A stretch of 63,990 nucleotides of DNA, counting the filler, from Folioceros fuciformis (taxonomy: Eukaryota): the NCBI GenBank assembly GCA_049999805.1. It is 5 parts of 4 records of this genome, joined end to end, with 100 filler letters (N's around TTAATTAATTAA, not from the genome) between each part and the next. Parts side by side here need not be neighbours in the genome. Positions count along the whole stretch, not along the records: positions 1 to 20,793 come from JBNGIO010006264.1; 4 more parts are not named here. The stretch is one strand, 5' to 3'. The notes beneath the pieces are model-generated. The model made no database searches, had not been told where the DNA came from, and worked only from the letters and a program-made list of their open reading frames with translations. This document shows positions 1-63,990 of this stretch, piece by piece; position 1 is the stretch's first letter; every line of letters starts with the position of its first letter. A program made the translations under genes and the position numbers.

Positions 1-2495
1 CATGCCGTGGCGTTTGCCAGGTTGGCCCAGGCACAACAGCAGCAGCAGCAGCAGCAGATGGCGGGGACTGCGGCTGGTGCCGCACCGGGGTCGGGTCCCG
101 GCATGGTTTTGCAGCCGAGCGGCCCCAGCGGGACTTTCTTGCCTATGCAGAGGCAGCAGTCGGGGATGGGGCTGGAGGTGGTGGAGGCGGGGTTGGACCC
201 GCAGCAGCGGCAGCGGCTGGAGCAGCAGCGCAAGAGTCAGGCGCAGGCGCAGCGGCGGCAGGAGGCTAGGAAGAAGCGCAAGATCCAGCAGGAGCAGAAG
301 TTGCAGAAGAAGGCCAAGAAGGAGGATGAGGCTCCCCGAGGCAAGTCGCAGCAACAACAGCAGCCCGGCCGAGCTTCCACTCCGCCACCTCTCAAGACCG
401 CCTCTTCCGTGCCCTCCAATTGCAAGGAGGTGTCGTCGCCGCCAGACAGCCAGGAGGGCACGGCGTCGGCATCGGCGTCGTTGTCTGCCCGCTCGGCGGG
501 TAGCGGGGGCGGGTTCAGGAGGGTGGGGAGCGGGTCCTGGCCGGCTGCTTCTGCCGGAGAGCAGGAGGAGGGAGCCGGAGAGCAGACGCAGGAGCTGAAG
601 CGTGCGCTGCAGATCTACGGGAAGGAGAAGGAGGTTGATGTAGCGTCTTCCGCCGTGCATTTGCAGAGGCTGAAGGCTGAGGAGGCTGTGCGGCCGCTGC
701 CGGCTTCGGACGGTGGAGGGCAGGGACAAGGTCAAGGTTTGGGTCATGGTCCTGCTGGTCTCGCTATTCCTGTTCCTGCACCGGGCTCAGCTCCGGGTGC
801 GCCTTTGAATGTTATGGACTTCGCCAGGCTGAGCCAGGAGGGATGGTTCCAGAAGTTTATGGAGATGCAGATGCTGAACCCCGGGCTTCCTCAGGCCGCT
901 GTGGCTTTCATGCAGGAGCATGGAGTGGGACCGGTGCCCGTGCCCGTGTCTGAGCACGGGCAGCAGCGTCGGAGGGAGCCGCTGGAGAGGACCTCGTCCG
1001 TGGAGCATGAGAGGGTGGGGAACAATGCGGGTGAGAATGGAGGGGAGAGGAAGGGCAGTCCCATGAGGTACGATGGGAGGAATGTGGAGAAGGTGGCACC
1101 TTTGCCCACGGCCGCTCAGTACCCTAGCATGCCTGGCATGCCTGGTGTGCCTCCAGGATTTCCCCCTGCAAACTTCATGCACATGCCGTATCCTTTCCCC
1201 ATTCCCATCCCGCCCAATGCTGCCGGGTTTCCCTTCCCTTTCCCATACGTGCTGCAGCCCGGGCCTGCTCCTGGAGGAGGGGACGTCCGGCCGATGCCTG
1301 TGACGAGTGGAGGTCCGTATCAGCTGTTGGTGACCCCCCCTGGCTTTGCCCCTTTTCTTCCTTCTCCGGAAATGGGCAATCCATGGCCACAGGTGGTGCG
1401 GCCTCAGGCGGCCGCCGTGGCCCCTGTGGCGGCTGTGTCGCCCCCCCGGTCCCTCGTTAGAACCGCGTCCGGGATGTCTGAAGACGATGCTGGGAGGAAT
1501 CAAGGTAAATGATGGTGATGTCATGGCTGGCATGTGGGTTGTATGTGGAGTGTATGGGTCTGATGAGTTTGTGGATATGTCTGGGCATGTGTCTCATGGC
1601 TGTTTTGGCCCGGGTTGCAGGAATGAAGTCCAGTGACAAGCGCCGGAGCCGGGCTTCGTCTCCCAGTGAGGAAGAAAGAAGTGGTGGGAATGCTGCGCGG
1701 GTTGCACCGTCGACAGGCGCTGTGAGACCCGTCGGGGCCTTCGCTCCTATGAGGAACGGGCCTCTGCCGGGCTTCTCCGTGCCCCCTCAGTTCGGGCTTG
1801 CACGGAATGTGTCTGAGGGAGGGGAGAGACTCCTGCCGAGAGAGGGAAGTGTGGGGAGTGCTTTTGCCAGCTTGTCCATGACCAGCGAGGTCATGGAAGG
1901 AGGAGAGGGCAAATCTCCACAGCAGAACAAGGCTCCGCCACAGAACGGAGTGAAGGTGGAGCGTCCTCAGCCCAGAGTCCTGGGGGAGGGACCTGCACAG
2001 GAGGAGTCGGCTGGGTCTGTGGTTGACACTCAGCTGGAAACCCCCGGAGCGGATGCCACCAATGCAGAGGAGATGGAGCGAGCAGGTGCAGCGGCAGCCC
2101 CACACCCCAACGGTGAAGCAAATAACTCTGCCTCTGCTGCCACCGGCAATACCTCTGCCAATGGTCCAGCATCCGTCGAGAAAGGCATCCCGGATAATAT
2201 CAGCAGCAAGATTGCCCCTGGCATTGCTCCTGGGGAAACCTTCGGAGGAACAGGACAGATTCCAGCTCTGCCTTGGGTGCAGTGCACCGGGGCTGGCCCC
2301 AACGGAAAGACCATATGTGGGGCTCTGTACAGCTGTCAGAGGGTGATCAGGATCGTGTGCAAGTGCCATGGCAACCACATGTCTGCAGCCGATTTCGTGA
2401 AGCACGCCGGAGGAGTTGACACTACCAACCCGGAGAAGTTCATTACTGTGTCACACTACACTTTGCCAACTCAAGCGGCGATTGCACACGGCTGA
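1..2495 (+). CDS. NINJA/AFP-family transcriptional adaptor, 5'-partial; exons <1-1504 and 1621-2495
   Basis: NINJA-B-like motif RKSQAQAQRRQEARKKRK and C-terminal TIFY-binding domain LPWVQCTGAGPNGKTICGALY...IRIVCKCHGNHMSAADFVKHAG. A GT..AG intron at 1505-1620 joins ORFs 7..1512 and 1509..2495 in frame (NQG|MKSS). Confidence 0.85.
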
Positions 2496-2743
2496 CGGCC
2501 TATTTGTTGAAAACATGTCTGCAGCCTTTCCTCATCCTTCGTAGCCTCTTCTTATTAACTACCCAGGCAGCTGTATATAGATCCATCTATAATGGTCCTC
2601 CTTCCCTCCTACCTTCTCCAAGCTCTCGGGAATACTTCGACGAGGTCAAGTTCCTCGGACGGCATGCGAAGCGTGCCACTATTGTCTTTCCCTGAATTTT
2701 GTACCTTGGATCATATCCCCTTTGCGTAAATCGGAGCGGGACC

Positions 2744-2751
2744 TAGGGTTT
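2744..2751 (-). promoter_or_regulatory. telo-box (AAACCCTA) upstream of the UBE3D-like gene
   Basis: TAGGGTTT 25 nt before ATG 2777; known plant promoter element, function here untested. Confidence 0.4.
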
Positions 2752-2776
2752 TGAGAGTCCAGCGCGAGAATTGGCG

Positions 2777-4306
2777 ATGGCGGGTTGGCGGCTGTTGTTC
2801 GAGGCCGTTCCCACAGTGCGATTGCTGCGGATGTTCTTGTCCAAAGCCGGGGTGGCTCCCTCCGTGAGCTTTCTGAACGTGGATGTGCGGTTGCTGGTGA
2901 CGTCGTCTTCCCGCACTCCCATTTTGAGGTGCCGATGGCGGAACGCGGAGTACGGTGAGGAGGAGATGGTGGAGGCGAAGCTGCCTCTGTGCTTAGTGGA
3001 TCATCTGGTTCCTGTCAGCGTGACGGTAAGAGCGGATCACTTGGATTGCAAATTGAAACTCCTTGCGATGGAGTCGGCACTGCTGAGCGTCTTGGAGGTG
3101 GAGGATTCGGGTGGGAAAGAAGAAACAATGGCGGTGCTCCGTTTGGAGGCAGATCTGCAGGCGATGGCGGCGCTGGAAGAGGTTGTGTTCTGGTGCAACG
3201 CGTGCTCGGCTAAGCTCATGAAGACGCCGGTGACGCGCGTTCTGGAGCTGCCCCCGGTGAACTGGCAGGAGCTGAGTGATGACTGGTATGGCGGCTGCTG
3301 TTGCGAGGACAAGTCCAGGTCCAGGTCGCTTGTTGCGCGGTGCGGCGGCTCGTTGATTCCTTCCGCAGGGACTTGCCTCCTCGGGCCTGCGTTCTGCGTT
3401 GTGGATGCCTCGGATGTGGTTGGAGAGAGGGGGTTCACGGGTATAACGCAGTTCAGAGAGCGGTTAGCCGCATGGTTGGAGCACGAATCCAGTGATGTTG
3501 CGGAGGTCGTCAATGATGTAAGAAACGGTGATGGGGAGAGAGAGGATCGAGGATGCGGTGAAGCGGGTGTCGAAGTGAGAGTACTCGACGATTTGGAACC
3601 TGGTGAAAGTCACACCCACCGTTGTCGGGCTGCGAACCTGTGGGCCGACCTCCCCGAGACTGCTGCCGTGCAAAAAAGCTTTCCTGGAAATGCTGCGAGG
3701 CTGCAAGGTGCGGAGCAGACGGGGTCCGGATGGTTGCCCTACTTGTGCCACAATTGTTCGTCATTGATAGGTTCTGTCGCAGCTCTTCAGCAGCTAGGGA
3801 ATTCCGTGCACGAGCTGCACCTTTTCAAGTGTCACATCTCAACAGACATAGCCAGTGGCAGTAGAAGCAATGTTTTCAGGTCTCACACTCCTGAAAAGGT
3901 TCTTGCCAATGAGATCCTGTCTAGGGTTCAGGGGGATGCAACTTACAAGTTTCTGGTACGCGACTTGCAGTACAAAACTCCTCTCTTGCAGCTCCTGGTG
4001 CTGAACCACGAAGTGTGGACGGGCAGCGAAGTTGTCGAGTCAGGCAGTGATGCTGCCACCGTTTCTGGATCATGTCCGACTCGTTTGCAGTCGATGATGA
4101 AAGTTGGGTTTCGTGAAACGAGCAGCCTTGCCGAATATGAGCTGAAAGGTGTCGAGGATTGGTCCCGTAAGCGAGACGTCGACGATCTTTTGATGTGGAA
4201 AGAAGACGCGAGCGACGTGGTAAAGTCTCTGCTGCATAGGAAGGAAATGGTGCCACCCTCATGTCAATCTTTTCAGCAATTTAGTATTTCCTTCATGGAG
4301 AAGTGA
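2777..4306 (+). CDS. E3 ubiquitin ligase E3D-like (HECT_2 / E2-binding family), intronless
   Basis: CxxC (CNAC) followed by RVLELPPVNWQELSDDWYGGCCC, second CxxC (CHNCSSLIG) and LFKCHI; single 509-aa ORF from the first ATG. Confidence 0.8.
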   Translation: MAGWRLLFEAVPTVRLLRMFLSKAGVAPSVSFLNVDVRLLVTSSSRTPILRCRWRNAEYGEEEMVEAKLPLCLVDHLVPVSVTVRADHLDCKLKLLAMESALLSVLEVEDSGGKEETMAVLRLEADLQAMAALEEVVFWCNACSAKLMKTPVTRVLELPPVNWQELSDDWYGGCCCEDKSRSRSLVARCGGSLIPSAGTCLLGPAFCVVDASDVVGERGFTGITQFRERLAAWLEHESSDVAEVVNDVRNGDGEREDRGCGEAGVEVRVLDDLEPGESHTHRCRAANLWADLPETAAVQKSFPGNAARLQGAEQTGSGWLPYLCHNCSSLIGSVAALQQLGNSVHELHLFKCHISTDIASGSRSNVFRSHTPEKVLANEILSRVQGDATYKFLVRDLQYKTPLLQLLVLNHEVWTGSEVVESGSDAATVSGSCPTRLQSMMKVGFRETSSLAEYELKGVEDWSRKRDVDDLLMWKEDASDVVKSLLHRKEMVPPSCQSFQQFSISFMEK

Positions 4307-4562
4307 TAATATCCTCCAGCCGAGATGTTTCAATTGAGTTCACGATTTTCCAGGCACAGCTCAGCAGACAGCTGGGTTGGGACCGAATTAAATGCAAGAC
4401 GCCCGAACTTTCAATGCCACGATCAGCACGTTAAGAACCGTCGTGTAGTGACAGACAGCACTCGCTGCTTTTGCCAACTTGCTATTCCACGCGGACTACC
4501 ACCTCCATCAATGGACTGTGGAAGCACTGCTTCACAGATTTCAGCTCAGTTCTATCCGAATT

Positions 4563-5540
4563 TCAGTAAGCGACAACATTCAAATCAAACATTCGCGTTC
4601 CAGTCCTAGGATACCCACACTCAGCAATAACAGGAGCAGAGACTTCTGGGGAAGAACGATGCTTGAGGAAGGGTACCACGTAGTTGAAGGCTTCGAACTC
4701 CGAAATCTGCAAGTGGTTACCACATAGCGAGAGATACGTGACATTGCCAGCTTCTTCGAGGCACCTCAATCCAATCCAATCTTCCTTGTACAAGTCGGTC
4801 TCCTGAGGAGGTAGAACGGTTTTGAAGTCATTCGGAGGGTAGTAGCCAAACCAAGCTGTTTCCTTAGGGATGATCACGTTGTCACGTTCAAATTTGATGA
4901 GAACCAGGTGATGGAGCTTTGAGAAGCGAGCTTTATAGGTTGCGTTCCGGCTTCCGGGAAGCTCGTTGTTCACCTTAGGCAGGAACAGACAACCCTCGTA
5001 ATAATTCTCCAGGTCATTGGGAAGTTTCACATAGCCTGCAGGACCTAGATGATTCTGCACGTAAGTAGAATAAACCCCGTACTTGATGAGGGCATCAACG
5101 GCCATACAGACAACTGTGAGTGTACAGATGGGCACCGAGGCAGTGCCAGCATGAGGTGCAGCGAGCGTGATGAGGTTGTGCACAGGAGGCGCACCATCAC
5201 AAAGCTCAATCATGGCCCTTCCAATAATCCCTCCCTGAGACAAGCCCACCAGGTTGAACCCATTCTCCAGATCCGGAATGGCCTTCACCTGTTGGCATAC
5301 AATATCGACCTGCTTGTCGATCCGCATGAAGAAGGAATCAACGACGCCATTTCCTACTTCAATACAGTAGCCCTTGGCCCCAGTCATTGCCGTAAGGAAC
5401 TCTGTGAACTGACAAACCCCATCGTGTTTGCAGGCATCCAGGACCCCATGAAGAACAACAAACGGCAGAGGCGATACATAAGCGGACACAGCCGCCAACG
5501 ATGACAACAACACAGCTACCACCAACATCCGCCTCCCCAT
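4563..5540 (-). CDS. PPT1: palmitoyl-protein thioesterase 1-like alpha/beta hydrolase, intronless, signal peptide
   Basis: Hydrophobic N-terminus; LPFVVLHGV; GNGVVDSFF; nucleophile elbow GLSQGG; PVHNLITLAAPHAG; D..IIPKETAWFG; LYKEDWIGLR; first ATG at 5540. Confidence 0.9.
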   Translation of the reverse strand: MGRRMLVVAVLLSSLAAVSAYVSPLPFVVLHGVLDACKHDGVCQFTEFLTAMTGAKGYCIEVGNGVVDSFFMRIDKQVDIVCQQVKAIPDLENGFNLVGLSQGGIIGRAMIELCDGAPPVHNLITLAAPHAGTASVPICTLTVVCMAVDALIKYGVYSTYVQNHLGPAGYVKLPNDLENYYEGCLFLPKVNNELPGSRNATYKARFSKLHHLVLIKFERDNVIIPKETAWFGYYPPNDFKTVLPPQETDLYKEDWIGLRCLEEAGNVTYLSLCGNHLQISEFEAFNYVVPFLKHRSSPEVSAPVIAECGYPRTGTRMFDLNVVAY

Positions 5541-5603
5541 TCTACCCCACCACCAGCTTCCAGCTCCCACACTCCCGCCAACCACACCCCCAGACCCTTC
5601 ACT

Positions 5604-6205
5604 TCAATACAGATGCTTCAGATCCTGGACCCTCAGACTCTTCTGATCACGCTTTTGCTTCTTCTCACTCCTCTTTTCCATAGAAGCCAGCGCCTTCTCC
5701 AGAGCCTTCTGCTTCCGTATCTTCACCGCTCTCCGCTTCGTAGCTACCTTCCTAATCCCCCTGCACTCCACAACAACCACATCAGCTCCAAATACTGACC
5801 CAATCTCAGACACCCCGAGCAAGTACCCTCCCACACGTACCCGATCCTCGACTTCCCAATCACAGGCTTGTCTATCCCAATGCTTCCAGTAACCACGCAC
5901 TCCGCAGTGTCCATAGCTGAAAACACCCGCCACCAAGAAGAGTCAGGCAACACGGGGTCCGCAGGTCCACAGCGGAGGACACCACAAGTCTCTAGCCAGC
6001 AGACAGATCAGTGCAGATTCAGGCTTCGTCACCCCACAGTCCAAGGGCCAGCACTAAACTTACTGTCCACGGCAGGAGCGGAGGCGACAGTAGAGCCCTC
6101 GTAGCTAATATCCATCGCGGATCTGTGATCTGACGCCCCATGGCGACCAAGCTGGGCCTGGGCCTTGTTGCTGCTGTTGCTACTGCGCTTCCTCTTCTTG
6201 CCCAT
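5604..6205 (-). CDS. small basic 124-aa protein, Alb1-like / putative ribosome-biogenesis factor; exons 6205-6064, 5916-5841, 5760-5604
   Basis: Hand-built model with two GT..AG introns (147 and 80 nt) gives MGKKRKR...AMD...MDTAE...KRRAVKIRKQKALEKALASMEKRSEKKQKRDQKSLRVQDLKHLY*. It resembles a conserved small plant protein; the function is inferred. Confidence 0.65.
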
Positions 6206-7746
6206 GTCTATGCTCTGCTTATCTACTGCCCAGGCGGGGACTGTCGCATCTATCTCCGGCTGCTTGCGTTTAGGGTAATCTAACCTTATCGATTGTTACC
6301 ATCGCTGCAGGGACCGAGGTGACGGGGCCAGGTTTTTATAGCACTTTTTTTAGAGAATCCATTCTTTCCGCGTCGGCATGTTACTGGTAACGGAAATAAC
6401 AGATCCGAATCCAGTTGGTGGACCGTCATGGGGCTCCTACTGCTCGGTGTTATTATGGCTGTTGTTTTCCGTCAATATTCCACGATGGGGTGCTCGAACG
6501 TTCGGTGCGCTGGGCGCATGGGAAGGTCCGTTTGGAGCTGTGGATGTTCGCAATTCTAGGTGATTCCGTTCTCCCATCTCGGAGAAGCTGTTAACAGGAT
6601 TTCTTTCGACTCCCCAGCATGTGGTATCTCTGGTTGTGGCTGCGTCGTTCGCTGTCGCCACCGTTCTTCGAGTGGTTTGAAGAAAGTGCCTCTGCAAAGG
6701 ATTGAGACGCTGTCAGATCATGGACTTCGGATGAGATACACGAACTATGCGGGGACCAAGCGAGAAACATATCAAACCGTCAAGACAACAGCATTCCTAA
6801 CAGCACACGACAGTTGAGGATCGCCCGTGGCCGAGACTAACCTGCCCGAGTCCATTATGAATCGTGAGGGCTGAAGCCTAGTTTCAGATCGGCCACACTG
6901 ACAAGAGTCACACGCTGCAACAAAATTGACGACGAAACAAAGCCACACAATGTGCGGAAAGCTCGAAAGGATGTGACCTTCCCTGACTTTCTGCAGATGC
7001 AAGGCATGGCCAGGAACACCGCGCCAGGCTGCTGTTCAGTCTGTTTCAGCCGTCCTACAGCCTAAATCCGAGAGGAATTCAAACGGCATGCAGCAGGTGG
7101 ACTTGTTCATAGCCCCTAAACCCTTGCCTTGGAAAGGTTGAAGCCCTGCCCAATCCGACATCGTCACACCGAGAGGAGAAGGGAGCCAATCCTCTGCACA
7201 GCTCGCCTTTTGGCGATCCCGCCCGGCCCGTCTTCTTACGGCCGGCCTGCGTCCTGCTCGTCGTCCGGGGAGCTGGTGTCTCCTCGTCAGGCAACCTGTT
7301 TCCCCTCTACTGTTGTCCATAATTTCGCCGATTAGGGAGTCTTCGTAACATCTTGGTACAAATCCAAGACTTGCCAACACCTTTGCTCCGTTCCTTCTGG
7401 AGAAAGTTCTTCACCTTTGAACCCTACACAGTAAGGTCAGAGGGTTGAGAGGGGAGGAATAGCACGGAAGCAAGAGAATAAGACACCAGAGTTGAGGGTG
7501 AACAGAGTGGAGAGTGACGAGGGGTAAACAACAAAGGTGCGGCCAGGGACAGAAGCATTCCAGGGATAGAGGAAGGTGGGGAAGGCAGGATTCTGAGGAT
7601 TCATTCTGATCACATTGTTATTACGTTTGGTGAGTCCGTGCTAGCCATCGATGTCCATGCATCAGTTTGGACAGCGATGGAGGTAATTAACTTCAACTCG
7701 AAAGCAGTACTCTAGCGCGCACACACTTGAGAACAAGGGCTAGTTC

Positions 7747-10209
7747 TTACGGTCGACCCTTACAACTGCAACAACCAGCTGCGAATCGATGCACGCGGAA
7801 CCCATCCCTTACAACTATGTCTCTCTGTTCAAGCCTAGACATGATCTCCGTGGAACTGTGGCAGTCACTGCACATTCGTAGATTCTTCGTTACCACCAGA
7901 GGTGTCCCACTCGGAGTGTTCAATAGACCAAACGCCAGAGCTAGCTTCTCAGCATGCCCGCAGAGCGCATCTTCCTTTTCCTTCTCACCCAGGGGCTTCA
8001 ACACCAACTTTGTGTGCGGTACGTGGCCTCCTTCCTGTTTTAGACGTGCATTTGTGCTCTCCACCTTCAGCGCAATATCCTCTCTCCTTTCTCCCACCAG
8101 AAACCTATGGACCTCCTTATTCACCTCAATAGTTGCCACTGCAGGTTTCTTGTTAGCTCCTACTACCACTCTCTGTGCTTCAATCCTGTCTACATCGCTC
8201 CACCGGCCTGCATCTGCATAAGCATTGGCCATGAGCACATAGGCGGGTGCCTCCAGGGGGTCCAGTCTAACAATGCTTTCAAAGCACCAGATGGCCCTCT
8301 TTAAATCCCCGTGGCTTTTGCAGGCACTCAACAACGACGTCAATCCCACAACATTACTTTGGCCCTCGCACAATGATAGCATCTTCTCTGCCTCATCTAA
8401 ATGGCCTGCGCGCCCAAGAAGATCAATCATGCAGTTGTAATGCTCAAGAGAAGGTTGGATTCCGTGTCCAGCCATGGAATCAAAGTGTCTGCGGCCGTCG
8501 TCTACCAGTCCCTCATGGCTGCATGCTGTTAAAAGGCAGCTGAAAGTGGCACCATCAGGCTGAATACCGGCAACTAACATCTCCTCAAAACAAGCTAGTG
8601 CTCTCCGACCGTTATCACAAGCACCGTAGCCAGATATCAGGGCATTCCATGTGACAACATTCTTCGTGTTCATGCTGTCAAAAACCTGGCGTGCACCCTC
8701 CACTTCACCACATTTTGCGTACATGTCCACCAAGCAGGTGCTCAACACTACGTCATCCAACAATCCTCTTTCCACAATCTGTGAGTGCAGCTGCCTGCCC
8801 TTCTGCAAGGCACCAGTGCTTGCACACGCCTTCAGGAGGCAAGCAAAAGTAAAATGGTTAGCCAAAATGAGACCTTCTTGCTCCATTTGTTCATACAATG
8901 CAAGGGCTTCTTGGCTGAGGCCTTGCTGGGAATACCCAGCAATAAGTGCCGTCCATGTCACCACATCCTTTGCAGCCATGCTGTCAAAAACCTGGCGTGC
9001 ATCTTCCAGTTCACCGCCTTTTACATACCCAGATATCAAGGCATTCCATGTCACCACATTCTTTGAGGCCATGCTATCAAAAATCCGGCGTGCATCCTTC
9101 ACTTGACCACATCTTGCATACCCAGATATCAGGGCATTCCATGTCACCACATCCTTTGTTGCCATGCCGTCAAAAACCTGGCGTGCATCTGCCAGTTCGC
9201 CACAGTTTGCATACATGTCCACAAGGCAGCTGCCAACAAACAAGTCAACAGGAATGCCACCGCGCAACACATCATGGTGCACTTTTCGGCCGGATTCCAA
9301 GTCGGCGGTAAGCGCACAAGCTTTAAGGGCAGCTACAAAGACGTGCCCATTCCCCTTCACTCCTGACCTCCGCATGTCATGGTACATTTGTATTGCCTCC
9401 TTCGGCTTCCCATGTTTAGCAAATGCAGAGATGATGGAACCCCACGTGATCACATCTGGTCTGCCTACCCTGGTGAACACATCCATGGCCTCCTGTAGTC
9501 TACCCCCACACGCATACATACGCAAGATATGGTTCCCCAAGTACCCATTCAACTCGTACCCAAGTTTGACGCTGAGATCATGAACTCTTCGCCCCAGGAC
9601 CAAATTCTTCTTAGCCGTACACAGTTTCAGCACAGTGCAAAACACGGACGGGCAAGTAGCAGACTCTGTCTGTGCTAGAGCTTCCAGGGCTCCAACGGCC
9701 TCCGCAAGCTTCCCCTGCTGACATAGTCTGCTCACGGTTGCAGCACTAACCAATCTTGCACTCCTCCCAGGTTCAGGCTTATCCAAAAAGCTAGACTCGG
9801 AAGGATAATCACCATGACCCATCTGCATATCGAAGGAAACAAGCTGCTCATCAACCCAAGCTGGCTTGAACATGCTGTTTACCCACAGCCCCTCGTCGGA
9901 GCCCTTACGCCGGAAATCAGGCGAACGGGAGCTCTTCTTATCTCGTCTGTTGTCCCACCACATGGTAGGGTCCAAAAAAAACTGCTCCCACAATTGCTCT
10001 TGCTCCTGGCGACGACCATCGTTTGACAACCCATCCCCACCCACACAGGTCATCGGAAGTGCTGGGTTCCGTACACTGCTGCACCTGGAGGCTTTGTTTG
10101 CCAGGAATTGGCCCCCTAACATGAGGTGAGCAGGAGCTCCTACAAACACACCTGTACACCCTCCAATTTGTTGGATCGACACCGGGTCGGGTTGCCACCC
10201 TGACGCCAT
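7747..10209 (-). CDS. PLS-class PPR protein with N-terminal OSB-type PDF motif, E domains and C-terminal DYW:KP (GRP-type) deaminase-like domain
   Basis: P/L/S repeats (DVVTWNALISGY...), E1/E2, KKPA box in place of the PG box, HAEKLA and CSDC zinc ligands, C-terminus CSCKGRP; intronless 820 aa. Confidence 0.92.
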   Translation of the reverse strand: MASGWQPDPVSIQQIGGCTGVFVGAPAHLMLGGQFLANKASRCSSVRNPALPMTCVGGDGLSNDGRRQEQEQLWEQFFLDPTMWWDNRRDKKSSRSPDFRRKGSDEGLWVNSMFKPAWVDEQLVSFDMQMGHGDYPSESSFLDKPEPGRSARLVSAATVSRLCQQGKLAEAVGALEALAQTESATCPSVFCTVLKLCTAKKNLVLGRRVHDLSVKLGYELNGYLGNHILRMYACGGRLQEAMDVFTRVGRPDVITWGSIISAFAKHGKPKEAIQMYHDMRRSGVKGNGHVFVAALKACALTADLESGRKVHHDVLRGGIPVDLFVGSCLVDMYANCGELADARQVFDGMATKDVVTWNALISGYARCGQVKDARRIFDSMASKNVVTWNALISGYVKGGELEDARQVFDSMAAKDVVTWTALIAGYSQQGLSQEALALYEQMEQEGLILANHFTFACLLKACASTGALQKGRQLHSQIVERGLLDDVVLSTCLVDMYAKCGEVEGARQVFDSMNTKNVVTWNALISGYGACDNGRRALACFEEMLVAGIQPDGATFSCLLTACSHEGLVDDGRRHFDSMAGHGIQPSLEHYNCMIDLLGRAGHLDEAEKMLSLCEGQSNVVGLTSLLSACKSHGDLKRAIWCFESIVRLDPLEAPAYVLMANAYADAGRWSDVDRIEAQRVVVGANKKPAVATIEVNKEVHRFLVGERREDIALKVESTNARLKQEGGHVPHTKLVLKPLGEKEKEDALCGHAEKLALAFGLLNTPSGTPLVVTKNLRMCSDCHSSTEIMSRLEQRDIVVRDGFRVHRFAAGCCSCKGRP

Positions 10210-10566
10210 CGATCGAGACCCGCTGTCTGAAGATCAGAATCTCCTCCACCAGACTATTTCAGGACGCCAGGAACTCTGTACGAGCACACCATTCCGATGA
10301 GGCCACCCCAGCGGGCTTGAATTGCAAACAAAACACTGGGAGACTTTCGGGTTCACATAGACCAAGTCCACATCAAACTCACGTCTATAACTAAATGCTA
10401 AGGAAACATTGGCATCCATGAGCAACCCCGCATTACCTCACATCTGTTTAACACACCCAAGCACAACTTCAGATCACCCTAACCACAACATAATGAACCA
10501 CAGTAGTTCTAACCATAACCAAAGCCTTCTCAATTGAAGCACATCAGCTTCTATACCCCAGAAGCT

Positions 10567-10929
10567 ATGGGCAGCGAATCCCGAAAAGAAGCTTTTCGGA
10601 AATACTTGGAAGCCAGTGGAGTACTGGATGCTCTGACAAAAGTGTTGGTAAACCTTTACGAGGAGAAAGAAAAGCCGGTTATAGCACTAGACTTCATCTT
10701 GCACAGTCTCGGAGGCTTCTCAAATGCAGAGTACGAGACTTTGAAAAATGAGAAGATTGCATTGCAAGCAAAATTCGAAGACTTGTCAAAACAACACGAG
10801 GAGGCATTAAAAAAGATTGAGGAGCTCACACCTCCACCTCCACCTGAGGGACCATTGGATCCACCTGAAGAGGATGCCGAAAAACCTGAAGAAAAGCCTG
10901 ACAAGAAAGGAAAGAAGAAAGGAAAATGA
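10567..10929 (+). CDS. MYCBP: c-Myc-binding protein (MYCBP/AMY-1, FAP174-like) homolog
   Basis: SRKEAFRKYLEASGVLDALTKVLVNLYEEKEKP..ALDFI...LGG followed by coiled coil; ATG at 10567. Confidence 0.85.
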   Translation: MGSESRKEAFRKYLEASGVLDALTKVLVNLYEEKEKPVIALDFILHSLGGFSNAEYETLKNEKIALQAKFEDLSKQHEEALKKIEELTPPPPPEGPLDPPEEDAEKPEEKPDKKGKKKGK

Positions 10930-11599
10930 AGTCCAAAAACTTCAATTAGCCTCTAAGTGTTTGTGTCTGGAATCATTTGTCCAAGCCTATTTGCAAGTCT
11001 TGAAAATGTTAGGAAAAGCCTCCTACATTGTAAAGATTCTTAGAACATTAAATGCCCATAAATCATCAAATATCTGGTTTTGGATTATGATTAAATGTTG
11101 TTAGGAAGATGAGAGCTTCCCATATAACATTTTTTTATTATCTTACGTCATACTAAAAAGGAGAAGATCAAAGCAACATCAAAATAAATGTCTTTGAACT
11201 CTTACAAATATAGTTCATATGACCCTTTTTTATTTTTATTTTTTAGATTATTTAAAAAAGAGATCAAATCTTGCAATTTCAAAAGACTACTTTCTTCTTG
11301 GCTAGTACTATGTTTGTAGCTAAAGAATGGGTTTCGTTATTATAAAACTATCAATAATAATAGTTATATTAAATAAAAAAATTATTACACTGAGAAAAAA
11401 ATAGGCCAAAAACATCCAAACCTTCTTTTCCAATCAATCATTATTCAATGTTTACTCAAAGAAACTATGTGAAAAACAAGTACAACTAAGTACATTGTGT
11501 GATTAGGGCTTATTACAAATGGGCTTATCAAAGAATTGATGCCATCATACCAGCTATATTGACTCCCTCATATTCATAGTGATAATGCTTCTTAACCCT

Positions 11600-11727
11600 A
11601 AATCTTTAGGGCATAATCTGAACAAAACCTTTAGGGCATAATCTGAACAAAATCTTTAGTGCGTTATCTGAACCAAATCTTTAGGGCAGAATTTGGATCA
11701 AACTTTTAAGATAGAATCTGATCAAAT
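11600..11727. repeat. 25-bp minisatellite, ~5 degenerate copies (AAATCTTTAGGGCATAATCTGAACA)
   Basis: Directly visible tandem units containing TTTAGGG. Confidence 0.75.
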
Positions 11728-13497
11728 AGTGGGTGATTTGTGTGCTTTTGCGATTTGATGATTCCTAATGGGCATTCATACAGAATAACACAGCAATAAA
11801 TTAAGCAACTCACCTACTTTTTGACCTACACTATCACCCAATATTGACCATATTACATTTGTGATAATAAAGGTTTAAGCTTCACAACTTTAGGGCAAAA
11901 TCTTAGCAAAATCTTTAGCACTCCATGTACATTGTTACATGATTCATAGTAAGCTGGAGAGTTTCATATGTCAATGTATCAAACTACATACCTCCCTATT
12001 GGATTTTGAGAAGTTATGCTATTGTAAAATCTTCATCTTTAAGACAAATATATAGTCTTTGATTAATTAATCAAATTATTTTATAATTAGTTAAAATAAT
12101 ATCATTTATGAAATAAAAAGTAATGTAAGCCTAGATCTGGTTATTAAAAAAAAAAAAAAGTTAGCTCAATACCCTAAACAACCCTAAAAAAGTTACCAGA
12201 TGTGATATATGTACATGTAGGTTGGCTGGGTGTGGCAATTAACGCGGGTGTCGTTTTGTGTGATACGGCGATTTTTAAGGGGGGTTTTAGTCCACACACC
12301 AAGGCAGCCCTAATAAAGTAATAGATATGTTGAGCTTGTTGCGAAGTGGAGAGTGCAATATCCGGGCAAGCTTAGTAGCAGGGCCGGGCAATGACGTAAC
12401 GGGCTCTTCTGTGAAGAAGGCGTCCAGGGTCGGAGAGCAGGCACGGCACGGAAAATGCGATGGCAAAAGCCTTGCTTATCTAAAATGCAATTTCGGGGAA
12501 GGTGTGACGTGGAGTCCGACCGGATGGTACCCCTACTTGGTGGTAGTGCAGAGGAGGAGTGTCGGAGATTGTCTTGATGGTGTGTTGGTCTGAGAGCAGA
12601 GCTGAGGAGGGTCTTGCTGTACCCCCCTCCTATCCCTTTCCCTCCCTGAGCATGAGCTGAGGGCAGGGGAAAGTAAAGCAAAGCAAGAGTTGTCGTGTCC
12701 TTGTGACTGCCGTGGCTCGGCTTAGAGAGAAGGAATTTCCAGGGTAAATCTCTGTCGGCAGCCCAGTTTATCTTCCGCGCGTTTGTGTGCACCTCGCGTG
12801 AGCCTGGGTTTGTCGGAGCTGGCCACCTGGTAACGAGCTTGGGGGAAGGAAATTGTATCAGCAATGGGCGCGGAGGTGTGGGAGGAGCGCAGCTGGCGAG
12901 AGGGCGTGGAGTCGAGGGAGGGATAGCTCGGAGGTGGAGGCGGTTCTGTGTGTGTGGTTAAGAGGGAGATGATGGACGGGGTGTTGACTAGATCGGGCCG
13001 GTGCAGGCTGGTGGGAGGGGAAGGGCGGTGTGATGGGTTTGCGAGGAAGGCGATCAAGTATTTATTCTTGGGCTCATGTTTGGTGGATTAGTAGTGGAAG
13101 GGATGGGGAACAGCTCCATGGCGTTGCATGATGTCCGTACAGTAGCTTCCGGCAGCAGGAGCGGTGGGAGTGGGGGTTGGGGTTTTTAGTTCTGACGCGG
13201 GTCGCTTCCGGGTTATGGTTGCCCCAGGGTCTCAATTGGAGCATGAATGTCGTAAAGGTGAGGCTGTGGGTATGGGAAGATGGGTTTGGGTGGGAAGGTG
13301 ATGGGGTTTTGTGGGAGAGGGTTTGTGCACTCGAGTTAGGGCCGCGGGGTGTGGGCCTCGGGTGTTGATGGTGAACGCCATTCCTGACTGGGTGGCTTGT
13401 TTGCGGGTGGGAATGCTAGCGTGATTAGTTGGGGCAGAGCGGGGCGCTGCGGACACCAACTCTGTCTGCATTAGGTAGGAGGAGGTGGTTCGGAAAT

Positions 13498-16400
13498 ATG
13501 GCCAGGCTTGGTGCGGCAGCTGCATTGGATGTGCGTCAGTTGTCAGCAGGAAATCTGGCAGGGCATTCTATGCAGTTTGCTTCTCAAGGAGCAATGGCAA
13601 GTGATACCTTGCCCCTGAGGGCCACGGATCCCAGCCCGTCGGAATCCGTTGACTTGTCCATTCTCAATGCCTCCTTTGCCTCCAACATTACCTCTGATAT
13701 TTCCACTTCCTTTCTTGAGTCAGGGTCGCAGGATACTTTCAGTAATCTGGGTTCAGCTGCACTGATCCCCATTTCGCAGCCACAACCAGGTTCTGCAACT
13801 GGCTCGTTGGCACCTGCTGATGAGTGGTCAGGGACGACAGCGGTATCTTCTACCTCGAATGCCCAGCAGCATCCACAACAAGGTCTCACTGGTTCCATCA
13901 GCAGTCAGGGGCAGAACAACCTGAGTGCCGTATCTTCCGCGGAGAGGAGCTTTCAGTCCATGAAGCAAGACCCCTTTGTCTTTGACAGCCATCCGACCGC
14001 TAGCTCACAAGCCGGCTTGGAGATTCTGCAAGGGAAGCCTGTCATGGATCAGAAAGTGTTGAACTTTCAGACCGGCTTCGATCAGGCTACTCGGCAATCG
14101 GGGACTCAGCAAGTACCCATGCAGAGAACCGTGCCTAACATGCAAGGATTTCAGGGCCGAAAGTTTCAAAGTCAACAGGTTAGCTCAGGGGTCGTAACCT
14201 CTACTACAGGAGAGCCCGGATTTTTGAGTCATCAATCGCTTTCGCAAACAGGTTCTGCAAATAATGGGCAAGACTTCTCTTTTCAAGAATCGAGTTTCCA
14301 AGGAGCTTTCGCGGGAGCAACGTCTCTGGAGTTGGATGGTTGTGACCTTGGTACTGACCAACCTGACTTTGATGTAGGACAGCTAGCCGGTCATCGCCCT
14401 GGACATCAGGGGCACCTGGGGAATGGGCAACTCCAAGGCCTACCTGAAGGAGCGGGTCAGCAGCTTGGGCAGCAACTGGAACAGCATCTTGCACAGCAGC
14501 TCGGGCAGCATGGAGAGCCATTGCACGTGTCAAGAGCTCAATTGACGAATCAACCTTTGAGTTATTCCAGGCCCCATGGAGCTCCAGGAATGAATTATCA
14601 TAATCAACAATCAAATCTGCAGTCCCCTCGAATTTTAGGAATGATCCAAGGTGCTAGTCAGCCAGTAATTCAGCAACCAGGTCTTAGCAGTCCATCCCAA
14701 TATTTCTCCTCCCCGCACTCCTCCTTGCAGCCAAATACGGCTGCAAACTCTCTGTCGTACCAGGTAATGTCCTGTTTATGTTTGTTCATTCCTAGAATGG
14801 GATTGCAGACCATGTTCAGAGATGTTGACACGACTCTTTCTTGCAGCACGCAGCAGTGAAGCGACAGCCAAGTCTTTCTCATATGCAAGCTCATCAGGCA
14901 CTGTCACAGGCTCATGCACGTGCGCAGGCAGCAAACCAGCAAGCTGCTGCTAACCATCAAGCCATCTATCAAATGGGTGGTCAGCAGGCCATGTATTCGA
15001 CGAGTCAGCATCCCCATTACCATGGTCATCAAGCTGGCACTGGTCTGAAGCTCCCTGGTGGAGTTCAACAAATGATTGCCAACATGCAGCCAACGTTGCA
15101 AAGTCAACTGCTGCAGGGTCTGAAAGCTCGCCAGTGTTTACACAATTCAGCAAGTGGTCTTCCTGGATTTCGTGGAGCTGCTGCTGAAGGAATTTCTCAA
15201 AGTCCAATGCCTGTTTCAATTTCCTCTCAATGTCTTCAAGTGTTAAGGCTTTACATCCAGGAACAAAGGAAACGTCCTCAGGTGACATTTCTCTGGCTTG
15301 CTGTGCCACAGAAACCTGGTGTCTAAGAGTTATGTCTCATTTCGGGCTTTCTCGCCTGTTATGACGGGTAGTGTCTCCTTTCAGGACAATAACATCGGCT
15401 TTTGGAGAAATCTTGTTCGGGAGTTCTTTGCTCCAGGTGGAAGGAAGCGGTGGTGTTTGACTAGCTATAACAACTCCTCACCTGTTGGAAAGCATGCTCA
15501 AGGCCTTTTTCCAATGGTACGTTGATGGGTTTAGCTATGTACTCTGAAATGTTCTTTGGGTTCGTGATTCTGCTGTGTTTCCTAAGTTCTGATTGTGACA
15601 CTGGCATTCAGGAATACTGGTTTTGTAATATCTGTGGTGTCCAACCAGGCCGGGGTTTTGGTGAGTTTCTCTGTCCATGTGCGCATGATGATTAGCTTGT
15701 TGAGCATACTAAGTTTGGACAGCTACGAGCAAAAGTCTTTTGACTGCTGTGTTGATTCTCTGAACCCTTGCTCCTGTAGCCTTTTCCTGGTGAGGCAGAG
15801 ATTAGTTAATTCCTGTCAGGCGTTTTGTCTGTGTCTGTGTGCCTTTCTTTGTGGCGAATTGTTCTGGACATGAAGCGTGCGTTTCTTGTTTTGTAGTCTA
15901 ACAAGGTCAAGAGCCCATTGCTTTTCCCGGCCATGGAGTCAGCATTGGATTGGAGGAAGTCTTGTACAGTTGACGTCTCTAATTATTGAGGGCCACGTCC
16001 CAAAGTCTTAGTAACTGATCTAGTACCATGTCCCTAGCGAGCTTTTTTTGTAATCCTGAAGCTATGTAGCATTTGTGTCCTCTGGTTGATCAGAGTCTTG
16101 CACGGACGTATTACCTCGGCTGTTCAAAATCAAATTCGACAGTGGGCTCGTTGATGAGCTATTGTTTCTGGATGCTGCTGAGGAGTGAGTGCTCTCACCT
16201 GAGGAATTTTCTGCTTGCATGGGTCTTTCTGCTTAACTCTATTGTATGATGGGCTTTAACCTGATGTGCACAGGTACGTTCTATCTTCTGGAAAATTTGT
16301 TTTAGAGTATCCCAATGCTGTACACGAATCAATCTTTCAAGAGCTTCGGGTATTGTTTTCATGCTCTTTATGTGAATGAATTCCTCCCAACTGGTTTGAT

Positions 16401-18037
16401 GTATTTGCATGCTCATGAAACCAGTTCTGGATCTATTTTCTTGTAGGTTGTGAGATATGGAAGGCTTCGAGTGACTTTTAGTCCGGCATTGAAGGTATTG
16501 CCTCCTCCTACTCGAGTGTCATGGAGCACTCTCGGGCAGATCTCGGTGTCTTATAAGTTGTTTGCTCTTGCTCATCCACATAGTTAACATTTAAGGTCTT
16601 CTCCAGATACACTCATGGGAGTTTTGTACAACTGCCCATGAGGAGGTTGTTCCTCGGAAGAATTTGCTGCAGCAGGTCTGTGCCTGGTCGTTTTTTTACT
16701 GTTTTGGTACACTGGTTTTCAACTTGCCCATGCATCTGACATGTCTGTCCAGGCACACCAACTGGCTAGCTTAGTAATTGAGGCCGATCAGGAGGGGTTT
16801 GACGCAAGTGTTGAAAATCTGAAGTCCCATTGCAATTCGTAAGCCATAAAAAATCTGTCACAGAGTGATGCTGTTTCTCGAAGGGCTGGGCCTTAGATTG
16901 AGATGTCATTCGATTGTCTTCTCTTCTGTGAGTACAGATTTGCGCAGACAGCAAGACAGCTCGCCATGAAGTTGGATGCCCCTGGTGTCAACGATCTTGG
17001 ATTCTCAAAACGTTATGTTAGATGTTTGCAGGTATGAGAAGCGGATTCCTGTCTTTTTGCCAGCGTGGACTGTATTGTTAATTAATACCTTTGTCTTGGT
17101 CTGAAATTTGTTTCTTCAGATATCAGAGGTTGTGAATAGCATGAAAGACCTGATATCCTTTGATAACAAGACAAAGTTAGGTCCCATTGGTAAGTCCTAC
17201 GTTGTACTTTCGTGGAAGTGTTGAGTTTGTCTTGCTTCTGTGCTCATCTCAATCGTTTTGTTCCTTACAGAGGCACTTGCGCAATTCCCGAATGCAAGGA
17301 AACTGCAGATGAATGGACTACTGTCAGGTGCATCAGGGTCATTGACTCAGATCATCAACCATCTCACACAGGGGCCTGCATCCAGTACTCCAGCAACACA
17401 TACTTCAGGACTGGTCCGAGTTCCTTCGCAGTCCCTTCAACAACAACTGCAAGGGCAGCTGTTGAACCAACTGCAGGGGTCCTCTATTCCACAACTGCGG
17501 GATTTTTCGAATATGAAGCTTCCTCAGCAGTTCGCCAATTTACAGCCGCAGATCCGCAGCCAGATGGAAGCTCGAAGTCTGAACTTGTCACATTCCCAAG
17601 GTAGTATGCATCAGATGCAGCCGCCTGCTGCCCCCCACCTACAGCCCCTTGGTCAAGGTCAGACACTGTCGGGAAACCAGGCACCGTCTCAGTTCTCCGC
17701 CCAGGCCATTAGTCATCAGTCTAGTCTCAGCCAGCTCCAGTCTCCAGGATTGAGTCAAGCTCAGTCCCAGGCCTTCTCCCAAGCTCAAGCACTGAGTCAG
17801 GTACAGTCCCAGTCTCAAGGTCTGAGTCAACTTTCTTCCCAGGCCCTTAACCAGTCCGTCAATTATAGCCAATTAGGTCCTCAGATGTACCAGCAAGTCT
17901 TCGCGAAGCAAATGGGTCCTCAATCCTCTGGCCAAGCGATTTCTCAGTCTGCCCAGTCTCTTAACCAGAATGCTGGTCAGCAAAGTCTGCCGGGAACCCC
18001 TCAGAGTGAAATGAGTGATATGAGGACTACTGCTTAG
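13498..18037 (+). CDS. SEUSS/SLK-like LIM-domain-binding transcriptional co-regulator, multi-exon
   Basis: Q-rich N- and C-termini. Spliced core QRKRPQ|DNNIGFWRNLVREFFAPGGRKRWC...|EYWFCNICGVQPGRGF|..VLPRLFKIKFDSG..ELLFLD..|VVRYGRLRVTFS..LK|IHSWEFC...NDLGFSKRYVRCLQ|ISEVVNSMKDL; GT..AG introns, e.g. 14764-14846 and 15282-15384. Confidence 0.9.
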
Positions 18038-18717
18038 TCTGCAACCAGTTGCTAGGTCGTGTATATTATTGGAAGTTAGAAATCTGTCTGAGCTCTTACA
18101 TTGACCATTAGGCGGTGACAGCAGGTGTATTCATGGCCCGCCTACCGGGTGCTTCGTTTAGCCTCAGGTAATGCTCCATTTACTCGTAGTCCTAGCAGAT
18201 GTCCGCCACGCTTGCTTACCTGGGCTATATTTTGACACCTGCACCCAGGTTCCATTTTCCCTAAGCTTCCGATGTAAATTTATTGCCCATGACATGGGTA
18301 TGGATCAAATTAGTGAGAGTTACCTGTCTTCCCGCATGCAGGAGCTGGTCTATTTTTCGAGGGTATTTTTGTGTTATCTATTTTGTATTGCTTTGTGATA
18401 ATCCCCTCACAAGGGGAGAGGCCTGGTGGCGTGTTACACTGCAGTTGTAGCATGTGCATTGCAGTCCCCAGTGCGAGACAAAAAAAAAAAAAAAAGGTGT
18501 TTGACATTGTATACTGCAGCCCACGGAAACGATCAACACATTCAATGGGTGAAGAAACTGTTCTTGCAAATCAATAGTTCTTGCAGATGGCCAAACCTGC
18601 GCAAGTTAGGCCACGAATGTCGAAAGGGAAAACAATTGCCGGTGAGCACCACTACTTGTGCCACGCTCACAAAACACTTCAGGACCAATACTCTAAACAA
18701 AGCAAAACTCAAGGTCA

Positions 18718-20298
18718 TTAGCCTTGGTTGCCTTGCCTGTGCGGAACAGCGTAGGCAATTTTTATCGGTCTTCCGTGGACCACCTGCTGATCCAAAGCAA
18801 TGGCGGTCTCCAAAGACCTATCATCCGCAAAATCCAAATGACCGAATCCTCTAAACTCTCCAGTAGCCTTATCGTGAGCAAATCGCATCCCTGTAATCTT
18901 GCACGTCCTAAAAAAATCCCTTATCTCCTCTTCGGTCACGTCCCAGGCCAGGTTTCCGATGTACGCCGAAGTGCAGCCGTCATGTTTCTGCGGAGGCTGT
19001 TCATGTCGAGGCTTTTCTGCCTTAACCTCCTTCACCTTGGAGCGCTGGATCTTAAGGTACCGTCCCCCCATATCAGCTCCATCCAGCTCTAGAGCCGCCC
19101 TCGCCCCAGCCTCCGTCTCAAACGTGATGAAAGCTAGCCCTCGAAACTTCCCAGTATCCGGAAACAGGACGCAATCTAGCTCCTCAACGTTACCACATGG
19201 GGCGAAGTAGTCCACAATGTCATCCTCGCTCACAGAGTATGGTATCCCTCCCACCAGGATTTTCCTTTTCTCGTATATTGCCTCCACGTCCTCCCCGCAG
19301 GATCCCTCCACCGCCTGCCCCTGCCCCTCATCATCAACATGCTCCAACTTCTTCTCACCCCATCTGTTCACTCCACTCTTTTGTTTCTTTTTCTCGTTCG
19401 ATTTCTCCTTCTTTGTCCTCTCCTCATCCTTAACCTTGCCATTCCCTGCAGCATGATCATCTGTCCGTCCCTCTACTACACCGCTTCCTCCTGCGGGCCT
19501 GCACTCCTCCAAGCTCTTCCTATTAGCCCTCTTCTCCTTCTTCTTCAATCTCCTCATCTCTAACTCATCTCCATCTGCTTCCCCTGCACCGCCATCCGCA
19601 GGCTTGCCCTCCTCCAAGCTCTTCCTGTCAGCCCTCTTCTCCTCTTTCTTTAACCTCCTCGTCTCTAACTTATCTCCTCCTACTTCCCCTACACCGCCAT
19701 CCGCAGGCTTGCCCTCCTCCAAGCTCTGCCTATTAGCCCTCTTCTCCTTTTTCTTCAACCTCCTCGTCTCTAGGTCATCTCCTTCTACTTCCCCTACACC
19801 ACCATCCGCAGGCTTACCCTCCTCCGAGCTCCTCCTACTAGCCCTCTTCTCCTTTTTCCTCAGTCTCCTCGCCTCTACGGCGTCTCCTTCTGCCTCTTCC
19901 ACACCGCCGTCTGCAGGCTTGCCATCCTGCAAGCTTCTTTTACTAGGCATTTTCTTCTTTTTCTTCAATCTCGTCGCCTCTGGGTCATCTTCTTCAGCAT
20001 CTCCTACATTGCCATTCGCAGGCTTGGCCTCCTCCCATTTCCTGCTGTTACCTCTCTTCCCCTCCTCCCTCGATATCGCTGCCTCGAGGTCACCTGCGTT
20101 TGCCGTTTCCACCTTATCCGTTCCGTTCTCCTGTCTCCCTCCGTTCTCGTCTTTCTTCTTCTTCTCTCTCCCTTTCCCCTCAAATTCGGACAACGCCTCG
20201 GCTGGAACCGTCTTCCCTTGGCTAGCGAGCAATTTGCTCTCCACTCTCGGCATGGCCTGCGCCTGCTTCTGCTCTCGCCGCTTCCCCCGGGAAGTCAT
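18718..20298 (-). CDS. two-RRM RNA-binding protein, PHIP1/nucleolin-like, with charged N-terminal repeats
   Basis: RRM1 KILVGGIPY...FRGLAFITF; RRM2 AYIGNLAWD...FRGFGHLDF...LDQQVVHGRPIKIAYA. Confidence 0.8.
   Translation of the reverse strand: MTSRGKRREQKQAQAMPRVESKLLASQGKTVPAEALSEFEGKGREKKKKDENGGRQENGTDKVETANAGDLEAAISREEGKRGNSRKWEEAKPANGNVGDAEEDDPEATRLKKKKKMPSKRSLQDGKPADGGVEEAEGDAVEARRLRKKEKRASRRSSEEGKPADGGVGEVEGDDLETRRLKKKEKRANRQSLEEGKPADGGVGEVGGDKLETRRLKKEEKRADRKSLEEGKPADGGAGEADGDELEMRRLKKKEKRANRKSLEECRPAGGSGVVEGRTDDHAAGNGKVKDEERTKKEKSNEKKKQKSGVNRWGEKKLEHVDDEGQGQAVEGSCGEDVEAIYEKRKILVGGIPYSVSEDDIVDYFAPCGNVEELDCVLFPDTGKFRGLAFITFETEAGARAALELDGADMGGRYLKIQRSKVKEVKAEKPRHEQPPQKHDGCTSAYIGNLAWDVTEEEIRDFFRTCKITGMRFAHDKATGEFRGFGHLDFADDRSLETAIALDQQVVHGRPIKIAYAVPHRQGNQG
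19490..20045 (-). repeat. coding tandem repeat, 105-nt / 35-aa unit, ~5-6 copies
   Basis: EEGKPADGGVGEVEGDDLETRRLKKKEKRANRQSL; unit anchors at 19589, 19694, 19799, 19904. Confidence 0.85.
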
Positions 20299-20793
20299 CC
20301 TGGCTATCGCCAGGGTTTAAGCTAGTTCCTAGAGATTGGAAGTTTATATCCCGCGGTTTACCAACGAATCCTTTTAGACTAGGTACAAATTTGTGGGAAG
20401 TTTTGGGAAAGCTCCCAAATTTTGTGAATTACTCACACTCTGTCGGCGTCTAAAAATGATGAGACGCCGTCTGTTTTCCGCGCACCGGAGCCTGTTCCAC
20501 AGACATGAGCAGAAAGCGGGGGAAAGGTTCGCTTGCCCGCTGTTTGAAGCAGAGTGCGTGGAGCCGGACTGGCCTGGTCTGGCATGTGCTCTGGGTGGGT
20601 TAAGGCGCGAGTGGTTGGATCCGGCAGCAAGTAGGGTTTGTGCACGGACATTCGGGCTCTGGGATTCTCGGTGGCGGGGCAGTGCGGACTTCTGATGAGA
20701 CGATGATGAAGGATGTTAGATTCTGGTTGGGTTGGTTTCAATTTAGGAAATCCGCGGCAAGAGGCAGAGGAGTGTGGTGGGGAGGGGTCCCCG

Positions 20794-20893
20794 NNNNNNN
20801 NNNNNNNNNNNNNNNNNNNNNNNNNNNNNNNNNNNNNTTAATTAATTAANNNNNNNNNNNNNNNNNNNNNNNNNNNNNNNNNNNNNNNNNNNN
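20794..20893. other. artificial contig-joining linker (N44-TTAATTAATTAA-N44)
   Basis: Six-frame-stop palindrome flanked by Ns; identical at four places. Confidence 0.97.
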
Positions 20894-22300
20894 TGGCAAA
20901 AGTACCTTACAGAGAAGCAGTAGGTAGTCTCTTGTACTTGGCTGGTTGGACTCGTCTGGACATCTCACAGGCTGTAGGTGTAGTGTCTCGTTTCCTCTCC
21001 AACCCAGGTTAGAAGCACAGGACAGCTGTCAAAAGAATCCTACGTTATTTGAAAGGTACACCGGATTTTTCTATGAAATATACAGCTGCTGGAAGCGGAA
21101 TACTTACTTCTTATGCAGATGCAGACTGGGCTGGCGATGTGGATTCAAGGAAATTCATTGCTGCATATTGTCTGCTGTTATGTGGATCTGCCGTTAGTTG
21201 GCAGTCTAAGAAACTTACAACAATGAGCCTTTCATCAACTAAAGTGGAATACAGAGCCCTATCACATGCAGCACGTGAGATCATATGGGTCTGTCAATTC
21301 CTGGAGGGCATTCACTGGAAGCAACCGGCAGCCACAATATTAGCATGTGACAATCAATCCGCTATTGCTCTCACAGCTAATCCTATTCTTCATGCTCGAT
21401 CGAAACACATTGAGATACAGTTCCATTTTATTCGTCAAGTGGTTGAAACAGGCATGGTCCAACTTCAATATGTGCACACAACAGAGAATGTTGCTAACCT
21501 GTTAACTAAGGGCCTTCCTAATGCAACACATGCACAACATCGCACCACATTGGGCTTAACGGGAACAACAACTTATCTTGAAAACAAGCAACATGCCACA
21601 GCGACAGTAGCCTAAGATTCTGATGCAGCATTTTGGCTTCCGCAGAGAACACATCCCTTGTGTGTTACGCACAGCTCAGTCACTGGAGCCAATCCTGCAT
21701 CACCTACACACACATGAATGAGTCCTGGATGAAGCATCAAGGTAAACGAATCAAGACTCATGAACCTCTTAGTTTTATTGCCATACCAATGCTGCAGGCA
21801 TGAGTTACTATGATGGGAAGAGGCACGCGCCTATTTTAGCTTTTATCAGCCCAGCTTGCAGCGGATCTTCACACATGGTTGATGCTCGGGTACTGCTCTA
21901 CCTCTCAATCACCTTGCGGTGAGCATGGGACATAGGAGAGCGGTTAGCCAGCATGCACAAGCCATAGCAAGGGGGCGCGAATTCGGAGTGCGTTCGCGTC
22001 ACCAAAACTAGCTGTGTGGAGACCAGAATTTGCGCTTCGCCTCAAGTTTTCGCTGATGTGATTAGATTGGCATTAGGCCTGAGGGGGCGTGTAGGATTGG
22101 CAATTACCTATTCAGACACTAAGCCAATAACGGTTCGTATTTAAGTTAGGTTAAAATGGTTACAACTAGCTCTCTGTTTTAAGCTTTTTTAAAACCTCAA
22201 TGTAATAATCACTTATGCCAACGCCTTAGCTTCTTCATGCTCTTGATCATGGTGCTGCCCACGGTGATTCTGGTCACGCGATAACTACGTTACGTTTGAA
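20894..22300 (+). mobile_element. Ty1/Copia 3' fragment: RT end and RNase H, PPT, start of 3' LTR
   Basis: YADADWAGD, SWQSKK, CDNQSAI, HARSKHIEIQFHFIR; purine tract GAGGGGGCG then TGTAGG at 22090. LTR end uncertain. Confidence 0.8.
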
Positions 22301-22760
22301 CAACGATCTGCTGTCTGCCGTCATTGCCCTGAAGGGATCGCGAGGTGACAGCTGCCATGGCGGGTCACACTCGAACTTTGGTCAATACCAGTTGCACTCT
22401 TGGGAAATTGAGCACAGGACGCACCGTCTACTTCATTTCTTCCATGGTACGAACGTGACGTTGGTGGCGCTTGGGACGCGATTTCAGAAGTTCCACTACC
22501 CATCCCCTTCTTCTCTTTTGTGGGCGAGTAAATCTCGTGGAATTCCTTCAAAAAGCTGCCCTTCCGTTTAAGCTACGTATACGCTTGTGGTTCTTCACGG
22601 ACTCGCGTTCCTGAGGTTGATATTGTGAGGGACACGTTCTTGAGGTCGATATTGTGAGGGGCTGCCGCTGAATGTGTCATGTGTCAAATTCAGCCTTCAC
22701 ACTTGCAAACCGTGTAGTTCATTGAGGACCTTCGGCCTGATGACTGTACTGAATGTTATA

Positions 22761-22951
22761 AGTAGTTTATTATAACATATCAGACTTAGTTAGAAGTAGT
22801 TTATTATAACATATAAGACTTAGTTAGAAGTAGTTTATTATAACATATNNNNNNNNNNTATTATAACATATAAGACTTAGTTAGAAGTAGTTTATTATAA
22901 CATATCAGACTTAGTTAGAAGTAGTTTATTATAACATATCAGACTTAGTTA
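22761..22951. repeat. 34-bp tandem repeat (AGTAGTTTATTATAACATATCAGACTTAGTTAGA), at least 5 copies, interrupted by an N gap
   Basis: Directly visible. Confidence 0.9.
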
Positions 22952-23291
22952 ATGAAGAGTGCTCTAAACTAATCTATATAAAAGTGCCCTAGAAATGAGT
23001 TTTCTAAATAAGGACTAAGAAGCATCTTCTAGATAAAGACAAAGGAACATCTTCTTGAAGGGGCAAGTCAAAGTCAAGCCCACAAGGAAGGGGCAAGTCA
23101 AGGACCAATAGCATGGAAGGCCTAGGAGCTTATGAAGGCTTAGCTTACCCAAGGTAGTGCATACTTGTGTGTCATCTTGATCTACAAGTGTGTCTAGCAC
23201 ATTTATGTCCTATATTGTATGGGAACATTGTATGACCTCTTTGTAAAGGCATAGATCCTTGGTTTCCTAATATTCTCAACTCACAATCAAA

Positions 23292-23752
23292 CTCCCTCCA
23301 ATTCAATTCCAATGATGGTGACCATCAGTTAGGTGTGTAGGGAACCAGAATTCAATTCCAATGATGGTGATCGTCGGTTAGGTGTGTAGGGAACCAGTGG
23401 ACTGGTTGGACCTCCCTCCAATTCAATTCCAATGATGGTGATCGTCGGTTAGGTGTGTAGGGAACCAGTCCATAGGGAACCAGTGGACTAGTTGGACCTC
23501 CCTCCAATTCAATTCCAATGATGATGATCGTTGGTTAGATGTGTAGGGAACTAGTGGACTAGTTGGACTTGCAAACTAGTAAGCTTTTCAAGCCTATGTG
23601 GGCACCACCCCCAAGGTGCGGAGACACTAAAGCTTCACGTAGCCGCTTTTAGCAAGCGGCACTACAAACCAATAAGCTTTTTGGCCTACGTGGGCACCAC
23701 CCCCAAGGTGCGGAGACACTGAAGCTTCACATAGCCACTTTTAGCAAGCGAC
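23292..23752. repeat. imperfect tandem repeats (~4 x CCAATTCAATTCCAATGATGG...AGGGAACCAG; 2 x ~92 bp) inside the LTR
   Basis: Directly visible. Confidence 0.75.
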
Positions 23753-25335
23753 ATAGATAATACTTCAAGAATGTTTGCATCCTGCAATTTCTAGTTGAGT
23801 TGTGTTCCCAACTACTCACTTAGCAAAGAGATGCTGTTGGAGCAACTGCGAAGCCTAACATTCCACCCCTCGATTCATGGTTTGTTTGAAGAAAATTTTG
23901 TGGTCATATCACTACTGTTGAAATAGTTGGTGAAATCCCAACCATGGTTGCAGCTAATTTGGTTGGGCTCGAAGTCACCATGGTTGGTGCAGCTCTTGAT
24001 ACTCCTGATGCCCTATGTCCTGCGACAGCAACAGATAATGCATTATCGGCCATAGCTGTTGCAAAAGCTGGATTAGGGGTACAAATGGTGGCCACTGTGC
24101 CAATCTGCTCCAAGGCATATTGTGGGTTGAAAGCTACCTCAAGCTTTAGCCTTAATTTTGAAACTTATTGCCTCATGATAAATTTTGAAATCCCTCAAAG
24201 TGTGAGTTCCAGGCCTTCCGCTGTTAGAAGATGTAAGACGTGTGTGATACAGCAGATCACCTGCTAGAAGTAGCGAGACTATTTGATTAACGTAACTAAA
24301 CTTTGCGAGGACGTTTCGTGAAATCGCTGCACTTGCCCAAAATTTAGACCAGTCCCAACTTGACCTTGTGAAAAGGAACTAGCCCAGGTGAAGTAGGTGC
24401 ATTGTGAATAGCACCCACTGCACAATGAGCAGCTCCAACAGTGTAAAACTGGTCGCGAAATAGCCCTAGCCCATTCTCAACGCCTAAACAAATCCTCCTA
24501 AGGGTTCTTGCAAACATGTGAATAGTACTACAAGACATATCATCATGTCCTGCCCGCAATACACTTGCATTGTCAAATGGGCATAAATTTTGTCTCAACT
24601 GGATGTCTTGGTGCATGATGGTTCGAGACAATAATTCCTTGGAATCACTCTGCACGAATTTGGATGCCAAACTACAAGTGTACAATTTCTTAGTTTGCAA
24701 GTCCTTGCTGCTGGTTGGTGCTTTCCCAATTTCAAGTTGCCTCTTCAACTTGACTTGATCTTGCAATGATATTGGCCCGAGCCCAATCAACAAGTACTTG
24801 GCCAATTTCTGGGTCACCTAAGCTTGCATCCCAGTTCCAACCCACACAATACATAGAATCCAATTTACAGTCTCTCCATTCTCAATTTGAGACATGGTAT
24901 CATAGGTTGAACATGATCAATGATTCCAATAGCCTACAATGGCTTGTCACAATCATTTCTATAAACAAAGGCAACATAACCTCTTAGGACATATCAACAA
25001 ATTAAAGTTGCAAAGAACCTACTTGCAGCAACAGGTCACTAGGACACCTCATTCTCCTTGCCATCAATGCAAGGAAATGAGATAGTCCATGCAAAAGTTA
25101 GAGCAAGCTATAAAAAGTAGTCACAAACAAACAACAACATTGAGAAGGCACATCAACTACTTAGATGCTAGCAAACATAGGATGCTAGCGAAACATGCCT
25201 TCCAAAGTTATGAGGGCAATTGCAGTCAGTTAAGGATGCTAACAAATATGCCTTCCAAAGTTGTGAGGGGCAATCACTTGTGAAAGTTTTCATCAAATCT
25301 GAATTACTGGTAAGAACCTGAACAGAAGTGCCTAA

Positions 25336-26350
25336 AGTCATGATTCCTTGGCACGAAAGGTGCAGCCCTTAATGGAAGGCATGGAGACCAATTGAGCTCC
25401 TGCGTTTCCACAACTTAATTGGCTAAGGGCTGGAGGGAAGGAGGAGGAGGCTAGCAGGACTCCTCCTGCCCGGTACATACCGGGGAGTGTGAACGATCTC
25501 ATGACTAGGAACTCCCTATTCATGTGAGCGTTGGAGTGATTTTTTGTTTTTTTGCTAAGTTTGGTGTGAAATCGAGTTAGGTTGTGAGTAAGCTGAGGTA
25601 TTTATACTCAAAAGCTCCTTGGCCTATGAGTTTTTAGTTTTGAGTTTGGTTTGACCAATAACTGGTCCTTGGACCAGGGGGGGTGGGGGGCTGATTGTTC
25701 CTTCCTTCGGACTTTGAACAATTCGTAAAAGCCTATATAAGGGAGGCACCCCATAGATGTAGAGTCAGTTTGTGATTGGGGTTAGCTCGAGAGTAGGGTG
25801 TCATAGTCTGTGGACTTAGTCTGAGAAGGAAGGTAGTCGAAGCTCGATGACGGTCGTAGAAGGTGGGAAGCAGTCGTAGAAAGGGCAACTGGTAGTGGAA
25901 GCTCGTGGCAGTCGTGGAAACAGGAACGGTTGCTGGCGGATGGAAACCCTAAGGGAAAGCCCAAGTGTCTGGGGCTATTTTGAAGTGGAGCGCAACCACA
26001 ACTAAAGTGGTGTCGGGGAGCGAACTCGCGCGAACAAAGGAGCAGGCGTACGGGCTGAATGTAGTGGCCAGGAAGAGAGGAGCGGGCGTGGGGTAGTGGC
26101 CATCTCCTAACAGACTCAAGGAAGCGCGAGGCTGTGAGGAGCAGGTTAGGAGGTGGTGGTGGCACATAGTCTAACCCTAGAGTGGCGACGGATGGCGGAA
26201 GCAGCGGTTGACCTTATGTCGGTTGATCCTTGTTGGGACGTCACACCCAGACCTATAGTGCAGGTCGAGGTTGCTCTCTAGCTCAACATGGACCATTGGA
26301 GGGTTTGGGCAGGTGAACTAGTTGAGGAGTTGGGTCTCGGGTTCATGACA
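25336..26350 (+). mobile_element. LTR-like repeat (~1 kb), probably Gypsy; partial second copy at 33594-34271
   Basis: (A)GTCATGA...TCATGACA ends, internal TATATAA, and ~680 nt alignable to 33594-34271, which abuts a Gypsy RT fragment. Confidence 0.65.
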
Positions 26351-26362
26351 AAGCACTGGAAC

Positions 26363-29300
26363 TGTTAGGAATGAAACCCTAACATAGTTTATACCTTAAT
26401 TACTAGACTAGAGGTTAATTACATAACTCAAGAGACACATCTCAGTTTTGTATTTAAAAGACACTTTCCTCTTTATTAATTAATTCTTTTTATTACAATC
26501 ACGCTTCTGTGTTTATTAGCATGGTATCAGAGCACCAGCTCTTTCGATCCATCTAATTGATTCTAGGATGCTATTGACATAGATAATTTATCTAACCATA
26601 TAATACAAAAATCTCTCTCTAAGAAATGTGTGATTGTGTGACTAGTGATTCATCTTTGCCTACACTCTAGAGATCATTAGTATTCTCTAAAAACAAAAAA
26701 ATGGATATGTAAATGAGTCTGTGGTAGTTGCAAAATGATCGGAGAAGTGGACAATGTCCTTAGGAGTCTTTGTCACAATACGTGAACAGACAACACAGAA
26801 GTCGAACACACCAAGTTGAGCGGCAGGGAAATCATCGCTTTGTGCATCGATTTCCTCAAGGCCAGCAAAGTCTATAGGCATCTCCTCCACCTGTGAGCAT
26901 GTTCCATTAGCTCAATTTGGGGGAAAGAGCTCCATCTCCACTCTCATGCTATACCCACGGCAGACCAAGACGGTCAGACTCACCGACGTATTCAGGCACT
27001 GACGTAGGGTTCAATACCCTTGATTCCTTGGTTGAAGTCAGGCTGGAGGCTTTGCGCTCTAGCGTCACCAGCTCATAAGGATCAATACTTACGCAAATTC
27101 GTCGACAGTAGTCCTTACTGTTGCAGCAAGGTGAGCACACGATTGTGGTTCAAACCCTACTTCACAGTATACAGAATTCACTCTCCTTGCTGTCGGCAAG
27201 ATTAGAGCGCCTGGAGATTGGATCTGCGTCTACTTTAGTGCCGCAAGTACATCAGGTTGCCACCAATCTACCAATTTTGCTACACACACGCGAGGATCCA
27301 ACCATGGCACCAAAGGCAGGCAGTCAGATTTGTAAAGGCGCCTCACGCTACGGGATGCTCTGCCCCAGATTGGAGGGGGATCACGCGAGCGGCCTACAGG
27401 TGCAGCGTTGGAGGCACTCAGGCATACTTCAATCGATGTTCTTCGCCAGGTTGACGGTTGATGAGTCCTGACACTTGTCACAGTTTCGCGTTCATCTGCA
27501 ATGTTTCATGTTAGTGTACATACTTTCGTATCTAATCCTAAAGGCAGCATTCTAGAAACGTCACGTACCTCCTTTAGATGTCGTTTTGCTTTCTCCCATG
27601 TTGTTTGGCTTAAGTTGGTTGTCTGAGGACTCAGATAGTGATCTAGATGAGGACTTAGCAATAGAACATGCTTTCGTACAATCCCTGCAATCTCAGTTTC
27701 TTGCATTCATTCTCCCTCCACACTTAGCTACCCCAGGAGTACTTGTCACCAATATGGCTACTACTACTAGAGCTGGCAACTATGTTGGAGAGTTCAAAGA
27801 GAAAGACTGTTTCGATGGCAAGTCTGTGAACTATGAAAGCTGGAGAGCACGAATGTAAGCTTACCTGAATGCCCGTGATGTGTGGGAATTTGTTGATGGC
27901 ACTATCCTAAATCCACACAATGTACCTGCTACAGCAGCAGTTCAACCTACAGCAGATGAAAAAGTGAAATGGCACAAAGGAAATAAAGTGGCGTTTGCTA
28001 TCATGCTATCAGGGCTGGATGCCACAACAGTAATTGAGGTTGAATTCCTACCCACAACAGCTCAGGTTTGGACTCAGCTCAAAGACACATATAAGGTGCA
28101 GAATGTCTGTACATTAATGCATGTCAGGAGTGACTTTCATTCATTCAGGATTCGGGAGGGAGAACCTGTTGGTCCCTATGTAACCAAGCTGAGGCTAATG
28201 CGAGCACAACTGTCTGTGCTAGGTGCCAAGATTAGCGAGGTTGAGATGGTTGCCCAACTATTTACTACCTTGCCTCCATCCTATCATACCTTCATTTCTG
28301 GACAGAATTCGGCACTGTCTACTGCGTATGCCGTCGTTGCTGCAAACCAATCTTATTCCCTCAATCTGAATGTTGTGGTCTGGGCTCTCCTGCAAGAGGA
28401 GGCTAGTAGACACAAACCAGGTCAGGGCACTCGCTCAAGAGACGAGAAGGTGTTATTTGCAGCTAAGGGCAAGCCGTTTGTGAAGGGCAGGAGGAAGGAG
28501 AAGCGATCTCACTAGCAACCATCTAGTGACTCAACGACTTCAACTCCCTCCAACAAACGCCAAGGTACCTGCCATAGGTGTCAAATTCCCGACCATTGGG
28601 AGCGGGACTGTCGCAAGAAAAAGGCTGGAGAACCAAAGTTTGTTTGTCATCCTCTCCTGATTTGTTTGACTCCTGGTTCATTGACTCAGGGGCTACGTCT
28701 CATGTGCGTAATAACAAGGACCTATTTGCCACACTAACAACAGAGGTTGCACCACAGTCAGTGTACGTGGGGGACTCTAGAGGCGTAGATGTATGTGAAG
28801 TAGGTTCAGTTTCCATTACCTAGTCTAATGCGTCTAAAATCTTGTTGGAAGATGTCCTGTATGTGCTAGCCATGTCAAAGAATTTGCTGTCAGTCCGTGC
28901 AGCCACCCAGTCTGGAAAATATGGCTTCTTTGTCGAGCAAGGCCACTATTGTCTCTATGATTTGTCCAGACCTGGTAGATGCATTGCTAGGGGTTAGCTT
29001 GTTAACGAACTTTATTAGCTGAACATGACTGCAGAACCAGAAGCGTATGTTACCTCTACTGTGTCTAAAGCAAACTTGTGGCATGTTAGGCTTGGGCATG
29101 TTAACAGGGAGAAGTTAAACCTAATGGCCTCCTTAGATTGTTTTAGGGAAAAACTGCCTTCATGCTTAAAGCATCTCCCCGTCTGTCAGTCTTGTGTTAT
29201 GTCGAAGCAGAAGGAGCTTCCCTTCAAAAATAAACAAGCCCACAGAGCTCAGGCGGTGTTAGAACTTGTCCATGCAAACATTGCAGGCAAGTTGCAGTTA

Positions 29301-32300
29301 AGTCGCTAGGTGGGGCTGAGTATTATCTTACCTTAACATATGACTACTCATGCTACACTTCAATGTACCCATTGTCAATAGGATCGACTCCAGTCTACGT
29401 GCAAGTGTAGGAGAGGAGAGGAGAGAAGAGAGGGTGGTATTGGTGATCACAACCATGAAAACAATACACATCACCACTGTCTTACTATGGAGGTCCGAGG
29501 TCTCCATTTAAGTAGTACATTTAGGGCTACACAACTTCCAGGTTCAATATGGGATAATCTACACTATCCTAAGTTCACTAATAACTAGAACTAGTCTAGT
29601 ATGAACCCAACTGGGATAACTAACACCACATGAGTTTAGCTCATATAGAGCTCGATAACTCAACACTCCCCCTCGAGCTCAACATAGCATCTGTACGCCT
29701 AACATAGCTCGGAATTTCTTCAGCTTCTCTGCTCCCATTGGCTTAGTAAATATATCGGCTATCTGCTCGTTTGTGTTGACGTACACAAGATCAATAGCTC
29801 CAGATAAAATCCTTTCGCGAAGAAAATGATAATGTATTTCAATGTGTTTTGTCCTGGCATGAAACACTGGGTTTCGCGCCAACTGTATGCTGCTAAGATT
29901 GTCACAGTAGATAACAACCTTGTCGTTGACCTGCAATCCAAAATCTCCGAGTAACTTACAAATCCAAGTCACTTCACACGCTGCCATTGCTGCGCCTCTG
30001 TATTCAGCTTCTGTACTAGACAAAGCCACTGTAGGCTGCTTCTTGCTACTCCATGTAATTGCTGCACTCCCAAGTGAAAAAATGAATCCACTTGTAGATC
30101 TACGATCAGTAACACTGCCTGCCCAATCTGCATCTGTGTACCCACACAGGTTTATTTCTAAATCTGCAACATAAAAGAGAGCATGATCCATAGTTGCCTT
30201 CACATAGCGCAACGTTCGCCTTACTGCATCCAAATGTGGCTTTCTTGGCGCCTGCATAAACTGACTTTGCAATCCCACTGTATAGTTCAAATATGGTCGG
30301 GATAGAGTGAGATATATCAAGCTACCCACAATCTTCCTGTACATTGTTGGATCTTCAAGTGCTTCACCATCATGAGCACTGAGCTTTAGATTTTGATCCA
30401 AAGGAATCGAGATTGGCTTGCACTCAACCATACCATACTAAGTTAGTACATCCGACGCATACTTCCGCTGTGACAGCCAAATGCCTGTGTTGGTTCGTAT
30501 AATTTCAATGCCCAAAAAGAACCTCAGTTCACCTAGGTCCGCCATCTTGAACTCTTGTTGTAGAAGTTCCTTGATCTGCTCCACTTGATCCAACTGATTA
30601 CCTCCAATGATTAGATCATCCACATAAATGGTCACAAAGACCAGTCGTTTTGTACTTTTGCACACATACAACGAATGATCCGCATCTGCCATGTTGAATC
30701 CGATGTGAATCAGATGCTGAGCAAGACGCTCATGCCAAGCCCTCGGGGCTTGCTTCAGTCCGTACAACGTTTTTTTCAGCTTGCACACATGATTTGGATG
30801 ATCCAAATCCTCATATCCTGGTGGCTGGTCCATGTATACTTCTTCCAGCAATTCTCCATGTAAAAACGCATTCTTCACATCCATATGATGTAGGACCCAA
30901 CCTTTCGATGCCGCTAGTGCGATCACGGTTCGAATTGTTGCCATTTTGGCAACTGGATTGAACGTCTCCTCAAAATCTATTCCATATGTCTGGGCATATC
31001 CCTTGGCCACAAGCCTTGCCTTGTACCTGTTGATACTACCATCTGCGTTGTGTTTGACCTTGTACACCCATTTGCAACCTATTGGTTTCTTGCCTTCAGG
31101 TAGTTGTACTAGGTCCCATGTTGCATTCTGATTTAACGCATTCATTTCTTCATCCATAGCATGTTCCCACTTTGTGTCTCCAATAGCTTCTTCAAAGCTT
31201 CTTGGTTCCACATCCTGTACAACCTTTGCCATATAGGCATGGTGCCTAGCTACATAGCTATCATAGGTCAACCGCTGTATTGGAACCTTCTGCCTTCCAG
31301 ATCTCCGTGGAATTGAACCACTTCCAGGGGCTGATTGAACCTCTTTTGCACCAGGTGTTTCGATTTTCGGTACACCGAATTCCTCATCCAAGCTCTGCTC
31401 AGAGTCGCTTGAATCATCCGCACCTGCACTTAGGTCTGGTATCTTTGAATCCTGGACTTTTTCCTTCCCTTTGCGAGACACAGCTGTGGAGCTCGTAGGA
31501 CTCACACTACCTCGCAACCTGCCACTCCATGGATTCTGAACATTTGTCGAGTTTGATGACGCTTGCGGTCCACTCAACACTTGTGATTGTTGACCTGCAT
31601 TGCTTGTTACCTCAGTTTCAAGCACATCAGCTACACTACTTCCTTGTACTTCAAAGTACCAGCTACCCATTTCATCAAAGACTACGTCTTTGCTTACTCT
31701 CATAGTCCGTGTACTGGGATTGTAGCACCTGTATCCTTTCTGTGTAACAGAATACCCAATGAAGACACACTTTTCTGCTTTTGGATCAAGCTTAGTCCGC
31801 AACTCATCCGGAATATGGACATAAGCAATGCAACCAAATACCTTTAAGTGTGACAAGTCAGGTTTCTTCCCTGTGAACTTCTCCTCCGGTGTTACACTGT
31901 GCACCGCTGTTGTGGAAGTTCTGTTCATGATGTACACTGTTGTGCTTACAGCTTCAGCCCAATAGTAGTGAGGCATCTTCTTCGCTGTCATCAATGCTCT
32001 CGCCACTTCTGCTATGTGCCTGTTCTTGCGCTCTGCAACTCCATTTTGTTGTGGCGTATAACGACATGAGTACTGCCGTTGAATGCCCTGTTCTGATAAG
32101 AATTTGCTGAACTCTCTGGAGAAGTACTCTCCCCCTCCATCAGATCTTAGGCATTTGATGTGCCTACCTGTCTGCTTCTCAACCATCGCCTTGAAAGTAT
32201 GAAAATGAGAATTCCTACACAAGCTGCGTGTGCAGCAGTTCCACCTCAATCAGTCATTCCACAACCAGCAGTGAACCATCCTGATTCTGATGGCGAGGAC

Positions 32301-33350
32301 TCATTACATGTGGTGGATAATGACGACGTTGACGACGGGCCTACAGCAGACCCACATGTCGATCAAGGCTTCTTTGATGAGCATGATACACAATCAGACT
32401 CTATTGGTTCACTACTGGATTATGGTGAAGCCGTAGATTTTTCAGACGGTGAGCTACCTGCTGGCCAAGAAGTGGGAGCATCTGGTGACAAACCTGACAT
32501 TGTTGAGGAACCCTGGTATCTTGCACGTGACAGACGAGGACGTGAGCAGTGGACTGAACCCCCTTACCAAGCTGTGGATTTCAAGGAGGAGCACAAGCAC
32601 ATGTGTCTGATTTTAACGTGCCTGAAGTTCAACTTGATCCACGGACGTATGATGAAGCGATTAATGGCCCTGATGGCCCTCACTAGAGAACATCTATCGA
32701 CGACGAGTATGCATCCCTTATAAAAAATAATACTTGGGAACTTGTGGACTTACCAAAAGGCAGGAAACCTATCAGTTGCAAGTGGGTCTTCAATACTACA
32801 CTCAAGGCAGACGGGACCATTGCTCAGTATAAATCCAACTTAGTTGCTAGGGGATTTAGTCAGATTCCAGGCATAGACTATGGTGACACCTTCTCACCAG
32901 TCGTCAAGCCTCCCTCGATCCGCATCTTGTTGGCTATGGCAGCTGAATACGACCTGGAAGTGTAGCAGATGGATGTCTGAGTAGCCTTCCTGCATGGGGA
33001 ACTTGAGGAGACGCTGTACATGGAATAGCCACAAGGGTTTATTAGTCCTGAAACAGCAAAGAAGGTTTGCAAATTGTTGAAGACCATTTATGATCTTAAG
33101 CAGTCTCCTCGGGCCTAGTACAAAAGGATCATGAAGTACTTACGGAAACAGGGTTTTCAGCAGTCCCCTGCTGACACCAATGTTTTCTATCTTGCCGTTG
33201 GTACCTTGTTCGTCATCCTAGCCCTATATGTCGATGACTGTGTGCTTCTCAGTAACAACACGGATCAACTTGAGGAGGTCAAAGCTATGTTGTGCCAAGA
33301 GTTCGAAATGACTGATCATGGGGATGTACAATTTTGTCTTGGGATGAGGT
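26363..33350 (+). mobile_element. decayed Ty1/Copia element (5' LTR 26363-26521, PBS 26522-26533, gag, protease, integrase, RT), interrupted by an antisense Copia
   Basis: TG...CA short LTR plus TGGTATCAGAGC (tRNA-iMet PBS); gag with zinc knuckle; [33 protein letters not shown]; multiple in-frame stops. Confidence 0.85.
29373..32200 (-). mobile_element. nested Ty1/Copia (integrase-RT-RNase H, PPT, 3' LTR 29373-29665), 5'-truncated
   Basis: [53 protein letters not shown] then TGTTG...GACA LTR. Confidence 0.92.
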
Positions 33351-34271
33351 TTTCCTTGACGATTTCTACGTGTTTGGAGCAGTGAAGGATCATTTGGGCC
33401 ACCTTCGCAAGTGTCTGGAGCTATGTAGGCAGACCCAATTGCATCTAGATCAGGAGAAGTGCCATTTTGGTATGGCTGAAGGCATCTTGTTGGGCCACCA
33501 CATTTCGGCAAGAGGAATAGGGGTGGATCCCGACAAGGTCAAGATGATAGTTGCCCTTAAACCACCCACAACGTTGAAGGAACTTAGAGGGTGGATTGTT
33601 CCTTGGCCTTTAGCCTTTGGAAAATTCGCAAAAGCCTATATAAGGGGGGGGGGGACCCGAATAGACATAGAGTCATTTTGTGATTGAGGTCGAACCAAGA
33701 GTAGAGTGTCATGGTCTATGGACTTAGTCTGAGAAGGGAGGTAGTCGAAGCCCGACGACAGTCATGGAATGAGGAATGCGGTCGTAGAAGGATCAATTGG
33801 TAGTGGAAGCTAGAAGTGGTTATAGAAACAGGAACAACTTCCGGAAAATAGAAATCCTTAGGGGAAGTCCAAGTGTTCGGAGGGCACTTTCAAAGTGGAG
33901 CGCAACCACGACTAAAGCAGTGTCGTGGAGTGAACTGTGGGCAAATGAAAGCGCGGGTGTACTGGCTGAACGAGGTGAACGCGGTGACCAAGGAGGAGGC
34001 AGCGGGCGCTTCGTCAGCGGCCATCTCCTGACAGGCTGGAGAAAACGCGAGGCTGTGAGGAGCAGGTTAGGCAGTGGTGGCGGCGCACAAGCAAACCCTA
34101 GAGTGGCGATAGATGGTGGAAGCGGCGGCTGAGCTTACGGCGATTGATTCTTGTGGGAACATAACATCTAGACCTATGGTGCAGGTTGAGATTTCTCTCT
34201 AGCCCAACATGGACCACTGGAGGGTCTGGGCAGGTGATCTAGTAAGAAGTTGGGTCTCGGGTTCATGGCAA
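33350..34271 (+). mobile_element. Ty3/Gypsy RT fragment fused to a partial LTR
   Basis: VFLDDF..F...HL..L..C...L..EKCHF....ILLGHHIS..GI.VDPDKV; then LTR sequence homologous to 25690-26350. Confidence 0.75.
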
Positions 34272-37200
34272 AACGCTCGCTCTAATTGGATAATTGACTC
34301 TGGAGCATCTTTCCATGTTACTCCGCATAGGCAGTGGTTTAGCACATATGATGCTACTACAAAAGGATGTGTTCCGCTTGGAAATAACTACACATGCGAG
34401 ATTGCAGGCGTTGGTGATGTGCAGCTGAAGTTCGACAATGGATCTTCATTCGTACTGAAGGATGTTAGGCATGTTCCGAAGTTGACCAAAAGCATGATTA
34501 GCGTAGGGCAGTTGGATGACGCTGGCTACCACTGTTGGTTTGGAGATCGTTCTTGGAAGATCTCCAAAGGTTCTCTTGTGTTAGCTCGTGGATCGAAGTG
34601 TGGCACTTTGTACTCACTTCAAGTAATCACTGTCCAGGATCATGTGATTTGTGTAACGGAACATCCAAGTGTTTCCTTGTGGCATAGTCGGTTAGGACAT
34701 ATGTCTCAAAAGGAATGAAGATCGTATCTCGTTTTGGTTACATCCCTGCTTCTGACTTCTCCGATTTCTTCGTGTGTGAGCACTGTTTGTATGGGAAACA
34801 GACGAAGTCACCACATGGAGTAAGAGGTAAACACAAAAGTAAACCTCTTGAGTTGGTTCACAGTGACGTTTGTGGACCTATGCCCACTGTATCGTTAGGC
34901 GGTGCATCCTATTTTGTCACTTTCATTGATGACTTCTCATGCAAGGTGTGGATTTATCCTTTGAGGAAAAAGGATGATGTCCTGACAGTGTTTCAGAAAT
35001 TCGTTACACTTGTGCAGAATCAATCTGGCCTTCGGCTGAAGTGTCTGAGGACAAACAATGGGGGAGAGCATGTCACGAAGGCTTTCCAGTCATTCTGTGA
35101 TTCCAAGGAAATCAAGAGAGAACTGACTGCGCCGTATACTCCTCCCCAGAATGGTGTGGCCGAATGGAGGAACAGAACCATCCGGGAGAGGATGTGTAGT
35201 TTGTTGTCAAACTCTGGATTGCCTAACGGATTTTGGGGAGAAGCAGTAGTTACTGCAGTGCATCTTATTAATAGACCTCCTAATAGGGCTGTGGATGAGC
35301 AGGTTCCAGAGGGGATGTGGTCTGGAAAGAAGCCGTCAGACAAGCATCTACGAGTGTTTGGCTGCGAGGCATACTACCATGTTCCGAAGGAGTTTCGGGA
35401 CAAGTTGGCACCCAAGTCCAAGAAATGTATTTTTCTTGGCTATGGTGAATTTGGTGAGATGGGATACCATCTATGGGATCCACAAGCTAAGAGGATGGTT
35501 CGCAGTAATGACATGTTCTTCAATGAGACCAAGATGCACAAGAAGCCTACTCCAATTGTAGAAGTGCGACGGGTGGTCTTTGAAGCAGATGGACTTGACC
35601 GTCCCGCACAGGTTGAACGTCGTGCTATGCAGGAATAAGTTCCTCCACTTGTAGAAGAGGAGAGAGTGCAACCAGCTCCGGTCGAGGCGCCAGTGCTTCG
35701 TAGGTCAGGAAGGATCTCACGTCCTCTTGACAGGTATGTTGCATCTCTTGATTATGTCATGCTGACGGATTGTGGGGAGCCCTCTTGTCATGTCAGTGAC
35801 TAACAACAACAAGTGGGAGAAGGCGATGCAGTCGCAGATGGATTCGCTCCACAAGAACCAAACTTGGGAGTTGGTTCGGTTGCCTAAGGGCAAGAAGGCG
35901 TTGCCATGCAAATGGGTGTATAAGATGAAGGACATACCCCATTATGGCAAACCCAAGTACAAGGCACGATTGGTTGCTAAGGGTTTTAAGCAACAACAAG
36001 GTATTGACTTTGATGAGATTTTCTCGCCAGTTGTCAAAATGACCACCTTGTGATGTGTTCTTGGTCTGGTTGCGAGGCACGACATGGAACTTATCCAGAT
36101 GGATGTGAAGTCGGCATTTCTACATGGTAATCTCCAGAAAGAGGTATACATGCAGCAACCAAAGGGTTTCATTGAGAAGGGCAAAGAGAGTCTAGTGTGC
36201 AAGTTAAAGAAGAGCCTTTATGGTTTGAAGCAGGCACCTAGGGAGTGGTATTTCAAATTCCACTCCTTTATGCTTTCTCAAGGCTACAAACGTAGCGATG
36301 AGGATCATTGCCTCTATACGAAGCAAGCTAAGGATGGAAGCTTGCTCATTCTGGTCCTCTATGTGGATGATATGCTAATTGCTAGGACTAACAGTGATGA
36401 GATTTCAGCATTGAAGTCAAAGTTGAATGGTCGCTTTGACATGACAGACTTGGGAGAGGCAAGCCATAGTCTTGGCATGCGTATTCGTCGAGACAGACAG
36501 AAGCATTTGCTTTACTTGTCTCAGACTGAATACATTAACAAGGTGCTTCAACGTTTCAATATGGAGAAGGGGAAGGTATTGAGTACTCCGTTGCCTCCAT
36601 ATGTGAAACTTTCGAGCAAAGATTGCCCAAGCTCTGCGGAGGACAAAGCTGAAATGGAGAAGGTTCCATACTCATCAACTGTGGAGTTTGATGTATGCAA
36701 TGATTGCTACGCGTTCTGACATTGCGTTTGCAGTGGGAGTGGTTAGCAGGTTTATGTCAAACCCTGGCAAGAAGCATTGGGAGGCAGTGAAAGGACTTCT
36801 GAGGTACTTGAATGGTACAAAAGCTTTGTGCATATGTTTTGGTAGTGAAGATGCATCTGTCGTGGGATATACGGATGCTAATTATGTAGGGGATATGGAC
36901 AAAAGGAGGTCCACATCCGGTTATGTCTTCATGTGCACTGAAAGGGCAGTCTCATGGTGATTGCGTTTGCAATCATCCATAACGCTATCTACCACAGAGG
37001 CCGAGTATGTTGTAGCGATTGAGGCATGCAAGGAAGCCATGTGGCTTGCTCGTTTAGTGGGAGATTTGGGGATCAAGGTTGAGTTGCCAGTGTTGCATTG
37101 TGATAGCCAGAGTGTTATCCAATTGGCGAAGAATCCAGTGTTTCATGCGAAGACCAAACATGTGGAAGTGAAGTATCACTTCATTCGAGGGGTGTTGGAA

Positions 37201-37300
37201 GACAAGAGGGTACAACTTGTCAAAGTTCACACCAGTTAGAACCCTGCAGATGTTCTTACCAAGGGGCTCTCTTCGGAGCAATTCGCACAAGCTCGGACAC
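34272..37300 (+). mobile_element. decayed Ty1/Copia pol (Tnt1/Tork-like): protease, integrase, RT, RNase H
   Basis: [72 protein letters not shown]; frameshifts and stops. Confidence 0.92.
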
Positions 37301-38215
37301 AAGCTCTTCCCCCTGCTCTATTCCCTGCCAGATGCTTTTGACCTCCTCGAACACACCTTTTTCCTTGAGTAAGCACGTGTTCATCTGAAAATTTTGCATA
37401 AACCTCCTCTACCGCCCCGCGGCAGGGGCAAGCCTCAAGTGCAAGCTAATTGGGTGATGGTCTGATAAGATCGTACTAACTAGAATACTGTACGACAGCA
37501 CCAGGGGTAACCAACAAGAAGGAACATAGAACCTGTCCAGCCTGTGCGCACCCAAATTCTATTGTTGTTGGTTAGTCCAGCTGAACTTCAAGGATTGCGG
37601 CTGACGATGCGCTGGTAGGGCTAGCCACGGATCCTGTACAGCCAAGACAGTGTCTCTCAGTTCCTCCCAAGACATGGGCACCGACCGAAAATCTATCGGG
37701 CTCTCCCCTCGGATATCTTCCCGTCTTTCGACAAAGTTGAAATCCCTGGCCAACATCCACAGGATCTGCTCATCCAATTGTTCCCCAAGTCTACACCACA
37801 AACTACTCCTGTCAGAGGCAGCATTGGGGGCATAAATATTACAGATGCCGAGGGGGCCTTCAGGTGTTTGCAACACCAGCCACACAAACCTACCACCCTC
37901 ATCTTGGCCCGACTCCAAGATATTGTGAGTGTGCTCTGGGTGAACAGTTATGGATACACCCCCCCTGGTTGCTGATAATCGCTGAGTCATATAATCCCCA
38001 CCACTTGCTTCATCTACTCTAGCTGCCACCCATTCTGTTCTACTTGGAAGGAAGAGCTTCTTCACTTTTTGGATATGCTCCGAAGAAAGCTTGTGCTCTT
38101 GCAGGCAAACAATATCCCAAGTGACCTCTTCTAACAAGTGCTTCAGCCTCCTACATTTTCAAGCCGTCTTTGTCCATCCCCCCAGGCCCCTAACATTCCA
38201 TGAAATGATTCGCAA
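37300..38215 (-). mobile_element. LINE (L1-like) ORF2 apurinic endonuclease fragment; putative ORF1 remnant up to ~39050
   Basis: ISWNVRGL, DIVCLQE, NIYAPN, DFN, FSW, RLDRFY, SDHHPI motifs with stops. Confidence 0.85.
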
Positions 38216-39053
38216 GTGTGTCCCCCTCTCATAATTTTTTAAGGTGTCCAGACGCATTTATCAGGATTGCTTGGGAGCTTCCGGACCGCTGCGGGTTTAG
38301 GCATCCTAGCCCCAGACATGAGTCTAGACCGAGACAGCTAATTATTAGCTTTGAGTTCAAGGGACAATCTATGAATCCATTCAGATTTACGGACGGCAGG
38401 CGCACACCTTTTGCCCTCAACGCTTGAGAGCCTCTCAGACTCTCCCATTGTCATGCCCGGGGTCCATGACCTGTCATTCGCCAACGGCACTTCCAAGGTC
38501 CACCTCCATTCAGAAACCTTGTTGCACCATCTTGGCCTAGTTGTGGAGGCAAAACCCCGGGCACTGATTGCCGACGGGTTCCACCTTTAGTGGCCACACT
38601 TATCCCACTGTCGTTGAGACATTGGGTTTCGTTCCCACGAAGGAGCGATGGGGTTCCTTGCTGCTGTGGATGGAGGGTCGGACTTGATCAACTCGATGAT
38701 GGATTCGAGGGCTCCCCTCCAGCTCCGATCAGGCGTAGGACAGGCCTCGCTGTCCGACGGTCAGCTGCACCTCTCTCGGTGCCCACAAACTCACTCCAGC
38801 CACTACAACGACCCTAACCTGTTAGATCTGCAACTTCCTTCACTCACTTCACTCACTCTCTCGTTCCAGCACCAACACCAACAACTACCAGCAACCAGCA
38901 ACGACACCACTACCTTCTACACTTCCCTACGGACTCCTCCTACCCGGCAAGAGTCACTAGACTAACCCCAAACAAAAGGAAGAAGGGAACACACTCCCCT
39001 CTTGGATATCTCCCCCCTACAACCTTACCAGACACCATGAGACATGGCCGGCC

Positions 39054-39153
39054 NNNNNNNNNNNNNNNNNNNNNNNNNNNNNNNNNNNNNNNNNNNNTTA
39101 ATTAATTAANNNNNNNNNNNNNNNNNNNNNNNNNNNNNNNNNNNNNNNNNNNN
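39054..39153. other. artificial contig-joining linker
   Basis: N44-TTAATTAATTAA-N44. Confidence 0.97.
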
Positions 39154-39169
39154 GTCTCACTGCACTCAC

Positions 39170-39524
39170 CCGCTCCTTTTTCTCTTCTTTTTTCCGCTCC
39201 AATTCCTCCACTGCACGAGCTCGGCGGACTTCAAGAGCCTGCAGCTCCTGCTCCCTGAAAGGCCAGGCATTCGGGATTCCAGGATCCTTCTCGACCTTGG
39301 CCTTTTTTGTTCCAATCTTCTTGGCCTCCTTGGCCTTCTTCTTATGGTGCTCCTTCACCTTCTTCAGAATCTTGTACTTCTTCCGCAAGGGCATGCGCTT
39401 GCTCTTGCTCTCTGCAAATCCCAATCACATCAGAACGTCACCATCTGCAGCCCCACCGTGCCTCCCTTCCTTTCGACAACAATTCACACCAATCTTGCAG
39501 CTCACTCTTGCTGCGCTTCACCAT
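39170..39524 (-). CDS. nucleostemin/GNL3-like nucleolar GTPase (NSN1-like), first two exons only
   Basis: MVKRSK|KSKSKRMPLRKKYKILKKVKEHHKK...KDPGIPNAWPFREQEL (GN3L_Grn1 N-terminus); cut by the contig end. Confidence 0.88.
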
Positions 39525-39803
39525 CGTTGCGGCTCAGTCCTGCCTTGCCCTCCGTCTCGCGAATCACACGACTCGTTCACCGACCACGGGCCGCCGTCCT
39601 TCTAACCCGGGGTGGAAATATATATAAATCATCCGAGGGTGCAAAAATAAAATGATCTAAATCCCACTAACCACGGACCAGTACTACATGTGGTATCTCC
39701 TCTGACTTGCCCAAAATGCCCCCCTGATCCAAACCGCCAGTAGCAGGACCAGCTGCGCGTACGAGCAGCAAAATCTTCGTTGCTGCGCGACAGCCCCGTG
39801 GCG

Positions 39804-40934
39804 ATGGCTATGGCTTCGCCTTCCACGCTGGCCTGGAGCCCGTTACCTCAGAGCCCTGCCGGGTATTCACAGATGTTCTTCCATCGTTCCCTTCTGTTTT
39901 CGGTTGCCGCCCGCCGCTTGCTGCCTTCGGTGTGGCAGCCGGGTGTGGGAGTAATGCGATTCATGGGGCAGCAACGGGTGATGCAGGTGCTGGAGCTTGC
40001 GTAGCGCTAGGCCCGTCGCTCGCCTTCGGAGATCTGCAGCATTGCCCGGAGCGAGGGCGGAGGTGAAGTTTGTGCTTCCGGAGGAGGCCAAGCAGCTAGT
40101 GGACGATGGCTACACTTTGGTGGACGTCAGAGACTCTTCGCAGTACCAGAGGGCTCATGTAGTGCCCAGCGTGCACGTCCCGTACTTCATCGAGAACAAT
40201 GACTCGGACCTTGGTAGGAGTCGGGTGGGAATGAAGAACTTGTTTGCCTGGACTGGAAGAGCATTGTCTTGACGGAAGTGTGGTGCAGCGACACAAGCCC
40301 AGCGGATGATGCACAATGGATTTGCCGGTGCCTTGTATGGGATTGCTTTCACTAAGGTGAACGCCGACTTCTTACCTACTTTGGAGAAGCAGTTCTCCAA
40401 GGACAGCAAGTTGCTGCTGGTGTGCCAGGAAGGTCTAAGGTATGCCGCACTGTAGTGTGGGAATTTGGATACTTTATGTCAGGGTGTGAGCGGCCTTGTG
40501 TATTAAATTAGTTGCTTCTCCAGGTCCAACACAGCTGCAAACATTCTGGATGACGCCGGTTTTCAGAATGTGGCCTACCTATCCAGCGGTCTGGCATCAG
40601 TACCTCCAGGTATTTGTGCTTTCTCTCCCGCGCTGCTTGTGAGAAGCCTGCTGCAGGTCCTCATGGCAGCCCTTGGAACAGGCACTTTTCCAAAGGAAGG
40701 GCCCAGGGAACTCAAGGATGCAGGCAAGGCTGGGCTGGTGAGCATCCAGCAGCAAGTCTCCATTGTCCTTGGATCCGTTCTTGTTGGTGAGTGGAATGTC
40801 CAGGCCCCTTAACGTTAGAGCTTTCTTCGTGCTGTGCAAGCTCGGTGACTCTCTGGTCCTGTTGGTGTTCTGCAGCGGCCTGGCTGTTTCTGACGTTATT
40901 CCCCGACACCGCTGAACAACTCTTCTTTAAGTGA
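39804..40934 (+). CDS. chloroplast rhodanese-like domain protein (STR11-like), multi-exon
   Basis: Spliced EEAKQLVDDGYTLVDVRD..QYQRAHV..SVHVP...HNGFAG..YG..FTK.N..F...SKLLLVCQEGLR|S...LSSGL...ELKDAGKAGLV..Q; transit-peptide-like start. Confidence 0.85.
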
Positions 40935-41183
40935 TGAACGAGTATTGGCAATTTTGTTCGAACATTTGAGCTCTGCGGGAAGGCAGGATTGTGCCTCCAT
41001 TCGAACGAAGTGTGTTGCTGGTGCACGTTTGTAACGCCCCATTTCACACGAAGTAATGCACTCGCCCCCGAAAGTAAGATGGCAAGAGACATAGGCTAGA
41101 TGTGTCACAAAAGACGGGAGTTTATCTTAACTGAGCTGACCAGCTGACCGTTATTGGATTACGATGGTTGAATGTAATGAAGC

Positions 41184-42296
41184 TCATTTTCGACGAGACC
41201 ACCTCCAATCCTCTGTATCGCCACATATTTGACTTGCAGACCTCATTTGTTCTTCTTCGTCGTATGCAACAGCGTCATATTCCTCTTCAGATCCTTCCCA
41301 CCGACGGTGAAAATCATCGTCACTGTTGCCGCTCCTGTCACTAGAATCCTCTTCGTCCTCCTCGTCAGGATAGTCATTTCTTGGATTGTCTGCGGCATTC
41401 GAGTCCTCACTGTCATGGTCGGAATCAACCGCATCGAAGACATAAATGTCCTCCTCCTCCTCGACTTCCACAGTGGGGTAGGCGGCATGGTGGTCTTCCT
41501 CGTCTGTCTCTTCCTCCATAGTGTACACATCATAAACATAATCGTCGGCTTCACTTCCATCATCTGCGCATCCTGCATCCTGCACTGCAGACTGAGTTCG
41601 TGCTGGAGCACAAGTAGAGTGCAGATCTGCAAGCGCAGCTGGCACCAGCTCCCGTAACAGCGGAAGATAATTACGCAACAACGGGTCTACTTGAGCTGTT
41701 TGCTTGGCTTTCTTCCGTTTGGCGGCCTTTGCAGCTGCCTCTGCTTCCACGTCCACCCGAACAACATCATACAGCTGGAAAAGCTCCGCAGCCGCGTCCT
41801 TCTTCTCTTCCCCATCAAGAACCCCTCGTCTGCTGCGCCAGACCTGCTGGAACCTGGCAGCCCTGGCCAGTTCATCATGCTGTGCTTTCTGTCCTCCAGT
41901 AGGTGACCGAGGGCGGATGTTGGGCTTACGCTGCTCCTGCCGCCGGTTCCTTTTATCTACCTTCAGCTCCTCGATCGATTCCAACAAAACTGCATCCCCG
42001 AGGGCAGACGAGGTCACAGTCTCTAGCAGGGAAAACAAATGTTTTGTTCCCGTCGCTTCACCCGCATCAGCTTCAGCTTCTGCCAGACTTAACCCTTCCA
42101 CACCCGATCTCCTCTTGAGCGGCCTATCATGAACCTCCAGCCACAGAGCCTCAATGGGAGGCACATCCCGCTGCCTCTTGACACGTACCACTATAGGTTT
42201 CGATGGTTTCGGAGGATCGAAGCCCCCCACGTCCTGCTGACCACCCTTGTGGTCTTCTGATACATCCTCCACTGCACCTCCTCCTTGACACGCCAT
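41184..42296 (-). CDS. RDM4: RDM4/DMS4 (IWR1-domain) RNA polymerase-associated factor, intronless
   Basis: KPIVVRVKR..., WLEV..RPLKR, ARFQQVWRSRRG, YDVVRVD, DDYVYDVY, DSEDSNA.DNPRNDYPDE. Confidence 0.88.
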   Translation of the reverse strand: MACQGGGAVEDVSEDHKGGQQDVGGFDPPKPSKPIVVRVKRQRDVPPIEALWLEVHDRPLKRRSGVEGLSLAEAEADAGEATGTKHLFSLLETVTSSALGDAVLLESIEELKVDKRNRRQEQRKPNIRPRSPTGGQKAQHDELARAARFQQVWRSRRGVLDGEEKKDAAAELFQLYDVVRVDVEAEAAAKAAKRKKAKQTAQVDPLLRNYLPLLRELVPAALADLHSTCAPARTQSAVQDAGCADDGSEADDYVYDVYTMEEETDEEDHHAAYPTVEVEEEEDIYVFDAVDSDHDSEDSNAADNPRNDYPDEEDEEDSSDRSGNSDDDFHRRWEGSEEEYDAVAYDEEEQMRSASQICGDTEDWRWSRRK

Positions 42297-42771
42297 TTGC
42301 GCTCCGCCCGCCTCTGCGCTGCCCGTTGCTAATTACCGAATGAAAACCCTAGAAAACGTGTGCGGGTCGATTCTGCTGTGGAAGGTAACACCTTAATGAG
42401 AAGAGAAGAACTTCTGTATAGTCTGTAAGGACGGGTTTCCGTCATGGGACTTGGTCTTGTACAACAAACCTTAGCTACTTGTTCCAAACGGTTACCTGCC
42501 CCCCTCTTCCTCCCACACCCCAAGGGGCCATCTACATAGAGGTATCCTTCCCTCTAGGGATTCTCCTAAACGGGCTACCTCCGCTTTAGGGCGCCCCATC
42601 CAAGTGTGTCCTTAATTATCGCAGTGCGTCGATTTGCTGTAGGAGAAGGTGTTTAGTGTTTAGGGTTCGAGGCCGACGATATTCGCAGGAACCGTCGATA
42701 CCTCTCTGTGCAGTCGTTTGACCTTCACAGTATCGTGTGGAGTCGAGCCAGCCGTTCTCTTTCCTGCAGCC
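42297..42771. promoter_or_regulatory. divergent intergenic region between RDM4-like and DPH3, with telo-boxes
   Basis: 475 nt between head-to-head ATGs; AAACCCTA at 42344-42351 and TTTAGGGTT near 42659. Confidence 0.5.
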
Positions 42772-43221
42772 ATGTCGTACGACGAGGTAGAGATCGAGGA
42801 TATGGAATGGCGGGAGGATCTCAAAGCGTTTACGTACCCCTGCCCCTGCGGCGACCTCTTTCAAATCACGAAGGTAAGTAATCCTCCTAGTCCCTGCCGT
42901 AACTCTAATTTGAGCTTCAGCTGCCTGTCTGCTCCTACTTCTTTGAGTTTCAACTTCTCGCTTGCAGGCAGAGTTGAGTGCTGGTGAGGAGATTGCTCGG
43001 TGTCCAAGCTGTTCGCTTTACATCACTGTTATTTACAGTCCGGTAGGTAAACTGGAAGGAACTCTTGGGTATTCGTCTCCTTCAGTTTGTCATCGAGGTC
43101 CTAGGCGGTTGAACCTATCATATTGAATCCCAATTTTGTGGTGTGGTAGGAGGACTTTGAAGGCGAGTTTCTAGATTCGGTTCCAACAGAAACCATAAGT
43201 CAACCCATTGCTGTGGCATGA
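42772..43221 (+). CDS. DPH3: diphthamide biosynthesis protein 3 / KTI11 (CSL zinc finger), 3 exons
   Basis: [13 protein letters not shown]...[43 protein letters not shown]...IAVA*. Confidence 0.93.
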
Positions 43222-44878
43222 GTTGATAACACCCGTTCGAAACATGTGTTACTGCTGAGGCATGCGGACATGTAAAGGGTGAGGCTACCAACCACTCACC
43301 GCTGAAGGAGTGAGCATCTGGAATGTCAACTTGCTGAGACCTTGTGTTGTCGAATGGAGCAGGAACTCAAAGGAAACACCATCAGACGTGCTCGGGTTTG
43401 TGGCAAATGAGTTCTGAGGCTGGTATTAGCGGCTTGGATTATTGTAAGTTGTCTATGACATTATGTGGCCACGTCTCAGTGGTACCCGAACAGCGCTTCA
43501 GACACAGGCTCATCCGGGATGATGAGCTGCAGTTCTTGAAGTGCAAGCTGTGAGGTCTAGTATACGGGGTGTTCTTTCACCACAGGTTTTCCCCCAGAAC
43601 GAGGTGTGTAGCACATGTTGAGAAATGGAAGGAAATATGCGTGTGTGTGACTGACTGACTGGCACGTCACTTGCGTGTTTGGGTCACAAATTCATATTGC
43701 ACGGATTTGGCTATTGTAGGGGTGGACTAGGTGACGGCGGTATGGTGTCGAAAACCCATTTGCCTCAAGGACCGTGCCGCAAACCCTGATGCGTCAGGAG
43801 TTCAGAACATCACCAGTCTTTCAGGGTGCATGATTCTGAAGTGTGGACAGTATCGAGATCCCTAGAAAAGCTGTAGGAGTAAAATGCGCCCTGCCAGAAT
43901 AAGTGACCTGCCAAGCGCACCAGACGACAACAGGCAAGGACGTGCGGGAAGGACAGCCACGTCCTCATCCATCAGCAAGCAAGATTCATATGTACAGACA
44001 CAAGTGCCATCGCCGCTGCAGTCTCCGTTCGCAGGGTTTATTATCTCGCGTGATAAACCCTAAGATCCCATGCTGTTGCACGACCCGTCCCTGTAGCTAT
44101 ATTATTCCCACCTTTTTACATCCACTTCGGGATGGGAAGATGTTCGGCAATTCATATGAATCTAAAATGTCAATCTCAATCCACATAATTTTGTTTCACA
44201 CTCAAGGTCCATCTATTCTTGTTCCATTTTCCCAAATCATGCTAAAAATCCATGAAAGCTTGAAAAGCTCACGCTGGCAGCTAAGGGAGATGTCCAGTGT
44301 TGACTTTCGAGTATTTTAGGATTAAGTGTAGCTACATACGTAAAATTGTTGATATTAGATTATATTTTGAACATGGACATGGAACTACCTTGGTAGATTG
44401 GACTATGTTTTGGACTTAAGTTAGGAAAAGAGATGTAAAAACTTAGCGCTACGCTAAGACCGAGGTATTATATCCTGATATCAGTAAGCGTTATAAATAG
44501 AGTTGCTTTTTCTGACCCAAGGTCCTAGTCCTATTAGAGGAATTTTTCTGCATAGAGCACTATCCTAATAAAAAAAATGGAGTTCCCAATTGCACGGATA
44601 TACTCGAAACGAGTCCGCCAGAATATACGAGAAGGATTATTTGTTCGTCTGAGATACGTCTCTGTAACAAAAAAATGTCCATGTCCGGTAGAAAACTCAA
44701 GTCTTGCAAATACTCGGGCCAAATCACTCCTAGAAATATGGATTTGTTACGTCACGAAGGATCTGCAGCAGACTGTTGNNNNNNNNNNNNNNNNNNNNNN
44801 NNNNNNNNNNNNNNNNNNNNNNNNNNNNNNNNNNNNNNNNNNNNNNNNNNNNNNNNNNNNNNNNNNNNNNNNNNNNNN

Positions 44879-47800
44879 AGACTGTTGCTCTCTGTTCAGT
44901 CGCAGGAAGACTGGAAACACAAGAAAGGGAGTTAAGCTGGATCTGGAGTAGGCGTTCCGCCTGCTGTAACTCAGAATACCTTTGCCAAAGTCTACAAAGG
45001 GCAAAGAGCTGAGAAAAGAATACACACTACGTCGCGGCCAAGGGCGTGAAGATCTGTTAGTCTTTAGTTGCTCTACCCTTGGTCTTCGGCTTTCCCTCTG
45101 AAGAGAACGGCACACTCTGCCTGTTGGACTTGACAGGGTTGGGTTGAGACCCACTCACAGCGGCTAATGAATGTGGAGACATCGCCGACAGGGGAGCTCG
45201 ACTGCTCTTGGAGCTTCCAACTCTTTGTCCAGCACTCGGGGCCTTGGCAGTTGCTGCACTTTTCGGCTGTGAGGAGCACAAAGCACTCCTCGGAGCTCCC
45301 TTAACAGCTCTCGATGAACCTGGAGCCCTGCCACTTTCTTTGTTCACGGTACTACCACTCTTGTCTGGCTTGGCCCAGCCATTCACACGACCGGCAGAAC
45401 CCACAGACCCTCGCAACCCACATGCATTTCCTCGAGAAGGTACTGATTTTCCCAAACTTGGAGATGCCTCCGTCACTTGGCTCAAGCTTTTTCTCTTCTC
45501 ACTCACAAGAGCTTTGTTGGGAGGCACGTTGCCACCATCCAAACTGTCCCTGCCTTCACCTTGACTGATGGCAGAGGCCCCAGCAATCCCTCCTCCCAAG
45601 TTACCAATCTTCATACTTTTTGCAGCCCTCTGAGTTGGGGCTCCAGGATATGGGTCAAATCCTCGCCGCTTGTTTAATATGGAAGCTGGAATTTCGTAAG
45701 GTTCATTTGACTCCTTCATCTGTATTAAGGCCAAAGCTCCTTCTATAATAGAAGGAGACCAAGGTGCTGCAGCAACGAGAAACAGCAATCAGTACCGCAC
45801 GTCAATCGTTTCAAGCACAAATGTGAACTCCAACACCCATGTCAGATGCATACCTTCCTCTGGCTCTGCTGAAGATTTGAGCTTCAGCTCTGCCTCTTCC
45901 AAGGAGGAATCAGCAACGGCAGCTCCTACTTCGTGCTCCGCCGTACTGACATCCACATCTTGCTGCTTGTTCCGTAGGATCACTCCTGCTGCTGCACAGT
46001 CTGCAACTCCTGAGAGAGTACTCGACAGCAATTTACTGTCACCATCAGTTATTAATCTGTCAATATGACCGTTGGTCGCTATTTCAGCCACCATCGGGCC
46101 TGCAAGGACCTTTCCACCCTCAGTAGGTGAAGCTGCGAAGCTTGGCCCTGTTTCTACTTCCATGGGAGAAGCACCATCAGCAAGAAGCGTACTGACTCCT
46201 TGCGGCCCCCCATAAGCATGGGTTCTTGTGCACCTTTCAGCCATGGAAGTCTCATCACCTGCTGGATGGCCCTGTGCACTATCAGGAACAGGAGAGGTTG
46301 CTCTAGACCCTGGATCCTTATCTAATGAATCACCTATCCCAAGTTCCTGCAAGTCTAAATGACCAGATGCAAACAATCCACTCTGTGGCCAACAGTCACT
46401 TCGTGCAGGATCACACCGGATCCACGGACGCTGACAACCCTTTCCCAGCTTCTGAGGAGATTGGTCAATATCTGCTTCTGATTTGAAGGAGCCCATGGGG
46501 GGCCGTGAAAAAGGCTGGAGTGGAATCCTAACGCAACTCAAGCCCATAGGTGAAATAGCAGGAGATGCACACTCCACATGGCGGTAACCTAGATCCGCAT
46601 GCGACGGTGCAGACGGAGCGGGAGAAAGCTTCAGGCTCTCGTGAAACTCGTTAACAGATGATAGGCGCAGGTGACTGATGTCAAAGCCTTGGCCCGACTG
46701 TGCTGGTGCCTTCTGCGCAAAAGGATCAGGGCAAACCTGAAACAAACCGAGGACAAGGTCATCATGTCGGGCTCGGCACATGCACAACTTCAGCCCTCTC
46801 TCGAAAAAGGAGAAGAAAAAAAAAACAGAATTCCACGGCCACGAAACATGTAGCTGTACCTCAGATGCAGGAGCCATGTCCTGATCACCCTGATTGTCTC
46901 GTTCTGAGCTTGCATCCACAGTTCGCCCATTAGGGTCGTTTTCATCTGCTTGTACAGGCGATTCAAGGTCAAACAGCATCCTTTGCGGCCGCATTTTCCC
47001 AGTGGATTTAGTGGCCATGATTGTTGAGTCCCCTGGTTTTGACGCAGTTGCGTCCAGTGATGATCGTCTGACAACAGTTGCCGACTGCCTGTGGGAAGGT
47101 GGGAGAAAGGCCAAGATGCTGCTGATGTGCTGGTCCAGAGGGACCTCGCCATCACTTCTCTTTGACATCCCACCAGAGACTGCCGCAGAGCTCACGCTTG
47201 GTTGTGAGCTCCGGGCAATGAGCTCAGCCAGAGGTATGTCGGTAATATGGTGGGAGATATCAACAGGCTTAGTCTTGAGTCCGTACACATCTGGAAAAAA
47301 CAGGAACCGAAATTGGAAAGTGTCCACTAATTCATGACACATATGTTGTTTGTCACATGGTGTGCACAAGTGGATGAGGTTGGGGGGTTATACATACCGA
47401 AGGCACCCGACCGAGGTGCATTTGTGCCGCAATTGACAGCACTGATCTTAGGCAGGGCGTCAGACGCAGTGGTCGTAGGAAGTTGAGTTGCTCGTTTATC
47501 ACCACGTCGGGATGCTGGGGCGCTCAGCTTTTTGACAGCCCCCTTGTCTACTCTGTCTGCTTGGATGACAAGGGTGACGCGTGTAAGATATGAAAGCCAA
47601 GCTTAAGAGCAGACGAGTAGCGCAAGGGAGGCAGAGAGACAACAAGGGATGATTAATCAGGGACAAAAGCAGACTCACCACTGCTGATGGCACGCTGGCG
47701 GCCTCCACCGCTTGCTCTCGGTGCCGGTACTGTGATACAGTCCAGCAAGCCTGCGGGCAATCCTTCTTCCACCGCTGGCTGAGCTGTTCTGCTCCTCTTC

Positions 47801-48100
47801 CTGCTCCCACCACCCCCTCTACTGCCCCTGCCTCCACCATCTCTCGCCTTCTTCCCCTTGTCAGGTGCAGCCTCCACAGGCAGCAGGGGTGCGGCCACAT
47901 CTCCGGGCTTGGGCAATTGAGCCACGATGACAGCACCAGGGGACGCCTTGACGACGTGGTGGCAGTGAGCGCCGTTGAGCGGCTGCGGAGGCAAATACGC
48001 CTGTAACGCGGCTCTTCTTGCAATCTCAGGCAGAGCAGCTGCGCTGGTTCCTGAACACCACAAGCACGGACAAGTGAACGGCCTGCGGAGCGCATTACGC
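44879..48100 (-). CDS. uncharacterised multi-exon, S/P/A-rich plant protein; boundaries uncertain, both ends near gaps
   Basis: Long same-strand ORFs separated by GT..AG introns; short conserved-looking blocks AVIVAQLP, RRGDKR, GAFD|VYGLK...DISHHITDIPLAEL. Confidence 0.55.
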
Positions 48101-48630
48101 ACTCTCTCACACACACACACATACACGGCCCAAAAAAAAAAAAACAAACAAAATCCCGTCCGNNNNNNNNNNNNNNNNNNNNNNNNNNNNNNNNNNNNNN
48201 NNNNNNNNNNNNNNNNNNNNNNNNNNNNNNNNNNNNNNNNNNNNNNNNNNNNNNNNNNNNNNAGTGCATACCAGGGAGAGGCGAGCCGTGAGGAGGCATG
48301 GAGGCAGGCTTGGCGTGAGTGAACATGGGAATGTTCATGGCTCTAAAACCGCCATTGACACCAGTAAAGGGCACTCCTCTGGACAGGGCCTCAGAAGACA
48401 ATAAGGTATCAAGCACCGGCTTGCGCAGCGGCGGCTGCATCTCCACATAATCCATGTTGTAGATAGTCCGGTGCCGTGCCCTCCCCGGGGCACCAGACTT
48501 GGCCAATTCCGAAGCCAAATACGAGTATCTAAACTAATCTAGTGAACCTACTCAACTCAGGAGCTGGATGAGGAAAGCGGAACAGGCCGCATCCCGTGAC
48601 GCCCATGACCTAACATCGCATATGGCGAAG

Positions 48631-48685
48631 CGAGGCAAGGCAAGGCAAGGCAAAGGCAAGGCAAGGCAAAGGCAAGGCAAAGGTA
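48631..48685. repeat. (GGCAA)n microsatellite
   Basis: Directly visible. Confidence 0.8.
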
Positions 48686-49614
48686 AAAGCAAAAGCAGGA
48701 GAGTCGTCTTCAAGGTTGCGCAGCCGAAAGACGCAATGCTACCCTTTCCTATCCTTTCTTTCCTGTCCTCTTCTTTCCTTTCCTTCCGTCCCTCTCCTCA
48801 AAAAGGCAGCAACAAGGTCCAGAAGACGGGCCTGGCCGGGACCCTAAACCCGGGGCGGAGGCGGGAATTAGCAAAGAGCGGCACAGGGCAGGGATCTAAG
48901 ACGGTGGCACCTCCCGGCAATTACTCCCACTCTGATTCCAAGACACCAATTCCGGCGTGCGGAAGGCGGCGGCCATGAACAAGGCAGGCAGGCAGGCTCC
49001 AGTCCGGGTAAGCGATCCCGCGCGTCCAGGTTGTCCAATTCAAAACCACTGCTTGCGGCTCTGCCTCTCTCCCTGTTCCTCACAGCCTCACTCACTCCAG
49101 TCCGGTCCAGTCCAGTCCACTCAACTCACTCTCTACTTGACTTTGCGTTTCTCCGGGCCTGGCTCTACTCCAAACACTCTGCACAGCAGGCGGCGCAAGA
49201 GCAAAGAAACAAATTTACCTAGAGCGCAAAAGACGGGGCAAGGGAAAGGCATGAAAGGAATGCGTAATCGGCAGCTGTTGCCCTGGGCGGGAGGGCAATT
49301 GCAGAGCAGAGCGAAGCAGAAGAGAGGAGAGGGAGCTGGCAGCAATCGGACATACCTCGGCGGCGCAAATTGCAAGGAATCCAGGAGGGAAGGGGAGCGG
49401 CGGGCGCGCCTCCTGGTGGCGGTGGCGGTGGCGGTGTCGGTGCGGGTGTGGCGGCAGGCGTTGCCGNNNNNNNNNNNNNNNNNNNNNNNNNNNNNNNNNN
49501 NNNNNNNNNNNNNNNNNNNNNNNNNNNNNNNNNNNNNNNNNNNNNNNNNNNNNNNNNNNNNNNNNNGGCGCGCGGTTGCGCTTCCCGGGTGTGCGTGCGG
49601 GCCACGCTTGGTGT

Positions 49615-49645
<31 letters not shown>

Positions 49646-50000
49646 CAGGCGGTGGGAAATGGCTCCGCCTGTTCCCGGTTCCGCAATTGCTCTTGCAGCA
49701 GCGAGGCGCGACGCGCCAGGGGGACGCAATCCTGCACGGCAAGGCACGGCAAGGCACGGCACGGCGCGTCCTCTCTCCCCCGTCCGGCAGCGCGAGCGTC
49801 GTGCAAGGCCAGGAAGGGCAAGGGAAATGAAAGCGGAGGAGGGGGTAAGGGAAGAGGAGGAGGAGGAGGGACAGGGCAGGGAGAGGAAAGGGAAGAGAGT
49901 ATGGTGTGTTGTGCATGTGTTGTGTTTGTGTGCGTGGCCGAATGTCTCCAAAAGGTTAGGCCGGGCCGAAACCCCCAAGCCGAGGCTGGGGTCCTAGCCT

Positions 50001-50100
50001 NNNNNNNNNNNNNNNNNNNNNNNNNNNNNNNNNNNNNNNNNNNNTTAATTAATTAANNNNNNNNNNNNNNNNNNNNNNNNNNNNNNNNNNNNNNNNNNNN
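50001..50100. other. artificial contig-joining linker
   Basis: N44-TTAATTAATTAA-N44. Confidence 0.97.
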
Positions 50101-50379
50101 TTGGCGTCTTGTTGATGGAAGCGTGTTGCCAGCCATGGTTACGGAGCATGCAAGGTGCTGGGAAGTGAGGTTTCCGAAGATCTGATCTCGTATGGCTCAT
50201 TGGAGGTTGTGGAGTCGATTGTTTGCCATCACTTGCGGCTGAGGGTTTTGCTTGGTCGGGTGAGGAGCAGCTGGAATATAGCTTTCAGGCAGGGAGGTGC
50301 ATGGCGTGTGGGCTTGTGCGGGAGTGAGGGCATGGCGCGTGTCGGTTCGGTGGCCTGAGGACTTGGAACGATCCGGGGG

Positions 50380-51168
50380 ATGGCCATCATAGAAGGAGTG
50401 GGAGACGAGGTGCTGTATGCAGCTCTGGCGGCTGTAGCCGCTGCTCCCTTGGTGTTCTTGTGCCTGGGGAATCCGCTGAACTCGTTGCAGAAGGGGGTGA
50501 CGGTGGTGCACAGGCTGTGGGAAGGATTCTACAGAGTGTTGAGGCGGGGGAGCGGGAGCTCGGGGGCGGAGGCGGGGGAAGGTGCGCCAAGTGGGAACAT
50601 GGATTCTCCTCCCGAAGGCGATGTGTGCGCTGTGTGCGGGGAGAATTTCGTTCTTCCGTGTCAGGCTAACTGTGCGCATTGGTTCTGCGGGGAATGTATC
50701 CTAAAAGTGTGGCGTCACAGCTCGGCTCTGCGGCCGTGTAGGTGCCCTATCTGCCGCCGTGGCATCAGTCTGCTCATCCCTAGCGAACAGCTTGCTTGTG
50801 TGCGTCGTGAGGCGGTACCTGATGTCGATCGGATACTGAGGGATATTGCCAAGTACAACCGGATTTTCGGTGGGGAGTCAGTGAACATGCTTCAAAGAAT
50901 TCGAGACATGCCTTTGTTGCTGTGCAGGTTGGCTTGGGATATGGTGGATCCGCAAAGGTCTGTGACAATGGTGACCAGAATCCATGTTCTTTTCTATGTT
51001 TTTTGCCTCGCTGTCTATGTCATTTCTCCCTTAGATCTGTTGCCGAAGGGTATACGGGGATTAATAGGGTTTTTGGATGAGCTTCTGGTGTTGGTGATTG
51101 TTGTGTTTCACGTACCCATGCTCTACCGCTCACTTCTTATACGGCTTCATGGAGGACACTATGATTGA
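50380..51168 (+). CDS. RNF170: RNF170-like membrane RING E3 ligase (C3HC4 + DUF1232-like), intronless
   Basis: IEGVGDEV N-terminus, CAVC...QANCAHWFCGECI...CPICRR, YNRIFGG, YVISPLDLLP.GI.GLIGFLD. Confidence 0.88.
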   Translation: MAIIEGVGDEVLYAALAAVAAAPLVFLCLGNPLNSLQKGVTVVHRLWEGFYRVLRRGSGSSGAEAGEGAPSGNMDSPPEGDVCAVCGENFVLPCQANCAHWFCGECILKVWRHSSALRPCRCPICRRGISLLIPSEQLACVRREAVPDVDRILRDIAKYNRIFGGESVNMLQRIRDMPLLLCRLAWDMVDPQRSVTMVTRIHVLFYVFCLAVYVISPLDLLPKGIRGLIGFLDELLVLVIVVFHVPMLYRSLLIRLHGGHYD

Positions 51169-51680
51169 TGCTTGGAACAATGTCGATCCTCCTCAAATTG
51201 TGTTTTTTGAACGAAAGTGGGTCTGGCGAGTTTGTAAGTAATTTCTTACTGCAGTCGTCTTCGTCAGGTTCGAGCTTTGACCTGTGTCCGAACACGAACA
51301 GGCTTCACCTTCTGCATCCCAGTGCCAAGATTTAATTGCCGTTTTCCAGTGTTCCTTTTGTGGGCATGTCATAGCTTTCTGATAATAATAATTGGTTGGT
51401 TGGAACAAATTGATCTATGCCTCCAGTGAGGCAATACGCTAAAGTGCTCTTAGGGTCCCCCAAGTAGTGGGGGAATATCTGGCTCTTGTGTCAACGGGGT
51501 TGCGGTAACCCCGTTGCAGTAACTCACCAGCATTTTCAACTTATATACGCAACTCTCGTCTCTGGACGTTGTGTCATCGGCTGCTCAATCATCAAGTATT
51601 CTCAAGGCACCTCATCCTCACTCACCCCATGTCACATCCAACGCATGGTTCAATTTAGCTGCTGCGTACTCCTCCACTCT

Positions 51681-51820
51681 TCAAAGGTTGTCCACGAATC
51701 TCGATTTCACCTTCATCAAAGGTTGTCCACGAATCTCGATTGCACCTTCATCAAAGGTTGTCCACGAATCTCGATTGCACCTTCATCAAAGGTTGTCCAC
51801 GGATCTCGATTGCACCTTCA
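51681..51820. repeat. 35-bp tandem repeat x4 (TCAAAGGTTGTCCACGAATCTCGATTGCACCTTCA)
   Basis: Units at 51681, 51716, 51751, 51786. Confidence 0.9.
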
Positions 51821-51834
51821 ACGCAAAGCTTTAA

Positions 51835-52035
51835 GTTTTAGGGTTTAAGGTTTAAACCCTAACTCTATATTTAGGGCTTAGGGTTTAAAAACTAATTATA
51901 GGTCAGAGTTTAGGGTTTCAANNNNNNNNNNNNNNNNNNNNNNNNNNNNNNNNNNNNNNNNNNNNNNNNNNNNNNNNNNNNNNNNNNNNNNNNNNNNNNN
52001 NNNNNNNNNNNNNNNNNNNNNTTTCAACCCTAACT
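51835..52035. repeat. degenerate interstitial telomere-like repeats (TTTAGGG/CCCTAA) running into a gap
   Basis: TTTAGGGTTT, AAACCCTAA, TTAGGGCTTAGGG around the N run. Confidence 0.65.
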
Positions 52036-53315
52036 CAGACATTCCACGCACTAGGACAAAGTTTCACACAAACAAGCATAACCACTGTAGCTTAGGAAAT
52101 ATTATATGACACACAATATGACGAGTACGAGTTCTAATTGCTGCTCAACTGAAACTCGTCAAATCCGTTTATGTGGTCTGTCTCTTTGTCCTACACCCTA
52201 AATACATTGTCTAGTAGAAATGGAATGTGATTGTGAACAGTTTCATACCTGAGTCCAAAAGCATCTGGTTTGCAAACTGTATATTGCAGCTCTTCAAACA
52301 ACCTTGAGCTCATGGAATTCAACTTGAGCTCATAGAATCCTGTTCGTCGAGGAATTCCCAAAATGCTCATCTATGTGCTCTTCCTCGTAAGATAGGATGG
52401 TTTCATGGAATCCAGCTTGTCAAGGAATTTGCAAAATGCTTCAACTACTTGCTCTTCCTCATTATAATTTTTTTTCCTTGGTCTATCTATGCGGTGTGAA
52501 CCTGAATAGAAATAATGTGTTATATTTTGTAACATATTGTTCAACATTCGTGATTTATAACAAAGACTTGGTCAACTTTTAAAGTGTTTTATTTTTGCAT
52601 GTTGCTTGATCGTGCAAAGGTATATTTGAGTTAACAGTGATTTGAGCCCTGCAATGGCTATTACAATATGTTTAAGGATGAACAAGATTGTGTACCTTTG
52701 AGTTCACGATTCCAATCAAGTGTGTGGAATGTGGTTAACATGATCATGGCCACCAAAAACATTAATCTCCAGCAGCAAAATGAGGTCGAACAAACAAGCT
52801 CGACAGTTCCAAGAAAAGCATTAGAGGAGGAAGATCATGGGAATCATCAAAAGAGAAAAAGAGAAAAAGGCATATGGAAAGGCAAGAGAACTGGGGACAT
52901 GAAGAAGGTGAGTCTCTTCCTTTCCCTTTTGGTCCTCTCTCACCTTGCTTCATGTAGGATGATGATCGACACTTTTCAGAGTCTAATGCCAACTTAGACC
53001 AGGTTGAAGATGTTGTTGAGGTACACATATTATTCAAATTTGCTTACTACTACCCATCTTCGTTAATTTCTATTAAGATTTTTGTACTGTCGTAACCTTG
53101 TTCAATTAAACACTTTCTAGATGTGTGTAATCCAACCGTGGGCTTGGGCTATACATTTGTGGATTCTAGGATTAGACAACTAAAGAACATAACAACCTCG
53201 ACAAGTACTTCAAAGTGTGTATTCTTTATTGCTTTCCTTATCGTAGCTAATTGATTCTATGGAAGGAAGCAAACTGAAGAAGCGAACAAAGAGTGTGTAA
53301 AGAAATATTATATAC

Positions 53316-56300
53316 AGTAATGGCACAAGTAAAATAAAGTGAAAGTTAAAAGTAGAAAGGTGAAAGCTAAATCTAGAGCTGTCTTGATGAAGAAGCAAGT
53401 ATGCTTCTTGCTGCCTTTGGAAACAAAATGTGTGTTCCAGGCAAAACCTCCTAAGAAGGATGGAGTTGTAATGACCACTAGTATTTTGAGATGAGTGGTG
53501 TGTATCAATCCCAGCTTTAGCAGTGGCTTAGCTCTGGAGTATAAATAGGCCAGTGTTAGGTTCTTAAGGATATATTGTGATACTGTGATACACTGATACA
53601 TAGAGAGACAAAGAGAGAGGTAGATAGTGAGAAGTCTAGCCTTGAGGCATAGTTGTGGAGAGCTTGAGGAGCAAGCTGATCAGATTGAGTCTAGGGCAAT
53701 AGTCAGTGGGGCGTAGACCGCCAAACTCTTTTGTAAGTATCTTGAATAAAGAGCAGCACGTAGAGGAGGTGGTCTACGAGTCGTCAGTGGACGGTGGGCT
53801 ACTTGGAGCCTAGTGCTGAGTCGTGAGAAAGGGAGTGAGTGATTTGTAAGTGGAGCGCTGCGGAGTGAATAGACGAGATTCGAGGCCGTTGCTTCCTTTT
53901 ACGCTGCATAAGGAAGGGGGCGTTACTTAGTTGGTATCAGAGCATAGTCTATTCCTCCAAGATGGCTAAGCGCCATAAGATGCAGATACGAGAGGTTTCT
54001 CCTAATCCCCCATCTCAACAACTTGAAGAGAATCAAGGCAAGGAGATGCCGCCTACCGACTCAGCAGGACCATCCGGAGACAAATCTGAAGATTGGAAGA
54101 CGCAAATGATGGTCGCTTTACGACAAATTCTTCCCAAAGTATTGCCTGAAGTTCTCCAAGATTTGACAGCATCTGGGAAAAAGGCAAGGAAGGATCCACA
54201 GCCTCTAGCTCTACAAAATGAGGAAGCAGAAGACAATCAAGATCCTTTTCATATCTTCAAAGTAGTTCCGAGGGCAAATTTGAAGTTGGCCGTGCCAGAT
54301 AAGTATGAGGGAGTAAGGGATCTACAAGTTATTGATTCCTGGATTTACTCTATTGAAAGCTATCTTGCCTCATCTGGCCTGGAGCCTAAGCATTACTTAG
54401 GAACTGTGGGCAACTTTCTCAAAGGGTATGCTTTGGTGTGGTGGCGAAGTTATTGTGCTAATGTAACCCAGGGAAAATCGAGCACACACCATCACAGACT
54501 GGGCATCTTTTAAAGAGGCCTTGAAGAAGCAATTTCAACCTGCGAATGCTTTGCGCTTGAGCCGACAGCTGCTTGATAATATAATGCAAACAGGTACTGT
54601 ACGGGAATATGTAAGTGCCTTCAGTGAAGCTGTTATGCATTGTACTTTAATGAGTGAAGTTGACAAACTACATCGCTTCATGGTTGGTTTGAAGGACTGG
54701 GCTGCTAACAGAATTGAGTTGTATAGTCCAATGACCTTGGCAGAGGCCATAACAGCAGCAGATGCTATCCCAGATACCTTTCATTCCAACACATCCAACT
54801 CCTCACGAAGATTTCGAGGTAATACCCGTGGACGGTATATGCAAACTAGGGTTTCTTCCAACAATGTTGGTAGAGGGACTCCCAAGGATAATGAAAGAAG
54901 TACAGTTGCAAGAGGCAACTCCAGTGGGAGCTTCCGTGGGAGAAATCGAGGAGTGCGCAAGGGGCGCGGAGCTCAGAGAACAGTGACAATGGGTTCTCGA
55001 AAAGGAGTTTGTTTTGCTTGTGGAGAGCCGGGACATTATGCGAATGAATACCCCAATACTCAACAAACTTTGAATGTTGTTCAAGACAACCCACAGCCCA
55101 AAAGATTTAGGATTACAAAAATATTCGGATCTAAAAATCCCAAGTGACGGGATTGGCCACATGTTGCACAGGCTACATGTGGTGAGTCTGAAGATGCTGA
55201 TGACAGCATTATTCATAGGGCGAGTGGAGAGCTCATGTATATAGAAGGATGTGTGAATCGTGAAGAAGCGAAGATGTTGCTCGATCTAGCAACAACACAT
55301 AATTTCATTTCTCCTGGCAGAGCAAGTAAGCTTGGTTTAACATGGGCTAGTACTTCAGAGCCATGTACAATGAAACAAGCAAAAGGAAAGCTGCAGTTCT
55401 TAGGACAGCTGGAAAAAGTCCCTTTGCAGACAGGCAATTGGACAGGAGAAGCAAGCTTCACAGTTGTAGATATGGATGATCACGAAATCATCTTGGGCTT
55501 AGAATGGATGAAGGCCAATAAGGTATCTGTAGAAGTGGACTCACGCACCATACAGATCTTAGGAGATGAAAAGCACAAAGTGAGTTGTGCAGTTCTTGAG
55601 CATCAGCTTGGGCACAAGATTGATGAAGTCATCTCTAAAAAAGAGCTCAAGCGTTGTGTTAAAAATGGAGAGGAACTCTATTTGTTGGTGTTGCAAGGAC
55701 TAGAAGATGCTCGGAACTCTATTTGTTGGTGTTGCAAGGACTAGAAGATGCTCTTGAGATGGAATCCCAGAAGCAACCAAAGATTCCAAAGGAGATATAG
55801 GCTATCTTAGATGAGTTTAAAGACTTGATGCCTACTGAGTTACCTCCTTTACCTCAACGGAGAGTTGTAGATCATGAAATTGATCTAAAGCCAGGAAGTG
55901 TACCGCCATCAAGAGTGCCATATAGATTGTCGCTATATGAGCTTCAAGAGTTGAAGAGACAAATGTCTAACTTGTTAGCCAAGGGCTATGTTAGAGTCTC
56001 AAAATCCCCATTTGGTGCGCCAGTATTGTTTACGCGAAAGAAGAATGGAGGATTAAGGTTATGCTTGGATTACAGAGCACTCAACCAGATAACAGTCAAG
56101 AATTCCTATCCTTTGCCAAGGATGGATGATATGTTTGACAGGTTGAAAGGTGCTAAGTATTTTACCAGACTGGATTTGATGGCTGGTTATTACCAGATTC
56201 GCATCGCAGAAGGACATGAATACAAAACTGCTTGTAGGACAAGGTATGGATCTTTTGAATTTCTAGTCATGCCATTTGGACTCACTAATGCACCAGCCAC

Positions 56301-59212
56301 ATTTCAGACTCTCATGAATAGTACATTTAGAGATCTGTTGGATGAGTGTGTTGTGATCTACTTGGATGACATTTTGATATTCAGTTCTACTTTAGAGGAG
56401 CATGTCCAACACTTGAGGAAAGTATTGGAAAGGTTAAGGGCAAATTCTTTGTTCTTAGCTATAACAAAGTGTGACTTTGTTAAGGAAGAGATAGACTTCC
56501 TTGGATTCATTGTCTCTACTGATGGAATAAGGATGGATCCTGATAAGGTAAAAGCCATACAGAGTTTCTTCTTCTCTTGAAGAAGGCGAAGACTTGGAAG
56601 TGGGATGAGGAATGTCAAAGCGCATTCGAGGTTCTCAAGTTGAAACTCAGCAGTACCCCATTATTAGCAATCTATGATCCAAAGAAAGATATAGAAGTGT
56701 ATACTGATGCGTCAGATACTGCTATTGGAGGAGTGCTTATGCAAGAAGGCAGGCCAGTGGCTTACGAATCAAGAAAGTTGCATGAACATGAGAAGAAATA
56801 CCCCACATATGAGAAGGAGATGACAGCCGTCATCAATTGTCTCAAGATTTGGAGACACTATCTTCTTGGAAGATCTTTTGTGCTGTACACAAATAATGTA
56901 AGTACAAGCTTCTTTTCTAATCAGCTACGATTAAATGGAAGACAAGCTAGATGGCAAGATTTCCTAGCAATGTATGATGTGGAGATTAAGTACAAGCCAG
57001 GGAAGGAAAATCTCGTGGCAGATGCTCTCTATCGTAAGCAGGAGTTGAGTTTAATGTCTGTTTTTAAGCTGAAGAATCCTAAGCTAGCTACAACACAAAT
57101 GGTGATTGAGCCAAGGGACACTCACACGTAGATTAAGGAGGCTTATCTGCGCGATCCACTAGTGCAAGATTGGATCAATGATGTGGAGCAACCGGGGTCT
57201 AAGTTTAAGCTTAGAAATGGCTTGTTAATGTTCAAGCAAAACAGGATTGTGATTCCTGATTCTCAAGAGTTGAGAAAAAAGTTGCTTGCAGAATGTCACG
57301 ATGTGCCAAGCGCTGGTCATCGGGGAATTGACACAACTTTTGAGAAGTTGAAGAAGCTGTTTTACTGGCCTGGATTGTACAAACATATTGTAGAGTATGT
57401 GAAGTCTTGTGTAGACTGTCAATAGGATAAGGTAGAACATACAAATCCACAAGGTTTGTTGCAACCCTTGCCTATTCCAAGTGGGCCTTGGAAGAGTATA
57501 TCATTGGATTTTGTTATGCCATTGCCACCCAGTAATGGATACACAACTATCATGACAGTAGGTTCAGCAAGCAAGCACACTTTATCCCCACGAAGAAGCA
57601 AGTGAAGGCTTTAGAAGTTGCTCAATTGTTTAAGAAGCATGTCTATGTGTTACATGGATTGCCTATGCAAATTGTGAGTGATAGAGATCCCAGATTCACA
57701 GCGGAAATTTGGCAACAGCTTATGAAGAGCTTGGGAGTGCAACTATGTTTAAGCACAACATATCACCCTCATACAGATGGATCTACAGAAAGGGTACATA
57801 GAATCCAAGAGGAATACTTACGACACTATGTACAAATGGACCAGAGGAACTGGAGTAATCATCTTGAGGATGCAGAGTTTTGTTATAACAATACTGTACA
57901 TAGCTCTACAGGCTATACACCTTTTCAGATGATAGGTAACGAAGCAATGGACGCAGTTTCCATGTTGAATGTAGCATGTTTGAGACAGCAGCAAGAGAAC
58001 CACGTGAATTTATTGAGCAGTTAAGGGCCAGGCATGAAATTGCTAAGAGGATTTTGGCCAAAGCTCAAGACAGGCAAAAGAAGTTTGCTGATAGGCGTAG
58101 GAAAGAGGCAGAATTTCAAGTGGGTGATAAGGTTTGGGTGAAGTTGAAGCACTTCCCAGTACCTCAGGGATTGTCCCCAAAGTTAAGGCCTAAGTATGGA
58201 GGTCCTTTTGTAGTTCTGAAGCGCATTGGTAATGTGGCTTACAAACTACAACTGCCTAATTGCATCTTCTCTCATGATGTGTTTCATGTCTCTTTGCTGA
58301 AACCGTTTGTGATTTCGAAAGAGAATGAAGACATGAATAGGAAAGACTATGTTATTCTGGTTCAATAGAACCATAGTCTGCAGGAGATTGTTGAATTCCT
58401 AGCAGAAAGAGAAGTGCCTTCTGTCCGTGGTAATGTTCTAGAGTATCTAGTAAGGCTTCGTGATTTTGCAGATCCTGTCTGGGTTTCACTTTAAGATGTG
58501 CAACAAGGATCATGGATGATCTCACGTTATACTACAGGTCATTGAGGACAATGACATCTTCACAGTGGGGGAGAGAGTAATGACACAAGTGAAATAAAAT
58601 GAAAGTTAAAAGTAGAAAGATAAAAGCTAAATCTAGAGCTGTCTTGATGAAGAAGCAAGTATGCTTCTTACTGCCTTTGGAAACAAAATGTGTGTTCCAG
58701 GCAAAACCTCCTAAGAAGGATGGAGTTGTAATGACCACTAGTATTAAGAAGGATGGAGTTATAATGACCACTAGTATTAAGAAGGATGCAATTGTAATGA
58801 CCACTAGTATTTTGGGATAAGTAATGTGTATCCTGTGGAGTAAAAATAGGCCAGTGTTAGGTTCTTATTGTGGAATAGGCCATTGTTAGGTTCTTATTGT
58901 GGAATAGGCCAGTGTTAGGTTCTTATTGTGATACTGTCATACCTACACTGATACACAGAGAGAGAGGTAGACAGGTAGACAATGAGAAAAGACATACATT
59001 GATACAGAGAGAGAGAGGTAGACAATGAGAAGAGAGGTAGACAATGAGAAGAGAGGTANNNNNNNNNNTGAGAAGAGAGGTAGACAATGAGAAGAGAGGT
59101 AGACAATGAGAAGAGGAGGGCTTGAGGAGCAAGCTGGTCAGCACCAACTTGCTCTCCACAATAAGCCCTTGCCCTGAAGGTGTTATCCCTTGTCCTAGTT
59201 CGAGGGTGTGAC
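53316..59212 (+). mobile_element. near full-length decayed Ty3/Gypsy (chromovirus-type) LTR retrotransposon
   Basis: 5' LTR 53316-53927; PBS TGGTATCAGAGC 53932-53943; gag (CFACGEPGH); protease (LLDLATTHNFI); RT (LCLDYRALN, YLDD); RNase H (TDASD..IGGVL); integrase (H..P.AGH, GPF motif); chromodomain-like remnant; PPT GGGGGAGAG; 3' LTR from 58576. Confidence 0.92.
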
Positions 59213-59277
59213 AGGTTGGTCACCATCTTTCAATTCTTTATCACAGATGAGCGCCTACTGAAGCTTGGATGCGGTGA

Positions 59278-62200
59278 CTACTCTCCCTTCACGTTGTGTT
59301 GGACCGCGCCTTCATCGTCTTGAAACGTGACCTGAGCAGTTGAAGAAGTTTCAGGATTCTCTACACTGCCCGGTCCACGCACAAAATTATCAGCCTCGGA
59401 ATCATCAAGATCAACGGAGGGCACACTTCCATCATTGTGTGCATCNNNNNNNNNNCTGTCCCCTGCAAGATATTCCCGCTTGACAACAGCATCTGCTGCA
59501 TTGTTTTTCGCGCTGGACTGTTGTCTTCTCTTCTTGCCACCATGCAATATTGAGACCATCCCTCCTTGAGCACTACCAACATCGATCTCCTCAAGCTCAT
59601 CATCTCCAGACCCTTCACTGGATGCGGGTCCACTTTCTGCAAGCTCAATCCCCTTCTGAAGACACTCAGATAATGCAGCCTGGGAGCCTTCACTGATTGG
59701 TCCCACGGAAGCTTCATTGAGTTCCTTGTTCTTGCGTACGGAATCCTGCAAGGCCCGCAAGGTATACAAGCATGAAATATCTTAAGAAGCCACAGGTCCC
59801 ATAGCAGAAACAACCCATGAGCATACAAAGCGGGAAAATAGTGTTCCACAGGCCTGAAAGATACCCCTCGATATGTATCAGCAGCATCTGAAGCAGGTTC
59901 AGGAGGTTTCTCCTCCACAGTTACAGCTACAAGCAACTTTCCCATCTTAACACCCCGAAGGCGATGCCACTTAAGATGACGGGCACCACCCCTGAAATTT
60001 GTCATGGTCAAGACGCAATAACTGCAAAAAACAGGGAGTTTGTCATGTTCATTCTAAAATACATCTGCTGACTATACGATCCTTGAGCGCACACCTACCC
60101 CAACTCATCGTCATGGAAGCGGTCTTTATCTCGAACTCTAAGAACCAACAAGTTTGGCAAATCCCAGCTTGCAATCGGGAGGACAAAATCTTCTTTCCAC
60201 ATCGGGTCTAAAGTCTTCTGCTTTATGGTTGTTTTGATGCGTGTTAAACCCATTGAACCTTTCACAAAAGGATCTGCCAGACCTGCAGACCAGAGCAATA
60301 CATCCAAAGCCATATGTCGTGAGGCAACTGCCCCCATTTGCACGAGCAACTCAAAGTTTCCATACCATTTGGATCTGAGGGCTTGAGATTTTTCCCCTTC
60401 AAAATTTCGAGCCGAACAATTGCAATTGGAGCCCTCTCTTCCAAATGGAACCAATCAGCTGTCAAAATAAGAAGCCACAAAACCATTCGATAACGTGATG
60501 AACCAATCGAGACACTTAGTTGTCTGGCTAAAACCTTCATAGACAGCGCATAGTCTACCTGATTGAACAGGGACAGTCCCTGTTGCAGCGGGTGGCATAA
60601 GAAACGCAAGAATTTTCTCGACATCAATCACCATCATATTGGGCTGCACTTGTCACAGGCACGGAACATGACACGGTTATGCTCGAACCTGATAATCAAC
60701 ACAGCACTGCGGAAGAGAGCGAGTACACCCACTATTCAACAACCAAGTCTATAACCTTAGCGACAAATTCACTATTCCATGAAGGTAAACTCAAGGGTCG
60801 CTCACCTCAACAAGAGATCTCTCCATGGCATCTGCAAACATTCTATCCTGAGTTGTCATGACACGAGACATTTAAGTCGTTTGTGCACGGTGCAATGCTC
60901 TACACGAAAGGCAACACAAACTTCAAACAAAATCTATCCCAACTTACCACCCACTTCGCAATTCCCGGAAGCTCAGACACATCAATCCCATAGTTGAAGA
61001 TAGGACGTACTGTAAGTTGCAAACGGGGTGCATCCTCAAAGCATAGAGAAACCCGTTCGATGAATGGATAGTGTGATAAAAATTTGAGACCGACTCGAAT
61101 CTGTGACAGATGAAAGCGGCAGTTGAAGATATAAGCAAGCGGTTCCACTTCTACATACTGTGCGTGGTGCCAGTAGCTTCAGTTCAAGATCTTTCACAAC
61201 TCTTACCTTGCCCTCAAGCTGCAACCTGGATAAGTGGAAAGTTGTCCACAAGCCAAACCCAAGGCGTTTTCTCAACTGAACGGCTAGGATTGCACTCATG
61301 TCACGTGCTCCTTCGAAGGCGAGTTTCATGTCCAGCACCTGCCTAGAAGCAAACGCCATGCTTACCATCAGTCATCATCCAGTCCAGATCCCAGGGCACA
61401 AGGATTCGCCATCCTACCACGGTATATCCCAGTGCAGGCATCTCGGTGCATTGTATGTCTGTGAACATTGGCGGGCTGCTTCCCAGATGCAGATGATGCA
61501 ACATGGCTTTCTTCTGCAATAAGAAAACACACGTCCCATCACGACACAGCATATTCAAACACGATCTGAAAAATTCCTGCTAACGTGGGCAGCTGACGAG
61601 AACTCATGCCGAGAAAAAACTCCGATTGAGACATCGCCAGCATATTACATGTCAGATCAGAAGACATACCGCAGACCACGGTTTGTACTTTTCAAGAAAC
61701 CATGGCGTCAGGCGCATGAGAAATTCTTGGGACGCAAATCGCTCCAAACAAATAGGCCATATTCTCTCAACAGCTTGATTTAACCAAGCAACGGTCTCCT
61801 TCTCCGCTAGCTGCAAGAAACAATTCTCGTCAAAATTAACCTCTACAACACAGAGGACACAAGAAGCAAACTTCTGCAACTGCCCTGTCCTTTCAAAGCA
61901 GCCCATCCACCAACTTAGCAGGACTGAGCAGCATCACCTTCTTTTTGTCCGCTCTTCTTCGTTCTTCAAACCGAATTCTTTGCAAAACCTTCTGACGCTG
62001 CCTAGAGTCAACCTGTGTCCAAGGTGAGCAGCAAAAAAAAAAGCACAATCTCGCATTTAATAGTCCATCACGGGAAGCTCTTTCACAGTACATGAGTAGA
62101 AGCAAAAATAATCTGAGAAAAGCAACAAGGAAACCAATCAGACCTGGTGCAGGAAACCAAATCCCAACAGGAGCATAAACGGGAGACTGGCCCCGAAAGC

Positions 62201-62287
62201 AACTGCAATCCAAACCGCAGCTAACACCGCGGCAACATGGCAGATAAAAGGCCATGTGAGCAATAATTCCAAGATGTGGATCACCAT
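59278..62287 (-). CDS. N-terminal TM, SMP and C2 domain protein (NTMC2T6 / At1g53590-like), multi-exon
   Basis: TM exon MVIHILELLLTWPFICHVAAV...; ETVAWLNQAVERIWPICLE..ASQ; LRKRLGFG; GIDVSELPGIA; C2 LKPSDPNG|LADPFVKG...KTLDPMWKEDF...VRDKD. Confidence 0.88.
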
Positions 62288-62880
62288 GAAAGCCACCAAC
62301 TCCAGTACTCCCCTCCCCTTCTGAATCCTTCTCTTCTGCTCTTCTTGAGTCCGTCGCTTCCATCCACCACCAATTCACCTCAACAAATCCGAACTCTGCT
62401 CTCCTCTGCGGCTGTACCAGGGAGAAATCCACGCCAACTCAAACACAAAACTTCCCGTCTGCATCTCGTCCTCTAAAAGCACCTGTCCACAGGAATGTGT
62501 CAAATAAAATTCTGCAGAAGAGAAGAATGCACAAACTCCCTCTTGTCACGATCTACCTGCCAAGGACTGCACTCACCACCGTAATCCTCGCCTTGCCTGC
62601 CACTTCCATCCACAAATCAACAAAATCCGACGCTCGCTTAAATACTAAAATCAATAATCACAAGGGGTTCCCAATCCAACCATCCCCAAATCCGAAACCA
62701 ATCTGCGAACACCCAGTCTGATAGCTCGCCAGCAGTACAGGCACCGCTGTCTCCAAAGCAAGCATCACGCGACCTGCTATTGGCGGTGGTCGGGGTCGCG
62801 TCACCGGCAATTCTGGTCCCTGACACGTAGTACGTACACTGCAGTACATGCCGCGTGGCCTCAGGCCCTGGTCCCATTGG

Positions 62881-62980
62881 NNNNNNNNNNNNNNNNNNNN
62901 NNNNNNNNNNNNNNNNNNNNNNNNTTAATTAATTAANNNNNNNNNNNNNNNNNNNNNNNNNNNNNNNNNNNNNNNNNNNN
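62881..62980. other. artificial contig-joining linker
   Basis: N44-TTAATTAATTAA-N44. Confidence 0.97.
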
Positions 62981-63192
62981 TGCAGGGGTGCAGCGAAAAC
63001 ATGCTAGGCTTGCTACAAAGTTGTGAAGTACCTAGTCCCACAGAGCGAAATGCCCTCAAGTGCACGATCATCCAATTCTTCTTCTTCTTCTTCGTCTTCT
63101 TGTTAGGGGAACAATGGTACTTGCCACCACGAAAAATCTGCACTCCACTAGGAATCCGCCTGGCACTGGCTACACTCACTTCTTCATTTTCC

Positions 63193-63990
63193 TCATGGTC
63201 GACCCTTACAACTGCAACAGCCATTTGCGAATCGATGCACACGGTACCCATCCCTCACAACAATGTCTCTCTGCTCAAGCCTCGACATGATCGCCGTGGA
63301 GCTGTGGCAATCACTGCACATGCGTAGATTCTTGGTTACCATCAGAGGTGTCCCATTCGGAGTGTTCAACAGACCAAACGCCAGAGCTAGCTTCTCAGCA
63401 TGCCCACAAAGCACGTCTTCCTTTTCCTTCTCACTCAGTGGCTTCAACACCAACTTTGTGTGAGGTACGTGGCCTCCTTCCTGCTTCACACGCGCATTCG
63501 TGCTCTCTACCTTAAGCGCAATATCATTTCTCCTTTCTCCCACCAGAAATCTGTGTACCTCCTTATTCACCTCAATGCTTGCCACTGCTGGCTTCTTCTG
63601 AGCTCCTGCTGCCTTTCTCTGTGTTTCAATCCTGTCTACATCGGTCCACCTACCTGCATCTGCATAGGCATTGGCCATGAGAACATAGGCAGGTGCCTCC
63701 TGCGGGTCCAGCCTAACAATGCTTTCAAAACACCACACAGCCCTCTCTAGATCTCCGTGACTTTTGCAGGCATTCAACAAAGATGTCAAACACACCACAT
63801 CACTTTGGCCCTCACATGATAATAGCATCCTCTCTGCCTCATCTAATTGGCCAGCACGCCCAAGAAGATCAATCATGCAGGTGTGATGCTCAACAGTAGG
63901 TATGACACCATGCTGTTCAGCCATGGAATCAAAGAGCTTGCGACCCTCCTGGACCAGACCCCCATGACTGCATGCTACTAGAAGGCAAGT
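63193..63990 (-). CDS. second PLS-PPR with DYW:KP (GRP-type) domain, 5'-partial
   Basis: CMIDLLGRAG, KKPAVASIEV, GHAEKLA, CSDCH, C-terminus CSCKGRP; close paralog of 7747-10209. Confidence 0.92.
   Translation of the reverse strand, partial: TCLLVACSHGGLVQEGRKLFDSMAEQHGVIPTVEHHTCMIDLLGRAGQLDEAERMLLSCEGQSDVVCLTSLLNACKSHGDLERAVWCFESIVRLDPQEAPAYVLMANAYADAGRWTDVDRIETQRKAAGAQKKPAVASIEVNKEVHRFLVGERRNDIALKVESTNARVKQEGGHVPHTKLVLKPLSEKEKEDVLCGHAEKLALAFGLLNTPNGTPLMVTKNLRMCSDCHSSTAIMSRLEQRDIVVRDGYRVHRFANGCCSCKGRP

Follow-up and report, generated by a model that had tools for sequence, protein, structure and literature searches.

What is a motif of organellar DNA-binding proteins doing at the front of a candidate RNA-editing factor? 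The question arises from a gene in a stretch of DNA from Folioceros fuciformis (assembly GCA_049999805.1), 63,990 nucleotides of joined parts and filler, which is called the window here. A sequence-only reading had reported that positions 9829-9999 encode the PDF motif of plant organellar single-stranded DNA-binding (OSB) proteins, fused to a pentatricopeptide repeat (PPR) protein with a DYW:KP domain. The strand, absent from that reading, is the minus strand. Translation of the interval gives aa 71-127 exactly as quoted there, with EQLWEQFF at 71-78, WWDNR at 84-88, and PDF at 97-99. The frame runs for 820 aa with its stop codon and no internal stop, and its ATG at 10209 is preceded by an in-frame stop 9 codons upstream. 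Pfam identified 9 PPR stretches, an E motif, and a DYW_deaminase domain in the translated protein, so that a single frame does join the PDF segment to a PLS-E-DYW:KP protein (Table 1).

Table 1. Layout of the PDF-PPR gene in the window, from the N-terminus of the encoded protein to its C-terminus, below the whole frame.
Feature	Position	Strand	Basis or remark
ORF, PDF-PLS-E-DYW:KP protein, 820 aa	7747..10209	-	Open frame
Presumed organellar presequence, aa 1-62	10024..10209	-	Inferred; Met 1, 30, and 53 all precede the PDF motif
PDF motif, aa 67-128	9826..10011	-	OSB-only HMM, 70.8 bits, E 3e-24; encloses the 9829-9999 reported earlier
Linker, aa 129-155 (~25 aa), predicted order low	9745..9825	-	pLDDT
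PLS-class PPR array, aa 156-632	8314..9744	-	Pfam PPR, PPR_1, PPR_2, PPR_3; modeled as helical repeats from aa 156 on
E motif, aa 633-695	8125..8313	-	Pfam PF20431, E 3.5e-11, 43.6 bits
DYW:KP deaminase-like domain, GRP subgroup, aa 687-820	7750..8151	-	Pfam PF14432 at aa 728-818, E 5.3e-32, 109.9 bits; motifs

Among the hornwort DYW:KP proteins, the subgroups DRH and GRP have been defined (PMC9478123, available text). The protein encoded in the window shows the features of the GRP subgroup. E motifs and a DYW deaminase domain come after its PPR repeats, the KP box (KKPAVATIEV, aa 687-696) replaces the PG box, HxE (HAE, 752-754) and CxxC (CSDC, 780-783) are present, and the C-terminus reads CSCKGRP. 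The gene thus encodes a PPR protein of the PLS class that has a DYW:KP domain of the GRP type and one intact N-terminal PDF motif, and U-to-C editing is its candidate activity.

Is the N-terminal segment a true PDF motif? An HMM was built from 184 PDF units, all of them taken from proteins with an SSB domain, and it matched the segment with the score given in Table 1 (E computed with Z=1). This establishes the segment as a homolog of the OSB motif, as had been claimed from its sequence pattern. Reviews, in their available text, describe the PDF motif as ~50 aa with a conserved Pro-Asp-Phe signature, and this signature lies at aa 97-99 within the 62-aa match. All invariant or near-invariant columns are retained (W74, P81, W84, W85, D86, R88, K91, P97, D98, F99, L108, W109, P116, W118, and V119). 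A tblastn search found one PDF copy in the window, at 9805-10032. With aa 60-135 as the query, phmmer recovered 635 proteins at E<=1e-3 from 1.84 billion representatives, and 158 of these at E<=1e-10, a similarity that chance does not explain. Matches with OSB names included "protein OSB1, mitochondrial-like" (Populus nigra, E 9.6e-21) and "organellar single-stranded DNA binding protein 3" (Euphorbia peplus, E 1.3e-19).

Among the best 150 of the 635 phmmer matches, 72 contained an SSB-like domain, 14 contained PPR repeats, 64 contained neither, and none contained both. In a set of 183 proteins, the SSB-like profile matched 75, none of which had PPR repeats, and an SSB-like OB fold was absent from all 43 PPR-bearing proteins examined. 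OSB proteins (OSB1-4 of Arabidopsis and their orthologs) share the core W..F..P..WWDNR..K....PDFKHK...E.LW.....P.WV with the window protein. In these, the PDF motif follows the SSB-like OB fold, an order that the sequence-only reading had stated and that is seen in OSB-type matches where the Pfam SSB domain scores over its cut-off upstream of PDF (P0016 and P0029). The window protein in contrast lacks the OB fold and has its PDF motif N-terminal to a PPR array. We therefore do not regard it as an OSB protein, since by Pfam it contains the PDF motif but no SSB-like OB fold.

PDF-PPR proteins were found elsewhere in Diphasiastrum, Ceratopteris, Adiantum, Pteridium (transcript ORFs), Sphagnum compactum, S. 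jensenii, and Calypogeia fissa, and the combination thus recurs in predicted proteins of a liverwort, mosses, a lycophyte, and ferns. It appears to be absent among the seed-plant matches examined. The layout throughout is a presequence, 1 to 3 PDF units, and a PLS array in one frame, with one unit, placed at aa 63-130 in this comparison, in the window protein, and the C-termini across the subfamily carry a PG-type DYW domain, a KP-type DYW domain, or none. Compared with 7 PDF-PPR relatives, the PDF segment is 38-62% identical and the PLS array 29-47%, and the presequence and linker show no significant similarity to these relatives. Named homologs have been filed as "hypothetical protein" or "pentatricopeptide repeat-containing protein".

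A tree was built from PDF units linked to PPR arrays (56) or to SSB domains (70). The label needs only 4 changes on this tree, versus a mean of ~41 when shuffled, and a constraint placing the 56 PPR-linked units in one clade was not rejected (AU p 0.934), with a likelihood above that of the free quick tree. The PPR-linked units thus cluster apart from those of OSB proteins, and their sequences are compatible with a single origin. The PPR-linked units also carry a signature that includes 2 extra residues at aa 113-114, where 78% and 50% of the SSB-linked units have gaps. The window unit falls in a set of 12 units with a support of 95, of which 9 are PPR-linked and 3 come from short proteins. 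It differs from most PPR-linked units at a few positions, for example at R101 (H in 85%) and D105.

Catalogues of PLS-class PPR editing factors have relied almost wholly on the repeats and the C-terminal domains. Since Pfam contains no PDF model, the N-terminal module escapes routine domain annotation; Pfam returned zero families for aa 1-140 of the window protein, even at E<=1. A word-indexed search with aa 60-135, restricted to proteins of 451-1435 aa, likewise produced no candidate, which we attribute to a limitation of the index because the exhaustive HMMER search recovered such proteins. The architecture appears to be undescribed in the open literature searched, as had been supposed, and Gutmann 2020, Gerke 2020, and their supplements could still mention PDF.

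An important question is what the PDF motif might contribute to an editing factor. Zaegel 2006 is the primary paper on ssDNA binding by PDF-bearing OSB proteins. Reviews state, in the text available, that the PDF motif of OSB1 alone suffices to bind ssDNA, that OSB1 and OSB2 prefer ssDNA to dsDNA or RNA, and, in one case, that OSB2 is a tetramer. The PDF unit of the window protein was modeled as a compact unit in which two helices flank three short strands, with a pLDDT of ~90, followed by a stretch at aa 125-154 (model residues 71-100) in which blocks of pLDDT lie at 50-64. The unit would thus fold on its own as a small domain, joined by a flexible linker to the N-terminal end of the PPR array, and this end would face 5' on the bound RNA. 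PDF may have an accessory role in which it binds single-stranded nucleic acid irrespective of sequence. Such binding could increase the affinity or on-rate of the protein for that part of the transcript which lies upstream of the PPR footprint, or could keep the factor at the nucleoid, the site of ssDNA and nascent RNA; in either case, PDF would stand outside the U-to-C chemistry itself. Of these options, an additional grip on RNA is not favored, since the OSB motif reportedly prefers ssDNA to RNA. An accessory single-strand nucleic-acid binder or nucleoid tether is the most likely role for the motif, and we consider it moderately probable.

The PDF unit could instead be a module for protein-protein interaction or oligomerization that recruits OSB or other nucleoid proteins, for example, or pairs editing factors. 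The tetrameric state given for OSB2 in the available review text would fit such a role, as would a small helix-strand-helix unit that has many conserved Trp, Phe, and Pro residues and is unlike solved nucleic-acid-binding folds. Foldseek with the 84-aa model returned nothing from the PDB at E<=0.001 (best E 2.2), and VIA-align of the same model against 48,161 chains returned nothing at Z>=5 (best Z 4.0). A PDB sequence search with the PDF segment gave 0 matches at E<=10, and a feature search of the ESM Atlas gave nothing usable. These blank fold searches demonstrate neither a new fold nor a function. Against an interaction module, the reviews, as far as their text is available, assign ssDNA binding to the PDF motif itself, and the invariant basic residues R88, K91, and K102 adjoin the aromatic residues in a way that is consistent with nucleic-acid contact. 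We therefore consider a purely interacting role unlikely.

It is also conceivable that PDF lies outside the mature functional protein, as a presequence or 5' relic ahead of a downstream start, or that this is a pseudogene copy. The family is huge, with thousands of similar contigs per run, and some copies are likely dead; the few departures from the PPR-linked majority noted above could be taken in the same sense. The 820-aa frame is however entirely open, every invariant PDF column is intact, and Met codons beyond the start of the PDF core occur only within or behind the motif. Annotated genes and fern transcript ORFs also show the order of presequence, PDF, and PLS array, and between relatives the PDF motif is conserved at least as well as the PLS array. 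This pattern makes a relic or dead copy highly improbable.

Contigs from four runs (of 22, all presumed to be RNA) of four organisms were 85-99% identical to the window along 7694-10137 and covered the PDF part, which speaks for its presence across the family. They numbered 35-92 at 9832, 43-92 at 9916, and 75-115 at 7799 in the DYW domain, and no contig spanning PDF to PPR was present among the listed pieces of these runs. In X1, one of these runs, the only listed pieces identical to the window were 9207-9491 and 9947-10329. Similarity across the family drops sharply above 10137, where the coding strand has an acceptor-like TTTGTAG, so that the actual N-terminus may differ from that given by the first 23 codons of the frame. 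A revision of the N-terminus near 10137 would leave the PDF motif in the main exon.

The remaining possibility is that PDF is a dedicated helper of U-to-C editing, specific to DYW:KP proteins, that supplies a function required in cis for amination. The window protein is itself of the KP/GRP type, and PDF was found on 2 of 3 GRP-tailed matches from a DYW-seeded search (P0187 and P0293, but not P0195). The named PDF-PPR proteins are mostly from lycophytes and ferns, lineages with U-to-C editing (PMC9478123, available text). PDF is however not a speciality of DYW:KP proteins, as the sequence-only reading had raised as a possibility, since DYW-ended PG-type proteins of Sphagnum compactum, Calypogeia fissa, and Diphasiastrum also bear it, as do many PLS models without DYW. 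The comparison of KP-type and PG-type proteins that this reading had proposed showed no enrichment, with PDF on 3/15 versus 8/28 in one sample (Fisher p 0.72). When the DYW domain alone was used as the query, PDF occurred on 3 of 25 matches with non-DYW C-termini and on 0 of 52 others. PDF is dispensable for many relatives, since the other 22 of 25 and all 52 of 52 lack it. Truncation does not explain its absence, because six of the 22 (P0322, P0323, P0324, P0296, P0330, and P0333) have 87-121 residues before their first PPR match. The designer GRP proteins KP2 and KP3, which have no PDF, edit U to C in E. coli at ~26% and ~22% (PMC9478123, available text), which speaks against the helper function in cis that had been suggested earlier. 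A role of PDF as a dedicated helper required for amination is thus very improbable.

Among the nearest relatives, truncated models included, PDF accompanies GRP tails in 3/4 and DRH tails in 1/10, which is a hint.

The window protein can be set beside other PPR proteins with accessory domains, such as PPR-SMR proteins, PRORP with its NYN nuclease, and PPR4 with its RRM. These likewise combine a PPR array with a separate nucleic-acid-related module, and in the window protein this module is an OSB-type PDF motif at the N-terminus of a PLS-class editing factor. With the hornwort GRP-subgroup DYW:KP proteins, on which KP2 and KP3 were designed, it shares the PLS array, E motifs, KP box, HxE, CxxC, and the terminal GRP. 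The available text on those proteins mentions no N-terminal PDF, and the designer versions begin with a thioredoxin/His tag and PLS motifs (PMC9478123).

A wider reading, which we offer tentatively and regard as rather unlikely in its full extent, is that the PDF-PPR proteins form a subfamily of ancient standing among the organellar editing factors of land plants other than seed plants. In this subfamily, an OSB-derived module that binds ssDNA would serve as a nucleoid anchor and couple editing to transcription or DNA transactions. If this reading is true, the anchor points could be the ssDNA of transcription bubbles, R-loops, or intermediates of replication and recombination, and U-to-C editing by the GRP-type protein of the window would be included in the coupling. 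In its boldest form, the DYW enzyme would reach single-stranded DNA itself.

The GRP-based designer U-to-C editors perform poorly (~22-26%) and were built without the natural N-terminal module, according to the available text (PMC9478123), which gives the motif a possible bearing on engineering. More broadly, the lineages in which this motif of DNA maintenance is found again and again on editing factors are exactly those whose organelles show very heavy editing. The PDF-PPR proteins offer a testable handle on the role of PDF outside OSB proteins, and on whether editing factors in organelles find their substrates at the nucleoid or co-transcriptionally, or in the free RNA pool.

The window protein is encoded by an uninterrupted ORF of 820 codons, in which nucleotides 9829-9999, the interval singled out by the sequence-only reading, correspond to codons 71-127, and the translation reads exactly as had been quoted there, with EQLWEQFF at aa 71-78, WWDNR at aa 84-88, and PDF at aa 97-99. 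Pfam finds nine PPR stretches, an E motif, and a DYW-family deaminase domain in this protein; aa 1-140 match no family, not even at E<=1. The C-terminal domain is KP-type, with KKPAVATIEV at aa 687-696, HAE, CSDC, and a CSCKGRP end. DYW:KP proteins of hornworts comprise DRH and GRP subgroups, named by their last three residues (PMC9478123, excerpts), and by this naming the KP box and the CSCKGRP end make the window protein a GRP-type DYW:KP protein. The first ATG of the ORF has an in-frame stop nine codons upstream, and the methionines at positions 1, 30, and 53 are all N-terminal to the PDF motif. In the true gene model, codons 1-23 may turn out to be intronic or part of a 5' region, which makes the N-terminus doubtful, but the PDF unit would be unaffected either way.

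An exhaustive phmmer search of 1.84 billion representative proteins with aa 60-135 as query returned 635 proteins at E<=1e-3, with 158 at E<=1e-10 and 16 at E<=1e-30, many of them with several matched stretches (up to 13 per protein). Among the best 150 of these 635, an SSB-like domain is present in 72 and PPR repeats in 14, the two occur together in none, and 64 have neither, these being mostly short proteins or motif-only arrays. Ten non-PPR matches were scanned with Pfam; SSB was found above the cut-off in P0016 and P0029, N-terminal to the matched PDF units, and below the cut-off in P0014, P0041, and P0002, and the remaining five of the ten had no Pfam SSB match. By their source names, P0041 is "protein OSB1, mitochondrial-like [Populus nigra]" (E 9.6e-21) and P0046 is [quoted passage not shown] (E 1.3e-19). 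An HMM of the OSB PDF motif, built from 184 units of SSB-bearing proteins, matches aa 67-128 of the window protein significantly (70.8 bits, E 3e-24, single target). The window segment served as the query that retrieved these units, but what marks them as OSB units is the independent SSB domain together with the source names. All invariant or nearly invariant columns of two PDF alignments are retained in the window protein. The HMM score, these columns, and the matches named OSB1 and OSB3 confirm what had been proposed, that the segment is homologous to the OSB PDF motif. The definition of OSB proteins in an excerpted review is an OB-fold linked to PDF motifs; the window protein has a PDF motif without an SSB fold and is therefore not itself an OSB protein. 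Some database proteins among the phmmer matches (P0002-P0012) consist almost wholly of PDF units, 5-13 of them in tandem, and a Kingdonia uniflora protein of 1160 aa has 13 matched PDF stretches and a weak SSB match.

The PDF-PPR fusion is not confined to the window protein. All 14 PPR-bearing proteins among the best 150 of 635 have 1-3 PDF units directly N-terminal to the PPR array, and they come from the lycophyte Diphasiastrum complanatum (P0103, P0101, P0134, and P0076), the ferns Ceratopteris richardii (P0112), Adiantum capillus-veneris (P0088 and P0050), and Pteridium aquilinum (P0095, P0093, and P0124), the moss Sphagnum compactum (P0100), and contigs (P0004, P0107, and P0085). Since the Pteridium ORFs are those of assembled transcripts, PDF and PPR are on one mRNA in a fern. 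In a second search with the whole window protein as query, 120 PLS proteins among the matches listed were examined together with the query, and a PDF unit was scored as present at >=40 bits. It was found in 33 of these 121 proteins, a sample biased by picking candidates by words from the query's first 500 residues, PDF included. The carriers are 24 proteins of Diphasiastrum, two of the liverwort Calypogeia fissa, one of Sphagnum jensenii, two JGI-sourced, three Logan-sourced, and the window protein. None of the seed-plant proteins among the matches listed (five Ginkgo, four Cryptomeria, and one Buddleja) has a PDF unit, nor has any Funaria or Ceratodon protein among them.

A PPR array and its bound RNA run parallel to each other, the N-terminal repeats contacting the 5' end of the target site. 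With moderate confidence, we infer that the PDF unit has an accessory role, binding single-stranded nucleic acid irrespective of sequence on the 5' side of the PPR footprint, where it would either raise affinity for the transcript or hold the factor at the nucleoid with its ssDNA and nascent RNA. In the excerpted review, the PDF motif of OSB1 is sufficient for ssDNA binding, and OSB1 and OSB2 prefer ssDNA over dsDNA or RNA; this reported preference favors the tethering version. The main alternative, that the PDF unit is a protein-interaction module, appears unlikely to us.

It is very doubtful that the PDF unit is a non-functional relic, since the segment is 38-62% identical to seven PDF-PPR relatives versus 29-47% for the PLS array. 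The presequence and linker of the window protein have no match in these seven. AlphaFold2 runs with 31 and 38 aligned sequences gave a compact PDF unit (pLDDT about 90) in which two helices (aa 63-79 and aa 117-130) flank short strands located at about WWD (aa 84-86) and aa 99-101; aa 125-154 are poorly ordered in the model (pLDDT 50-64), and the PPR solenoid follows from aa 156. The PDF unit is thus predicted to fold independently on a flexible linker. No similar solved structure was found at the thresholds used, a result that is silent on function either way.

The sequence-only reading was right that an OSB-type PDF motif is fused to a candidate PPR editor, but its link to DYW:KP domains and reverse editing is not supported. 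In the biased 121-protein sample, PDF is present in 8/28 PG-type proteins, 3/15 KP-type proteins, 18/59 models ending without a DYW domain, and 4/19 unclassified proteins, and no enrichment in KP over PG is demonstrable (Fisher p 0.72). In the protein from Sphagnum compactum, the PDF-PLS-E-DYW architecture is complete, the box is PG, and the last residues are DYW. A search seeded with aa 687-820 only, and so blind to the N-terminus, gave 77 proteins; PDF occurs in three of the first 25, all 25 with non-DYW C-termini (P0187 and P0293 end in GRP, P0247 in DRH), and in none of the other 52, where most named proteins are from seed plants. Among the 22 KP-like proteins that lack PDF, several come from small contigs and are ORF calls with a short N-terminus, but six (P0322, P0323, P0324, P0296, P0330, and P0333) have 87-121 residues before the first PPR match and are still PDF-less. 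There is a hint, in very small numbers, that PDF goes with GRP tails (3/4, window protein included) rather than DRH tails (1/10). PDF-less designer GRP proteins are reported to reach about 26% and 22% U-to-C editing in E. coli (PMC9478123, excerpts). Because PDF is found with every DYW class, and both PDF-less KP proteins and editing PDF-less designers exist, PDF is neither restricted to nor required by KP proteins, and a unit dedicated to U-to-C chemistry is highly improbable.

In a FastTree phylogeny of 393 PDF units, the window unit falls in a set of 12 (support 95), nine PPR-linked and three from short proteins, and of 20 PPR-linked units, 17 share a single 27-unit clade (support 87). On a second tree, which combined 56 PPR-linked units with 70 drawn at random from the 184 SSB-linked units and left out units from proteins with neither domain, the PPR/SSB label requires four changes versus a shuffled mean of about 41. 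A tree constrained to hold all PPR-linked units together was not rejected (AU p 0.934), and its likelihood is above that of the free tree because the quick free search missed it. These trees, of low resolution at 65 columns, are compatible with one ancient capture of PDF by PPR proteins but do not prove it. A signature is common to PPR-linked units, R..EQLWQEFFSDPSQWWDNR plus an extra two residues (aa 113-114) where 78% and 50% of SSB-linked units have gaps, and the window unit has it.

Thousands of contigs from four sequencing runs of four coded organisms, runs whose RNA nature is only guessed, match the gene at 85-99% identity. Between 7694 and 10137 their depth sums to high values, and outside either end it drops more than hundredfold; 35-92 contigs cover place 9832 and 43-92 place 9916 in the PDF part, and 75-115 cover place 7799 in the DYW domain. 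These are not gene counts, but they show numerous close paralogues, spread over several related organisms, whose PDF-coding segment is continuous with this family. An acceptor-like TTTGTAG/GAGCT on the coding strand at 10138-10142 (-) coincides with the upper limit of family-wide contig similarity. A second GRP-type DYW:KP PPR gene is cut by the window end, its N-terminus lying outside; it has an E motif, DYW_deaminase, a KKPAVASIEV box, and a CSCKGRP end, and is 84.5% identical to the first over the C-terminal 264 residues (92.6% in the DYW part).

The window is nuclear plant DNA and contains Ns, retroelement ORFs of the copia and gypsy types, and ordinary nuclear genes. A 131-aa ORF with no Pfam family at E<=1e-5 is divergent from the PPR gene and lies about 325 bp from its ATG; the two would have a short intergenic or promoter region in common.

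Features of the window and of the window protein
Feature	Position	Strand	Remark
PDF-PLS-E-DYW:KP ORF	7747..10209	-	820 codons, uninterrupted
E motif	aa 633-695	-	Pfam
DYW-family deaminase domain	aa 728-818	-	Pfam
131-aa ORF	10534-10929	+	
Second GRP-type DYW:KP PPR gene	63193-63990	-	
HECT_2 (E2-binding) protein	2777-4306	+	long single ORF
Palmitoyl-protein thioesterase	4563-5540	-	252 bits; long single ORF
Two RRM domains, Lys/Glu-rich repeat N-terminus	18718-20298	-	long single ORF
Copia-type RVT_2 ORF, retroviral SH3-like domain	29679-32186	-	
Integrase-like ORF	34715-35638	+	
Iwr1-like protein	41184-42296	-	long single ORF
N runs (X in ORF translations), assembly gaps	about 47499-48455	-	ORFs across unreliable
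N runs (X in ORF translations), assembly gaps	about 48975-49997	+	ORFs across unreliable
Gypsy-type RVT_1 fragment	55828-56580	+	

The sequence-only reading knew of no characterization of the architecture, and none turned up in the open-literature texts covered: searches on the PDF motif, OSB papers included, gave no mention of a PDF-PPR fusion, and organellar single-stranded DNA, pentatricopeptide, and DYW together gave no match. OSB, PDF, and ssDNA are absent from the text of a 2026 kingdom-wide editing-factor survey (PMC13386178), as are OSB and single-stranded from that of the Anthoceros angustus genome paper (PMC7027989). OSB and DYW co-occur in an Arabidopsis PPR localization survey. PDF-PPR proteins are public already, labelled "hypothetical" or as plain PPR proteins. 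The window protein, a candidate PLS-class editing factor whose N-terminal module derives from OSB proteins, belongs to a wider unannotated subfamily.
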